NCBI GenBank assembly: GCA_039794845.1
Contig: JAUQVK010000091.1
Location: 1-57,246 of the forward strand
DNA from: Thermostichus sp. DRC_bins_24
GTDB taxonomy: Bacteria > Cyanobacteriota > Cyanobacteriia > Thermostichales > Thermostichaceae
Length of the DNA: 57,246 bases
Reading direction: 5' to 3'
Shown: positions 1 through 57,246 of the stretch, one piece after another
Layout of the letters: every line of letters starts with the position of its first letter
Position numbering within the stretch: the stretch's first letter is position 1
Made by a program: the position numbers and the translations under genes
Notes under the pieces: model-generated
Databases searched by the model: none
The model's input: only the letters and a program-made list of their open reading frames with translations
What the model was told of the DNA's origin: nothing

Positions 1-473
1 TCTTCCGGCACCTGTACCACCAACAAAAACTCACCCGCTTGCACCCGAGTCTGGTAGATAGCCGCCTTATCTTGGGGCATGCCCAACGAGATCAGAGCGG
101 ATCCCAACCCTGCCCCCAGTGCTCCGTAAAGCGCTCCACCCGTTGCCCCCAACAAAGCTGCCCCCAGGGGGCCCGCTGCCACCACTGCCCCCAAAAAGGG
201 CACAAACAAAACCCCCACCCCCGTCAAAACTCCCAATAGAGATCCAAACAGGGATCCATAAATCGCCCCACTGGTCAGACCATCTACAATTACATCTTTA
301 CGGGTGATAAACCCGGTGATCTTGGCTTCGGTTTGGAAGTTCCGTCCAATAATAGAAATGCGGTCGTTGGGAACCCCACGGTTCAACAGCCGCTGAATAC
401 AATCTTGTAATTTATGTTCTTCCTTAAAGGCAGCAGACACACACTTCTGAGGCGGATTGGCAAAGGCACTCAT
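1..473 (-). CDS. General stress protein / ChaB-associated glycine-rich membrane protein; 3' end runs off the window
   Basis: Hand translation from ATG at 473 gives [22 protein letters not shown]...[23 protein letters not shown]...[24 protein letters not shown]...[24 protein letters not shown], open to the window edge. Not in the ORF track because it has no stop. Confidence 0.8.
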
Positions 474-825
474 ACACAGCTCCTAGGGTTGTTGCTACTG
501 GTCTCATTCATCTCCACTATAGACTGCTGGTAAAAACCATCAAGGAGTTGCAAGTTAGAGAAAACAGGAAAGCTAAGGGGGGATTCCCGCCCAAGAAGTC
601 TCTTAGGAACAACAGGGAAACAGCTTCTGAATCAAATCCGTCGGTTGAAGTGAGAAAAGACCGTCGAGTGGTCTATCCAACTGGCGTGTGTCTTCCGAAG
701 ATCCTTCCCCCTTGCATTTGGCCTAGCTCCGGGATCCAGTCTTCAAGGCGCTCTTCTCCGGCTTGGATACCTACCAAGGCCAACTCCGTCCTTCAGAACT
801 TGCTACCCCTCTAAAGGATAGGGGC

Positions 826-862
826 TAAAAGAGAGGGATCCCCACTTGCTTCGGGGATCCCT
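826..862 (-). terminator. Probable intrinsic terminator of psaL-psaI
   Basis: 10-bp perfect stem AGGGATCCCC (834-843) / GGGGATCCCT (853-862), followed on the minus strand by CTCTTTT. Confidence 0.6.
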
Positions 863-923
863 AGCTCAACCTTGGCCGGTTCTTGGGCCAGTCGGCGCCG
901 ATGAGGATAAAAATACTTCCGAC

Positions 924-1037
924 CTAGTCGCGCTCAACATACAAAAAGAGTACAGCCATGCTGACAGCAGGCAATAACCAGCAGACAATCGGGATAAAAA
1001 TCCAAGGGAGATAAGCGGCGGCGTAAGAACCAGTCAT
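924..1037 (-). CDS. psaI: Photosystem I subunit VIII (37 aa)
   Basis: Hand translation [37 protein letters not shown]; lies directly downstream of psaL. Confidence 0.95.
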
Positions 1038-1110
1038 GACAATTGCTCCTGTAGCGTAGTGGGTAAAGAAGACTGTTAAACGATGAGGGTGGATAGAGGG
1101 GCTCCCCCTG

Positions 1111-1581
1111 TTAGTTCACAAGCCCTCGGAAGATGGCATTGATCCCGGCGAAGTTCTCCAGCAGGAAGTAGGCCGCAAAAACTCCACCCATACCGCCCAG
1201 GAAGAATCCCGCCGTCAGGTCTCCCCAGCCGCGAGCTGTGGCCAAAGGGTCAGCCCCCGGAGTTTCTGGTTTGTTTCCAAAGCTAACGCTGCCGTAGGCC
1301 GACATACAGGCGGTTCCCAACAGCACAATTACCATTGCCGTAACCAATCCACCCAGATTGGCCGCCTCGGGATAGTCGCGCAGCGGCCCTACCACAATTT
1401 CTGGCCCCACCAAGAAATAACCATGGGCCAACCCAATCTCTAGCCCCCGCAACAGCGGCGATAGCCCGGGACGGTTGATGGGGAGATTGTTGATGAACAG
1501 ACGGGTAACGGGAGAATCACTAATGGGCGTAGAAAGATGCCCCTCGCAGGGATCGTCGTTAAAGGTGCGAATGTAATCCAT
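1111..1581 (-). CDS. psaL: Photosystem I subunit XI
   Basis: Motifs [26 protein letters not shown] and GPLRD, plus GFFLGGMGG in the last helix. Confidence 0.96.
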
Positions 1582-1794
1582 GTCCGAAGGTCCTGCCTGG
1601 AATTTTGGGATTCATTCTACGGGGCTTAAGTTACCCTCTCGGCAGCCACCACCCGGATCGTTAGAAAAGTTCATGCTCCCTTAACACAGATGCAGAATCC
1701 ACTCAGAACCCCTCTTAGCAAGATCCCTTGTGTAGAAATACAAAAAAATACAAAAAGAGTTCGGCAGCAGCGAGAAACCCCACGATTTGGCCTC

Positions 1795-1823
1795 AAAAAA
1801 AGCCCGGCTGAACCCAGCCGAGC
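1795..1823 (-). terminator. Intrinsic terminator of psbEFLJ
   Basis: Minus strand reads GCTCGGCTG-GGTT-CAGCCGGGC followed by T7. Confidence 0.8.
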
Positions 1824-1892
1824 CGAAATATCACAGCGTAAAGAGTCGATTTTCACCAATCAAGAACTACAACAAGACGCACAACCTCAAAC

Positions 1893-2012
1893 CTACAGGC
1901 TTGAGCCCAAACCCACATAGGAGCCGTAGAAGAAAAGCCCCAGTACCGTGAGCACTCCCAAACCTACAATGACTGCCACTATCCACAAAGGAATCCTTGC
2001 CTGACTGGTCAT
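1893..2012 (-). CDS. psbJ: Photosystem II protein J (39 aa)
   Basis: [39 protein letters not shown]; start trimmed to the ATG at 2012. Confidence 0.96.
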
Positions 2013-2204
2013 ACTGATTGGCCTCCAAAAAACAAAATCAACACAGACTACAGACCTTGCATGGGTTTGCCACGACAAGGAATGGGCTTCCTGATCCTGC
2101 AAGGAACCAAAAGCCAAACACAATAAAGAATCCAGAACTCATTCAGAGCTAACGCTGATTCCGCGCCACATCTGTCCTCTCAAAACTGAGATAGAACTCA
2201 AGCC

Positions 2205-2330
2205 TCAATTAAGGAAGTAGCTGGAGAACAGCAACCCAACCACAAACACCAACAACAAACCCAAGTACAGGGATGTGCGGTTCAGCTCAACAGGTTGGGA
2301 ATTGGGATTTCTTTCAGGTTGGTCCGCCAT
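2205..2330 (-). CDS. psbL: Photosystem II protein L (41 aa)
   Basis: [37 protein letters not shown] at 2330. Confidence 0.97.
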
Positions 2331-2335
2331 GGGGT

Positions 2336-2467
2336 TCACCGTTGAATAAACTGCATCGCAGCAATGGCTCCCAAGAAGAAAACCGTTGGGATCGCCAAAG
2401 TGTGCACCGCCAACCAACGGACGGTGAACACAGGGTAAAAGACGGGTTCGTCAGAGTTAACTGCCAT
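2336..2467 (-). CDS. psbF: Cytochrome b559 beta subunit (43 aa)
   Basis: Hand translation [43 protein letters not shown]. Confidence 0.97.
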
Positions 2468-2542
2468 AGTCGGGATCCTGTCCTAAGCAACAAAACGAAA
2501 CAAAGTAAGTTTACAAATCTTAGCGTCGCGCCGGGCTAATTC

Positions 2543-2788
2543 CTACTGACTTAGCCTTTCCAGCTGATCCAGAGCCTGAAAACGATCGCTTACAATCGGC
2601 AACTCTTGTCGCTCTGCCGTGAAATACTCATTGGGGCGCGGAGTGCCGAAAACATCATAAGCCAAGCCGGTGCTCACGAAGAGCCAACCTGCTAAAAACA
2701 AAGCGGGAATCGTCAGAGCATGAATAACCCAGTAGCGCACACTGGTGATGATATCGGCGAAAGGCCGCTCTCCGGTGTTGCCAGACAT
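2543..2788 (-). CDS. psbE: Cytochrome b559 alpha subunit
   Basis: [19 protein letters not shown]...[24 protein letters not shown] upstream. Confidence 0.98.
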
Positions 2789-3362
2789 GAACTTCCTCCC
2801 TTAGCTGCTGCGGTGATGACAAAAGTGCTTCCTGAATATACACAATGATAAGGAGCCCGATGCACAACTACAAGTTACAAGAGAATTTCTCAGGAGATTC
2901 TGCCGCCAAGCCGGATTCCGCCTCAGATAAGTAAAATTTCCTAATCATGGCCGGGCCCAACTGAGAAATGGGTTGCAGCAAGTTCCCCCACCTGAGTTCT
3001 ACCAAGATTCGTCGCAGTGCTCCGAGCATCGACCACGATCTAGGCTCAACCCAGATCTGGCCTCGGTATCACACGGGAACGACGCCTTTGTCCATTCAAA
3101 ACCGGAGGCACATTGGGTACACAAATTGGGCGCATAAACCCGGTCGGGAGCTTCTGCTCCTCCTTCTGGAGGAGCCGTTACAGCCCTTCCGCCGGTCACC
3201 TACAACTGTAGAAGCCAAGACTTTCCTTTCCAGCCCAATGGGGCTCCGCACCCCGCGTAAGGGATGAGCGTCGGGTACTTCACGGGCAACCGTTACAATG
3301 CTTGTATCCCACTGCAGAGCAGTGTGAAGTAGGAAAGCTTTTCTCCCCAGGAGCCCTGAACA

Positions 3363-5963
3363 GTGGACGCGCGGTACAATCCTCAGGCCATCGAGACCAA
3401 ATGGCAGGCCCATTGGCGTGAAACCGGGCTGGATCGCACCCCGGAGCTGAGTGAGGGGATCCGCAAATTTTATGCCCTGTCGATGTTTCCGTACCCCAGC
3501 GGCAGGTTGCATATGGGGCATGTGCGCAACTACTCGATTACGGATGTGATCGCCCGCCATAAGCGGATGCAGGGGTATGCGGTGTTGCACCCGATGGGCT
3601 GGGATGCTTTTGGGTTGCCTGCTGAGAATGCCGCCATTGACCGAGGGATCCCGCCCGCCAAGTGGACCTATGAGAACATTGCCCAGATGCGGGATCAACT
3701 GCAGCGGCTAGGCCTCTCCTACGACTGGGAGCGGGAGGTGACCAGTTGCTCGCCGGACTATTACAAGTGGACACAGTGGATCTTTCTGCAATTTTTGGCG
3801 GCGGGGTTGGCTTACCAAAAAGAAGCAGCGGTGAACTGGGATCCCGTCGATCAAACCGTTTTGGCCAACGAACAGGTGGATGCGGAGGGCCGTTCCTGGC
3901 GCTCCGGTGCCCTGGTAGAAAAGCGGATGCTGAAGCAGTGGTTCCTTAAGATTACCGACTATGCCGATCAACTGCTGGCGGATCTGGAAAAACTCCCCGG
4001 CTGGCCGGAGCGGGTGCGCACCATGCAGGAGAACTGGATCGGCCAGTCCACTGGAGCCAAGGTGGTGTTCAAAAGCGAATCAGGGGATGAGCTGCCCGTC
4101 TTCACCACCCGACCCGATACCCTCTGGGGGGCCACCTTCATGGTGTTGTCGCCGGAACATCCCTTAGTGGAACGCCTCACCACCCCCGAGCAAGCCGAAG
4201 CCGTCAAAACCTACCAAGCCCAGGCGGCGGCCCAGAGCGAGATCGACCGTACCGCCGAAGATCGGGAAAAAACCGGGGTCTGGACGGGATCCTTCGCCAT
4301 CAATCCGGTAAATGGCGAGAAAATCCCCATCTGGATCGCCGACTACGTGCTAATGGGCTATGGCACCGGGGCGATCATGGCGGTGCCGGCCCATGACCAG
4401 CGGGATTTTGAGTTTGCCCGCAAATTTGGGATCCCGATCAAACTGGTGGTGCAGCCCCCGGATGAAAGCGTGACATCGGCGGCGGATCTGCAGGCGGCCT
4501 GGGCCGGAGAAGGGGTGATGATTCACTCTGGCCCCCTAGACGGGATCCCGGCGGGTAAAGGCCCGGGGCAAAGCGTAGAAAAGGCCATTGCTTGGCTGGA
4601 AGAACAGGGCTTGGGGGAAAAGCAGATCAACTACCGTCTGCGGGATTGGTTGATCTCGCGGCAACGCTACTGGGGCTGCCCAATCCCGGTGATTCATTGC
4701 CCCAATTGCGGCATTGTGCCGGTGCCGGAGGCGGATCTGCCGGTGATCCTGCCAGAAGAAGTGGAGCTGAGTGGACGGGGGGGATCCCCGTTGGCCCAGA
4801 TGGAGGATTGGGTCAACGTTAAGTGCCCCACCTGTGGCACAGAAGCCCGCCGCGAGACCGACACGATGGATACGTTTATTTGTTCCTCGTGGTACTTCTT
4901 GCGCTTTAGCGATGCCCGCAACGACAAAGAGATCTTCCGCAAAGATCAGGTCAATGGCTGGTTGCCGGTGGATCAATATGTGGGGGGCATCGAGCACGCC
5001 ATCTTGCATCTGCTCTACTCACGCTTCTTTACCAAAGTGTTGCGGGATCGGGGCTTATTGGATTTTGATGAGCCGTTTTTGCGGCTCTTGACCCAGGGGA
5101 TGGTGCAGGGGCTGACCTACTTTAATCCCAACAAATCCGGCAAAGACAAGTGGATCCCGGCGGCTCTCATCAAAGATCCCGACAATCCTGTGGATCCGGA
5201 AACGGGTGAAAAGCTGGAAAAGATTTACGCCACCATGTCCAAATCCAAGGGCAATGGGGTGGATCCCGAGGAGGTATTGGCCAACTATGGGGCCGATACC
5301 GCCCGGATGTTTATCCTCTTCAAAGCGCCTCCCGAAAAGGATTTGGAATGGGATGATGCCGATGTGGAAGGGCAATTTCGCTTTCTCAACCGGGTCTGGC
5401 GGCAGGTGCATGAGTTCGTGGAGCAGGCTCATTTTCAAGACCTGTTGACGAGTGAAATTGCGGTGGGATCCCTGAGCAAGCCGGAAAAAGATCTGCGTCG
5501 GGCTGTCCACACCGCCATCAAAGAGATCAGCGACGATATCGAAGAGGGCTATCAGTTCAATACCGCCATCTCCGAGCTGATGAAGCTGAGCAACGCCCTA
5601 AATGAGTCTGGGCTCTTGCAGTCACCTGTCTATGCCGATGGGATCCGCACCCTGGTGCTGTTGATGGCCCCCTTTGCCCCCCATATTGCCGAGGAATTGT
5701 GGCAGGCGTTGGGGGGGACGGGCTCGGTTCACCAGCAGTCTTGGCCCAGTTACGATCCGGCAGCATTGATTGCCGATACCGTCACGATTGTGATCCAGGT
5801 GAATGGAAAATTGCGCGGCTCCTTTGAGGCTCCCTCGGAAGTTACCCAAGAGGAGCAAGAACAGTTGGCCTTGGCATCCGAAGTGGCCCAGAAATACTTG
5901 GATGGAGCGACTCCCAAAAAGGTAATTGTGGTGCCCAAAAAGCTGGTTAACTTTGTGGTTTAG
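3363..5963 (+). CDS. leuS: Leucine--tRNA ligase
   Basis: HIGH-type motif [13 protein letters not shown], editing-domain [22 protein letters not shown]-type TMSKSKGN. Confidence 0.98.
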
Positions 5964-6069
5964 AACAGTTGTCGATTGCAATCGCAACAAGCTTACCCTC
6001 TTCGTCACAGTCCAAAATCAAGCCCTCCATGATAACATCGGTTGAGGCAACTGGCTTACCGGTGAGTTC

Positions 6070-6111
6070 AACAAAATAACAAAAAATAACAAAATAAAAT
6101 AACAAAATAAC
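6070..6111. repeat. AT-rich short tandem repeat, roughly (ACAAAATA)n, imperfect, 4-5 units
   Basis: AACAAAATAACAAAAAATAACAAAATAAAATAACAAAATAAC between convergent leuS and pyrFE. Confidence 0.8.
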
Positions 6112-6123
6112 GACCGTGGCTAC

Positions 6124-7620
6124 TCACAAAAGGTTAAACTGAGCTTCGTCAATGCGACCGGCTCGGAAAAGGGTGGTTTTGATTTCAGAAAGCGTGAGAA
6201 CAGCATGGCCGCGATAGCCCCGCTCTTGTAGGCGTTCCCGCACCCCCTGTTCGTGATCGATAAACACCACAATGTCCTCCACCTTCAACCCAGCTGAGCG
6301 AAGTTTCTCTGCTCCTTCCATAGCGCTGCGACCCGTGATCAAAATATCATCCACCACCACCACCGTTTCTCCCGGTTGATAGGCTCCCTCAATTTGTCGG
6401 CGAGTTCCGTGGGCTTTCACCTCTTTGCGGGGGTAGATCATGGGCTTGTTCAGCCGTAAGGATAATCCTGTCGCTGTTGGTAAAGATCCATAGGGGATCC
6501 CGGCAATTCGGTCAAACGAAAGGGTTTCTAGGATCTCGGCATAAGCATTGAGGATGTGGTGAAAAATTTGGGGTTTGGAAATGATGGTACGCAGGTCAAT
6601 GTAGTAGGGCAAGGTTTGGCCCGAGGCTTGCACATAATCCCCGAACAAAATACAGCCGATGTCGTACAGTTCCAGAATCAAATCCGCATGGGGATCCGGT
6701 TGCAACAAACAAACATCCGGCATCCATAGGTCACAGACCGACTCGGATCCCAGCCGCTGAGACCGGGTCTTTTCCACGGTTTCTCGCAAGTCGGTTACCG
6801 CCTCTTTCAAATCTTGGCGGGATAGCCAATCCTGAGGCACCGGCAACAGCAAGCCCTCTCCATGCCTATCCAGACCAGCCCCCAGACAAGCCTGCCAATC
6901 CACCCCCTCTCCCCAGAGGCTGCGAGCCAAAATTAACCGTTCGGGAGCCACGGCTCGGATGCGGCGCATCACCCAGGGATCCGGGGATCCCACTTCTAGC
7001 GCTACCTGCTCCGGTGTACCCCAACTGCGGCATTGCCTCACCAAGTTCAGATAAAAGGGATCCACCACCTCGGTGCCCCCCTGCTGCATCGACACGGCCT
7101 CAGAAGGATAGTCCTGAATGGAATTGGCCCCAGGATTGCTGGTACGACAGAGGAGAAAGACTGCCTTGTGGGGATAGAGCAAAAAAGGAGCAACCAGATC
7201 CTGCCCCGCGTAAGGGTTAAGGGTGAGAGCATCCACCTTCCAAACTTCAAAAGCCTGTTGAGCCAGGGCAGTGGCGCTGTTCAAATCGGCGTACTTGGCA
7301 TCGAGAATGATGGGGATTTCTTCAGGCACCCGGCGCAGCACCCATTCCAGCAATTCTAAGCCGCGAGCTCCCAAGGCCAGATAAAACCCCAGCGTTGGCT
7401 TGTAGGCACACACCTGATCCCGGGTTTGCTCGATCACCCCATCCAGCCAGTCCAGCAATTCCGTCATCATGCGCGGCGCTGAGGCGGCAAACAGGTTTGA
7501 ATTGGGTCCTCCTTCAGATGCGCGGCAAGAAGGCAGCAACTCTGGATTGGGATCCAGCCCCAACCATAAGCAACTCTGGTTCTGCTGGCTCATGGCCGCC
7601 AATTTATCGCGGAAGTTCAC
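6124..7620 (-). CDS. pyrFE: Bifunctional OMP decarboxylase / orotate phosphoribosyltransferase (PyrF-PyrE fusion)
   Basis: N-domain GLDPNP, AYKPTLGFY and DAKYAD; C-domain YYIDLR, RKEVKAHGT and VVVVDDILITGRS (PRPP loop). Probable GTG start at 7620. Confidence 0.93.
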   Translation of the reverse strand: MNFRDKLAAMSQQNQSCLWLGLDPNPELLPSCRASEGGPNSNLFAASAPRMMTELLDWLDGVIEQTRDQVCAYKPTLGFYLALGARGLELLEWVLRRVPEEIPIILDAKYADLNSATALAQQAFEVWKVDALTLNPYAGQDLVAPFLLYPHKAVFLLCRTSNPGANSIQDYPSEAVSMQQGGTEVVDPFYLNLVRQCRSWGTPEQVALEVGSPDPWVMRRIRAVAPERLILARSLWGEGVDWQACLGAGLDRHGEGLLLPVPQDWLSRQDLKEAVTDLRETVEKTRSQRLGSESVCDLWMPDVCLLQPDPHADLILELYDIGCILFGDYVQASGQTLPYYIDLRTIISKPQIFHHILNAYAEILETLSFDRIAGIPYGSLPTATGLSLRLNKPMIYPRKEVKAHGTRRQIEGAYQPGETVVVVDDILITGRSAMEGAEKLRSAGLKVEDIVVFIDHEQGVRERLQERGYRGHAVLTLSEIKTTLFRAGRIDEAQFNLL

Positions 7621-7808
7621 CCCATGCCTCTTCACGTGCAACGGCCCAATGCTTGGTAACTTGGCTTCAGGCAGGAACCCTGAGCTTTCTCATTGTGCGT
7701 CCTTCTGAACCCCAAATCCTCTCACGGTTGGGATCCGATTCTTGCTAGACCCAGATCCACCTTATGATAAGGCTATGCTGGATTGCAGACCCCATTGTTC
7801 CGTCTGCC

Positions 7809-9197
7809 ATGCGAGACCTGCTGCACGACATCATTCAGGAGTATTCCGGCTTTGTGGAACTTCGCTACCACGGCAAGGTGTTTCGCAGTGTCACCGCCGA
7901 AAAGGGCCGCATTGAGCGCACCGCCATTCGCCGTCGTTCCGGAGTTGGGGTACGGGTACTGGAAGCGGGAACTTGGGGCTTTGCCTCCACCGGGGATCCC
8001 TCGGCTGCCGCCATCCGTGGGGCAATTGAAGAGGCTCGCCGGGCCGCCCAAGCCAGTGCCGGCTACCGCAAACATAAACTGGGATCCCTGCCCACTGTGC
8101 AGCTGGCCCAAGGAGAGTTTTCCGAGCCCGGTGTGGATGAGGTGTTGAATAAACCCCTGGAAGAAAAGATCCATCTGGCTCTAGAGACCGAAGCGCAAAC
8201 CCGCCAGGCTTCCCGTCAAATTAGCTCCGCCAGTTGTACTTACAACGAAATCTACGAAGAAAAAGCAATCGTCACCAGCGATGGGGCAAACGTAGCGTTT
8301 CGGCTGGTGCGTCCCGAATTTCGGGTGCAGGCAGTAGCGGAAGCTTCGGGGCAACTGAGTAGCGGCTCGGAGGCCGTTGGGGTGACGGGCGGGTGGAATT
8401 GTCTGTTTCGGTCGGATCCCTTGCGTATGGCAGAGAAGGCCGCTGCCACAGCGGTCGACTTGTTGTCGGCGGGCTATGCCGAAGGGGGCTGGGCCACGGT
8501 GATTTTGTCGCCTTCCATCGTCGGGTTGCTGGTTCACGAGGCGATTGGCCATACCGTCGAGGCCGATTTTGTGCTGTCGGGTTCGGTGGCGGCGGGCAAA
8601 CTGGGGCAACGGGTGGCGAGTGACTTGGTTACCCTCAAAGATTCCGGCCATTCTGAGCTTATGCCCGGAGCAGGAGGCACCATTCCTGTGGATGACGAAG
8701 GGATCCCCACCCAAAACACCACCATCATCCAAAACGGCATCCTGGTCAGCTACCTACACAACCGCGAAACTGCCGCTCACTTTGGCGTGGAACCCACCGG
8801 CAACGCCCGCGCCTGGGAATATGCCGACGAGCCATTGATTCGCATGCGCAACACCTATATCCAGCCCGGATCCCAGACCTTGGAGGAGATCATCTCCAGC
8901 ACCCCCGATGGCTACTTTTTAGATGGGGCCAGAAATGGGCAGGCAGACTCCACCGGCGAGTTCATGTTTGGGGTGGAACGGGCCTACCGCATTCGCAATG
9001 GCAAACTGGCCGAACTGGTGCGGGGCGTCACGATCACCGGCAATGCCTTTGATGTGTTGCGCTCTGTCGATGCGGTCTCCCAAGACTTTTTGTGGGATCT
9101 GGGATCCGGCCATTGTGGCAAAGGGCAACCGGCCAAAGTGGATGCGGGCGGCCCCTACATTCGCTGCCGCGCCATCTTGGGAGGACAACAAAGTTGA
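7809..9197 (+). CDS. tldD: TldD/PmbA family metalloprotease (TldD-like)
   Basis: HEAIGHTVEAD (HExxxH), DDEG, TGNAR, IRMRNTY and C-terminal CGKGQP. Confidence 0.9.
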   Translation: MRDLLHDIIQEYSGFVELRYHGKVFRSVTAEKGRIERTAIRRRSGVGVRVLEAGTWGFASTGDPSAAAIRGAIEEARRAAQASAGYRKHKLGSLPTVQLAQGEFSEPGVDEVLNKPLEEKIHLALETEAQTRQASRQISSASCTYNEIYEEKAIVTSDGANVAFRLVRPEFRVQAVAEASGQLSSGSEAVGVTGGWNCLFRSDPLRMAEKAAATAVDLLSAGYAEGGWATVILSPSIVGLLVHEAIGHTVEADFVLSGSVAAGKLGQRVASDLVTLKDSGHSELMPGAGGTIPVDDEGIPTQNTTIIQNGILVSYLHNRETAAHFGVEPTGNARAWEYADEPLIRMRNTYIQPGSQTLEEIISSTPDGYFLDGARNGQADSTGEFMFGVERAYRIRNGKLAELVRGVTITGNAFDVLRSVDAVSQDFLWDLGSGHCGKGQPAKVDAGGPYIRCRAILGGQQS

Positions 9198-9205
9198 TGG
9201 ATGCG

Positions 9206-10534
9206 CTAATCGGCTCGTAAGACCAACCGATCGGCTTCCCACTGCCGAAATAGATTGAGAACATGCTCAGCTCTGTCTTCTTGTTGGGCGAGGATCTCAG
9301 TCCCCGAGCGGGCTTGTTCCGCCAAAGGCAGCAACAAATCCACCACTTGATAACGGCTTGAGGTGATAACCTTGCCGGGGATCTGAGCAACTTGCCAGAA
9401 AATATCCATCTTCTGGGTGGGGATCTCTGCTGGGTCAAGTTTACTCAGCAGATCTGAGAAGGGCACCTTTTGATCCAGATAGCGCACACTGCCATGCCGT
9501 ACAAACATCGGGTTGAGTTGCCAACGGGATCCTTTAAAAAAGTCGGCTGTAAAGGGATCCCAGCTAGCGATCTTCTTGCCTTGATGACAACACCAGAATA
9601 GGTTTTGCGTGTGATACAGAGGCTCCAAGCACTCAACCACCTGCAGTTGTTCGATACGAGACAGAGTTTCATATCGTCGATGAAACTCAGGATGGGTAGA
9701 AGCAATCAGGGGTTTCGCATTCCAATCATCTCGATGGGGGGCAACATCGATAAACTCCAACCCAGCTTGGGCCACGAAATCAGGAATCTCTCCAATGTCA
9801 AAGGGAATGTCATTGACATGGAAAAAGTTATCGACGATGTTCTCATCCCGCAAATAGTATTCTTTATTGGCAGTGGCGTGCTTGGCCAAAAGAGAATTGG
9901 GGTTGGCCCCATTCAGCAATTGCCGCACAAATTCGATCTTCTCGGGCGTGGCAGGTGGGGTAATGCCCAGCAATTCTAGAGCCTTGCGAATGCGATACAA
10001 ATGCCAGCGACCTGAACGGTTGTAGAGCATCAGGGCGATCACCCCCTCAGGAGCCAGCCGTTTTGCCAAATTCTCCAAAGCCTTCAAGGGATCCGCCGTG
10101 TGGTGAATCACCCCATAGGAGCTGATCATATCGAAGCTGCCCTCTGGCCAAGTCGAGGGATCCAACAAATCCCCGTACTGCACAGAACAGTTGCTCAGGC
10201 CGTGGTGCTTAATGCGTCGATTGGCAATTTCTAGGGAAGGACGGCTGATGTCGATCCCCACCACAGAGGCATAGCCAGGGTTGCTGGCGGCAATGCCATG
10301 TACTTCATAACCGGTGCCACACCCCCCTACCAAAAACCTGGCTCCGGTAGGCTCTTTCAAGGTGCGGGTGCGGGCGTACTGAGCCAAGGTATAGCTGCCC
10401 AAACTGGAGAAGCCCTGAAAAGGCTGATCGTAGGGAACCGGAGGATAAGGGAACGTCTCGTACTGGGTCTGTACCGCCAGAGTAATATCGGCCTCGTTCA
10501 CAAAAAGCACTTCCTTCCACACATTCCTCCCCAT
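9206..10534 (-). CDS. Class I SAM-dependent methyltransferase
   Basis: QYETFPYP, VGGCGTG (motif I), GIDIS and FDMISSYGVIHHTADP. Confidence 0.85.
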   Translation of the reverse strand: MGRNVWKEVLFVNEADITLAVQTQYETFPYPPVPYDQPFQGFSSLGSYTLAQYARTRTLKEPTGARFLVGGCGTGYEVHGIAASNPGYASVVGIDISRPSLEIANRRIKHHGLSNCSVQYGDLLDPSTWPEGSFDMISSYGVIHHTADPLKALENLAKRLAPEGVIALMLYNRSGRWHLYRIRKALELLGITPPATPEKIEFVRQLLNGANPNSLLAKHATANKEYYLRDENIVDNFFHVNDIPFDIGEIPDFVAQAGLEFIDVAPHRDDWNAKPLIASTHPEFHRRYETLSRIEQLQVVECLEPLYHTQNLFWCCHQGKKIASWDPFTADFFKGSRWQLNPMFVRHGSVRYLDQKVPFSDLLSKLDPAEIPTQKMDIFWQVAQIPGKVITSSRYQVVDLLLPLAEQARSGTEILAQQEDRAEHVLNLFRQWEADRLVLRAD

Positions 10535-10568
10535 CCTACGGTCTTCACAGGGCTTTGGGTTGGGGAAC

Positions 10569-11366
10569 TTACGTCATCGCCTCAGTTGCAGGGTTTTGCT
10601 CCGCCAACGCCTCCACCTCGTCCCGGCGGTATAGGTAAGCACCACTGCGACCGGTGCGGGCCATGAGCCCTGCGGTTTCCATCTGAGCGCGGGCTTTGCG
10701 GGCAGAACATCCCAGGATTTGCGCCGCTTGACTCACCGGGATCCACTGCCGCCCAAAACGGGCTAAAAGCTGCTCGTCCGGTTCGCAACACACCTGCTGC
10801 AACAGCCGCTCCGCCAACAGCCAACAGGCCAGAGCATCTGCTGCGGCCCGATGGGAACGCTTTCCCCCGGCGACCAGTGGCCCCTCCAACGGAAACCGGA
10901 AATGCTCCACCAACGCAGGCAAACTGCGGGAGGGCAAATCCGGCAACATCAACCGCGCCAACTGCACCGTGCAGAACTGCTCCGTTTTCGGTCGGACAAA
11001 TCGGATCCCCAAACGCCCATATTCCAGTTGTAAAAAACCGTAATCAAAAGCCAAATTGTGAGCCGTCAAGACCCCCGTCTGTAAATCTGCTTGCAGATCC
11101 GGCCAGAGCACCGCCGGATCGGATCCCCGAGCCACCATCTCGGGGGTAATGCCCGTCAACCGCACAATCGCAGGCGGAATCGGAACGCCCGGATTCAACA
11201 ACCAAGCACGATGGTCGAGAATGCCCTGCTCTAAACTGGCCTTAAGGAGTGAAATTTCGATCACCCGTTGCCCGGGCATACAGGCCCCTGTGGTTTCTAC
11301 ATCCACAACCGTGAGGGTCTGGTGGCGCAAGCGGCGGTAATGCTGCAAAAGATCCCGAGAGCGCAC
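10569..11366 (-). CDS. DEDDh 3'-5' exonuclease (DnaQ-like) with C-terminal HTH-like tail
   Basis: ExoI VVDVETTG, ExoII AHNLAFD, ExoIII HRAAADA. Confidence 0.9.
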   Translation of the reverse strand: MRSRDLLQHYRRLRHQTLTVVDVETTGACMPGQRVIEISLLKASLEQGILDHRAWLLNPGVPIPPAIVRLTGITPEMVARGSDPAVLWPDLQADLQTGVLTAHNLAFDYGFLQLEYGRLGIRFVRPKTEQFCTVQLARLMLPDLPSRSLPALVEHFRFPLEGPLVAGGKRSHRAAADALACWLLAERLLQQVCCEPDEQLLARFGRQWIPVSQAAQILGCSARKARAQMETAGLMARTGRSGAYLYRRDEVEALAEQNPATEAMT

Positions 11367-11436
11367 AATTTAGTGGGGAAAATTAGTGGGGAAAAGGCCA
11401 ACCCCATCTTCGCTCCCCACCGGGATCCCCATACCC

Positions 11437-11712
11437 CTACACCTGTAGCGGTTGCCGGGGATAGGCGGGCAGTTGCCAGCACATCTCCAGCCAGTTTTTC
11501 AGCTCTTGTGGCTGACCCATGAGGCTCATTTCTACCAACAAAATGGCGGCTCGATCCGCGGATCCCTTGGATCCCAGTCGAATTAGGGCCGATAGCCCAT
11601 CTTCACACCAGCGGACAGACACGCCTTGCTGGATCAAAGCCTGGGCTGCAACAGCAATGCAGGACTGGGGTACTTGGACATCCCGCCGCTCGTAATCGAA
11701 AGTGGAAAGCAT
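11437..11712 (-). CDS. Hypothetical protein (~91 aa)
   Basis: ORF fills the gap in the same orientation as the exonuclease; no recognised motif. Confidence 0.55.
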   Translation of the reverse strand: MLSTFDYERRDVQVPQSCIAVAAQALIQQGVSVRWCEDGLSALIRLGSKGSADRAAILLVEMSLMGQPQELKNWLEMCWQLPAYPRQPLQV

Positions 11713-11932
11713 GAACGGCAACCCAAATCTTTATTATGTTTTAATCTTCTTCCCTTTTGGGTCGTTCGCCAAGGGTCTTTACAAAGCATGAAGTGATCTT
11801 TTGTAAATGCTTAAGAATGCGGGTTAGGGCGGGAGGAGCCCTGATGGCACAAGGCTTAAAAGATGATGGCGATTTCTCCGCTCTATCTTCCTGCCGCCGT
11901 CAGAATGGCCTCATCTGCTGGAGGGTTGGGAG

Positions 11933-12715
11933 ATGGGAGTCAGTCGCTGGTTGCCCCAGGCCACCTTTGCCGGAGCAGTGCTGCTTTTGGTGGGGCTTGG
12001 CAGACCGTCGCGATTGGTGGGCAACGGGGAAAGCTTGGTGGTGTTCACCTGGTTCGACGGAGTTAGCCCAACAGCTCTGGCGCCGGGTTTGCATTGGGTG
12101 CCTCCCTTCGTCTCTCGCACGCTGATTTTCGATGTGAAAACCCAGACCCTGACCTGGAAAGACGGGGATCCGACGGCCTATGCCCCTCGCTTGGTGGCGC
12201 TCTCCCAAGATGGACAGCAGATTCGGGTTGAGGTGACGCTGCAATTTCGCATTCTCGATGCCCCAAAGGTGTACACCCATCTGGGAGAAGGCTACCGGGA
12301 TCGCATTGCTCCGATTGTGCGTTCTGTGATCATCAACGAAACTGCTGGGTTCTCTGCCCAGGCCCTCTACTCTACCCAGCGCCCGCTGCTACAGGGTCAA
12401 ATTCGTGAGCAGGTGGCTCTTTTGCTACAAGAGTACGGCATCGAGGTTTTGGATTTGCTGCTGCGGGATGTGGACTTCGATCCCGACTTTGTGGCCGCCA
12501 TTGAAGCGAAGACCATTGCAGAAAATCGTCTTGCCCAAAAGCAATTTGAGATCGAACAGGCTCGTCAAGATGCACGCACCATTGTTTCTCAAGCGGAGGC
12601 GGAAGCGGGGCAGCTGCAGGCCAAGGCACAAGCCCTTACTCAAAATCCCCAATATCTGGAGGTGGTGAAGGCCTCTGTGCTCGGGGCGCGACTGGAGACT
12701 TTGGTAACGAAGTAA
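11933..12715 (+). CDS. SPFH/prohibitin family protein
   Basis: N-terminal TM, PGLHWVPPF, SQDGQQIRVEVTLQF, and coiled-coil AAIEAK...AEAEA. Confidence 0.9.
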   Translation: MGVSRWLPQATFAGAVLLLVGLGRPSRLVGNGESLVVFTWFDGVSPTALAPGLHWVPPFVSRTLIFDVKTQTLTWKDGDPTAYAPRLVALSQDGQQIRVEVTLQFRILDAPKVYTHLGEGYRDRIAPIVRSVIINETAGFSAQALYSTQRPLLQGQIREQVALLLQEYGIEVLDLLLRDVDFDPDFVAAIEAKTIAENRLAQKQFEIEQARQDARTIVSQAEAEAGQLQAKAQALTQNPQYLEVVKASVLGARLETLVTK

Positions 12716-12809
12716 GTTTTGATCCCTCGGGTTCGTCCTATCCATCTATCCATTCCCAAGTATTCTCATCCCGAGTATTCTCACAAACGCTACGGTAGGA
12801 GCACCCACA

Positions 12810-13742
12810 ATGCCCAAGACAGAAGCAGCAGAACGGAGTCAGTCGGGTTGGCTGATGGCCGGAGGAATCGCCATCTTGGCGGCTTTGGGGATGCTTCGGT
12901 CTTGCCTTTACGTCACCCCACCCGGGCATGCCACAGTGGTGTTCAATACATTCTCTGGGCTGCAAAAGGGGCGTGTGGAGTTGCCGGGGGTGATTTTTGT
13001 CGTTCCTGGCATTGATACCCCGATCACCTACACCGTGCTCACCCGCGTCTGGGAATTTACCAATAACCCCACTTCTGCCAACGGCATCAGCAACGCGATC
13101 ACCGTCAATACCGCTGACGGGCAGGCCTTTGCCATTGATGTGGCGATCGCCCTCAAGCCCAACCCCGCCACGTTGGATGAGTTGCATGCCAGTATTGGCG
13201 AAAACTATCTTTCGACGGTGGTGGTACCTGTGGTGCGCTCGAAAATTCGCGATATCTCCGCATCTTTTGATTCCGAGGATTTTTACCGCAAGAGCCAGCG
13301 AGCCGCCATCGAACACCAAGCCCTGGCCTTGATTCGGCAGGAAATGCCCACCCTAAAACGGGACGGCCAAACGCTGCCTTTGTTGCAGGTGGATGGCGTC
13401 TTTCTGGGCAATCCCGATTTTCCGGAGGCGTTGAAAGATTCGATCGAGCGGAAACAAGTGGCTTCGATCACGGCGCAAACAGCAGCCGTGCGAGCGCAAA
13501 TTCAGGAAAAAGAAACAGAACGCCTGTTAATCTTGGCAGCGGCGAACCAGCGTGCCATTGAGCTGAAAGGACAAGCGGCAGCCCAAAACGCCCAACTGGC
13601 AGAGCTGCTGTTTTACGAAACGTTGCAAGAGCGCATTCAAAATCCCTCTACGCCCCCCTTGCGGATCATCCGTGTGGAAGGGGATTCCACCGTATTCCTG
13701 AACGTGGATCCCCACCAGGCTGCTCTGCAAAGCGCGCAATAG
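12810..13742 (+). CDS. SPFH/prohibitin family protein
   Basis: N-terminal TM, TADGQAFAIDVAI, VVPVVRSKIRD and SIERKQVA. Confidence 0.88.
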   Translation: MPKTEAAERSQSGWLMAGGIAILAALGMLRSCLYVTPPGHATVVFNTFSGLQKGRVELPGVIFVVPGIDTPITYTVLTRVWEFTNNPTSANGISNAITVNTADGQAFAIDVAIALKPNPATLDELHASIGENYLSTVVVPVVRSKIRDISASFDSEDFYRKSQRAAIEHQALALIRQEMPTLKRDGQTLPLLQVDGVFLGNPDFPEALKDSIERKQVASITAQTAAVRAQIQEKETERLLILAAANQRAIELKGQAAAQNAQLAELLFYETLQERIQNPSTPPLRIIRVEGDSTVFLNVDPHQAALQSAQ

Positions 13743-13958
13743 ATTCGGCAAAGTTACGAAAGTAGGTAAGCTTAGGGACTTAAGTGTAATCTATGCAATC
13801 TAAGTATAAAGTGTATCCAGGTATTGAGTTTGAATGATACCATCTGACTCTGTTCCTCAATATCCCACTTTGGGTCTTTGGGGGGTTGGCTTGGGATCCG
13901 TGGAGTTTCTTCGCGTAGCTCAACTGTAAGGCCCACTGTAGACTGTATCTTGGTTGCC

Positions 13959-14984
13959 ATGAATTCCCGCGTGACCCACACCCCTTTTCCGCGTCCGAAC
14001 CTGAAGCTGGTGGATTCAGATCATGTCTTGGTGGTCGATGATCAGGCCAGCAGCCGTCTTTACATCAGCGAGTTATTACGGTCGGCCCACTTCCAGGTGA
14101 GCGAGGCCCTCAACGGCGAAGACGCTCTGGAAGCCGTAGAGCAACTGCAGCCGGACTTGGTACTGCTGGATGTCTTGATGCCGGACATCAACGGGTTCGA
14201 TGTCTGTCGACAACTGAAGGCCAACGATCTGACGCGGCTAATCCCAGTTGTGCTAATCACGGCCCTCACAGATCGCTCCAATCGGGTTAAGGGCATGCAG
14301 GTGGGGGCGGACGACATTTTGACCAAGCCCTTTGACCAAGTGGAACTGTTGGCACGGGTGCGCTCTTCCATTCAACAAAAGCGGTTGAATGAAGATTTGG
14401 ATCACGCCGCAAAGGTGTTGTTTGCCATTGCCCGTGCGGTGGAGAGCCGGGATCCCACCACAGGTGACCACTGCGAACGCTTGGTGGCAATGGGGGAACA
14501 GTTTGGACGCTACTTGGGGTTGCCGCGGCAACAGCTCAAGGCCCTGCGCTGGGGTGGCTACTTGCACGATATTGGCAAAGTTGGGATCCCGGATGCGATT
14601 TTGGGCAAGCCGGGCAAACACACCCCTGAAGAATGGGAAATCATGAAGTCTCATGTGTTAATCGGCGAAGAAATTTGTCAGGGCTTGCGTACCATGCAGG
14701 AGGTGCTGCCGATCATCCGCCACCATCACGAGCGCTGGGATGGCAGTGGTTACCCGGATCGCCTGGCCGGCGAAGCGATTCCCCTGTTGGCCCGTGTCTT
14801 TCAAGTCATCGACATTTTCGATGCCCTTACCTCCTCCCGCCCCTACAAAGTGGCCCTGACCGTCGAGCAGGCTTTGGAAGTGCTGCGGGAAGAAACCCGC
14901 AAGGGCTGGCGGGATCCGAACTTGGTGCGCGAGTTTTGCGACTTTATGTTTGTTACCGCCTTTAATTTGGTGGAGGCAGAATAG
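13959..14984 (+). CDS. Response regulator with HD-GYP phosphodiesterase domain (RpfG-like)
   Basis: REC motifs VVDD, LLDVLMP and TKPF; HD-GYP motifs LHDIGK and HHHERWDGSGYP. ATG at 13959. Confidence 0.94.
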   Translation: MNSRVTHTPFPRPNLKLVDSDHVLVVDDQASSRLYISELLRSAHFQVSEALNGEDALEAVEQLQPDLVLLDVLMPDINGFDVCRQLKANDLTRLIPVVLITALTDRSNRVKGMQVGADDILTKPFDQVELLARVRSSIQQKRLNEDLDHAAKVLFAIARAVESRDPTTGDHCERLVAMGEQFGRYLGLPRQQLKALRWGGYLHDIGKVGIPDAILGKPGKHTPEEWEIMKSHVLIGEEICQGLRTMQEVLPIIRHHHERWDGSGYPDRLAGEAIPLLARVFQVIDIFDALTSSRPYKVALTVEQALEVLREETRKGWRDPNLVREFCDFMFVTAFNLVEAE

Positions 14985-15639
14985 GCGAGGTTGAGCGGGG
15001 GGCCCGGGTAGTTGCCTTCTGGGCTTGGGCCACGACCAGTGCCCCCGCCACCGGGATCCCGGCAGCAGCCAGTACCCGTTGGGCCGCTTGCAGGGTGGAG
15101 CCGGTGGTGTAAATGTCATCCACCAGCAGTACCGGTGTTGCAGGCATGCGTTTCAAGGCAAAAGCCCCGGCCAGATTGTCTTGTCGTTGCAACGGGTTGA
15201 GCTCGTGTTGAGCCGCCGTGGCCCGTACCCGCACCAGTGCCTCCGGCAGGTGTCGTAGGCCCGTTTGCTCACAAAAAGCTTGGCTGAGCAGGGCCGCCTG
15301 ATTGTAGCCCCGTTGCCGCAGACGCTCCCCATGAAGAGGAATGGGCACCACCGTAAAACCTGCTCGCGGTTGTTGCGCCTCAACCCAACGGGATCCCAGC
15401 CATGCTCCCAAAACCGGCCCGATGCGCCGTTGTCCTTCGTATTTCAATTGGTAGATTGCCCGGCGTAACTCCCCCCGATGGATCCCCCAGGCATAAAGGG
15501 GCCAGGGTGTAGTGGTGACCGGCCAAGCGGAGATCCGCTCCGCCTGTAATTTGCTTCGGCAATCTTGACAAAACACGCCCTTAGCGGTGCGCTGACAGAG
15601 CGGACAAGGAGGCACAATCCACCAATCCAGCCAACCCAT
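14962..15639 (-). CDS. comF: ComF family protein
   Basis: CPLC...CQDC zinc finger, VPIPLH, RGYNQA, VLLVDDIYTTGST. Confidence 0.93.
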   Translation of the reverse strand: MGWLDWWIVPPCPLCQRTAKGVFCQDCRSKLQAERISAWPVTTTPWPLYAWGIHRGELRRAIYQLKYEGQRRIGPVLGAWLGSRWVEAQQPRAGFTVVPIPLHGERLRQRGYNQAALLSQAFCEQTGLRHLPEALVRVRATAAQHELNPLQRQDNLAGAFALKRMPATPVLLVDDIYTTGSTLQAAQRVLAAAGIPVAGALVVAQAQKATTRAPRSTSPILPPPN

Positions 15640-15753
15640 CCCCTGTTCCTTGTGCTCCGGCAGATATTCTCTAACTTAGCGGAGGGGCGAAAGAGGGGCG
15701 ATTATGATTCAGATTAGGATCTGCCGGTGTTGACCTTCCAAGCCGAGTAACCG

Positions 15754-16068
15754 ATGCGCGCCGCTCCCTTTTTCTATCAAGGTTTTCGGCTGGGCTTGCG
15801 TAACCCCAACCTACGCCCTTGGATTCTTCTGGGGATTTTGGCCTACCTGCTTAGCCCGATCGATGTCATCCCCTCGATATTGCCGATTGTCGGCGAATTG
15901 GATGATTTGGTCTTGCTGGGCTTGCTCTTGACAGAATTGGCCCAAATGGCCCTCGGGGATCCCTTTCGCCCGCAACCCAGGCCCAAGAGCCCTGCTCAAA
16001 CGGCTGCATCTTCCGCCTCCAGCCAAACCATTGACATTCAAGCCACTACCCTAGAAGGGGATCCCTAA
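15754..16068 (+). CDS. YkvA/DUF1232 family membrane protein
   Basis: AYLLSPIDVIP...VGELDD signature. Confidence 0.88.
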   Translation: MRAAPFFYQGFRLGLRNPNLRPWILLGILAYLLSPIDVIPSILPIVGELDDLVLLGLLLTELAQMALGDPFRPQPRPKSPAQTAASSASSQTIDIQATTLEGDP

Positions 16069-16143
16069 GTTGACGCTGGGATCGCAGCTTGCTAGGATCT
16101 GATACTGCCGACTAACTTGAGTTGTGACCTTCTGAGCTGACCC

Positions 16144-16551
16144 ATGCCCACCATTCAGCAACTGATCCGTGAGGAGCGCAGCGTTGCGACCCGCAAGACG
16201 AAATCGCCTGCTCTGAAGGCCTGTCCTCAGCGCCGGGGGGTTTGCACCCGAGTGTACACGACAACCCCCAAGAAGCCCAACTCTGCCTTGCGAAAAGTGG
16301 CACGGGTTCGCCTCACCTCGGGCTTCGAAGTCACCGCCTATATCCCCGGCATCGGCCACAACCTACAGGAGCACTCGGTGGTCATGATCCGCGGTGGGCG
16401 GGTCAAGGATTTACCGGGCGTTCGCTACCACATTATCCGGGGCACTCTCGATGCTGCCGGGGTGAAAGACCGCAAGCAAGGCCGCTCCAAGTATGGGGCA
16501 AAACGACCCAAACCCGGCCAAGCTGCTGCCCCTGCCGGTAAGAAGAAATAG
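16144..16551 (+). CDS. rpsL: 30S ribosomal protein S12
   Basis: [29 protein letters not shown]. Confidence 0.99.
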
Positions 16552-16590
16552 TCCGCTCCCGATTTTTGTTTCCCGACCCTCGATACCCTT

Positions 16591-17061
16591 ATGTCTCGCC
16601 GCAACCGTGCCCCTCGCCGTGAAGTGCCCCCGGATCCTAAGTATGGAAGCCGCTTGGTTACCATGCTCATCCGCAAGCTGATGCTGCGGGGCAAAGCCTC
16701 TCTGGCTGCCAACATCCTTTACGATGCCATGGCCATCCTGCAGGAGCGCACCGGTGAGGAGCCGCTGCCTCTGCTGGAAAACGCCGTCCGCAACGCCACC
16801 CCACTGGTGGAAGTCAAAGCCCGTCGGGTGGGCGGGGCAACTTATCAAGTGCCCGTGGAAGTGCGAGGGGAACGGGGCACCTCCTTGGCGTTGCGTTGGC
16901 TGGTGACGTTCTCCCGCACCCGTCCGGGTCGCACCATGGCCGCCAAGTTGGCCAACGAGTTGCTGGATGCCGCCAACGAGACCGGCAGCACCATCCGCCG
17001 CCGCGAGGAGATGCACCGTATGGCTGAGGCCAACAAAGCCTTTGCCCACTACCGCTACTGA
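16591..17061 (+). CDS. rpsG: 30S ribosomal protein S7
   Basis: [11 protein letters not shown] and [15 protein letters not shown]. Confidence 0.99.
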
Positions 17062-17197
17062 GGTCGATTCGGCGCGGCAGTTGGAAGCTTTTCAATTGTC
17101 TGGGCCAGTGCCGAGAGGGATCGACAAAAACGATTAGAATTGTAAAGGATTTTTTAGTTTGCCCGAGTCGCAGGACGACGAGGATTGGGAGGTCAAC

Positions 17198-19321
17198 GTG
17201 GCACGCACAGTTCCCCTGGAACGAGTCCGAAACATTGGGATCGCGGCCCATATCGATGCCGGCAAGACCACAACCACGGAGCGGATTTTGTTCTATTCCG
17301 GTCTGGTGCATAAGATTGGCGAGGTTCACGATGGAACCGCCGTGACCGACTGGATGGCTCAGGAACGGGAGCGGGGCATCACCATCACCGCTGCTGCCAT
17401 CAGCACCCGTTGGGTCAAGCGCAACCCTGAGGATCCCTCCCAACCCCTCCCGGATGCACCGGAATACACCATCAACATCATCGATACCCCCGGACACGTG
17501 GACTTCACCATCGAGGTGGAGCGCTCGATGCGGGTGCTGGACGGGGTGATTGCCGTGTTTGACTCGGTCGGTGGCGTGCAACCTCAGTCGGAAACCGTCT
17601 GGCGGCAGGCCAACCGCTACAACGTGCCCCGCATTGCCTTTGTCAACAAGATGGATCGCATGGGGGCCAACTTCCTCAAGGTTTATAGTCAGTTGCGGGA
17701 GCGGCTCAAGGCCAATGCAGTGCCCATCCAGTTGCCCATCGGTGCCGAAGACGGGTTTCAGGGCATTGTGGATTTGGTGCGCATGCAAGCCCGCATCTAT
17801 ATGGATGAGATCGGCAAAGACATTCGTCCCGCCCCGATCCCGGAGGAGATGAAAGATCTGGTGGCGGAGTACCGCGCCAAGCTGGTGGAGGCGGTGGCGG
17901 AAACCGACGAAGCCCTGATGGAGAAGTATTTCGCCGAAGAAGACCTGAGCGAAGCCGATTTGATGGCAGGCCTGCGCAAAGGCACGATCAGCGGTCAAAT
18001 TGTGCCGATGCTGTGTGGCTCTGCCTTCAAAAACAAGGGCGTGCAGATGCTGCTGGATGCGGTGATCGACTATCTGCCCGCCCCCATCGACATTCCCGCC
18101 ATCAAGGGTTTGCTGCCGGATGGCTCGGAAGTGGCTCGTCATGCCAGTGATGAAGAGCCCTTCTCAGCCCTTGCCTTTAAGTTGATGAGCGATAAGTACG
18201 GGGATCTCACCTTCATCCGTGTCTACTCAGGGGTGCTGACCAAGGGCACCTACGTGCTCAACTCCACCAAGAACAAAAAGGAACGCATCTCGCGGCTGGT
18301 GGTGCTCAAAGCCGATGAGCGCCAGGATGTGGATGAGCTGCGGGCGGGAGATTTGGGCGCTGTGTTGGGCCTGAAGGATACTACGACGGGAGATACCCTC
18401 TGCGATGAAAATGCTCCGGTGATTCTGGAGTCCCTCTTCATTCCGGAGCCGGTGATCTCGGTGGCCGTAGAACCCAAGACCAAGGCCGATATCGATAAGC
18501 TCTCCAAGGCTCTGCAGTCTTTGTCCAAAGAGGATCCCACCTTCCGCGTGGCGGTGGATCAGGAGACCAACCAAACCATCATCTCTGGAATGGGCGAGCT
18601 GCACCTGGAGATTCTGGTGGATCGGATGCTGCGGGAGTTCAACGTGGAAGCCAACGTCGGTAATCCACAGGTGGCCTACCGTGAAACCATTCGCAAGCCG
18701 GTCAGCCGTGTAGAAGGCAAGTTCGTTCGCCAAAGTGGTGGCCGCGGCCAGTATGGCCATGTGGTTATCGATTTGGAGCCGGCGGAACCCGGCACAGGAT
18801 TCGAGTTCGTCTCCAAGATTGTGGGGGGTGTGGTGCCCAAGGAGTATGTCGGACCTGCCGAGCAGGGGATGAGAGAGGCTTGTGAATCGGGTGTGATTGC
18901 GGGCTATCCTCTCATCGATGTGCGCGCCACTCTGGTGGATGGCTCGTACCACGAGGTGGACTCCAACGAAATGGCCTTTAAGATCGCCGGTTCAATGGCC
19001 CTCAAGGAGGCCGTCCGCAGAGCCAGCCCTACCTTGCTGGAGCCGATGATGAAGGTGGAAGTGGAAGTTCCCGAAGCCTTCGTAGGCGATGTGATCGGGG
19101 ACATCAACTCCCGCCGGGGACAGATGGAGGGGATGAACACGGAAGCCGGTATTTCCAAGGTCAATGCTAAGGTTCCCTTGGCGGAGATGTTTGGCTATGC
19201 CACCGATATTCGCTCCAAGACCCAGGGCCGGGGCACCTTTACGATGGAATTCAGCCACTACGAGGAGGTTCCTCGCAGTATTGCCGAAGCCATCATTGCC
19301 AAAAACAAAGGAAATGAGTAG
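17198..19321 (+). CDS. fusA: Elongation factor G
   Basis: [19 protein letters not shown] and NKMD; GTG start preceded by GGAGG. Confidence 0.99.
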
Positions 19322-19346
19322 CTAACTGAAAAGGAAGTGACGATTC

Positions 19347-20576
<1,230 letters not shown>

Positions 20577-20675
20577 ACTGATTTCCCTCGGCAGGGATTG
20601 AGCACTGGTAGCCCCAGAAGGTCTCGATCCCTGCTGCTTTTTTGCCCGGTTATTCCCCTCTATCCCTTTCTGGCT

Positions 20676-20993
20676 ATGGCTACCTTAACCCAACAGAAAA
20701 TCCGCATTCGCCTTAAGGCCTACGATCATCGGTTGCTGGATACCTCCTGCGACAAAATTGTCGATACTGCCCGTCGTACCGAAGCCGTACCCGTGGGCCC
20801 GATTCCCCTACCTACCCGGCGGCGCATCTACTGTGTGTTGCGCTCTCCTCATACCGACAAGGACTCGCGGGAACACTTTGAAACCCGCACCCATCGGCGT
20901 ATTATCGACATTTACTCCCCCTCTTCCAAGACCATCGATGCCCTGATGAAGCTGGATCTGCCAGCGGGTGTGGATATTGAGGTGAAACTCTAA
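20676..20993 (+). CDS. rpsJ: 30S ribosomal protein S10
   Basis: [27 protein letters not shown] at 20676. Confidence 0.98.
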
Positions 20994-21023
20994 GTTGGTT
21001 GATCGGCTTAAGGGGAAAAGCGA

Positions 21024-21875
21024 GTGACAGACTCCGTCCGGTTGAGGGCAGCCGAAGACACCTCTCCCATTCCCGTTCTCGTGGTGGGCGCTCTGGGGAA
21101 GATGGGACGAGAAGTGGTAAGAGCTGTGGCTCAAACGCCCGACATGGTTTTGGCGGGGGCGGTGGCCCGCTCTCAGATCGGCCTCGATGTCGGCGAGGTG
21201 TTGGGCCTTGGAACCTTGGGGGTGGAAATTACGGATGACCTTTCGGGTCAACTGTTAAAACTGTCTCAACGGAGCCGCCGTGGGGTGATGGTGGATTTTA
21301 CCCATCCCCATGCTGTGTTTGAAAACATCCGTTCAGCGATTGCTTTTGGCGTACGTCCGGTGGTGGGGACGACCGGCCTAAGCCCGGAACAGGTGGAACG
21401 GTTGCGGGAGTTTGCGGACAAATCCAGTACGGGCTGTTTGATCGCTCCCAACTTCGCTATCGGCATGATTTTACTCCAGCAAATGGCGGTGCAGGCGGCT
21501 CAGTATTTTGATCACGTTGAGATCATCGAGCTGCACCACAACCGCAAGGTCGATGCCCCCAGCGGTACGGCAAGCCAAACGGCACAACGACTGGGGCAGC
21601 TGGGCAAAACCTTCAACCCTCCTGAGGTGGAAGAAAAGGAGCTGATCCCGGGCTCTCGCGGAGGGATCCCAGACCACAACATCCGCATTCACAGCGTTCG
21701 TCTGCCCGGCTTGGTTGCTCACCAGGAGGTTATTTTTGGGGGAATGGGGCAAACCTTGACCCTACGCCATGACACCACCGATCGGATAGCCTTTATGCCG
21801 GGTGTGATCCTCGGCATCCGCAAGGTTTTGGACCTTAAAGGGCTGGTTTATGGCCTTGAGCACCTGTTGAGCTAG
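21024..21875 (+). CDS. dapB: 4-hydroxy-tetrahydrodipicolinate reductase
   Basis: [30 protein letters not shown]. Confidence 0.97.
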
Positions 21876-21883
21876 CTGTTTCT

Positions 21884-22801
21884 CTATCCCGCTCCTAGCA
21901 ACTGCACCAGCAACGCCTTCTGGGCATGCAGCCGGTTTTCCGCCTGATCCCACACCCGTGACTGAGATCCCTCCAAGACCGCTTCGGTGATCTCTTCTTC
22001 CCGGTGGGCGGGCAAACAGTGTAGGACAATGGCCTCGGGATCCGCCCGTTTCACCAATTCCCCATTCACCTGGTAGGGCAGAAAATCTGCCTGACGTGCT
22101 TCGGCTTCGGCTTCTTGCCCCATGCTGGCCCAGACATCGGTGTAGATCACCTGGGATCCCGAGACCGCCTCTTGCGGATCCTGCAAAACCAGCACCTCTG
22201 AATGGTTTGCCAAAGCACGGGCTTGTCGCACCACCTCGGGATCCGGCTCGTAACCCGGTGGCGTGGCAATGCGGATGTGGATGCCGCTCATGGCACAGCC
22301 CAACATCAGGGAATGGGCGACATTGTTGCCATCGCCGCAATAGGCCAAAGTCAAGCCTGCCAGCTGACCGAAATTTTCCTGAATGGTGAGCAGATCCGCC
22401 AAGATCTGACAGGGGTGAAACTGGTCGGTGAGGGCGTTGATCACCGGGATATCGGCGTATTCCGCGAAGGCTTCCAGTTCCTTCTGGTCGTAGGTGCGAA
22501 TGGCGATTACATCCAGATAACGGGAGAGCACCCGAGCCGTATCCTGCAGCGGTTCCCCTCGACTCACCTGCATCACCGTCGGCAGCAGGTCCAGGGTACT
22601 GCCTCCACATTGGGCCATGGCTGTAGTAAAACTTACACGAGTCCGAGTGGAAGCCTTTTGAAAAAGCAACCCCAACACCCGCCCGCGTAAATCCACCTGA
22701 TAGGGATCTCGCTTTAGCTCTGCCGCCTGGACTAGCAAGGCCGATAACTCCGCCGGGGTGAGGTCACTGAGTTTGAGCAGATCCCGTCCAGCCAAATTCA
22801 T
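21884..22801 (-). CDS. argF: Ornithine carbamoyltransferase
   Basis: STRTR, HPCQ, YTDVWASMG and HCLP. Confidence 0.97.
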   Translation of the reverse strand: MNLAGRDLLKLSDLTPAELSALLVQAAELKRDPYQVDLRGRVLGLLFQKASTRTRVSFTTAMAQCGGSTLDLLPTVMQVSRGEPLQDTARVLSRYLDVIAIRTYDQKELEAFAEYADIPVINALTDQFHPCQILADLLTIQENFGQLAGLTLAYCGDGNNVAHSLMLGCAMSGIHIRIATPPGYEPDPEVVRQARALANHSEVLVLQDPQEAVSGSQVIYTDVWASMGQEAEAEARQADFLPYQVNGELVKRADPEAIVLHCLPAHREEEITEAVLEGSQSRVWDQAENRLHAQKALLVQLLGAG

Positions 22802-22901
22802 GCTGCCCTCAGTCCTCGACCCCGCTATCATAGGGCATTTCTAGCCAAGCGCCACCCTAGGCGGATCCCGGTCCGCACCGAGACCCGATGGCCCTATGGC
22901 C

Positions 22902-24197
22902 CTAAAGCGAAGAAGAGCGAATGGCCTCTTGAGCCTGCTGCTGACGGGCAGAAATCTGAACTTGTAGCGCCTCAATGGCAGCGGCATATTGCGGATCGGC
23001 AAGGGTAGCCACCAATTCCCGATTTTGGCTGAGGCGATTCAGATCTTCCTCGGTCATCTCCACCAAAATGTCGGGGGTAATGCCCTTGTGGTCAATGTCG
23101 GTGCCGTTGGGGGTGCGATAGCGAGCGATGGTCACCGCCAGTCCCGAGCCATCCGAAAGGGGATGCACCGACTGCACCAGACCCTTGCCAAAAGTTCGGG
23201 TGCCGATGATCACCGCACGGCGGTTGTCTTGTAGGGCTCCCGACAAAATTTCGCTGGCACTGGCGGATCCGCCATCCACCAAAACTGCCAGAGGTTTATC
23301 CGTGAGGGCGGTGTTGTTGGCACTGAAGCGATCCTGCTCTCCCTGGCGATTGACCGTCGAGACAATGCTCCCCCGTTCGATCCACATGCGAGCAATTTCG
23401 GCGCTGGAGTAAAGTAGCCCACCTGGATTGGCCCGCAGATCCATCACATAGGCGACTACCCCCTTCTTCTCCAGCTCGCGGATCGCTTGGCGCACCTTTT
23501 CGGCGGTGTTGCCCGAAAACTGAGTGATGCGAATGTAGCCGATGGGCAGACCGTTTTCCTCGTGAATCTCATGGCGCACCGTCGCCAGCTGGATCCTCTC
23601 CCGCACCAAGTCGAACACCTTCAACCCTTCCCCTTCGCGGCGGATGGTCAGGCGCACTCGGGATCCCGGCTCACCTCGAATCAAACTGACGGCGGCGTTG
23701 GTATCCATGCCCTCCGTGGACTGGTCGTCGATGCGCACGATCACGTCCTTGGACTTGATCCCAGCCCGATCGGCGGGCGAGTCTTCAATCGGGGAGACCA
23801 CCACCAGCTCATTCGTCTCTTGATCCATGCCTAGCGTGATGCCCACCCCGGTTAGCTGACCGGAGGTATCGATCTGCATGCTGGCAAACTGCTCGGGATC
23901 CAAAAAGCGAGTGTAGGGATCGTTCAGGGTCTTCAAGGCCTCCCGAATGGCAGCGTAGGCATCTTCCCGAGTGGCATACTCCCGGTTTAGCAGCTCTAGC
24001 CGAATGGCTTCCCAGTCTTGGGAGTTGAAGGAGGCATCAACAAATTCCCGGTTGACAATCTGCCAAACCTCGTCCACCACCTCTTTGGGGTCACTGCGAA
24101 ACCCAGCCCAACCCGGCATCGACAACTGCACGCCAACGAGGGACACCGCCGTCACCACCGCAGCAGTTGCACTAACCACGAACCCACGCTTTCTCAT
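22902..24197 (-). CDS. S41 carboxyl-terminal processing protease (CtpA/CtpB family)
   Basis: Signal peptide, DPYTRF, PDZ domain, DLRANPGG, SASASEI, TFGKG. The paralog (ctpA/B/C) cannot be resolved by eye. Confidence 0.93.
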   Translation of the reverse strand: MRKRGFVVSATAAVVTAVSLVGVQLSMPGWAGFRSDPKEVVDEVWQIVNREFVDASFNSQDWEAIRLELLNREYATREDAYAAIREALKTLNDPYTRFLDPEQFASMQIDTSGQLTGVGITLGMDQETNELVVVSPIEDSPADRAGIKSKDVIVRIDDQSTEGMDTNAAVSLIRGEPGSRVRLTIRREGEGLKVFDLVRERIQLATVRHEIHEENGLPIGYIRITQFSGNTAEKVRQAIRELEKKGVVAYVMDLRANPGGLLYSSAEIARMWIERGSIVSTVNRQGEQDRFSANNTALTDKPLAVLVDGGSASASEILSGALQDNRRAVIIGTRTFGKGLVQSVHPLSDGSGLAVTIARYRTPNGTDIDHKGITPDILVEMTEEDLNRLSQNRELVATLADPQYAAAIEALQVQISARQQQAQEAIRSSSL

Positions 24198-24467
24198 TCG
24201 GCTCTCCAGGAAGATACGGTGCTAAAGGTTAAGGCTGGATACTTAGAAAGTCAGATTCTTCCCACAAATCCCTCCCCCAGGCTGCAGTGAGCAGTCAGGA
24301 GAATATTCCATCGCCGCAACGACGCAACGAATGGAATACAGATTTGGTAGGCTGCAGAAGGCACAGCCTGACTGTGCCCAAGCTAGCATAGGGAGCCCCT
24401 CAAGGGTGCTCTCCCGGTCACATTCATTGCAACTCTTCTCCTGTTAAGCATTTTGGCCTCCCTTCCC

Positions 24468-25835
24468 ATGACCCTTGCCACCGATTGCCCCAGCCCTCTT
24501 GAAGTCGCTTCAAGCTCGCCCCTCCTGCAACAGGCACAGCAAGCCCGAACCGCCGCCCAACGTACAGCCACTTTGCCTACGGCCCTCAAAAATGCCGCCC
24601 TAGAGGCCATTGCCACCGCCTTGCTTGAGCAGCAGGAGGCGATTTTGGCGGCCAACCAAGCTGACCTAACCCGAGCCGCGGAGATGGTCAAGGCGGGGGA
24701 GTTGTCCCCATCTGCCTATGCCCGTCTGAAGGTGGATGGTGACAAATTGGCGGGGATGGTGGCCGGGGTGCGAGAGGTGATCCGATTAGGGGATCCGGTG
24801 GGGCGCTCGCTGCTGATCCGGGAGTTGGACGAGGACCTGATCCTGGAGCGGCGCACCTATCCCCTCGGAGTGTTGGGGGTGATTTTCGAGTCGCGGCCCG
24901 ATGCTTTGGTGCAGATTGCCGCACTGGCGGTGAAAACGGGCAACAGTGTCTTGCTCAAGGGGGGATCCGAGGCGTTGCACTCCTGCCAGGCCTTGATGGC
25001 GGCGATCCAGACTGGGTTGCAGCAGATCCCCGAGTTTCCTGAGGGATCCCTGCAGTTGCTCACCACCCGCGAAGAAATCAAAGCCCTGCTGCAGTTGGAG
25101 GGGTTGGTGGATCTGATCATTCCTCGTGGTTCCAATACCTTTGTCCGCTATGTCATGGACAACACCCGCATTCCGGTGCTGGGCCATGCGGATGGCATCT
25201 GTCACCTGTACGTGGATCGGGCTGCGGATGTGCCGATGGCCGTGAACCTGACGGTGGACAGCAAAACCCAGTATCCCGCCGCCTGCAATGCCATTGAAAC
25301 TCTGCTGGTGCACGAGGCGGTGGCCCCTCGCTTTTTGCCGGCTGTGGCCGAGGCCCTGCGGGAGAAAGGGGTGGAGTTGCGGGGGGATCCTTGCTCTCGG
25401 GAACTGCTGCCGGATCTGATCCCCGCCACCGAAGCCGACTGGAGCACGGAGTACGGGGATTTGATCTTATCGATCAAGGTGGTGGAGTCTTGCGAGGCTG
25501 CCATTGCCCATATTCAGCAGTACGGATCCCGACACACCGAGGCGATCGTTACCGAAGATGCGGCGGTAGCGCAACGATTTTTGGACGAAGTGGATGCAGC
25601 CGGGGTTTTTCACAATGCCTCCACTCGCTTTGCCGATGGGTTCCGCTATGGATTGGGAGCAGAAGTGGGCATTAGCACCCAGAAAATGCCGCCGCGCGGC
25701 CCGGTGGGTTTGGAGGGCTTGATCACTTATCGCTATCAGCTGCGGGGGAAAGGCCAGCTTGTTGCCGACTATACAGGCCCGCAGGCCCGTCCTTTTCGGC
25801 ATCGGGATCACCTGAACAACACCGGCCTGGCGTAA
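24468..25835 (+). CDS. proA: Gamma-glutamyl phosphate reductase
   Basis: [35 protein letters not shown]. Start is 24453 (TTG) or 24468 (ATG). Confidence 0.96.
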
Positions 25836-26140
25836 GCGGAGGGATCCGCCGGCAAAACGCCGCTCCCAAGATGCACAACCGGAATGGTCATGGATTTGGA
25901 CACCGCTGAGACCTGGGATCAACGGGGAATGCCCTCTCATCTGCTCAGCTTCACGGCTCAAGTTTGAGGTAAATTAAAGAATAACTTTATGATTTGCGAA
26001 GATCGGCACTTACGCCACGCTAGGATGTGACAATTGACTACCGAGTTCTGGGTTTCTTGCTTTCTACAGCTTGATCGCCTCCAACTCGACACCTTGCCTG
26101 TTTGGCGTTTCGTTATTTCGATAGGGAGCTTCAACGGATC

Positions 26141-26611
26141 ATGTCTGTTCGTCTGTACGTCGGAAATCTGCCGGAAGAGGTGGATCGTCAGGCATTGGAG
26201 GAGCTCTTTACCTCAGCAGGTGAGGTGATCTCCACCAAGGTGATTCGAGATCGCAAGACAGGCAAATGTCGCGGCTTTGGCTTTGTAACGGTGAACACCC
26301 AAGAGCAGGCGGAGCAATACATCGAAAAGTTCAACGGCCATAGCTTCGGGGATGTCAACTTGCGCATCGAGATCGCCCAACCTCGTGACAAAGGGGAAGA
26401 AGCCGAAGCCACAGCGCCAACCGCTGCGCCCGAGGCCAAGGAGTCGGGGGAAAGCCGCGCCCCCAGCAAAAAACACCGCAACCGTGGGGGCAAAGGTGGG
26501 GGCGGAGCCAACGTTACCCCTGAAACGGGAGGGGCTTCCGAGCCGGATCCCCGCTGGGCCAGCCAGTTGCAGCGAATTAAGGAGCAGCTTTTGCAGGCCA
26601 GCAATTCCTGA
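26141..26611 (+). CDS. RRM RNA-binding protein (Rbp3/RbpG-like)
   Basis: RNP2 LYVGNL, RNP1 RGFGFV, C-terminal PDPRWA motif. Confidence 0.92.
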   Translation: MSVRLYVGNLPEEVDRQALEELFTSAGEVISTKVIRDRKTGKCRGFGFVTVNTQEQAEQYIEKFNGHSFGDVNLRIEIAQPRDKGEEAEATAPTAAPEAKESGESRAPSKKHRNRGGKGGGGANVTPETGGASEPDPRWASQLQRIKEQLLQASNS

Positions 26612-26684
26612 ATCCCCCCGAAGGAGTGAATGGACGCCGGTGGTCTCTGGCAGTAAGCTGAGCTAGGCTGCTGGCGGCCTGAGT

Positions 26685-27509
26685 ATGTTCAGTAATGGGT
26701 TTTCTACGATGAATGGGATTTCAGGGGTTTCTCAGGCCGTAAGACAAGGTTTGGCTAGGGTCGGGCTTCTGTGCGGGTTGGTGTGCTTGCTTGTGATGGT
26801 CGGTGGGGCTCAAATGCCCTCGGCTGCGGCCAGTCCGTCGGATTTGGAAGCACAGGTTTTGCAGATCATTCGGGACAACCCTCAGGTGATTCTCGAGGCC
26901 GTGCAAGAGTATCAGCAGCGGCAGTACGAGGCCCAACAGCAGCAGCAGCAGCAGCTTTCGGAAGAATTTGGCCGTCAACTGCGAGAAAACCCTCGCGCCG
27001 TCATTGGGGATTCTCCCCGCATGGGTTCCGACGCTTTGAAGTTGGTGTTGGTGGAGTTTTCCGATTTTCAATGCCCCTTCTGCGCCCGTGCCCACGACAC
27101 CCTCAGGCAGTTCATGGCGGATCACGGGGATGAGGTGACCCTGGTGTATAAGCACTTGCCCTTAACCAGCATTCACCCGGAAGCGATGCCCGCCGCCCGT
27201 GCCGCTTGGGCTGCCCAACGCCAAGGCAAGTTCTGGGAATTTCACGATGAGCTGTTCGCCAATCAGTCGCAGCTTGGCGATGAGTTTTATCTGGCCACCG
27301 CCGAAAGGTTGGGCCTGAACGTGGAGAAGTTCAATCGGGATCGGCGCAGTCGGGCGGCAGAACGCTCCATCCAACGGGATATCGACATGGCCTCGCAACT
27401 GGGCATTACCGGCACCCCCTATTTCACTCTGAACGGCTTTTCCTTCTCTGGAGCACAACCGTTGCAGGTGTTCGAGCAGACTCTGGAGCAGGCGAGGCAG
27501 GCGCTCTAG
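26685..27509 (+). CDS. DsbA-family thioredoxin-fold protein
   Basis: EFSDFQCPFC, GITGTPYF (cis-Pro loop), signal/TM segment. Confidence 0.92.
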   Translation: MFSNGFSTMNGISGVSQAVRQGLARVGLLCGLVCLLVMVGGAQMPSAAASPSDLEAQVLQIIRDNPQVILEAVQEYQQRQYEAQQQQQQQLSEEFGRQLRENPRAVIGDSPRMGSDALKLVLVEFSDFQCPFCARAHDTLRQFMADHGDEVTLVYKHLPLTSIHPEAMPAARAAWAAQRQGKFWEFHDELFANQSQLGDEFYLATAERLGLNVEKFNRDRRSRAAERSIQRDIDMASQLGITGTPYFTLNGFSFSGAQPLQVFEQTLEQARQAL

Positions 27510-27525
27510 CCAAACTCAAAACACG

Positions 27526-28179
27526 ATGTCAAGTTGTTATCGCTGTTCTGAGTGTGGGGATTGGTTTCTGTTTCGACCGGATCCCTGCCCCACCTGCGCC
27601 CGTCGGCAACGGCAAAAGCAGCGGGCCACTCGGGCCAAGGAAAAGCGGGGCAGCTACGACCTGACCGGGCAAATTGCTGCTGCTGAATTCTGGCAACTGT
27701 TGCATTGGTATCCCTGTTGCCCCTGTTGTGGCAAGCCCTGGCCTCAGGTGGGATCCCTGCCTGCCCAAGATCACATCATCCCGATTAGCCGTGGCGGCCC
27801 CAACACCACCGCCAACCTGCAGCCCCTGTGTCAACCCTGCAACCTGTGGAAATCGGATCACCTCATCTGCTTTGATGGGGCGGTTCCTGGCCAGGCCAAA
27901 GCCCTACCGCAGCGCCTCTGGCCCAGTTTTCAGCGGTGGCTCCGCTTCACCGAGGCAGACTCTGAGGATCACCAGCAACTGAATTGGCTGGACCCCAGGG
28001 ATCCCTCCACAGGCACTTCGGCGGTGGTGCAGCAGCTGACCTATCCTTTCGCCAGCCCCACCCAATTGCAAGCGGAAACCCTGCGCCTTACCCAAGCTGC
28101 GATCCTGGCCGCAACCAACTCGGGAGCCTTTTCCCTGCCCGTGGAGCCTGAGGTGGATCCCTCCAGAGAAAGCGTGTAA
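27526..28179 (+). CDS. HNH endonuclease with Cys-rich N-terminus
   Basis: CPCCG...DHIIPISRGGPNTTANLQPLCQPCN. Confidence 0.85.
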   Translation: MSSCYRCSECGDWFLFRPDPCPTCARRQRQKQRATRAKEKRGSYDLTGQIAAAEFWQLLHWYPCCPCCGKPWPQVGSLPAQDHIIPISRGGPNTTANLQPLCQPCNLWKSDHLICFDGAVPGQAKALPQRLWPSFQRWLRFTEADSEDHQQLNWLDPRDPSTGTSAVVQQLTYPFASPTQLQAETLRLTQAAILAATNSGAFSLPVEPEVDPSRESV

Positions 28180-28194
28180 TGACTTGTGTAATGA

Positions 28195-29340
28195 CTACTG
28201 CGCGGCAACAATGCGGGCGTCAAACCCGGCCTCAGACAGGGAGCGTTGAACCCGTTCGGCATTGGCCCGTCGCTGGTAGGTGCCCACCTGAATCACCGAG
28301 CCGCGCACAAACGCATCGGGGGCAAACTGTTGCAGTTGGGGCAGTGCTTCTGCTCCAGCTTGAACCACCACCCAAAATCCCGGTGTACCCTCTTCAAGGG
28401 GAGCGGGTGGTGCAGCGGCCCGTGTCGAGACGGGATCCCTCTGCAACAGTGGCTGAGACCGGCGCAGATCCGCCGGGAAAACCCCGGCCTCGTACCCTTG
28501 GCCGGCCAGGTAGCGTACCTGTTCTTCGGCGGCAGTGGGGTTGGCGAAACCTCCGGTACGCACCACCCGCAAATCGTCATAGATCAAGGGCAGGGATCCC
28601 GGCAGCAGCCCTTCCAAAGCCGGTAGTTTCTCCCCGGTGGGATCCGCCACCAGCACCCAGTACCGTTCCCCCTGTTCCGGCTCAGGATCCCTGACCGTCC
28701 CTGCTTCTGCCACCGCCACTGCCACCGCCGGTAATCCTTGAGCGGTTAACCAGCGAGCTTGATCCTGAGCCAAAGACAGCCTGGAAAACTCCCCGGTGCG
28801 CAGGGCAGCTTGCCCTTGGTACTCCACGGCAGTGGCCCCCGGGAAGAAGCGGCGCACCCGTTCTTCCAAACGCGGATCTGCAGTGGGGTTGGGTACCTGT
28901 GTGGCAAAAGGCCGCTGCGGATCATCCCTTTCAGTTAAGGTTGGAACCGGAACCCTGGCTGGTGGGCGGGCAGATCCCCCAGAAGATTGGGGGGGAAGAT
29001 CCCCGGGAGGAGCGGCGGGAGGCAAAGGGGGATCCGTCTCTTGGCGGCTCACCACCCGCACCTGCAACCCCAACCGTTCCAAGTCTGCTTGTCGGCGTTG
29101 GGCGTGGCTGCGATTGATGAAGGTTCCCGCCAGAATAAACACCCGCTCCTCTCCTTGTACCCAATAGGCATCCGGCACTTGGGTTTGCACCTGGGCCAAA
29201 TCCGCTGCTTGATCCGAAAGCACCTGTACCTGGTAGCGGGTTAGGGCAAAGGCCCCCGGCAGAGTGAGGGAAAACGCTGCAAAGGATCCCACCAGGGACC
29301 GGGCAAAGATGGCCAAACGGGTGTTGCGCATGGGATCCAT
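28195..29340 (-). CDS. Secreted protein with four SPOR-like repeats
   Basis: Signal peptide ending AFA; four ~60-aa repeats, e.g. VIQVGTYQRRANAERVQRSLSEAGFDARIV; Pro-rich linkers. Confidence 0.75.
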   Translation of the reverse strand: MDPMRNTRLAIFARSLVGSFAAFSLTLPGAFALTRYQVQVLSDQAADLAQVQTQVPDAYWVQGEERVFILAGTFINRSHAQRRQADLERLGLQVRVVSRQETDPPLPPAAPPGDLPPQSSGGSARPPARVPVPTLTERDDPQRPFATQVPNPTADPRLEERVRRFFPGATAVEYQGQAALRTGEFSRLSLAQDQARWLTAQGLPAVAVAVAEAGTVRDPEPEQGERYWVLVADPTGEKLPALEGLLPGSLPLIYDDLRVVRTGGFANPTAAEEQVRYLAGQGYEAGVFPADLRRSQPLLQRDPVSTRAAAPPAPLEEGTPGFWVVVQAGAEALPQLQQFAPDAFVRGSVIQVGTYQRRANAERVQRSLSEAGFDARIVAAQ

Positions 29341-29375
29341 CTCCTGGGGCAGAATTGGCGGCAACGCAAGGCACG

Positions 29376-30254
29376 CTAGCGGCTGGGGTTGGGCAAACGG
29401 GAGGTGAGGCGAGCTTGGGCAAAGAGGGCAGCAGCCTGAGGGGATCCCACGTAGCGCCAGTGCCAGGGCTCGTAGTTGACCCCTTGGGGATTGTCCTGCG
29501 GAAAGGACAATTCAAACCCAAAGTGCGGGGCATACTGCGCCAGCCAAGCGTAGGCAGGGGTCTGGGCGAAGCTGTACTGCACATGGGTTTGGGGATGCCG
29601 TCCGTCACCAATATCGAGGGCGTAGCCGGTGTGGTGTTCGCTATAGCCGGGGGGGGCAGAGAGACGCATAGCTGCTTGCTCCGATCCTTGCCGCTGGATC
29701 TGGCGCCGAAACAGGGCCGCTTGCACCGTCAGATCCCGAAACCCTGAAAGGGGCACCAAGGAAACACTACTGGCCTGGGCCTGTTGTTGCATTTGCCGAA
29801 AGGCCTGGGCTGCCTCTCGATGCAGCCGCTCTACCCGCCCGCCGGGGCCACTGACGGGTTCCAAATGGGCTAGCGAGGCAACCGGATAAGGCCAGTGAAA
29901 GGGGATCCCTCGCGTGGATGTCTCCCCCCCTCCAGACACCGATTCCAAGGACCACACTTGCCCTTCCAACCCCAGCAAAGCCAGGGATCCCAACATCAAG
30001 TCGATGCTGTCCTGCTGGCGAAACGCCCCCACCTGAATCACCGGCGTGGATCCCACCTGACGGCGAAAGGCATCTGGGGCAAGGCTATGCACCCGTTCCA
30101 ACACCCCAGGGCCATCCGGCACAACAACCAAGCGTGGCGAGGCCGGCGAAGGGAGCCCCCAGGCCCACACCCAGATCATCGCCAGCGTGGCAGCCCCCAG
30201 GCGCAACCCCCAGCCTCGCCACTGCCGGATTCTCCACAGCCAATGTTGTTTCAC
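29376..30254 (-). CDS. M15B D-alanyl-D-alanine carboxypeptidase (VanY-like) with N-terminal SPOR-like domain
   Basis: SGFR, SAPPGYSEHHTGYALD and YEPWHWRY. Confidence 0.9.
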   Translation of the reverse strand: MKQHWLWRIRQWRGWGLRLGAATLAMIWVWAWGLPSPASPRLVVVPDGPGVLERVHSLAPDAFRRQVGSTPVIQVGAFRQQDSIDLMLGSLALLGLEGQVWSLESVSGGGETSTRGIPFHWPYPVASLAHLEPVSGPGGRVERLHREAAQAFRQMQQQAQASSVSLVPLSGFRDLTVQAALFRRQIQRQGSEQAAMRLSAPPGYSEHHTGYALDIGDGRHPQTHVQYSFAQTPAYAWLAQYAPHFGFELSFPQDNPQGVNYEPWHWRYVGSPQAAALFAQARLTSRLPNPSR

Positions 30255-30311
30255 AGGCAGAGCACAGATTTAGTGCACCTCCAGTATAAACAGGCTGGCA
30301 AGACCCTACCG

Positions 30312-30716
30312 CTACCGTTGGCTTCCGGGGCGACGGCGACGAATTTTTCGGGATCCCCCCAGGGCGAAGCGGATCACCTCGGTTTTGTAGCGTTGTGAGC
30401 CTTCCGTATGACGGTACAGTTGAATGGCGGATCCCTGGCCGGAGGGCAAGGCAGGCAAGGGTTTTTCTGGGGTTGTGGCCTCGAGGGCGATGAAAAACTT
30501 CAGGCGCAGCAGGGCTTCTAGCCTAGAGAGCTGTTCTGTCTCTTCGGGCACCAACCGCCCCAGCGACACCTGTAGGCGTGGGCCCCGTCGCCGCGAGCCA
30601 GAGCGACCCCAAAGCTGCTGGGCCAACACCCACAGAGAGGCCCGCTCAGGAGATTTGACCAACAACTTCAAGCCCGTTAGGGGGTTAAGCCCATAGGTGA
30701 GCAGCAGAGAATACAT
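30312..30716 (-). CDS. Hypothetical protein
   Basis: 134-aa ORF filling the gap; no recognised motif. Confidence 0.55.
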   Translation of the reverse strand: MYSLLLTYGLNPLTGLKLLVKSPERASLWVLAQQLWGRSGSRRRGPRLQVSLGRLVPEETEQLSRLEALLRLKFFIALEATTPEKPLPALPSGQGSAIQLYRHTEGSQRYKTEVIRFALGGSRKIRRRRPGSQR

Positions 30717-30768
30717 CGGCAGCAGAGAAAGCAGAGGAACTTTTTCGGGTTAAGGTCAAGCTAGAGGG

Positions 30769-33288
30769 ATGGCCCATAGGCCAACTGTAACACCGCTCAC
30801 CGATTTGCCGACACCCATGGCCGGGATCCCGTCACAACGCTGGCTGTTTCACCCTGTCGATACGCTGGCCGCTCAAAACTTGGCGCAGGCGGTGGGGATA
30901 TCGCCGTTGTTGGCACAAATTTTGCTCAACCGGGGCTTTACCAGTCCCGCAGCAGCCCGGCAGTATTTGCATCCCAATCCTGATCACTTGCCCGCCGCCA
31001 CCCGTGATTTTGTCGATCTGCCTTTGGCGGTGAAGTTACTGGATCAGGCCATTCAACAGCAAGCGGCGATCGCCATTTGCGGGGACTACGATGCCGACGG
31101 CATGACCAGCACCGCCCTGCTCTTGCGGGCTTTGCGCAAACTGGGGGGGAAGGTTCACTACCGCATCCCCAGCCGCATGACGGAGGGCTATGGCCTCAAC
31201 AGCCGCATGGTTGAGGAGCTACACCAAGAGGGGGTGCGTCTGATCCTAACTGTGGACAATGGCATCTCGGCCCACGAGCCGATCCAACTGGCCAAAACCC
31301 TGGGGTTGACGGTCATCGTGACGGATCACCACGATCTGCCGCCGCAGTTGCCCTCTGCCGATGCCATCCTCAACCCGAAGCGGATCCCTGAGTCGTCCCC
31401 CTATCGCGGCATGGCCGGGGTAGGGGTCGCCTATTTGCTGGCCCAAGCCCTGGCGGAACACCGCGGGGATCCCAACTTGGGGCGGATGGCACTGGAGCTG
31501 TTTACGCTGGGCACCATTGCCGATCTGGCACCCCTGACGGGGGTGAATCGCCTTTGGGTGCAGCAGGGGCTGCAACTGTTGCCCACCTCCCAGGTGGAAG
31601 GGATCCGCGCCCTTTTGCGGGTAACAGGGTTGCTGCCCCAGGGATCCCTGGGGGTTAGCCCAGAAGGGTTGCGACCGGAAGCCATCGGGTTTGGCTTGGG
31701 GCCGCGCATCAACGCCGTCGGACGAATTGGCCAGGCGGGGATGGTGATCAAGCTGCTGACCACGGATGATCCCCTTCAGGCACAGAAATTGGCCCAACGC
31801 TGTGAACGGCTCAACCAGGTGCGCCAACAGATGTGTGGGCGCATCGAGACGGAGGCGCTAGAACAAATCGAGCAGCAAAGGCGAAACCTGCGGCAGGATC
31901 GGGTACTGACCCTGCTGGGATCCCCGCAACACAAGTGGCACAAAGGGGTGATCGGCATCGTTGCCTCGCGGCTGGCGGATCGTTTTGGCTGTCCGGTGTT
32001 TATCGGCAGCCAATCGCCGCGGGGGGAGATCAGCGGCTCGGCACGGCAGGGAATCCCGGAGTTTGACGTGTTTCAGGGGTTGGAGTTTTGCAAAGATCTC
32101 TTCCACAAACATGGCGGACACCCGGCAGCAGGGGGCTTCAGCCTCAAGGCGGAAAACTGGCCCCTGTTGGAGGAGCGACTGCGGCAGTTTGCCCAACAGC
32201 ATCTACAACCGGAACAGATTCAGCCGCTGGTCCCGATCGATGTGGAAGCCCCCTTGGCGGATCTCACCCTGGATCTCTACCAACAACTGCAACATCTGCA
32301 GCCCTGTGGCATTGGCAACCCTGAGCCGGTCTTTTGCAGCCGCAATTTGCAGATTCTGCAGCAACAACGGTTTGGGCGCAGCGGCTCCTCTGACCCCAGC
32401 CATTTGAAAGTGCTGGTACAGGATCCCGATCTCGGGGCAACCTCAAAATCTGAAACCAGCAAACGCCCTCTCTGGGCCATTTGCTGGCGGGGTGCGGAAG
32501 TGTATCCTTTGCCCGAACACATTGATCTGGCTTATACCCTCAAAGCCAAAAGCTGGCGGGGGGAAACGCAACTGGAGCTGGAAGTTGTCGGGATCCAACC
32601 GGCCCTGGCTCCTGTTCTCAACCCGCCCGTTGCCCCAGCCCCCGTCTCGACCGTTCCACCCATGCCCAACCCTCAGCCCGATGTAAAAGCCCCCCCTGAA
32701 CCGCAGTTGATCTATCGCCCCGCGCCTCATCCCCCACAGCCGCTGCATTGGCAGGCGGTAGAACGATTTTCAGCCCTCTTGCCCCAAGCCCAGGGAACCA
32801 TCCTCCTCTACGGCTTCCGTCGCCCCTACTTGTCCCTGCCATCCGAGCGGGATCCGGACCTCACCCTGCACTACGATCGCCCCCAAGCCGGCCATCGCTA
32901 CGATCATCTATGGCTGTGGAGTTGGCCCCCTTCTCTTGATCATCTGAAGTGGTTGCTGCACTTCACCCCCAGCGATAAGCTGCAGATTTCCCTGCACAGC
33001 CAAACGGTGCCCCTCACCTCCCCGGAAGGCTTGCAGCAACAACTGCGCCACCATCTACACCGGGAAAACAAGGTGGATCTGCTGCGTTTGTCCCAGCAAT
33101 GGTGGCTTTCTCCCCCGCTGTTGGTGGCAGGTTTGCGCTCGCTGGGGTACGCCTGCCCCGCTTTTGGCCCGACAGGATCCCTTGCCGAAGAGCTGGAGGC
33201 CCAACAGGCTTGGTATCGCAGCCCCTGGCAAAGGATCGCCCCTCTGCTCGAGGCTAGAGAGACCGGCTCCCTCTTGAACACCCCTTGA
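30769..33288 (+). CDS. recJ: Single-stranded DNA exonuclease RecJ
   Basis: GDYDADG, TVDNG, TDHH, GTIAD, PRINAVGR and GGHPAAGG. Confidence 0.96.
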   Translation: MAHRPTVTPLTDLPTPMAGIPSQRWLFHPVDTLAAQNLAQAVGISPLLAQILLNRGFTSPAAARQYLHPNPDHLPAATRDFVDLPLAVKLLDQAIQQQAAIAICGDYDADGMTSTALLLRALRKLGGKVHYRIPSRMTEGYGLNSRMVEELHQEGVRLILTVDNGISAHEPIQLAKTLGLTVIVTDHHDLPPQLPSADAILNPKRIPESSPYRGMAGVGVAYLLAQALAEHRGDPNLGRMALELFTLGTIADLAPLTGVNRLWVQQGLQLLPTSQVEGIRALLRVTGLLPQGSLGVSPEGLRPEAIGFGLGPRINAVGRIGQAGMVIKLLTTDDPLQAQKLAQRCERLNQVRQQMCGRIETEALEQIEQQRRNLRQDRVLTLLGSPQHKWHKGVIGIVASRLADRFGCPVFIGSQSPRGEISGSARQGIPEFDVFQGLEFCKDLFHKHGGHPAAGGFSLKAENWPLLEERLRQFAQQHLQPEQIQPLVPIDVEAPLADLTLDLYQQLQHLQPCGIGNPEPVFCSRNLQILQQQRFGRSGSSDPSHLKVLVQDPDLGATSKSETSKRPLWAICWRGAEVYPLPEHIDLAYTLKAKSWRGETQLELEVVGIQPALAPVLNPPVAPAPVSTVPPMPNPQPDVKAPPEPQLIYRPAPHPPQPLHWQAVERFSALLPQAQGTILLYGFRRPYLSLPSERDPDLTLHYDRPQAGHRYDHLWLWSWPPSLDHLKWLLHFTPSDKLQISLHSQTVPLTSPEGLQQQLRHHLHRENKVDLLRLSQQWWLSPPLLVAGLRSLGYACPAFGPTGSLAEELEAQQAWYRSPWQRIAPLLEARETGSLLNTP

Positions 33289-33301
33289 GAGACCAGGGCG
33301 C

Positions 33302-33970
33302 ATGGGGATCAAACTGCTACTCGGATCCGACTACCACGGCAGCGCCAAGTTGATCCAACAGGCGCTGGCCCATCTGCCCCAAGTGGATGCCTACATCAAC
33401 TGTGGGGATTTTTGCTCCAAAGCCGGCAAACCCTCCCGCAAGGCCACACAGGGGTTGCATCCGGCAGCCCAGGCAGAAGTGGCCCACCTGCAATCTTTTC
33501 TGGCGGCCGTGGAGCGCATGGGCAAACCCTGGCTATTCCTACCGGGCAATCATGACCCAACGGCTCCTGTTTTGGATCCCCTGGCTGGAACTTGGGGGCG
33601 GGCGATCACCCAATCCTGTTGCTTTGAATGGCTGGGACTGCGGGTTTTGGCCGTACCCTGGACGCCTCCCTGTGGCTGGGGATGGCAACTGACGTCTCAC
33701 CACTTGGCGGAGCTGCTGGCCCTGTACGGACAAACGACCGCTTCGATTGATTTGTTGATCACCCATGCGCCGCCACGGGGTCTTTTGGATGAGGGGGGTA
33801 AATGGTACCACCGGCGCACGCCGACGCTGCGCCCCCTTTTGGATCTGCTCCAGCCTCGCTATTACCTCTGCGGACACATGCACTGGGATGGCGGTAAGGT
33901 CGAGCGCTGGGGCTCCACCCTTGTGGTGAATGCGGCGCTGCACAATATGGTGCTCGAGATACACCGGTAA
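33302..33970 (+). CDS. Calcineurin-like metallophosphoesterase
   Basis: SDYHG, CGDF, PGNHD, THAPP and CGHMH. Confidence 0.9.
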   Translation: MGIKLLLGSDYHGSAKLIQQALAHLPQVDAYINCGDFCSKAGKPSRKATQGLHPAAQAEVAHLQSFLAAVERMGKPWLFLPGNHDPTAPVLDPLAGTWGRAITQSCCFEWLGLRVLAVPWTPPCGWGWQLTSHHLAELLALYGQTTASIDLLITHAPPRGLLDEGGKWYHRRTPTLRPLLDLLQPRYYLCGHMHWDGGKVERWGSTLVVNAALHNMVLEIHR

Positions 33971-34049
33971 AGGGTTGTGCAGCCCGCAGAAGGCTCCCGT
34001 AGCAAGAGACCACAGTTTAATTGGAGTGTGAGCCTTACCCTGATTGGGG

Positions 34050-34434
34050 GAAGAGTAAAGAAACTCCTGACCCTTTGGTCAGTCCAGGTGTTATAGGAGT
34101 GGATTTGGGTAGAACCGATTAGCCGTTACTGCTGAAGGAGAAAACCACAGCAACCAAGACATCAACCGCGTGAGAGAGCATTACGCCAAGCTGAGAAGGG
34201 CACTCCAGAAAAAGGCCGGTAAGGGCACAAGATCCGGTCGGCGTATACGCAAGGTGCGGAGCACCCTAACGGTGCGGTCAATATCGCAAAATGGGGGGCT
34301 GCTGTAAACCGGCCCGAAGGTTCGCGTCTTTTCTGTTCATTGGACAGGGATGATGCAGGGCTATTGAAAGCCCGCGCTCTATGCCTAGCATGTTGGCGTT
34401 AGCCTGCCGTTAGGCATTGCGTCAGGTAGTTTAC
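34050..34434 (+). mobile_element. tnpB: Internally deleted, frameshifted IS200/IS605-family tnpB remnant with intact-looking right end
   Basis: Hand translation gives GVIGVDLGRTD (RuvC-I, 34087-34119), a frameshift, AVTAEGENHS...REHYAKLRRALQKKAGKGTRS, then a deletion to NGAVNIAKWGAAVNRPEG (after RuvC-III). It ends in hairpins and GGTAGTTTAC at 34434. Confidence 0.8.
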
Positions 34435-34451
34435 AGATATGGGTTTCGGAT

Positions 34452-34718
34452 TCAGTCGTTGTGGTGTTCTGGGTAGGGATCCCATTCCAAGTCATCGTGG
34501 CGATGCTCTCGTTCCCAACGATGCACCCAATCCCAAATGCGGTAGTGTTGATCAGCGTTGAGTTGGGTCGGATCTTGGGCCAAAGCAACAGCTTCTTCTG
34601 CGGTGAGCAGAGCCGCCTGAGTGCCGATCTCCACCAAGTGGCGGCGTTCTTCGGCAGTGGTGTTGGCTTGGTGAAGCCGTCGAATTAAACGACGCAGCAA
34701 GAGTACATCTTGACTCAT
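34452..34718 (-). CDS. Hypothetical protein (88 aa), likely co-transcribed with murC-murB
   Basis: ATG at 34718, 28 nt downstream of the murB stop. Confidence 0.6.
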   Translation of the reverse strand: MSQDVLLLRRLIRRLHQANTTAEERRHLVEIGTQAALLTAEEAVALAQDPTQLNADQHYRIWDWVHRWEREHRHDDLEWDPYPEHHND

Positions 34719-34746
34719 AAGCTGATAAGTGCCGATCAGTAAAGAC

Positions 34747-35718
34747 TCAAGAGGACAGGTCAAATGGGCCCAAAATGCGCACCTCCGGCTCCAGTAGCAA
34801 CGACCAGTGCTGACAAACTTTCTCTTGGGCCAGCCGAATCAAATGGTGAATGTCGCTGGCGGTGGCCCGATCCCGATTGAGGATGAAATTGGCGTGGCGC
34901 TCCGAAATTTGCGCCCCACCAATCCGGTAGCCTTTGAGCCCCACCTGCTCGATCAACCAGCCCGCCGGATAGGTTTCGGGATTGCGGAAGACGCTGCCAC
35001 AGCTGGGCAGGTGATAGGGCTGAGAGCTAAGGCGTTGGTTGAGGTTACGCTGGGTTTCCAACTGAACTTGGGCCGGATCCCCGCCCGGGATCAACTGCAA
35101 GGTTGCCCCCGTTACCGTCCAGGCGGAGTCTTGCAGCCGAGAGCGACGGTAGCCAAACTGCAGATCCTCGGGGCTGAGTCGGTAAAGTTCCTGTTCTTCA
35201 TCCAAGATCTGTGCTTCTACCAGCACATCCGCAAGGGCATAGGCATGGGCCCCGGCATTCATGACCACGGCTCCCCCCAGTGTGCCCGGGATCCCAATCG
35301 CCCACTCCAACCCCTGCCAACCCTGCTTCGCTGCTGCCCGCGACAAATTCACCAGGGGCTCCCCGGCGGCGGCCCAAATTCTCCCCCCCTCCAACAGCTG
35401 CATGCCACGCAACCGACGGGTGTTGATCACCAACCCCCTCAAGCCGGCATCGCTAATCAAAAGATTGCTGCCCGCCCCCAACAGCGTGACCGGGATCCCT
35501 TCCGCCCGCGCCCAACCCAAACATTGCCGCAGTTCCAAATCGGTGCGGGGTTCGCAGTACCACTCCGCTTTGCCCCCAACTCGAAAAGTGGTCAAAGGAG
35601 CCAAGAGGATCCCTGACTGAATCAGCCCAGAAAGTCCAGCAAAACTTGAGGTGGAAGCCAAAGGGTCGGGTGTACAGGAGGAGCTATCCTGCCGGATCAT
35701 CACTGGAGCCGTAGTCAT
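34747..35718 (-). CDS. murB: UDP-N-acetylmuramate dehydrogenase
   Basis: TTFRVGG, LGAGSN, GIPGTLGGAVVMNAGA, SCGSVFRNP, HANFI. Confidence 0.97.
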   Translation of the reverse strand: MTTAPVMIRQDSSSCTPDPLASTSSFAGLSGLIQSGILLAPLTTFRVGGKAEWYCEPRTDLELRQCLGWARAEGIPVTLLGAGSNLLISDAGLRGLVINTRRLRGMQLLEGGRIWAAAGEPLVNLSRAAAKQGWQGLEWAIGIPGTLGGAVVMNAGAHAYALADVLVEAQILDEEQELYRLSPEDLQFGYRRSRLQDSAWTVTGATLQLIPGGDPAQVQLETQRNLNQRLSSQPYHLPSCGSVFRNPETYPAGWLIEQVGLKGYRIGGAQISERHANFILNRDRATASDIHHLIRLAQEKVCQHWSLLLEPEVRILGPFDLSS

Positions 35719-37250
35719 GGGGCCAACACCTCAGAAGCAGCCGTCTCTCTGTCTAGGGCCGAATCTTGAGCTGGCCAGGCCAATTCCCTTCCGGGATCCG
35801 CCAGGGGCTGTTGCTCAGCCTGAACAGCGTATGCCCGCATCGTAGCCGCTATCTGCTGATTCAGATCACCCGCGCCCAGAAAAGTCACCAGATCCCCAGG
35901 TTGCAAAACAGACTGCAACACCTCCGGCAACTGCTGCAACGACGATACATACCGCACGCAGGGGTGATGCTCGGCCACGGCTACCGCCAATCGCAGGCTA
36001 TCGGAATGCACGGGTTGGGGTTCTCCAGCCCCGTAGGTAGGTACGATCAACACCACATCCGCATCCCCAAAACAGCGGGCAAAGTCTTGGAAAAGGGTGG
36101 CCAACCGGCTGTGGCGATGGGGCTGAAACACCGCCACCAAACGACGCTGCTGCAGACGGGCCGCCCGCAGGGTTGCCTGAATTTCGCTGGGATGATGGGC
36201 ATAATCGTCGATGAAGGTTACTCCCCCCACTTCGCCTTTGTGCTCGAAGCGGCGATGGGCCCCTTGAAACTGCCTCAACGCGGAGGCGATCACCGAAAAC
36301 TCCAAGCCCAACTGTCGCCCAACCGCAACGGCGGCCAAGGCATTGCTGAGGTTATGGGATCCCAGCACTTGTAACCGCAGCTGACCGAGCAGGGATCCCT
36401 TTTCCCAAATGTCGGCGGTGGTGGAATCCCCGGCATAGACGATCCGGCGGGCCTGATAAAGGGCTTGCGGGTGCTCCTTAAGGCTGTAGCCCACATCCAC
36501 CGCAAGATGGGCAGCCAGATTTGGGCAGTCGAGACAGGCAACTAGGGTCTGACTTTGCGCGGCATATTGTTGAAAGGCACGAATCACCTGCTCCAGATCG
36601 GCGTAGTGATCCGGGTGATCCAGCTCAATGTTGGTGATCACCCCCACCTTGGGATGCAGCCGCACCAGGGATCCATCCGATTCATCCACCTCCGCCACCA
36701 AATACTCTCCCTGGCCAAGGCGAGCATTGCCCTCCCAAGCATCCACCTCCCCGCCAATGATCAGGGTGGGATCCCAGCCCGCCGAGAGCAGCACATAGCC
36801 GATCATGCTGCTGGTGGTGGTTTTGCCGTGGGTACCGGCCACCCCAATGCTGGGGCGATGGTTAAACAGGGCGGCCAACAGATCCGCCCGATGCCAAACG
36901 GCCAACCCTTTCCCAAGGGCAGCGGCCAATTCGGGGTTACTGGGGCGAATGGCGCTGGAGTAGATCACCTGGGGATCCCCGATGATCCCCTCCGGGGTGT
37001 GGCCCTGTACAAAGCGCACCCCCAAAGCTTCCAGACGACGGGTACGCCCATTGGCGGCAATATCCGACCCTGAGACCCGAAACCCCTGCTTGGCCAGGAT
37101 GTAGGCCAGTGCCGACATGCCGACCCCACCAATGCCGACGAAGTGGTAGGCCGAAAGTAACGGATTGAACGGGTCTAAAGTCAGGGGCAAAGACCGAGGA
37201 GGAACCGGCCCCGACGTAATGGGATCCTCCCCCCCAAATGGTTCCAACAT
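35715..37250 (-). CDS. murC: UDP-N-acetylmuramate--L-alanine ligase
   Basis: HFVGIGGVGMS, GTHGKTTT, DESD, DDYAHHP, FQPHR. Confidence 0.97.
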   Translation of the reverse strand: MLEPFGGEDPITSGPVPPRSLPLTLDPFNPLLSAYHFVGIGGVGMSALAYILAKQGFRVSGSDIAANGRTRRLEALGVRFVQGHTPEGIIGDPQVIYSSAIRPSNPELAAALGKGLAVWHRADLLAALFNHRPSIGVAGTHGKTTTSSMIGYVLLSAGWDPTLIIGGEVDAWEGNARLGQGEYLVAEVDESDGSLVRLHPKVGVITNIELDHPDHYADLEQVIRAFQQYAAQSQTLVACLDCPNLAAHLAVDVGYSLKEHPQALYQARRIVYAGDSTTADIWEKGSLLGQLRLQVLGSHNLSNALAAVAVGRQLGLEFSVIASALRQFQGAHRRFEHKGEVGGVTFIDDYAHHPSEIQATLRAARLQQRRLVAVFQPHRHSRLATLFQDFARCFGDADVVLIVPTYGAGEPQPVHSDSLRLAVAVAEHHPCVRYVSSLQQLPEVLQSVLQPGDLVTFLGAGDLNQQIAATMRAYAVQAEQQPLADPGRELAWPAQDSALDRETAASEVLAP

Positions 37251-37404
37251 TGCAACTCCACCCCACTCCTAGAGACCGCCACACCTGAAAAATCGGCACC
37301 CGAAGCACAGGTTCCGAACAGGCCACATCATATCAGGAATCCCTCTGGGGCAGGTAGTTTGCGCCCCACAGGCTGTCGATGGCAGTAAAAATACGGTGGA
37401 AATA

Positions 37405-37420
37405 TGTAACAAATACTACA
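37405..37420 (+). promoter_or_regulatory. Candidate NtcA binding site
   Basis: TGTA-ACAAATAC-TACA matches TGTA-N8-TACA exactly, about 87 nt upstream of the devB-like start. Confidence 0.55.
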
Positions 37421-37506
37421 ACTGGACATCCTTACCCTATGAACTTTACATTTATTTAAGGAAGAGAGGATTGACCATTCACAAGACCACAGCAGGCAAA
37501 ACAACG

Positions 37507-38652
37507 ATGAACCCGCGAGTGCTTTGGTCCTTGGCAGGGGCAGGGGTCCTCGGCGCTGCCGGCTTAGCCGGGCTGGGGCTGAGTCAACAGGGCGCCACCC
37601 AGTCTGTGTCCGAAGGCTCTGAGGCGGCCTTAGAAGCGTCATTGCCCCCCCGCGTTGGCGCCCTTGGCCGTTTGGAGCCCGAAGGGGAAGTGTTGCGCAT
37701 TGCCGGCCCCGCCGGAGAACGGGTGGGGGAACTGTTGGTGGCAGAAGGAGATAGGGTGACCGCGGGGCAGGTGGTGGCCCGTCTGGAGAGCTATGCCGAG
37801 CGCGTCGCCGAGCGAGACTATGCCGCGGCGCAACTGCAGGAGGCCCGCACCCGGTTGGAAGCCGAAACTCGCTTCAGCCAGGCACAAATTCAAGAGGCCC
37901 GTACCCGGGTCGGCCGACTGGATCAGCCGCAGCTGATGCAAATTCGCTCCCAAGAAGCGGTAGTGGAGCGCATTCAGGCGGAACTGGCGGATGCTGAAGC
38001 CAACTTGGCCCGCTTTCAGGCCCTCTGGCAGGAGGGGGCGATCTCCCGGCAGGAGTTGGATCAGCGCTCTTTGCTGGTACGGCAGCGACGGGAAGATCTG
38101 CGCGCCGCTCAAGCCACCCTCACCCAACTGCAAACCACCCGCACCCAAGATCTCCTCAATGCCCAGGCCCAGGTACAGGCCGCCGAGGCCGGTCTCACCC
38201 TGGCCCAAGCCCAAGTGCAGCTGGGATCCCTGGCGCGAAATCTGGAATTGGCAGAAGCTCGTCTAGAACGCACCCTGATCCGCTCACCCCGCGATGGGCA
38301 AGTGCTGCTGATTCGCACCCGTCCAGGAGAAGCGATTGCCGACGGCATTCTCGACCTGGGCAATACTGACCAAATGATGGTGGTGGCGGAAATTTACGAA
38401 ACCGATATTTTGCGCATTCGGCCGGGACAACAGGCCACCATCCGCAACCGCGCCTTGCCAGGAGAGCTGCGCGGCCAAGTGGAACACATTGGCCTACAGA
38501 TCCGCAAGAAAGATGTGCTCAACACGGATCCCGCCGCCGATGTGGATGCCCGCGTGGTGGAGGTGCGCATTCGCCTCGATCCTGAGAGCAGCGCTCGCGT
38601 GGCGGGGCTGACCAACCTGCAGGTGACTGTGGCCATCGATGTGGAGGGATAA
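37507..38652 (+). CDS. devB: DevB-family membrane fusion protein
   Basis: VGALGRLEPEGEV, long coiled coil, VAEIYETDI, DVDARVVEVRIRLD. Confidence 0.9.
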   Translation: MNPRVLWSLAGAGVLGAAGLAGLGLSQQGATQSVSEGSEAALEASLPPRVGALGRLEPEGEVLRIAGPAGERVGELLVAEGDRVTAGQVVARLESYAERVAERDYAAAQLQEARTRLEAETRFSQAQIQEARTRVGRLDQPQLMQIRSQEAVVERIQAELADAEANLARFQALWQEGAISRQELDQRSLLVRQRREDLRAAQATLTQLQTTRTQDLLNAQAQVQAAEAGLTLAQAQVQLGSLARNLELAEARLERTLIRSPRDGQVLLIRTRPGEAIADGILDLGNTDQMMVVAEIYETDILRIRPGQQATIRNRALPGELRGQVEHIGLQIRKKDVLNTDPAADVDARVVEVRIRLDPESSARVAGLTNLQVTVAIDVEG

Positions 38653-38661
38653 GCACACCTG

Positions 38662-39846
38662 ATGTACTCCCTTTTGAGTCTGGCCTTCATCCATTCCAAA
38701 ATCCCCCTGGCTTGGCTGCAACTGACGCGGGAGAAGATCCGCCTGTTGGTGGCCTTGGCGGGGATCGCCTTTGCCTGCATTTTGATGTTTATGCAGCTGG
38801 GGTTTCGGGACAGTTTGCTGGAAAGTGCCATTCGCTTTCATGTGGCCTTGCGCGGAGATATCTTCCTGGTCAGCCCGCAGTCGAATGCCCTGATCGCCAT
38901 GGATACCTTCTCCCAACGGCGGCTTTACCAAGCTTTGGGCTTTGAAGGGGTACAGGCGGTCTCACCCGTCTACGTGGGTTTTGCCCTCTGGAAAAACCCG
39001 GAGACCCGTCGCACCCGCAGCATTTTTGTGGTGGGGTTCGACCCTTCTGCCGATCTGCTCGAATTGCCGGAGCTCACCCCCGCCAAGCTTATAGAGATTC
39101 AAAAAGCCGATGTGGTGCTGTTCGACCGCAATTCACGGAATGAGTTTGGCCCGATCCCGGAGTGGTTTGAATCAGGGCGAGAGGTGATCACGGAAGTGGG
39201 CAATCGGCGGGTAACCGTGGGGGGCTTGTTTCGAATGGGGGCAACCTTCGGGGCAGATGGCACGATCCTCACCAGCGACTTAAATTTCTTGCGGCTGTTT
39301 CCCCAGCGGGCTCGGGGCTTGGTGGATATTGGCGTGGTGCAGGTGCAACCGGAGGTGGATTCGGGGCCGATTGTGCAGCAGATGCGGGCTTTGCTCCCCG
39401 AGGATGTGCGGGTGCTCTCGCGGGAAGAGTTCATCGAGATGGAGAAGACCTACTGGGAGGAAGGCACGGCGATTGGCTTTATCTTTGGCCTCGGGGTGGG
39501 CATGGGCTTCATTGTTGGCATTGTTATCGTCTATCAAATCCTCTACACGGATGTATCGGATCATTTGGCGGAATATGCCACCCTCAAGGCAATGGGCTAC
39601 ACCGATGGCTATCTGCTGGGGGTGGTGTTTCAGGAGGCGATTTTTCTGGCGGGGCTGGGCTATATTCCCGCGTTTGCCCTGGCCATTTTGCTCTACGACT
39701 TGACGGCCAGTGCCACTTTGCTGCCGGTGGGCATGACCTTGAATCGGGCTTTATTGGTGTTGGGTTTGGCGGTGACCATGTGTTTCATCTCCGGGGCGAT
39801 CGCGGTGCGACGGTTGCGGGCGGCGGATCCGGCGGATATTTTTTAA
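38662..39846 (+). CDS. devC: DevC-family ABC permease
   Basis: IPLAWLQL, GIAFACILMFMQLGF, YQILYTDV, EYATLKAMGY, ADPADIF. Confidence 0.93.
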   Translation: MYSLLSLAFIHSKIPLAWLQLTREKIRLLVALAGIAFACILMFMQLGFRDSLLESAIRFHVALRGDIFLVSPQSNALIAMDTFSQRRLYQALGFEGVQAVSPVYVGFALWKNPETRRTRSIFVVGFDPSADLLELPELTPAKLIEIQKADVVLFDRNSRNEFGPIPEWFESGREVITEVGNRRVTVGGLFRMGATFGADGTILTSDLNFLRLFPQRARGLVDIGVVQVQPEVDSGPIVQQMRALLPEDVRVLSREEFIEMEKTYWEEGTAIGFIFGLGVGMGFIVGIVIVYQILYTDVSDHLAEYATLKAMGYTDGYLLGVVFQEAIFLAGLGYIPAFALAILLYDLTASATLLPVGMTLNRALLVLGLAVTMCFISGAIAVRRLRAADPADIF

Positions 39847-39900
39847 CGGATTTTCTGGGTTGTTGTTTGTCCTGTTGTCGAAAAGGATCCCTGTTTGACC

Positions 39901-40638
39901 ATGCTCACCTCTTTGCTCACCGAATCTTCTTCTCCAAATACAACCGCCACCGCTGAACCGGTGCTGCAGGTGCAGGGGGTGAACCACTATTTCGGTGAGG
40001 GATCCCTGCGCAAACAAATCCTCTTCGACATCAACCTCACTTTGAACTCTGGCGAGATCGTTTTGATGACCGGGCCTTCGGGATCCGGCAAAACCACCCT
40101 CCTTACTCTATTGGGGGCCTTGCGTTCCGTACAGGAGGGGAGCCTGCGGGTGATGGGCCAAGAGTTACGGGGAGCCAAACAGAGCACCTTGATCCAAGCC
40201 CGTAAACAGATTGGGTATATTTTTCAGGCCCACAACCTCCTCAAATGCCTGACGGCAGCCCAGAATGTGCAGATGTCTCTGGAATTGCACGACGGCCTTT
40301 CTCCCAAGCAGGTCAGGCAACGGGCAGAGGAGATGTTGGCAGCCGTGGGCTTGGCGGATCGCACCCACTACTACCCGGAGAAGCTCTCCGGCGGGCAAAA
40401 ACAGCGGGTGGCCATTGCGCGGGCTTTGGTCAGCCACCCCAAGCTGGTGCTGGCGGATGAGCCGACGGCAGCTCTGGATAGCAAATCCGGTCGGGAAGTG
40501 GTGACCCTGATGGAAAAGCTGGCGCGGGAGCAGGGCTGTACCATTTTGATGGTGACCCACGACAACCGCATTCTGGATGTGGCAGATCGAGTGTTGCACA
40601 TGGAAGATGGCCGTCTGCAGAGCCAATCAATCGGCTGA
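39901..40638 (+). CDS. devA: DevA-family ABC ATPase
   Basis: [30 protein letters not shown]. Confidence 0.93.
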
Positions 40639-41592
40639 GTGCTGACGATACCACGCGATGGTGCGCTGGAGTCCTTCTCGCAGGCTAACTTTGGCCACAA
40701 ACCCCATCGCCTCGCGGGCCTTGGACACATCCAAACAGCGGCGGGGCTGGCCGTTGGGCTTGTCGGTTTGCCAGCGAATCTCTCCGGTAAACTCCATCAG
40801 CTCGCAGATCAGGGTGATCAGATCCCGGATGGAGATCTCTTCGCCGGTGCCCAAATTGAGGGGATCCGCTCCGTCATAAAGCTGACTGGCCATGACAATG
40901 CCACGGGCCGCATCTTCGGCGAAGAAAAACTCGCGGGTGGGGCTGCCATCTCCCCAAACATAAAGGTGATCCTGCCCCTGAATTTGCGCCTCATGCACCT
41001 TACGGATTAGGGCTGGGATGACGTGGGAACTGGCAGGGTCGAAATTGTCCATTGGGCCGTAGAGGTTGACCGGCAACAGGTAGATACCGTTAAAACCATA
41101 CTGCTGCCGATAGGCTTGCAACTGCACCAGCAAGGCTTTTTTGGCCACCCCGTAGGGGGCATTGGTCTCTTCTGGGTAGCCGTTCCAGAGATCTTCTTCC
41201 TTAAAGGGAACGGGTGTGAATTTGGGATAGGCGCAGATGGTGCCCACACAGACGAACTTCTCGACCCCGGCTTGATAAGCGGCGTGGATGAGCTGGGATC
41301 CCATGATCAAGTTGTCGTAAAACAGCTCGGCCGGCTTGGCTTGGTTGAGGCCGATCCCGCCCACATGAGCCGCCAGATGGATTACCAAATCTTGCCCTTG
41401 CACCACCTCCTGGCAAACCTCCCAACGGCGCAGGTCATGGGTTTGGGAGCGCGGGATCCGCACCTGCTCAGGACTGACCCCCAGCACCTGCAGCTGTTGC
41501 ATCACGTGTTTGCCTAGGAAACCACTGCCCCCCGTGAGCAAAATGCGCTTTTGGCTGAGATCGAGGGCGGTTGAGGGGCTGTTTAGGATCAT
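40627..41592 (-). CDS. fcl: GDP-L-fucose synthase
   Basis: [22 protein letters not shown] (YxxxK), [17 protein letters not shown]. Confidence 0.93.
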
Positions 41593-41667
41593 GACCAAGC
41601 TGAGGAGAACCACTGCCCTTGATTATCCCAGAGCGACCAAAGGTTTTGCTCGGCTACGGTTCTCTCT

Positions 41668-41742
41668 TTTGCTCTATGTCTGTTTGCTCTATGTCTGTTT
41701 GCTCTATGTCTGTTTGCTCTATGTCTGTTTGCTCTATGTCTG
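41668..41742. repeat. Perfect tandem repeat (TTTGCTCTATGTCTG) x5
   Basis: Five exact 15-bp units read directly, followed by a degenerate partial unit. Confidence 0.97.
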
Positions 41743-41781
41743 CTCCATGTCACCACCATCGTCATCGCGCCTGTGGGCAGG

Positions 41782-42129
41782 CTACGGAGCTTGTCGCAGG
41801 GCATCCCGGTACAGAACCTCGAACACCAGCAGCGTCCAAAGGATATAAACGCCAAGACCCACCAGTACCTTGGGCAGGATCCCAACTCCACTCCAAAGGC
41901 GGGGCAAGAGGACAAAGCCCAACAAGTAGCCCCACAGCAAACCCAAAGAATAGCCTAGGCTCATCAGGTAAGCGATGGCCAGAGCCCCCAACTCCAGGCT
42001 AGGAGGAAATTGCCGTTGGAATAACCAGAGATAAAACTGGGTTAACCTTAACCCCAGCCAGGGGGGAGCGAAAGTGGAAACAAGCGCCCAAAGGAGAGTC
42101 AGGCCGACGACTCCAAGCAATTTCCCCAT
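41782..42129 (-). CDS. Hypothetical membrane protein (115 aa)
   Basis: Three to four hydrophobic segments; GGAGG RBS upstream of the ATG. Confidence 0.7.
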   Translation of the reverse strand: MGKLLGVVGLTLLWALVSTFAPPWLGLRLTQFYLWLFQRQFPPSLELGALAIAYLMSLGYSLGLLWGYLLGFVLLPRLWSGVGILPKVLVGLGVYILWTLLVFEVLYRDALRQAP

Positions 42130-42264
42130 TCACCGCCTCCTGCTCAATACAACACAACCATCGACATGGCCCTTGCGCGGGTTCTCTACAGCAGGAAACG
42201 TGCTTTCTACTCCCGCTTTCGCGAGGCCCGGTGGGCTAGCCCTCCAGAGAGTAGATCTCAACTT

Positions 42265-42316
42265 CCATACTCATTACCTGTGACCAGCGGCCATACTCAT
42301 TACCTGTGACCAGCGG
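42265..42316. repeat. 26-bp perfect tandem duplication
   Basis: CCATACTCATTACCTGTGACCAGCGG at 42265-42290 and 42291-42316. Confidence 0.97.
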
Positions 42317-42442
42317 CGCCCTATGGTGGGCGAACGCGCCGGCGTGCCCTGGACGTAAAGGGCTGTACAGCTATCTTAACCAACCGTTTCTTCCTCAGTT
42401 TTCCTCCTCAGTTTTCAGTGGATTGGATCGAGAAGGTTAAGC

Positions 42443-43927
<1,485 letters not shown>

Positions 43928-44273
43928 GTAATCCTACCACCCGAATTGCGGTAAGCTGGGGGGCTTCACAATTTGTTCGTATGGGTGTTCGTATGGGTGA
44001 AGGAAATCGAGCTACAGCCTTTTCGAGCAATATCTACTACACTGGAGGCCGTACAGTGGGCGCCTACTCATCCGTTGCCCAGCGAGGATTTCTCCGTTGC
44101 CTTACACCCTGTGTGAAGTCAGAAAAGACTATCTCTGAGGATAGGAGGATGAAAGCCATGTCGAGATACAGCCCTTGCACGGGTCTTCTACGACAGGGCT
44201 TACGCTTGCTGTTCCTGCTCCGCAGGGTAGAGCACCTAGGCTTTACGCTCACTTGTTGTAGAAGGGGATCCCG

Positions 44274-44711
44274 ATGGCATCTAATGCGGATATTGTTCGC
44301 GAATACCACACGCGTCTCTGGGCCCAGGGAGATCTCAGCGCCGTTGAGGACTACTGGCTACCTACAGCCGAAGTGCATATGACCGGCTTTGATGGTAATG
44401 GCATTGAGGTGGTGAAAGCCGACGTAGAGCGCTATTTCAAGGCATTTAGTGACGTAGAAACCCAGATCAATCACCTCGTCACGGAGGGAGATACGGTGGT
44501 CTTACACTGGACCACCAGCGGCCTCCACGTCGGTACCTACGACGATATTCCCGCCACTCAGAAGCGAATTACCATGACGGGTATCGATCTGCTGCGTCTG
44601 TCAGAGGGGCGCTTTGCCGAGTGCTGGTCGATGTGGGATGGTCTGTCGGTCTACGAGCAACTGGGGGTGTTGAAACTGGAGCGACCGTCCCCTTCTGAAC
44701 CTTCTGAATAG
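44274..44711 (+). CDS. SnoaL-like / ester cyclase (NTF2-fold) protein
   Basis: LWAQGDL, AFSDV, EGDTVVLHWTTSGLH, PATQKRITMTGIDLLRL, GRFAECW. Confidence 0.88.
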   Translation: MASNADIVREYHTRLWAQGDLSAVEDYWLPTAEVHMTGFDGNGIEVVKADVERYFKAFSDVETQINHLVTEGDTVVLHWTTSGLHVGTYDDIPATQKRITMTGIDLLRLSEGRFAECWSMWDGLSVYEQLGVLKLERPSPSEPSE

Positions 44712-44894
44712 TTCATCCATGCTTAAGTTCCCTGGGATCCACAGCATCTGCCGGATCTGGGCAATTGTTATCGGCAGCTCACCGGTGATGAGGTTGAGGT
44801 AAGGAGATCATTTGGTCTTGAACGGGTCTTGATGACGTCTGGATTGCAGGTCTTGCTGATGACTTCACCAATCAAGCTACAGCTCAAGTACGGT

Positions 44895-45638
44895 ATGACG
44901 TTTCTGGAGGTTCCCTCCCGACCAGACGCCCCACTGCGGGAGCAAATTGCCCAAGATGGGGTGGCTGTACTACCGGGGCTCCTTGAGCCCAATGTCTGCG
45001 CTGCATTATGTCGGACCATCGATCAGCTACGGGCCACCCCAGGGCCACATTTTCGGACTCTTTCCCCACCTGGTGAGCCCCTTGCCCAGAGCGATTTGTT
45101 TCGCTGGCCGGAGGATGAAACCCTGGCCAAGGTGGCCACCGAAGGGATCCTGCCCCAACTGGCCGCCAGTGTGTTTGGTACCCAGTCTGTTCTCTTGCTG
45201 GAGGATCAGTTTTTCTACTCGGAGGCAGGATGCCAAACCCTCAGTCCCTGGCATCAGGATCACCCCTATCATCCGCTTGAGCCCTGGTTTTTGACCTTTT
45301 GGATCCCCTTGGATCCCGTTTTGGCAGGGCAGGGATTACGAGCGGTGGTGGGATCCCATCGCGGGCCACTGTATGCGCCGGTTGAATTTTCTGCGACAGC
45401 AGCCACGTTAGCTGCGGGGGGGCAAACTCTGGCTCCTGTCCCCGATATTGATGAGACCAGGATCCTAGCCCCCAGTTTCCAGCCGGGGGATGTCATGATT
45501 CTGGACTCCCGTACGCTCCACGCCGGTGGCCAAGCCTGTCCCCATCCCTTCCGGCGGATTTCCATTCGCTACGCTCATCCCGAAACTCATGTGGTGGAGC
45601 GAGCATGGCCTGTCGCGGCCTTTTGGCAGGAGCAGTAG
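44895..45638 (+). CDS. PhyH-family Fe(II)/2-oxoglutarate dioxygenase
   Basis: QDGVAVLPG, SPWHQD (HxD), TFWIPLD, GSHR, PGDVMILDSRTLHAG, RRISIRY. Confidence 0.9.
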   Translation: MTFLEVPSRPDAPLREQIAQDGVAVLPGLLEPNVCAALCRTIDQLRATPGPHFRTLSPPGEPLAQSDLFRWPEDETLAKVATEGILPQLAASVFGTQSVLLLEDQFFYSEAGCQTLSPWHQDHPYHPLEPWFLTFWIPLDPVLAGQGLRAVVGSHRGPLYAPVEFSATAATLAAGGQTLAPVPDIDETRILAPSFQPGDVMILDSRTLHAGGQACPHPFRRISIRYAHPETHVVERAWPVAAFWQEQ

Positions 45639-45728
45639 TTTCGAGTACAGAAATTATCCCGCCGTTGAGACAGGGTTGAGTCGTGGGCTGTTTGTCTGAT
45701 TCTCACCGTCTCAGGGGCATTTCATTTG

Positions 45729-46748
45729 ATGTTGAGGTCTCGTTCTTTTTCTCGCCGCAGCGTCATCAAGCTCTTGGGGGCTGGTGGTGCCTTTATGGCC
45801 AGCTCCCCTTGGCTGCGGTCTCCCCAGGCTCATGCCGCCACCTCGGTGGGCTTTCAACTTTCCTGGCTCCATTCCGTTCAGTTTGGGGGCAGCTACATCG
45901 CCCAAGACAAAGGCTATTGGGCCGACGAAGGGCTGCAGGTGAGCCTGGTGCCCGGTGGCCCCAATGCCCCGGTGGAGCCGCCGGTGGTGAGTGGCACCGC
46001 CTTGATGGGCATCTCGGCTGCCGACTACACCGCTGCTGCGGTCTCGCAGGGGGCCCCCTTCAAGATCATCGGGGTGGCGATGCAGAAAAACCCCTTCACC
46101 ATTGCCTCGTTGCCCGCCAACCCCGTCAATGAACCCAAGGATCTGGAGGGCAAAAAAATCGGCATGGCCACCGCCAACACCCCCGTCTTGCAGGCCCTGT
46201 GCACCCTCAACGATGTGGATATTGACCAGATCACCATCATCCCCACCCAGTACGATGCGGCCCCGCTGGTGAATGGGGAGGTGGATTGCCTGTTGTGCTG
46301 GCTCACCGACCTGCCTGTGGCCATGACTGTGCAGGGGATTGACAACGTCACCATGCTGATGGCGGATTACGGCTATACCGTTCACAGCCAGGCCTATATC
46401 GTGCTGGAAGAGAGCTTGAAAACCCGCCGTGAGGAGGTGATCGGCCTGTTGCGAGGAGAGATCAGGGGCTGGCAAGACTACAAGGCGGACACCGACGCCG
46501 CTGCCGAGCTGACCCTAGCGATGTTCCCGGATGCCGGGTTGGATCTGGAGACCCAGAAGCTACAGGCCAGGGAGCAATTGAAGCTGATGTTCTCGGAGTT
46601 GACCGACCAAAACGGCTTCGGCTGGTTTACCGATGAAACGGTGGCTGCCAATGTGGAGACCCTCAGCCTGTTGGGGGAAAACGTCACCCCTGACCTCTGG
46701 GATCGCTCAATTTTAGAAGAAATCTATGACGGTCGATCTCGCATCTGA
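45729..46748 (+). CDS. ABC substrate-binding protein, NMT1/THI5 (SsuA/ThiY-like) family, Tat-exported
   Basis: Tat motif SRRSVIK...AHA; QLSWLHSVQFGG, DKGYWADEGLQV, PGGP, PKDLEGKKIG. Confidence 0.88.
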   Translation: MLRSRSFSRRSVIKLLGAGGAFMASSPWLRSPQAHAATSVGFQLSWLHSVQFGGSYIAQDKGYWADEGLQVSLVPGGPNAPVEPPVVSGTALMGISAADYTAAAVSQGAPFKIIGVAMQKNPFTIASLPANPVNEPKDLEGKKIGMATANTPVLQALCTLNDVDIDQITIIPTQYDAAPLVNGEVDCLLCWLTDLPVAMTVQGIDNVTMLMADYGYTVHSQAYIVLEESLKTRREEVIGLLRGEIRGWQDYKADTDAAAELTLAMFPDAGLDLETQKLQAREQLKLMFSELTDQNGFGWFTDETVAANVETLSLLGENVTPDLWDRSILEEIYDGRSRI

Positions 46749-47568
46749 TCTGGCCTCTCGTGCCAACCTCAGGGATCCCAGCGCCATGTCGCCCCCAGAG
46801 GTGCGGGTGGTGCAGGGCAACAAGACTTTCGGCTGGGGATCCACTCAGGTGCCCGCCTTGGCGGATATTAACCTACGGCTCCAGCCGGGATCCCTGACGG
46901 CGTTGGTGGGGCCATCGGGCTGCGGCAAGTCCACCCTGCTGCGGGTGATCGCCGGGCTGGAAACCCTCTCCAGTGGGGAGGTGTTGATCGATGGCCAGCC
47001 CCCGGCGGTGCTGAAACAGCGGGGGGAGATCGCCGTGGCCTTTCAGGATCCCTCGTTGCTCCCCTGGCGGACGGTGGAGTCGAATGTGGCGCTGGCCCAA
47101 ACCCTGGCCCGACAATCGGTCAATCGGCAGGCAATCCGGGATCTGCTGGCGCGGGTGGGCCTCAAGGGGTTTGAACGGGCCAAACCGGCAGAACTGTCGG
47201 GGGGCATGCGGCAACGGGCGGCCATCGCCCGTTGTTTGATCACCCAACCTCGGCTGTTGTTGCTGGATGAGCCCTTCGGGGCGGTGGATGAGTTGACCCG
47301 ACGGCGGCTCAATCTGGAGCTGCCCCGTCTCTGGGAAGAACGGGGAGCGACGGCTCTGTTGGTCACCCACTCCATCGACGAGGCGGTGCTGCTGGCGGAT
47401 GAGATCCTGGTCATGAGCGTGCGACCGGGGCGGATCGTGGCTCGGATCCCGGTAAGGTTGCCCCGACCTCGTCAGGCCCAGATCCTGCGCTCGCCAGAGT
47501 TTCATCACCTGGTCGCCCAGGTCTCAGAGGCGTTGGGGCTGGAACCGGTGTTGGAGGCGCAGCGGTGA
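46726..47568 (+). CDS. ABC ATPase (NitT/TauT type)
   Basis: GPSGCGKST, FQDPSLLPWRTV, LSGGMRQR, LLDEPFG, VTHSIDEAV. Confidence 0.93.
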   Translation: MTVDLASDLASRANLRDPSAMSPPEVRVVQGNKTFGWGSTQVPALADINLRLQPGSLTALVGPSGCGKSTLLRVIAGLETLSSGEVLIDGQPPAVLKQRGEIAVAFQDPSLLPWRTVESNVALAQTLARQSVNRQAIRDLLARVGLKGFERAKPAELSGGMRQRAAIARCLITQPRLLLLDEPFGAVDELTRRRLNLELPRLWEERGATALLVTHSIDEAVLLADEILVMSVRPGRIVARIPVRLPRPRQAQILRSPEFHHLVAQVSEALGLEPVLEAQR

Positions 47569-49160
47569 ACCGGCTGGGGTCTGAACCTAGGGCGAAGTTG
47601 CTGGGGGATCCCTGGGTGAACAGCCTACTCATGGCTGGGGCCTTGCTGCTGGCTTGGGAGCTGCTGGTGCGGCTATTGCTATCGGAACGCTATATTTTGG
47701 CGGCCCCCAGCGCCATCCTGGAGCGGTTGGCCAGTCGCCCGGATTTGTATGCGCGTGCCCTGCTGGTGACCCTGCGGGAGGCGGCCCTGGGCTTTTTGTA
47801 TGGCAACGGGGCGGCCCTTCTGCTGGCGACGCTGGTGGCCCTAGTGCCCGTGAGCGAGCGGTTGGTGCAAAACCTGGCTTTGGTGGTGTTTTGTCTGCCG
47901 TTGGTGGCAACGGGGCCGGTGCTGCGGGTGATGTTTGGCACCTCCGATGGCCCGCAAATTACCCTGGCCGCCCTGGCGGTTTACTACACCACCTTTGTGC
48001 CCTTGGTGGTGGGGCTGCGGGCCATTCCGGCCAGTTGGCGGGATCTGGTGGTCAGCTATGGGCGGGGGCGGCTGGCAATGCTGCGCTACGTGCGGGCGCG
48101 TGCTGCCGTGCCCTATCTGGTGGCCGGGTTGCAGGTGGCGGCTCCGGCGGCGGTACTGGGGGCGATGGTGGGGGAGTTTACGGGGGCTGAGCGGGGCATG
48201 GGGGTGCTGGTTATCCAAGGGATCCGCTCGTTGGATGTGGTGGCTACCTGGACGGTGGCCAGTCTGGCGACGGTGGCCTCCATCGCGGTCTATCTCTTGG
48301 CGGTGGCCTTTGGACGGTGGCTCTCTCCGGGTACCCCCCCGCTGTTGCTGACGGCCCGACCGAGTCGCAAGCCATCTCCCGCTGCGGCGTGGATCTCACT
48401 GGGAATGGCGCTGTTGACGGGGCTGCTGATCCTGGGGGTGTGGCAGATGAGCATGGATGGGCTCCAGCTGAATCGCTTTTTTGCCAAACGACCGGGGGAT
48501 GTGTGGGCGTTTTTGGTCACCCATGCCAATGCGGGATCCCATCGCAGACAGTTGTTTCAGGCTCTGGGATCCACGCTGGGGGTGACGGTGCCGGGCTATT
48601 TCGCGGGACTGGGGGTGGGCTTGCTCACAGCCTGTGGGTTTGAGCTGTTCCCGCTGGTGCGGCAGGGGGCGATGCCGGTGGCGATTGCGCTGCGCTCGGT
48701 GCCCATCATCACCACGGCCCCGCTGGTGATTATCGTCATGGGACGGGGGGGAGCCAGCTTGATCACGCTGGTGGCGGTGATGACCTTTTTCCCGACGTTG
48801 ATCGCCTGTGCCCAGGGCTTGCGGCAGGTGCCGGGGCAGGTGATCGATGTGTTTAATACCTTTGCCGCCCATCGCCTGAAGATCCTGGTATTGGCCCGTC
48901 TTCCGGCAGCTTTGCCGGCTTTCTTTGCCGCGGCTCGCATTGCGGTGCCCACGGCAGTGCTGGCAGCGACGGTAGCAGAATGGCTGGCGACGGGCACCGG
49001 CATCGGCAACCTGATGGCCCTCACCTATTCCACCAGCAACTACGGGCTGCTCTGGAGTGCGGTGGTGGTTTTGACCTTGGTCTCGGTGGCGGGCTATGGC
49101 ATCGTGGCAGGGCTGGAACGCTGGGTGTTGTCGCAGGTGGCGCCGGAGCAGGTGGTGTGA
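47565..49160 (+). CDS. ABC permease with two fused TM modules (NitT/TauT type)
   Basis: Two similar hydrophobic halves ending GAMVGEF..ERGMG and AATVAEWL..GTGIG; overlaps both neighbouring genes. Confidence 0.9.
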   Translation: MNRLGSEPRAKLLGDPWVNSLLMAGALLLAWELLVRLLLSERYILAAPSAILERLASRPDLYARALLVTLREAALGFLYGNGAALLLATLVALVPVSERLVQNLALVVFCLPLVATGPVLRVMFGTSDGPQITLAALAVYYTTFVPLVVGLRAIPASWRDLVVSYGRGRLAMLRYVRARAAVPYLVAGLQVAAPAAVLGAMVGEFTGAERGMGVLVIQGIRSLDVVATWTVASLATVASIAVYLLAVAFGRWLSPGTPPLLLTARPSRKPSPAAAWISLGMALLTGLLILGVWQMSMDGLQLNRFFAKRPGDVWAFLVTHANAGSHRRQLFQALGSTLGVTVPGYFAGLGVGLLTACGFELFPLVRQGAMPVAIALRSVPIITTAPLVIIVMGRGGASLITLVAVMTFFPTLIACAQGLRQVPGQVIDVFNTFAAHRLKILVLARLPAALPAFFAAARIAVPTAVLAATVAEWLATGTGIGNLMALTYSTSNYGLLWSAVVVLTLVSVAGYGIVAGLERWVLSQVAPEQVV

Positions 49161-49738
49161 TGGGTTCTTTACAGATCTCCTCTGATCAAGGTCTTGAGCG
49201 GGTGAAGGCCCTTTACGATGAGTTGGCCGCGGAACGGGACTGGGTGCTGGCTGCCCCGCTGGCCACCCATCAGGTTCTGGTGGCAGAGGTGGCGAGTTTT
49301 TTGGCCTTGGAAGCGCGGATGCTGGATGCCGGTCGGTTTGAATCCTGGCTGGAGCTTTGGGATCCTGAGGGGTGGTATTGGATCCCGTTGCGGCGCGACA
49401 GCCACCCCGGTCAGGATCAGGCCCTATTTTTGGATGATCGGCGGCGATTGCAGGAGCGGATCTGGCGCCTGCGGGATCCTTATGCCTGGGGGATCCAGCC
49501 TTTGCCGGAGAGTGTGCGAGGGATCACCACGGTCGAAGCCTGGAACCAGAGGGATGAAACTGTGCTAGCCAGCAGCACCCTTACCCTCCACATTCATTCA
49601 GGGTCTGGGGCTCGCCTGGTGGCTGCCCGCCAGATTCACCGATTGCGTCCACAGTCCGGTGGCTTTCAGATCCTTCGCAAAACCGTCTTGATGCCAGAAC
49701 TGGCCCAGGGATCCCGACATTTGGGCTGGTTTCTGTAG
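49160..49738 (+). CDS. Aromatic-ring-hydroxylating dioxygenase beta subunit
   Basis: FLALEARMLDAGRFESWLELW...YWIP, DDRRRLQERIWRL; its ATG overlaps the permease stop (TGATG). Confidence 0.88.
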   Translation: MGSLQISSDQGLERVKALYDELAAERDWVLAAPLATHQVLVAEVASFLALEARMLDAGRFESWLELWDPEGWYWIPLRRDSHPGQDQALFLDDRRRLQERIWRLRDPYAWGIQPLPESVRGITTVEAWNQRDETVLASSTLTLHIHSGSGARLVAARQIHRLRPQSGGFQILRKTVLMPELAQGSRHLGWFL

Positions 49739-49805
49739 GCTTGGGCTGGGTTGCTCACACGATTCACAAAAAAACAAACAAACCTGTTATTGGAATCTCG
49801 CCACC

Positions 49806-51110
49806 ATGGTTTTTCACGCCGCCAATCCACCGGATTTTGACTGGCTGATCCAGTCGGATCGGGTGCATCGCCGGCTCTACACGGATCCCACCCTGTTTGA
49901 GCTGGAGATGGAGCGCATCTTTGGAGGAACCTGGAGCTACTTGGGGCACGAGAGCGAGATCCCCCAGCCGGGCTGTTTTGTCCGCCGGACTCTGGGTCGC
50001 CGCCCGATCCTCTTGACTCGGGGACAGGATGGCCAGATCCATGGTCTTTTTAACCGCTGCACCCACCGTGGCACCCTCCTGGTCACCGCAGACAAGGGAT
50101 GCAGCAAGCGCCTGACTTGTCCGTATCACGGCTGGTGTTTTGGCCTGGATGGGCGTCTGCACAGCCTGCCCGTAGCCGAGAGCTATGCCAATCCCCGCAA
50201 GTCATCGTTTCATCTGGGCCAGCTACAAGTGCAGACCTATCGGGGCTTGATCTTTGGCACCTTAGCCGCACAACCACCGGATCTGGAGACTTGGCTGGGG
50301 GCGGCCTTGCCCTGGCTGGATGCGCACCTCGATCGCCATCCCAAGGGCATCATCCGGCTGGTGGACTCCCCGGTTCGGCTGGAGTTTGCCGGCAACTGGA
50401 AGCTGCTTTGGGATAACGCTGCCGATGGGATCCATGCCACCTTCGCCCATCGCTCCTACAATCAACTGGGCCACCAAGCCAAGACCAAGACCGTCCTCGC
50501 CCGCAATCCGGCCAGCACCCCGATGGTGAGCCAAACCCTTGACCACGGCCATTGTGTGGTGGATCAGCGACCGGGGATCCCCGACGGACCCTGGTCCACC
50601 ATGCGACAACTGCCGACGCGCGAGGCGTTGGAGGGATCCCTACGGGCTGAGCACCCGCCTGAGCTGCTGGATCTGGCTACCGGCAACATGGTTAACCTCA
50701 GCCTCTTTCCCAATTTGATCTTGGTCGGGAACCAACTGATGGTGGTGGAGCCTCTGGCGGTGGATCGCACCCGCATCCACCTGTACCTGGCGATGGCAGA
50801 AGCTGTACCGGAGGCGATCAACCTGCTGCGATTACGGGTGGATGAAGATTTTGTTAGCTTTGGCACGCCGGATGATCTGGCAATCTTCGAGCGCATCCAG
50901 GAGGGGCTGGGGATCCCTGAGGAGGAGTGGCTGGATATCAGCCGGGGGGAGCAAGCCGGGGATCGACAGGATGACCGGGGCCGGGTCACGGGCTCAATTG
51001 CCAGCGAAGCTCCCATTCGCGCCTATTGGCAGGAGTGGAAACGCCTGATGCGGGATCCCATTCCGCTGCGGGTGCGGCGAGCTGGAGTATTACACGGCGG
51101 AATGTACTGA
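49806..51110 (+). CDS. Rieske aromatic-ring-hydroxylating oxygenase alpha subunit
   Basis: Rieske motif NRCTHRG...CPYHGW; mononuclear Fe site NWKLLWDNAADGIHATFAH; FPNL; TPDD. Confidence 0.94.
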   Translation: MVFHAANPPDFDWLIQSDRVHRRLYTDPTLFELEMERIFGGTWSYLGHESEIPQPGCFVRRTLGRRPILLTRGQDGQIHGLFNRCTHRGTLLVTADKGCSKRLTCPYHGWCFGLDGRLHSLPVAESYANPRKSSFHLGQLQVQTYRGLIFGTLAAQPPDLETWLGAALPWLDAHLDRHPKGIIRLVDSPVRLEFAGNWKLLWDNAADGIHATFAHRSYNQLGHQAKTKTVLARNPASTPMVSQTLDHGHCVVDQRPGIPDGPWSTMRQLPTREALEGSLRAEHPPELLDLATGNMVNLSLFPNLILVGNQLMVVEPLAVDRTRIHLYLAMAEAVPEAINLLRLRVDEDFVSFGTPDDLAIFERIQEGLGIPEEEWLDISRGEQAGDRQDDRGRVTGSIASEAPIRAYWQEWKRLMRDPIPLRVRRAGVLHGGMY

Positions 51111-51837
51111 TCACTTCGGGCAGCCAAAGTTTTTGTTTTTTTGCCGCGAATGTGTTTTGTGGGCCGGATAGCTACGGGCAAAGCCGAACTCTCCTGTTGC
51201 CCCTCAGCCCCAACTACACCGGCTATGGCGGGATCCTTATCGATGAAGCCGATCTCAAGGCCATGACCCCCACCCTGGAAAAACAGGGATCCCATGCCTT
51301 CAACTAGAGACGCAGAAGTCCTGCGCTCTGCTACCGGCGAGCGTCGGGAGGAATGCGCTAGAATTACCCTGACAAACTTCTCCGTACCGCGTAAGCGGTC
51401 GGAGTCCGGTAGTTTACTCCTCCCAACCGGGTCAGGCCATTGCGGCGCGGGCGATTCGTTCTGGAGAGCTAGTACAGCTGTTGGAGCAGGTGATCCGCCC
51501 CCATTACCGGCAGAAGATGGAACGCCTGCAGGCAGCCTTTGAACGGGAGTTTCTCGAGGATTTGCCTTGGTTTTACACAAGGTAGAAGGGGCCTTATTCG
51601 CCTGGTTGTGGCTGCCAGATCTGCCCATTTCCGACCGAGAACTCTACCGACGGCTGAAACAAAGTGGTGGTGGTGCCAGGATCCCCCTTCTTTCCGGGGA
51701 CGGATCCCGATTGGCCCTATCAGTACCGGTGTGTGCGCATCAGCCTGACGGCAACACCGGAGCAAGTTGAGCAGGGGGTAGCTATTCTCGACCGGGTAGT
51801 GGAACAGGCCTACGCTGAAGCTCCTTTAGCAGTATGA
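51082..51837 (+). pseudogene. avtA: Decayed valine--pyruvate aminotransferase (5'-truncated, internally deleted, frameshifted)
   Basis: Fragments in different frames: RNVLITSGSQSFCFFAANVF...LPLSPNYTGYGG; GQAIAARAIRSGEL...[46 protein letters not shown] ending TGA at 51837. Confidence 0.8.
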
Positions 51838-51858
51838 GTAGCAGTATGAGGCAGCAAG

Positions 51859-51969
51859 ATGGATTATTTGATGATCCCAGATGAACCGATCGTGATCGCC
51901 AGCTTGCTGGGTTTAGCTCTGCTGGGGATCCTGATCTTGAACCTGGCCGGCGGTGGATTCCTCGACTAG
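51859..51969 (+). CDS. Putative 36-aa single-TM small protein
   Basis: Hand translation MDYLMIPDEPIVIASLLGLALLGILILNLAGGGFLD; weak GAGG upstream. Confidence 0.4.
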   Translation: MDYLMIPDEPIVIASLLGLALLGILILNLAGGGFLD

Positions 51970-51990
51970 GACGTGGAAAAACGGTTTAGG

Positions 51991-52020
51991 TTGACAGGCT
52001 TACACACCCTTCTCTAGAAT
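51991..52020 (+). promoter_or_regulatory. Sigma70-type promoter of tRNA-Glu
   Basis: TTGACA-18 nt-TAGAAT, 22 nt upstream of the tRNA. Confidence 0.8.
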
Positions 52021-52042
52021 CAGGATCGCGTCATTTCTAGAT

Positions 52043-52115
52043 GCCCCCATCGTCTAGAGGCCCAGGACACATCCCTTTCACGGATGCGACAGGGGTTCGA
52101 ATCCCCTTGGGGGTA
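52043..52115 (+). tRNA. trnE: tRNA-Glu (TTC)
   Basis: GCCCCCA/TGGGGGT acceptor stem, anticodon arm CATCC-CTTTCAC-GGATG, GGTTCGAATCC T-arm; CCA not encoded. Confidence 0.97.
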
Positions 52116-52244
52116 TAGGTGCAAGCTCTGCTCTGGGCCACGTCTCAAGCCTGTAGACAATGGGTTTTAGACCTATTGGCTAGGGGGGGATTGGAGGAAG
52201 CCACTGACGTAAATCTGACGTAAACCGCACCTTACGTCAGAGTC

Positions 52245-52660
52245 ATGCGAGAGATAAAACCCACCCATAACCATGGATCCCTGACAATACGGTTCACTTA
52301 CCAAGGCAAGCGATACCAGCTTTCTGGCTTTGGTCAGGCATCCGATAAAGCAGCCAGGGCTAAGGCGGATCAAGTTGCTAAGCAGATCTACCTCGATTGC
52401 CTGACTGGATCCTTCGACCCAACCTTGAATCGATACCGACCCGCGAACCAAAAAAGGCAATTTTCTCCAGGGTTCCCCCCCGATCACCTGGAGGCCAGAT
52501 TAAGCCATCGCATCGGAACCCAATACAACCCAGCCGATGTGGCTCTGATGGGCAACCTCATCCAGTACAGGGATCCCATTAACTTCCCTGACTAGGCTCA
52601 AGCCTTTGTTTGTCAAGTGGCTGAGGGATACCCAGAAACTTGCCTCCGGCACCATAAGCT
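52245..52660 (+). pseudogene. Truncated tyrosine integrase (arm-binding/DUF3596-like N-terminus)
   Basis: GSLTIRFTYQGKRYQLS...AKQIYLDCLTGSFDPTLNRY; TAG at 52593-52595, then a frameshifted continuation VKWLRDTQKLASGTIS; no catalytic domain; lies just 3' of a tRNA. Confidence 0.75.
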
Positions 52661-52791
52661 TATCGAGGGCTCCCTTATTCTCGGAGGGGGCGTTCCGGCG
52701 GGGCAAGGAAGATCGGGAATAATAGAAACGGCACAGGCGGATCCCGGGATCCTGAGCCTGGCCTGTTGACTTCCTTCCCTTGAGGCCGATT

Positions 52792-54741
52792 ATGGTTTTG
52801 CACGAGGCGGCTGACACGCCCCGCATCAATGCGCGCGAATTCGATGCCTTCGACATTTTTAACCTGAAGCACTATCTCGGCCCCAACCCCTATTTGAATA
52901 CTGCTGCTTTCACTTTCGACCTCGCCCTTACCCAATTCCTGAAGCCACTACCCGTTGAGGCCTATCTGGCCCAAATTGGCTTACGCCTGCCGCAGTTGCA
53001 GGAGGACTCTTATCTGTCTTACGCCCATCTGTTTGCTCGAGTGGTGGCAGAAGTCAACCAGTTGCAGATGGGCCTGCACTTGCAGCAGTGGAGCCTTCGC
53101 CTTTTTCCCGAATACGTGCGCATTGCAGTACAAACGTTGCATGGCCGTACCACCCGTGCGGTGGTTTACTTCGTCTGGGATTGGCTAGAAGCAATTACCC
53201 AAGGGCAGACGTTTGATTTTGATGGGGAACTGCGTCGCCTGCAGCAGTTGTTTCGGGAATCGGTGTATGGGGGGCCGACGGTGTATGCCCTACTGCGAGC
53301 CGCCTACGAACGTCGGATCCCAACCTACTACCTGTGGGATGAGGGCCTGATGCAGTACGGCTACGGGCGCAACCAAGTGCGGGGAGTGGCGACCACCTTT
53401 CACTGTGACAGCAATCTCGATTCCGCCTTCACTACCCGCAAGGACGATTGCAAAGCTTTTTTGGCGGCTCAGGGCTTTCCCGTGCCGCAGGGGGAAGTGG
53501 TGACCTCCTTGGCCGCAGCTTTGGAACAAGCCCAAGAGATAGGCTATCCGGTGGTGCTCAAGCCGGTGGCTGGCCACAAAGGCCTTGGGGTCACTGCCCA
53601 CATTCAAACCCCAGAAGAGTTGAAGTTTGCTTACGATGAGGCCGTAGATGCTATCCCCTATGAGCAGCCGATTCAGCTCATTTTGGAGAAGCATTTGCAG
53701 GGCACAGATTTTCGTCTGTTGTGTGTGGGAGGGCGCTTTGTGGCTGCAACAGAACGGCGCCCAGCCTCGGTGACTGGAGATGGCCAGAGCACCATTGGGC
53801 AGCTCATTCAGCAGGCTAACCGGGATCCCGCCCGTTGGGATACGCCCACGTCCCCGCTGGGGCCGATTCTGTGGGATGAGGCGATGGAGCACTGCTTGGC
53901 CGAGCAGGGTCTAACAGCGGAGAGTGTAATCGAGTCGGGGCGGACGGTGTACCTGCGCAAGGTGTCGAACCTCTCGGCGGGGGGGGTCAGCCGCGATGTC
54001 ACTGCCACGGTTCATCCCGATAACATTGTTTTGGCCCAAACCATTGCCCAGCAGTTTTCCCTAGTGTGTATGGGTATCGATGTGATCGCCACCAGCCTGG
54101 AGCGCTCCTGGAAAGAGGGATCCCTAGGCATTATCGAGATCAATGCAGCGCCGGGGGTACTGATGCACCAGAAGCCGGCCATCGGTGAGGGGGTGGATGT
54201 GCCGGGAGCAATCCTTGACCATTTGTTTCCCAAGACAGCTCGCATCCCAATTTTTACCTTCAATCGTCTGACCTTGAGTGAGATCCACACCCTGGTGGAG
54301 CACATTCTGTCCCACCGTCCCAAGGGGTATGTGGGATGTGTTTGTCGGGAGGGGGTGCTGTTGAACCACAGCGTTAGGCCTCTACAACCCAGTCTGTTTC
54401 GCCAGGTGAAAACGCTGCTTCGCCATCCCCAACTGGATCTACTCTTGGTGGAGATGGATGAGGAAACCCTGGAGCAGGAGGGCTTGGCTTACGAGGGTAG
54501 CGACTTGGTGGTGTTGCGGGATCCCACGGAGAAAGAACTGCAAACGCTGCAACGGGATCTCAACCCCGGCGGTACCCTGCTCCTGCAGCAGGGCTCCACA
54601 ATCACCTTGACGGTGGCGGGGCAGGTGGAATGCTTTAATCTGCCGGAGTCAGACCCTCAGCCGGGGCTCCTACTGCAATCGATAACCCTACGGGTGGTGC
54701 GCAGGATCATGAGCCAACTGCTGCGGGCTTGGCCGGAGTGA
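52792..54741 (+). CDS. cphA2: Cyanophycin synthetase 2 (CphA2, beta-Asp-Arg polymerase; ATP-grasp)
   Basis: RINAR..FDIFN..YLGPNPYL, SVYGGPT, LMQYGYG, KPVAGHKGLGVT, NLSAGG, IIEINAAPG; about 650 aa and lacks a full Mur-like domain. Confidence 0.85.
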   Translation: MVLHEAADTPRINAREFDAFDIFNLKHYLGPNPYLNTAAFTFDLALTQFLKPLPVEAYLAQIGLRLPQLQEDSYLSYAHLFARVVAEVNQLQMGLHLQQWSLRLFPEYVRIAVQTLHGRTTRAVVYFVWDWLEAITQGQTFDFDGELRRLQQLFRESVYGGPTVYALLRAAYERRIPTYYLWDEGLMQYGYGRNQVRGVATTFHCDSNLDSAFTTRKDDCKAFLAAQGFPVPQGEVVTSLAAALEQAQEIGYPVVLKPVAGHKGLGVTAHIQTPEELKFAYDEAVDAIPYEQPIQLILEKHLQGTDFRLLCVGGRFVAATERRPASVTGDGQSTIGQLIQQANRDPARWDTPTSPLGPILWDEAMEHCLAEQGLTAESVIESGRTVYLRKVSNLSAGGVSRDVTATVHPDNIVLAQTIAQQFSLVCMGIDVIATSLERSWKEGSLGIIEINAAPGVLMHQKPAIGEGVDVPGAILDHLFPKTARIPIFTFNRLTLSEIHTLVEHILSHRPKGYVGCVCREGVLLNHSVRPLQPSLFRQVKTLLRHPQLDLLLVEMDEETLEQEGLAYEGSDLVVLRDPTEKELQTLQRDLNPGGTLLLQQGSTITLTVAGQVECFNLPESDPQPGLLLQSITLRVVRRIMSQLLRAWPE

Positions 54742-54915
54742 GAGAGTTTGGATTTTTTTCAGGTTCTGGCGAAAGGCAGACCCACAGAGGGATCCTTTGT
54801 CGGGAGGAAGGGCCGGCTCGCAGGTCAACTCTACACCTATCGAAAAGAAACGTTATCATAGAGGTCTACCGGACAGCCCTCTTGGTAGCTCTGTAAACTC
54901 TACGAGGCAGATCGG

Positions 54916-55053
54916 ATGGATTGGGTGGAAAAAGTTCTGGAAAAGATCCGGGAGTGGGTGGAACGTGTGATCGACACCCTGTTGGGGGATCCTAAGCCAC
55001 AGCCCCAGCCCATTCCAATTCCGGTAGAAGATGGATCCCATCGTCGTCGCTGA
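54916..55053 (+). CDS. Small conserved-type cyanobacterial protein (45 aa)
   Basis: Hand translation [52 protein letters not shown] upstream. Confidence 0.7.
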
Positions 55054-55528
55054 TCCGACTGCTATTGCCCCCGGTCTCAATACCCTCAGCCTTTTGGTAT
55101 TGCACGGCCCCAACCTCAATTTGCTCGGGGTGCGGGAGGTAGGTATTTACGGATCCCTGTCCCTAGAGCAGATCGATCAAGCTCTGCACCAGCAGGCTCA
55201 GGCCCTGAAGGCAAAACTCGACATTCTGCAGTCCAACCATGAAGGGGTGCTGATCGATGCCATTCACCGCGCCCGTCAGCAACACGCGGGGATCCTGATC
55301 AATCCCGGTGCGTATACCCACACCAGCATCGCCCTGCGAGATGCCATCGCTGCCGTTGGGTTGCCGACGGTGGAAGTGCATTTGAGTAACATTCACCGCC
55401 GTGAGTCCTTCCGCCAACACTCTTACATTGCCGCAGTCGCCGTTGGGCAAATCAGTGGCTTTGGGGCGCAGAGCTACCTGTTGGGGTTACAAGCGCTGGT
55501 ACAACACCTGCGTCTGCAAACTTCTTAG
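55031..55528 (+). CDS. aroQ: Type II 3-dehydroquinate dehydratase
   Basis: [37 protein letters not shown]. Confidence 0.96.
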
Positions 55529-55561
55529 CTCGATCCCGCCCAGACTGGGGTAGCATCTTGA

Positions 55562-56056
55562 GTGGCTGTTGTTCCCCCAATCGGTTGTCCTATGGGATCC
55601 CACTCCTTCAACTCCTGTAAAGTATTGCTCCTGTTGACGGGCCTTTTCTGGGGTTTGGGATCCCCTCTCGCCTGGGGACAAACTGCTACCGCTGATACCT
55701 TTCAGCCAGGGTTCTTTCAGCCGGTGGCCCGCTTTGATCCCAGTCGCCCGGTGCAAGTGGTGATCATCAACCGTTCCGATGCCACCCTAGAATACGGCAT
55801 CACTACCGATCTCGGCCCTGATCAAGAGCTGCTCCCCAACGAACAAGTCACCCTGACCCTGTCAGAGTTGCCGGCCTACCTTTCCATTCACACTCCCAAC
55901 CGCCCACCTTTTTCTGAGATCGGCCTGCGCTACGTGGTTTCGGCAGATGCGGCGCAAAATCGCGTCACGGTGAATGTGGCGGTGAACCTATTGCAAGAAG
56001 GAGGGGGAGATCGCGCCCTCGATTTCAACCCAGAAGGGGGTATTTACATCTACTAG
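55562..56056 (+). CDS. Hypothetical secreted protein
   Basis: Signal peptide (LLLLTGLFWGLGSPLAWG) followed by a beta-rich domain; true start may be the ATG at 55592. Confidence 0.7.
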   Translation: MAVVPPIGCPMGSHSFNSCKVLLLLTGLFWGLGSPLAWGQTATADTFQPGFFQPVARFDPSRPVQVVIINRSDATLEYGITTDLGPDQELLPNEQVTLTLSELPAYLSIHTPNRPPFSEIGLRYVVSADAAQNRVTVNVAVNLLQEGGGDRALDFNPEGGIYIY

Positions 56057-56081
56057 ATGACGGTTTAATGACAGTTGGGTC

Positions 56082-56107
56082 AGGATCCCTGTAGATACAG
56101 GGATCCT
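56082..56107 (+). terminator. Hairpin, probable terminator
   Basis: AGGATCCCTGT-AGAT-ACAGGGATCCT forms a perfect 11-bp stem; no strong U-tract. Confidence 0.5.
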
Positions 56108-56127
56108 AATTCCCTTCAATCCACTGC

Positions 56128-56234
56128 TATAGCAATCCGAATTGATTCATGCAGGTATGAAGGTCATCAGGCCCGTTCAGAGGGGGCGCCTGTGCTACAA
56201 GCTAAGCTTTCACGATTCACGTAGGGCTGCTATA
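56128..56234. mobile_element. MITE-like element (~107 bp, TA-ended imperfect terminal inverted repeats)
   Basis: Left end TATAGCAATCCGAATTGATTCATG versus reverse-complemented right end TATAGCAGCCCTACGTGAATCGTG: 17 of 24 identical. Confidence 0.6.
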
Positions 56235-56434
56235 GCTGCCATCAGCCCTAAACTGAGTCTGGGATAGGAAATCACATAACCTTCACCTGCAATCCATAGA
56301 CTTCTATCTATTGCTTATTCTAGATAAGGGAGTGGATTGCTTCGTCTAGAACCTTGAAAGAAATTCAGCTATTTTGCCGATAAGTCGTTCAACAGCAATC
56401 AGTTAAAATACGAGAACCTTGACTGAGATAAACA

Positions 56435-57246
56435 ATGATCTGGAAAAGTAGCTTCAAGATAATAAGCAGATCTGCTTACCAAGGAATCAAGCTTGCGAAC
56501 ACCATCAGTCATACAGCGAAAGTTACTCGGTCTATTGGAGAAGTATTCTCTGATTCGGTGTCTGGAGGATTTGATGAGCCTACTTTACAGTCTATTCAAC
56601 CCAAGATAGATCAAGATGAAGCTCTAATATTTATTAATGGTTTTCTAACTGAAAATGAAACAAAGCCTCAGGATAACCACCCATTTTGGAGAGCCATAAG
56701 AAATGCAGGTTGGAGAGGATCACTATACCATCTTTGGTGGGATGCTTCTAATCCTATAAGTTTTGTTATGTCAGCAGCTCAACTAGGAGTTGGATTACTT
56801 CTGCATTGGGAAGCGCATGAGAACAAAGCAAAGACGGTTGGATTGAGATATGCCTATCCAATATTATCAGCACTGCCTGAGAAAAAGATAACAATAATTG
56901 GATTTTCCTTAGGTGCAAGGATTGCTTACTACACAATGCGGGCTTGGCCTCACGATGATAAACGACTTAAGGATATTGTACTTTTAGGTGGTGCCGTCAG
57001 GAGGGGAGCAAGTAAGAACTGGGGTGAACATGTAGAAAAGCTAAGTGGAAAATTAGTCAATATCTATAATGAAGAAGATCTAGTGCTTGCCTTTCTTTTT
57101 AGGGCCGTCTCCTTGAATAGGAGTCCATGTGGAATTAAGCCGATAAAGGAGTTTAACCCAGAGATTGAAAATCTTAATGCGACACATTTGATTATCTCAT
57201 TAGATCATAGTTACACGTCATATCTCCCACACTTGCAAAGATTGCT
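56435..57246 (+). CDS. Alpha/beta hydrolase, DUF726-like; AT-rich; runs off the window
   Basis: Hand translation open for 270 codons: IFINGFL, LWWDAS, IIGFSLGAR (GxSxG), IVLLGGA, NIYNEEDLVL, DHSY. Confidence 0.8.
   Translation, partial: MIWKSSFKIISRSAYQGIKLANTISHTAKVTRSIGEVFSDSVSGGFDEPTLQSIQPKIDQDEALIFINGFLTENETKPQDNHPFWRAIRNAGWRGSLYHLWWDASNPISFVMSAAQLGVGLLLHWEAHENKAKTVGLRYAYPILSALPEKKITIIGFSLGARIAYYTMRAWPHDDKRLKDIVLLGGAVRRGASKNWGEHVEKLSGKLVNIYNEEDLVLAFLFRAVSLNRSPCGIKPIKEFNPEIENLNATHLIISLDHSYTSYLPHLQRL

What the first reader, a model, noticed from the sequence alone, without database searches (positions are those of the whole stretch)
44274..51110. Aromatic/N-heterocycle uptake and oxygenation cluster in a hot-spring cyanobacterium: SnoaL + PhyH + NMT1/THI5 ABC importer + Rieske alpha/beta oxygenase without reductase
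Seen: seven co-oriented genes. Binding protein, ATPase, permease and beta subunit overlap each other (e.g. TGATG at 49158-49162). Metal-binding motifs look intact: Rieske CxH...CxxH, mononuclear-Fe D..H....H and the PhyH HxD...H triad. Established: two-subunit (alpha3beta3) ring-hydroxylating Rieske oxygenases are typical of heterotrophic aromatic degraders and need a ferredoxin and reductase; NMT1/THI5 binding proteins often bind pyrimidine/purine-like compounds. Inference: this is an import-oxidise-ring-process pathway for an unknown, probably N-containing aromatic compound. With no electron-transfer genes present, it may be driven by photosynthetic ferredoxin, i.e. a light-powered dioxygenase. 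I do not recognise it as a described pathway.
Basis: partly seen in the sequence, partly recalled or inferred. Interest (0 to 1): 0.85.

Follow-up and report, generated by a model that had tools for sequence, protein, structure and literature searches.

The report
Transferred import-and-oxidise gene cassette, substrate unknown
A hot-spring cyanobacterium carries a seven-gene block, picked up from other bacteria, that imports an unidentified small nitrogen-containing compound and oxidises it with two iron oxygenases, and the same block occurs in soil and marine bacteria but has never been studied.

Summary
Seven intact, co-oriented genes lie at 44274-51110: a SnoaL-like protein, a PhyH-type Fe/2-oxoglutarate oxygenase, an NMT1/ThiY-like binding protein, an ABC ATPase, a fused double permease, and Rieske beta and alpha subunits. 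The metal motifs and gene overlaps are as described.

The block is not a cyanobacterial invention. The same genes sit together in Alphaproteobacteria and Actinobacteria at 42-76% protein identity. In the window's family the block occurs in 4 of 23 genomes. It is a GC outlier, and all seven genes are under purifying selection (dN/dS 0.06-0.21).

No ferredoxin or reductase gene lies beside the block in any of the 12 loci with enough flank. The cyanobacterial genome has no dedicated oxygenase reductase, only PetF-type ferredoxins and FNR.

The alpha subunit's sister clade is the glutamine-synthetase-linked arylamine (aniline-type) dioxygenases. The nearest solved relative of the PhyH protein is MysH, an N-dealkylase. 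The nearest solved relatives of the binding protein are pyrimidine binders.

My reading is import and oxidative trimming of an N-substituted amino-(hetero)aromatic compound, driven by host ferredoxin. The substrate is unidentified, I found no paper describing the block, and expression is untested. It is moderately interesting: a new variant built from known parts.

The parts
44274..44711 (+). SnoaL-like (NTF2-fold) small enzyme, 145 aa
   Evidence: Pfam SnoaL E 3.8e-27. Orthologues are 47-91% identical in 9 other loci, with invariant H12, R14, W16, D20, H85, Y89, D105, W121 and D122. Nearest solved relatives are uncharacterised 'polyketide/ester cyclases' 3f9s and 8ysb, IdmH and TsrD. dN/dS is 0.07-0.08.
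44829..45638 (+). PhyH-family Fe(II)/2-oxoglutarate oxygenase, MysH-like. The TTG at 44829 may be too early; an ATG at 44895 is the alternative start.
   Evidence: Pfam PhyH E 5.3e-16. It carries the H142-x-D144 ... H231 triad and R243/R247, which are conserved. A profile of 11 orthologues hits MysH (9c9n, 9pze) at 9e-23; the next hit, SnoK, is at 2e-8.
45726..46748 (+). Periplasmic substrate-binding protein, NMT1/THI5/ThiY branch, with a TAT signal
   Evidence: Pfam NMT1 E 3.3e-40. TAT signal 18.2 bits against a cut-off of 16.7. A profile of 12 orthologues hits 4nmy at 3.8e-19, ThiY/3ix1 at 5.2e-14, and THI5/THI13. Identity across three phyla is 50-92%, with 64% mean column identity.
46726..47568 (+). 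ABC transporter ATPase
   Evidence: Pfam ABC_tran E 2.6e-36. Best NCBIfam models are TauB, NrtCD and SaoA, all below their cut-offs. It overlaps both neighbouring genes.
47565..49160 (+). Fused double permease, 531 aa with two BPD_transp_1 halves
   Evidence: Pfam shows two stretches, E 4.6e-37. NCBIfam SaoP/SsuC/NrtB-like, below cut-offs. It is also fused in all other loci that hold it.
49160..49738 (+). Rieske oxygenase beta (small) subunit, 192 aa
   Evidence: Pfam Ring_hydroxyl_B E 1.2e-19. It is the only PF00866 match in the genome, and the family occurs in only 4 of 23 family genomes, the same four that hold alpha. Nearest solved relative is IadE (7yls_A) at 2.5e-9.
49806..51110 (+). Rieske non-haem-iron oxygenase alpha (catalytic) subunit, 434 aa
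   Evidence: Pfam Rieske plus Ring_hydroxyl_A. All metal ligands are present and invariant. No NCBIfam equivalog is reached; the best, BenA, scores 195 bits against a cut-off of 781. Nearest solved relative is IadD (7yls_B at 1e-54; 9o71). It forms its own clade with SH-aLRT 100.

Best explanation
This is a horizontally acquired, self-contained 'import and oxidise' cassette. I infer that it works as follows.

1. **Import.** The TAT-exported NMT1/ThiY-like binding protein captures a small polar compound outside the cell. The fused permease and the ATPase bring it in.
2. **First oxygenation.** The alpha-beta Rieske oxygenase (probably alpha3beta3) hydroxylates or oxidatively dealkylates or deaminates the compound with O2. 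It has no partner of its own. In the cyanobacterium it must take electrons from a host [2Fe-2S] ferredoxin (PetF type), reduced by photosystem I or by FNR with NADPH.
3. **Second oxygenation.** The MysH-like Fe/2-oxoglutarate oxygenase hydroxylates a carbon next to nitrogen, so that an N-substituent falls off as an aldehyde or glyoxylate.
4. **Finishing step.** The SnoaL-like protein carries out an acid-base step (isomerisation, ring closure or opening, or hydrolysis) on an unstable oxygenated intermediate.

The most likely substrate class is an N-substituted amino-(hetero)aromatic or enamine-type molecule, such as an aminopyrimidine, a pterin- or purine-like base, or an arylamine conjugate. 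The cyanobacterial copy has only three enzymes and no ring-cleavage or central-pathway genes. Its pay-off there is therefore probably nutrient (nitrogen) release or salvage of a usable base, not carbon catabolism.

Shown: the gene content, the conservation, the transfer, the selection, and the absence of a linked reductase. Inferred: the order of steps, the electron donor, the substrate class and the physiological benefit.
For: **Gene content.** Domains and intact metal sites are confirmed.

**Conserved block in named genomes.** In the 11 non-cyanobacterial genome loci with alpha at 58-69% identity:
- beta plus alpha occur in 11 of 11.
- The ABC trio occurs in 10 of 11. The miss, L016, is a 5.9-kb contig.
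- PhyH occurs in 10 of 11, with the same miss.
- SnoaL occurs in 8 of 11. It was not found in L010, L011 or L017.

**Conserved block in metagenomes.** Eight loci have alpha at 52% identity or more. Seven show PhyH just after alpha or after SnoaL; the eighth is a 1.4-kb fragment. The other 72 loci (39-46% identity) have none of the cassette genes.

**Transfer.**
- The cassette occurs in 4 of 23 genomes of the family, all in one genus.
- In a sample of 401 Cyanobacteriota, only G000 itself and two genomes with a 48%-identical glutamine-synthetase-type relative matched.
- In a sample of 401 Alphaproteobacteria, only the centre genome matched.
- In the tree the cyanobacterial copies are monophyletic (SH-aLRT 100) and sister to the alphaproteobacterial ones (92), with Actinobacteria basal.
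- Cassette GC is 61.2% against 56.9% for the genome, the 99.9th percentile of 1425 windows of 6.8 kb.
- The flanks differ between genomes. In G022 a DDE transposase lies beside the cassette.

**Function kept.** dN/dS is 0.06-0.21 for all 7 genes against three other copies, with dS 0.38-0.90 and no stops.

**No linked redox partner.**
- No Fer2, Rieske-ferredoxin, FNR-type or GR-type reductase Pfam match was found in 12 loci, scanning ORFs of at least 100-140 aa.
- Of 721 small ORFs (55-119 aa), 13 had an Fe-S-like Cys pattern. None of the 13 had a Pfam match.

**Redox genes in the host genome.** It has 0 Reductase_C matches. It has 2 NAD_binding_1 matches: FNR and a membrane ferric-reductase-like protein. 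It has 9 Fer2 matches, including a classic PetF. All 5 heterotroph hosts tested have Reductase_C genes elsewhere.

**N-substrate clues.**
- The sister clade of alpha (39-48% identity) sits in glutamine-synthetase-like + amidotransferase + alpha + beta + reductase operons. Examples are pTB30, Sphingobium YBL2, a Rhodococcus plasmid, a Nostoc plasmid and metagenome loci.
- The PhyH profile hits MysH at 9e-23, 14 orders of magnitude ahead of the next hit. MysH removes an N-linked glycine by alpha-hydroxylation (PMC10666671, passages read).
- The binding-protein profile hits the formylaminopyrimidine binder ThiY and THI5.
- Accessory genes in heterotroph loci include TRZ/ATZ- or 8-oxoguanine-deaminase-type amidohydrolases in 2 loci.
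- They also include an IPNS-like 2OG oxygenase in 5 of 12 loci. Its best solved relatives are an ethylene-forming-enzyme homologue and thymine dioxygenase.
Against: - No substrate is identified. Every substrate clue is a remote similarity (39-48% identity for alpha, a profile hit for PhyH that is strong only over its N-terminal 145 positions, E about 1e-14 for the binding protein).
- Other accessory genes in heterotroph loci point to a sugar or cyclitol moiety, not a heterocycle. These are GH38 in 3 actinobacterial loci, an acid-sugar-dehydratase-like enolase-superfamily protein in 4 loci, and a MocA-type dehydrogenase, an aldo-keto reductase and an SDR in one locus each.
- The ATPase and permease score best with taurine, sulfonate and nitrate transporter models.
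- Nothing shows that PetF can reduce this oxygenase.
- No expression data exist.
- No regulator gene is in the cyanobacterial copy, and no promoter-like site was found upstream.
Confidence: 0.5

Rival explanations
1. The cassette breaks down or strips nitrogen from mycosporine-like amino acids (MAAs) or related aminocyclohexenimine sunscreens. The MysH-like enzyme removes the amino-acid arm. The Rieske enzyme O-demethylates or hydroxylates the ring. SnoaL and the accessory enzymes in heterotrophs (deaminase, sugar-type dehydrogenases and dehydratases, GH38 for glycosylated MAAs) finish the job.
For: - MysH is by far the nearest solved relative of the PhyH protein (9e-23 against 2e-8 for the next). 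Its reaction is N-dealkylation of MAAs (PMC10666671 passages).
- Accessory genes with a sugar or cyclitol flavour, and deaminase-type amidohydrolases, occur in several heterotroph loci.
- MAAs occur in mats, crusts and the sea, which fits the scattered hosts (recalled, not from a call).
Against: - The match to MysH is strong only over the N-terminal 145 profile positions. No MAA-specific residue could be checked, because the MysH structure paper was not found in the library.
- The binding protein resembles pyrimidine binders.
- The relatives of alpha are arylamine enzymes.
- None of the accessory genes is in the cyanobacterial copy.
- The search for mycosporine plus Rieske gave 3 papers, none on catabolism.
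Confidence: 0.1
2. The cassette scavenges sulfur. It imports an (aryl)sulfonate through an SsuA/TauA-like transporter, and the Rieske dioxygenase releases sulfite.
For: - The best NCBIfam models are TauB for the ATPase (8.7e-59) and SaoP/SsuC for the permease. The binding protein weakly hits SsuA_fam (5e-5) and TauA.
- Alpha-beta Rieske enzymes that desulfonate arylsulfonates, and methanesulfonate monooxygenase with its own SsuA-like importer, are known (recalled).
Against: - All of those model scores are far below their cut-offs.
- The binding-protein profile prefers ThiY/THI5 and does not list SsuA or TauA structures at E up to 1e-3.
- The Rieske spacing is the ordinary 17 residues, not the long spacer recalled for MsmA.
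- The sister clade of alpha is amine-linked.
- The partner 2OG oxygenase is PhyH/MysH-like, not TauD-like.
Confidence: 0.1
3. The cassette salvages a thiamine breakdown product. It imports a pyrimidine fragment and oxidises it to a usable HMP precursor, co-located with thiC.
For: - The cassette is divergent from thiC, whose TPP riboswitch lies at 43828-43929 on the minus strand.
- The same thiC side is kept in G015.
- The binding protein's nearest named solved relative is the formylaminopyrimidine binder ThiY.
Against: - The riboswitch is on the thiC strand, not the cassette strand.
- No riboswitch of any kind was found in the 12 other loci, including the Thermostichus locus L009 with 1.45 kb upstream.
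- In G022 the cassette is beside HisS-like genes and a transposase, and thiC is on another contig.
- The heterotroph loci use LysR or HTH-cupin regulators.
Confidence: 0.07
4. The cassette demethylates a quaternary amine or betaine, with the Rieske and 2OG oxygenases removing N-methyl groups in turn.
For: - Alpha hits the glycine-betaine monooxygenase model GbcA at 1.3e-34. It also hits carnitine, stachydrine-type and demethylase structures at 1e-23 to 1e-27.
- Enolase-superfamily partners occur in known betaine pathways (recalled).
Against: - Those hits are much weaker than the hits to alpha-beta ring-hydroxylating enzymes.
- The betaine enzymes lack a beta subunit (recalled).
- The enolase-superfamily partner scores best with acid-sugar dehydratase models.
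- The binding protein is not of the betaine-binding type.
Confidence: 0.08
5. The cassette is a neutral or decaying relic of gene transfer with no role in the cyanobacterium.
For: - The distribution is patchy (4 of 23 genomes).
- There is no regulator and no recognisable promoter.
- No RNA evidence exists.
Against: - All seven genes are intact in four diverged genomes.
- dN/dS is 0.06-0.21 at dS 0.38-0.90.
- The catalytic residues are invariant.
Confidence: 0.03

Closest known systems
Arylamine (aniline-type) dioxygenase operons: glutamine-synthetase-like + amidotransferase + alpha + beta + reductase. The names Tdn, Atd and Dca are recalled, not from a call.
   Same: - They form the sister clade of the alpha subunit, at 39-48% identity.
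- Both are two-subunit Rieske enzymes.
- Both are linked to nitrogen-compound breakdown.
   Different: - The cassette has no glutamine-synthetase-like, amidotransferase or reductase gene.
- Its gene order is beta-alpha instead of alpha-beta.
- It has its own ABC importer, a PhyH oxygenase and a SnoaL protein, which were not seen in the 72 sister-clade metagenome loci.
IadCDE indole-3-acetic-acid oxygenase of Variovorax (PDB 7yls, 8h2t, 9o71)
   Same: It is the nearest solved structure for both alpha (1e-54) and beta (2.5e-9). It is a two-subunit Rieske architecture. In the abstract of bioRxiv 10.1101/2025.10.25.684584 (listing, abstract and outline seen), the authors say their data are consistent with IadCDE functioning as a monooxygenase.
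   Different: - IadC is a dedicated partner encoded in the operon; here there is none.
- The similarity is only at family level.
- The neighbouring genes are different.
MysH, the Fe/2-oxoglutarate oxygenase that converts disubstituted mycosporine-like amino acids to palythines (PDB 9c9n, 9pze)
   Same: - It is the nearest solved relative of the PhyH protein (profile E 9e-23).
- The two share a W-H-x-D-x-P-Y-x-P iron-site motif.
- MysH performs N-dealkylation by alpha-hydroxylation (PMC10666671 passages).
   Different: - MysH sits in a biosynthetic cluster (mysA-D). Here the protein sits in an import cassette.
- The C-terminal half matches only weakly.
ThiXYZ / ThiY formylaminopyrimidine importer and THI5
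   Same: The binding protein belongs to the same NMT1 branch, and the transporter is a binding-protein-dependent ABC importer.
   Different: - Similarity is only remote (E 5e-14 with a profile).
- There is no TPP riboswitch on the cassette.
- The permease is fused.
Ferredoxin-fed Rieske oxygenases of phototrophs (PAO, CAO, Tic55 type; recalled)
   Same: They have no dedicated reductase, and electrons are presumed to come from photosynthetic ferredoxin. This genome holds six such reductase-less Rieske oxygenases.
   Different: - Those are single-subunit enzymes. Of the six in this genome, five are VanA_C type and one is an alpha-only Ring_hydroxyl_A type.
- The cassette enzyme is the only alpha-beta type in the genome and in the family, and it is foreign.

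Membership tests
Two-subunit (alpha-beta) Rieske non-haem-iron oxygenase | Rieske CxH...CxxH cluster site in alpha | tested here: met
   C85, H87, C105 and H108 with a 17-residue spacer. All four are invariant in 30 orthologues. Pfam Rieske E 3.7e-18.
Two-subunit (alpha-beta) Rieske non-haem-iron oxygenase | 2-His-1-carboxylate mononuclear iron site and bridging Asp | tested here: met
   D207, H210 and H215, plus invariant D356 and D357. The assignment of the carboxylate ligand is by alignment with IadD and by recall of the family motif.
Two-subunit (alpha-beta) Rieske non-haem-iron oxygenase | Beta subunit encoded alongside | tested here: met
   Ring_hydroxyl_B at 49160-49738, E 1.2e-19.
Two-subunit (alpha-beta) Rieske non-haem-iron oxygenase | Cognate ferredoxin and/or reductase | tested here: not met
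   None is in the window or in the 12 homologous loci. The genome has 0 Reductase_C matches. A host ferredoxin must serve; this is inferred.
Arylamine (aniline-type) dioxygenase system | Glutamine-synthetase-like and amidotransferase genes in the operon | tested here: not met
   Both are present in the sister-clade loci. Both are absent from the window cassette and from the orthologous loci.
Arylamine (aniline-type) dioxygenase system | Alpha subunit inside that clade | tested here: not met
   The cassette alphas form a separate clade (SH-aLRT 100) beside the clade of 18 rows with support 98. The tree is a quick tree with some long branches.
PhyH-type Fe(II)/2-oxoglutarate oxygenase | HxD...H iron triad and 2OG-binding Arg | tested here: met
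   H142, D144, H231, R243 and R247 are conserved in 11 orthologues. Pfam PhyH 60 bits against a cut-off of 22.
MysH (palythine-forming MAA oxygenase) | Full-length similarity and a place in a mysA-D biosynthetic cluster | tested here: not met
   The match is strong only for profile positions 3-145. The second stretch scores 9 bits. The neighbours are transport and Rieske genes. The protein is MysH-like, not MysH.
Binding-protein-dependent ABC importer (NMT1/SsuA/ThiY class) | Exported binding protein + permease + ATPase | tested here: met
   NMT1 with a TAT signal, BPD_transp_1 twice, and ABC_tran.
ThiXYZ thiamine-pyrimidine salvage importer | TPP-riboswitch control or thiamine-gene context | tested here: not met
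   The riboswitch is on the opposite strand and belongs to thiC. No riboswitch is in the 12 other loci.
SnoaL-like (NTF2 fold) enzymes | Domain match over the whole length | tested here: met
   Residues 8-130 cover positions 3-126 of the 126-position model, at 95 bits against a cut-off of 28.4. The catalytic chemistry cannot be assigned.

The most novel reading that the evidence does not exclude
The cassette is the first catabolic or nitrogen-salvage pathway for mycosporine-like amino acids, or for a similar N-substituted sunscreen or base made in microbial mats. In the cyanobacterium its foreign alpha3beta3 Rieske oxygenase has been rewired to run directly on photosynthetic ferredoxin, so that a phototroph uses light to strip nitrogen from a neighbour's secondary metabolite.
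Probability: 0.1. Interest if true: 0.8.

Novelty: new variant of a known kind. Interest (0 to 1): 0.5.

Why it matters
- **An unstudied conserved pathway.** Three oxygen-dependent enzymes and a dedicated importer are kept together across three phyla and under selection. That marks a real metabolic pathway that I did not find described. Its substrate is probably a widespread but overlooked natural nitrogen compound.
- **A foreign oxygenase in a phototroph.** For hot-spring mat ecology it would show a photoautotroph taking up and oxidising an organic compound. For enzymology it offers a two-subunit Rieske oxygenase that works without its own reductase in hosts with very different electron carriers. 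That makes it a natural test of how such enzymes adapt to a new ferredoxin.
- **A new sister group.** It gives the arylamine dioxygenases a sister group that lacks the gamma-glutamylation step.

Tried and rejected
- **Expression.** The look-up of sequencing runs listed no RNA holder; the one hot-spring metatranscriptome offered held next to none of the words. Laying that run gave only short matches to conserved ABC motifs and the tRNA. Nothing can be said about expression.
- **Literature.** No description of the gene set was found. The searches were: Rieske + SnoaL + phytanoyl-CoA dioxygenase + ABC transporter, 0 papers. Mycosporine + Rieske, 3 papers, none relevant. NMT1 / Rieske / ring-hydroxylating / Synechococcus / hot spring, 0 papers. 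Homarine + Rieske, 3 papers on glycine betaine. SnoaL / PhyH / Rieske / NMT1, 1 unrelated paper. MysH + crystal structure returned unrelated papers, so MysH substrate residues could not be compared.
- **ESM Atlas on the PhyH protein.** It returned only generic 'phytanoyl-CoA dioxygenase' clusters.
- **Promoter and terminator scan.** The counts were no higher than in shuffled sequence.
- **Riboswitch search.** Nothing was found in the 12 homologous loci.
- **Methanesulfonate monooxygenase idea.** Dropped because the Rieske spacer is ordinary (the MsmA spacer length is recalled).
- **Nostoc UHCC 0926 hit.** The best plasmid hit is in an MAA-producing strain named in PMC10510106 (listing and start of abstract seen). 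This looked like support for the MAA idea. However, its locus is a glutamine-synthetase-linked beta-alpha pair beside an integrase and a transposase, with no MAA genes among the Pfam matches of the 26 ORFs scanned in the 31-kb locus.
- **Earlier notes of the scan.** They gave two look-alikes on other genomes, neither of them this cassette.
- **Not used.** No structure prediction, fold search or complex prediction was run, because they would not have identified the ligand.

Full report
**1. What is there**

The region 44274-51110 holds seven + strand ORFs.
- SnoaL
- PhyH
- an NMT1 binding protein
- an ABC ATPase
- a 531-aa permease with two BPD_transp_1 halves
- Ring_hydroxyl_B
- Rieske plus Ring_hydroxyl_A

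No NCBIfam equivalog cut-off is reached by any of them. Only the TAT-signal model on the binding protein passes. The pathway is therefore not one that NCBI names.

The overlaps are real. TGATG sits at 49158-49162, and GTGA at 47565-47568. The ATPase ATG lies 23 nt inside the binding-protein gene.

The metal sites are intact:
- Rieske: C85/H87/C105/H108, with an ordinary 17-residue spacer.
- Mononuclear iron: D207/H210/H215.
- PhyH: H142-x-D144.

These residues are invariant or nearly so in orthologue alignments.

Upstream, on the other strand, lies thiC with its TPP riboswitch at 43828-43929. Downstream lies tRNA-Glu at 52042-52116.

**2. The organism and the spread of the cassette**

The nearest named proteins come from Thermostichus MAGs and a hot-spring 'Synechococcus' (98%, 92% and 80% identity). 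The next-nearest alpha subunits, at 55-69% identity, are from Alphaproteobacteria and Actinobacteria:
- Alphaproteobacteria: Geminicoccaceae, Bauldia, Pacificibacter, Celeribacter.
- Actinobacteria: Microbacterium, Nocardioides, Pseudonocardia, Acidimicrobiia, Ilumatobacteraceae.

In the 11 non-cyanobacterial genome loci the counts are:
- beta plus alpha in 11 of 11;
- the importer trio in 10 of 11;
- PhyH in 10 of 11 (the miss in both cases is a 5.9-kb contig);
- SnoaL in 8 of 11.

Protein identities to the window are 50-76% for the binding protein, 54-70% for the ATPase, 45-71% for the permease and 42-59% for PhyH.

A metagenome scan added eight more orthologous loci. Seven show PhyH right after alpha or after SnoaL. 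The eighth is a fragment.

The gene order in the cyanobacterium is SnoaL-PhyH-importer-beta-alpha. This is a circular permutation of the alphaproteobacterial order, importer-beta-alpha-SnoaL-PhyH.

**3. Transfer and maintenance**

- *Rarity.* The alpha and beta genes occur in the same 4 of 23 genomes of the family, all in one genus. In a sample of 401 Cyanobacteriota, only the window's genome and two genomes with a 48% relative matched. In a sample of 401 Alphaproteobacteria, only the centre genome matched.
- *Tree.* On a quick maximum-likelihood tree of 50 alpha sequences, the cassette clade has SH-aLRT 100. The five cyanobacterial rows are monophyletic (100) and sister to the eight alphaproteobacterial rows (92). 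Actinobacterial rows are basal. The tree has some long branches, and it is rooted on two distant rows.
- *Composition.* The cassette has 61.2% GC against 56.9% for the genome, higher than 99.9% of 1425 windows of 6.8 kb.
- *Flanks.* They vary between genomes. G015 keeps the thiC side but has a different far side. In G022 the cassette lies between two HisS-like ORFs next to a DDE transposase.
- *Selection.* All seven genes are intact in the three other copies examined. dN/dS is 0.06-0.21 at dS 0.38-0.90.

Together these results indicate an old single acquisition that has been kept by selection and reshuffled or lost within the genus.

**4. Electron supply**

No ferredoxin or reductase domain was found in the 12 homologous loci with flanks. 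Among 721 small ORFs in those loci, 13 had an Fe-S-like pattern, and none of the 13 had a Pfam match.

The five heterotroph genomes tested all have GR-type ferredoxin reductases elsewhere. In the one complete chromosome the nearest is more than 400 kb away.

The cyanobacterial genome is 99.9% complete and has none of these. Its only NAD_binding_1 proteins are FNR and a membrane ferric-reductase-like protein. It has nine Fer2 proteins, including a classic PetF. It also holds six other Rieske oxygenases, five of VanA_C type and one alpha-only, which likewise lack a dedicated reductase.

Feeding from host ferredoxin is thus the only visible option, but it is inferred. It is also the normal state of Rieske oxygenases in this organism, not a special trait of this cassette.

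**5. What the enzymes resemble**

- *Alpha and beta.* Their nearest solved structures are IadD/E, the indole-acetate oxygenase (identified through bioRxiv 10.1101/2025.10.25.684584, listing, abstract and outline seen).
- *Sister clade of alpha.* The next clade, at 39-48% identity, lies in operons with a glutamine-synthetase-like gene, an amidotransferase and a reductase. Examples are C. testosteroni pTB30, Sphingobium YBL2, a Rhodococcus plasmid, a Nostoc plasmid and many soil contigs. This is the aniline-dioxygenase arrangement (name recalled). The single row nearest the cassette clade, L100, sits with an amidohydrolase, a formamidase and DUF1989.
- *PhyH.* As a profile of 11 orthologues it hits MysH at 9e-23. 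The next hit is at 2e-8. MysH removes an N-linked glycine from mycosporine-like amino acids by alpha-hydroxylation (PMC10666671, passages).
- *Binding protein.* Its profile hits an uncharacterised binder (4nmy), the formylaminopyrimidine binder ThiY, and THI5.
- *SnoaL protein.* It matches only uncharacterised or polyketide-type relatives.

**6. Extra genes in the heterotroph loci**

| Accessory gene | Loci |
|---|---|
| IPNS-like 2OG oxygenase; best solved relatives are an ethylene-forming-enzyme homologue and thymine dioxygenase | 5 of 12 |
| Enolase-superfamily protein resembling acid-sugar dehydratases | 4 of 12 |
| TRZ/ATZ- or 8-oxoguanine-deaminase-type amidohydrolase | 2 |
| GH38 | 3 actinobacterial loci |
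| MocA-type dehydrogenase, FAD oxidase, luciferase-like monooxygenase, VanA-type Rieske, aldo-keto reductase, SDR | 1 each |
| LysR or HTH-cupin regulators | several |

None of these is in the cyanobacterial copy. They give mixed signals: some point to an amino-heterocycle, others to a sugar or cyclitol moiety.

**7. Reading**

I commit to an import-and-oxidative-trimming pathway for an N-substituted amino-(hetero)aromatic or enamine-type compound, run on host ferredoxin in the cyanobacterium. Its probable benefit there is nitrogen release or base salvage (confidence 0.5).

The generic parts are well supported: the cassette is real, functional, transferred, and lacks a linked reductase. The substrate class rests on remote similarities.

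The rivals are MAA catabolism (0.1), sulfonate desulfonation (0.1), betaine demethylation (0.08), thiamine-pyrimidine salvage (0.07) and a relic (0.03).

**8. Novelty**

All the parts belong to known families. The combination, its conservation across three phyla and its presence in a thermophilic phototroph were not found in print by the five searches listed. The library misses many subscription papers, so this is not proof of absence.

I rate it a new variant of a known kind, with interest 0.5. The scan had not noted this cassette before on other DNA.

Noticed in passing
window 43828-43929 (-): A TPP riboswitch (62.3 bits against a gathering score of 54.3) lies in front of thiC (42443-43822, minus strand), divergent from the cassette.
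   Followed up: partly
window 51380-51417: A stretch of about 38 bases just downstream of the cassette matches at 89-93% identity at about ten places in G012 and more than thirty in G013, two related complete genomes (query positions 13381-13418). It is a short dispersed repeat of unknown nature.
   Followed up: no
window 41668-41742: A perfect tandem repeat of a 15-base unit, 5 copies (TRF score 150), lies between the epimerase-like gene and the next ORFs.
   Followed up: no
window 52042-52116 (+) and 52245-52595 (+): tRNA-Glu(ttc) is followed by a 116-aa ORF with no Pfam match. The DNA from about 51081 to 52117 lies elsewhere in G015, so the right edge of the cassette is a rearrangement point.
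   Followed up: partly
window 52780-54741 (+): A 653-aa protein has only a weak RimK/ATP-grasp match in its middle (E 1.8e-9). Its function is unknown.
   Followed up: no
L180 (G022:C97) 1725-3094 and 10766-11989: In this relative the cassette is bracketed by a full HisS-like ORF and a partial one, with a DDE_3 transposase next to the alpha gene. The arrangement looks like an insertion or duplication scar.
   Followed up: no
L173 (Nostoc sp. UHCC 0926 plasmid pn1) 12798-17802: A beta-alpha Rieske pair with a glutamine-synthetase-like gene sits right after a phage-type integrase and a DDE transposase on a 1-Mb cyanobacterial plasmid. This is the arylamine-type sister system in a cyanobacterium.
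   Followed up: partly
genome contigs C77, C25, C86, C37, C44, C97: There are six further Rieske oxygenase genes in a 3.5-Mb genome that has no dedicated oxygenase reductase: one alpha-only Ring_hydroxyl_A type and five VanA_C type.
   Followed up: partly
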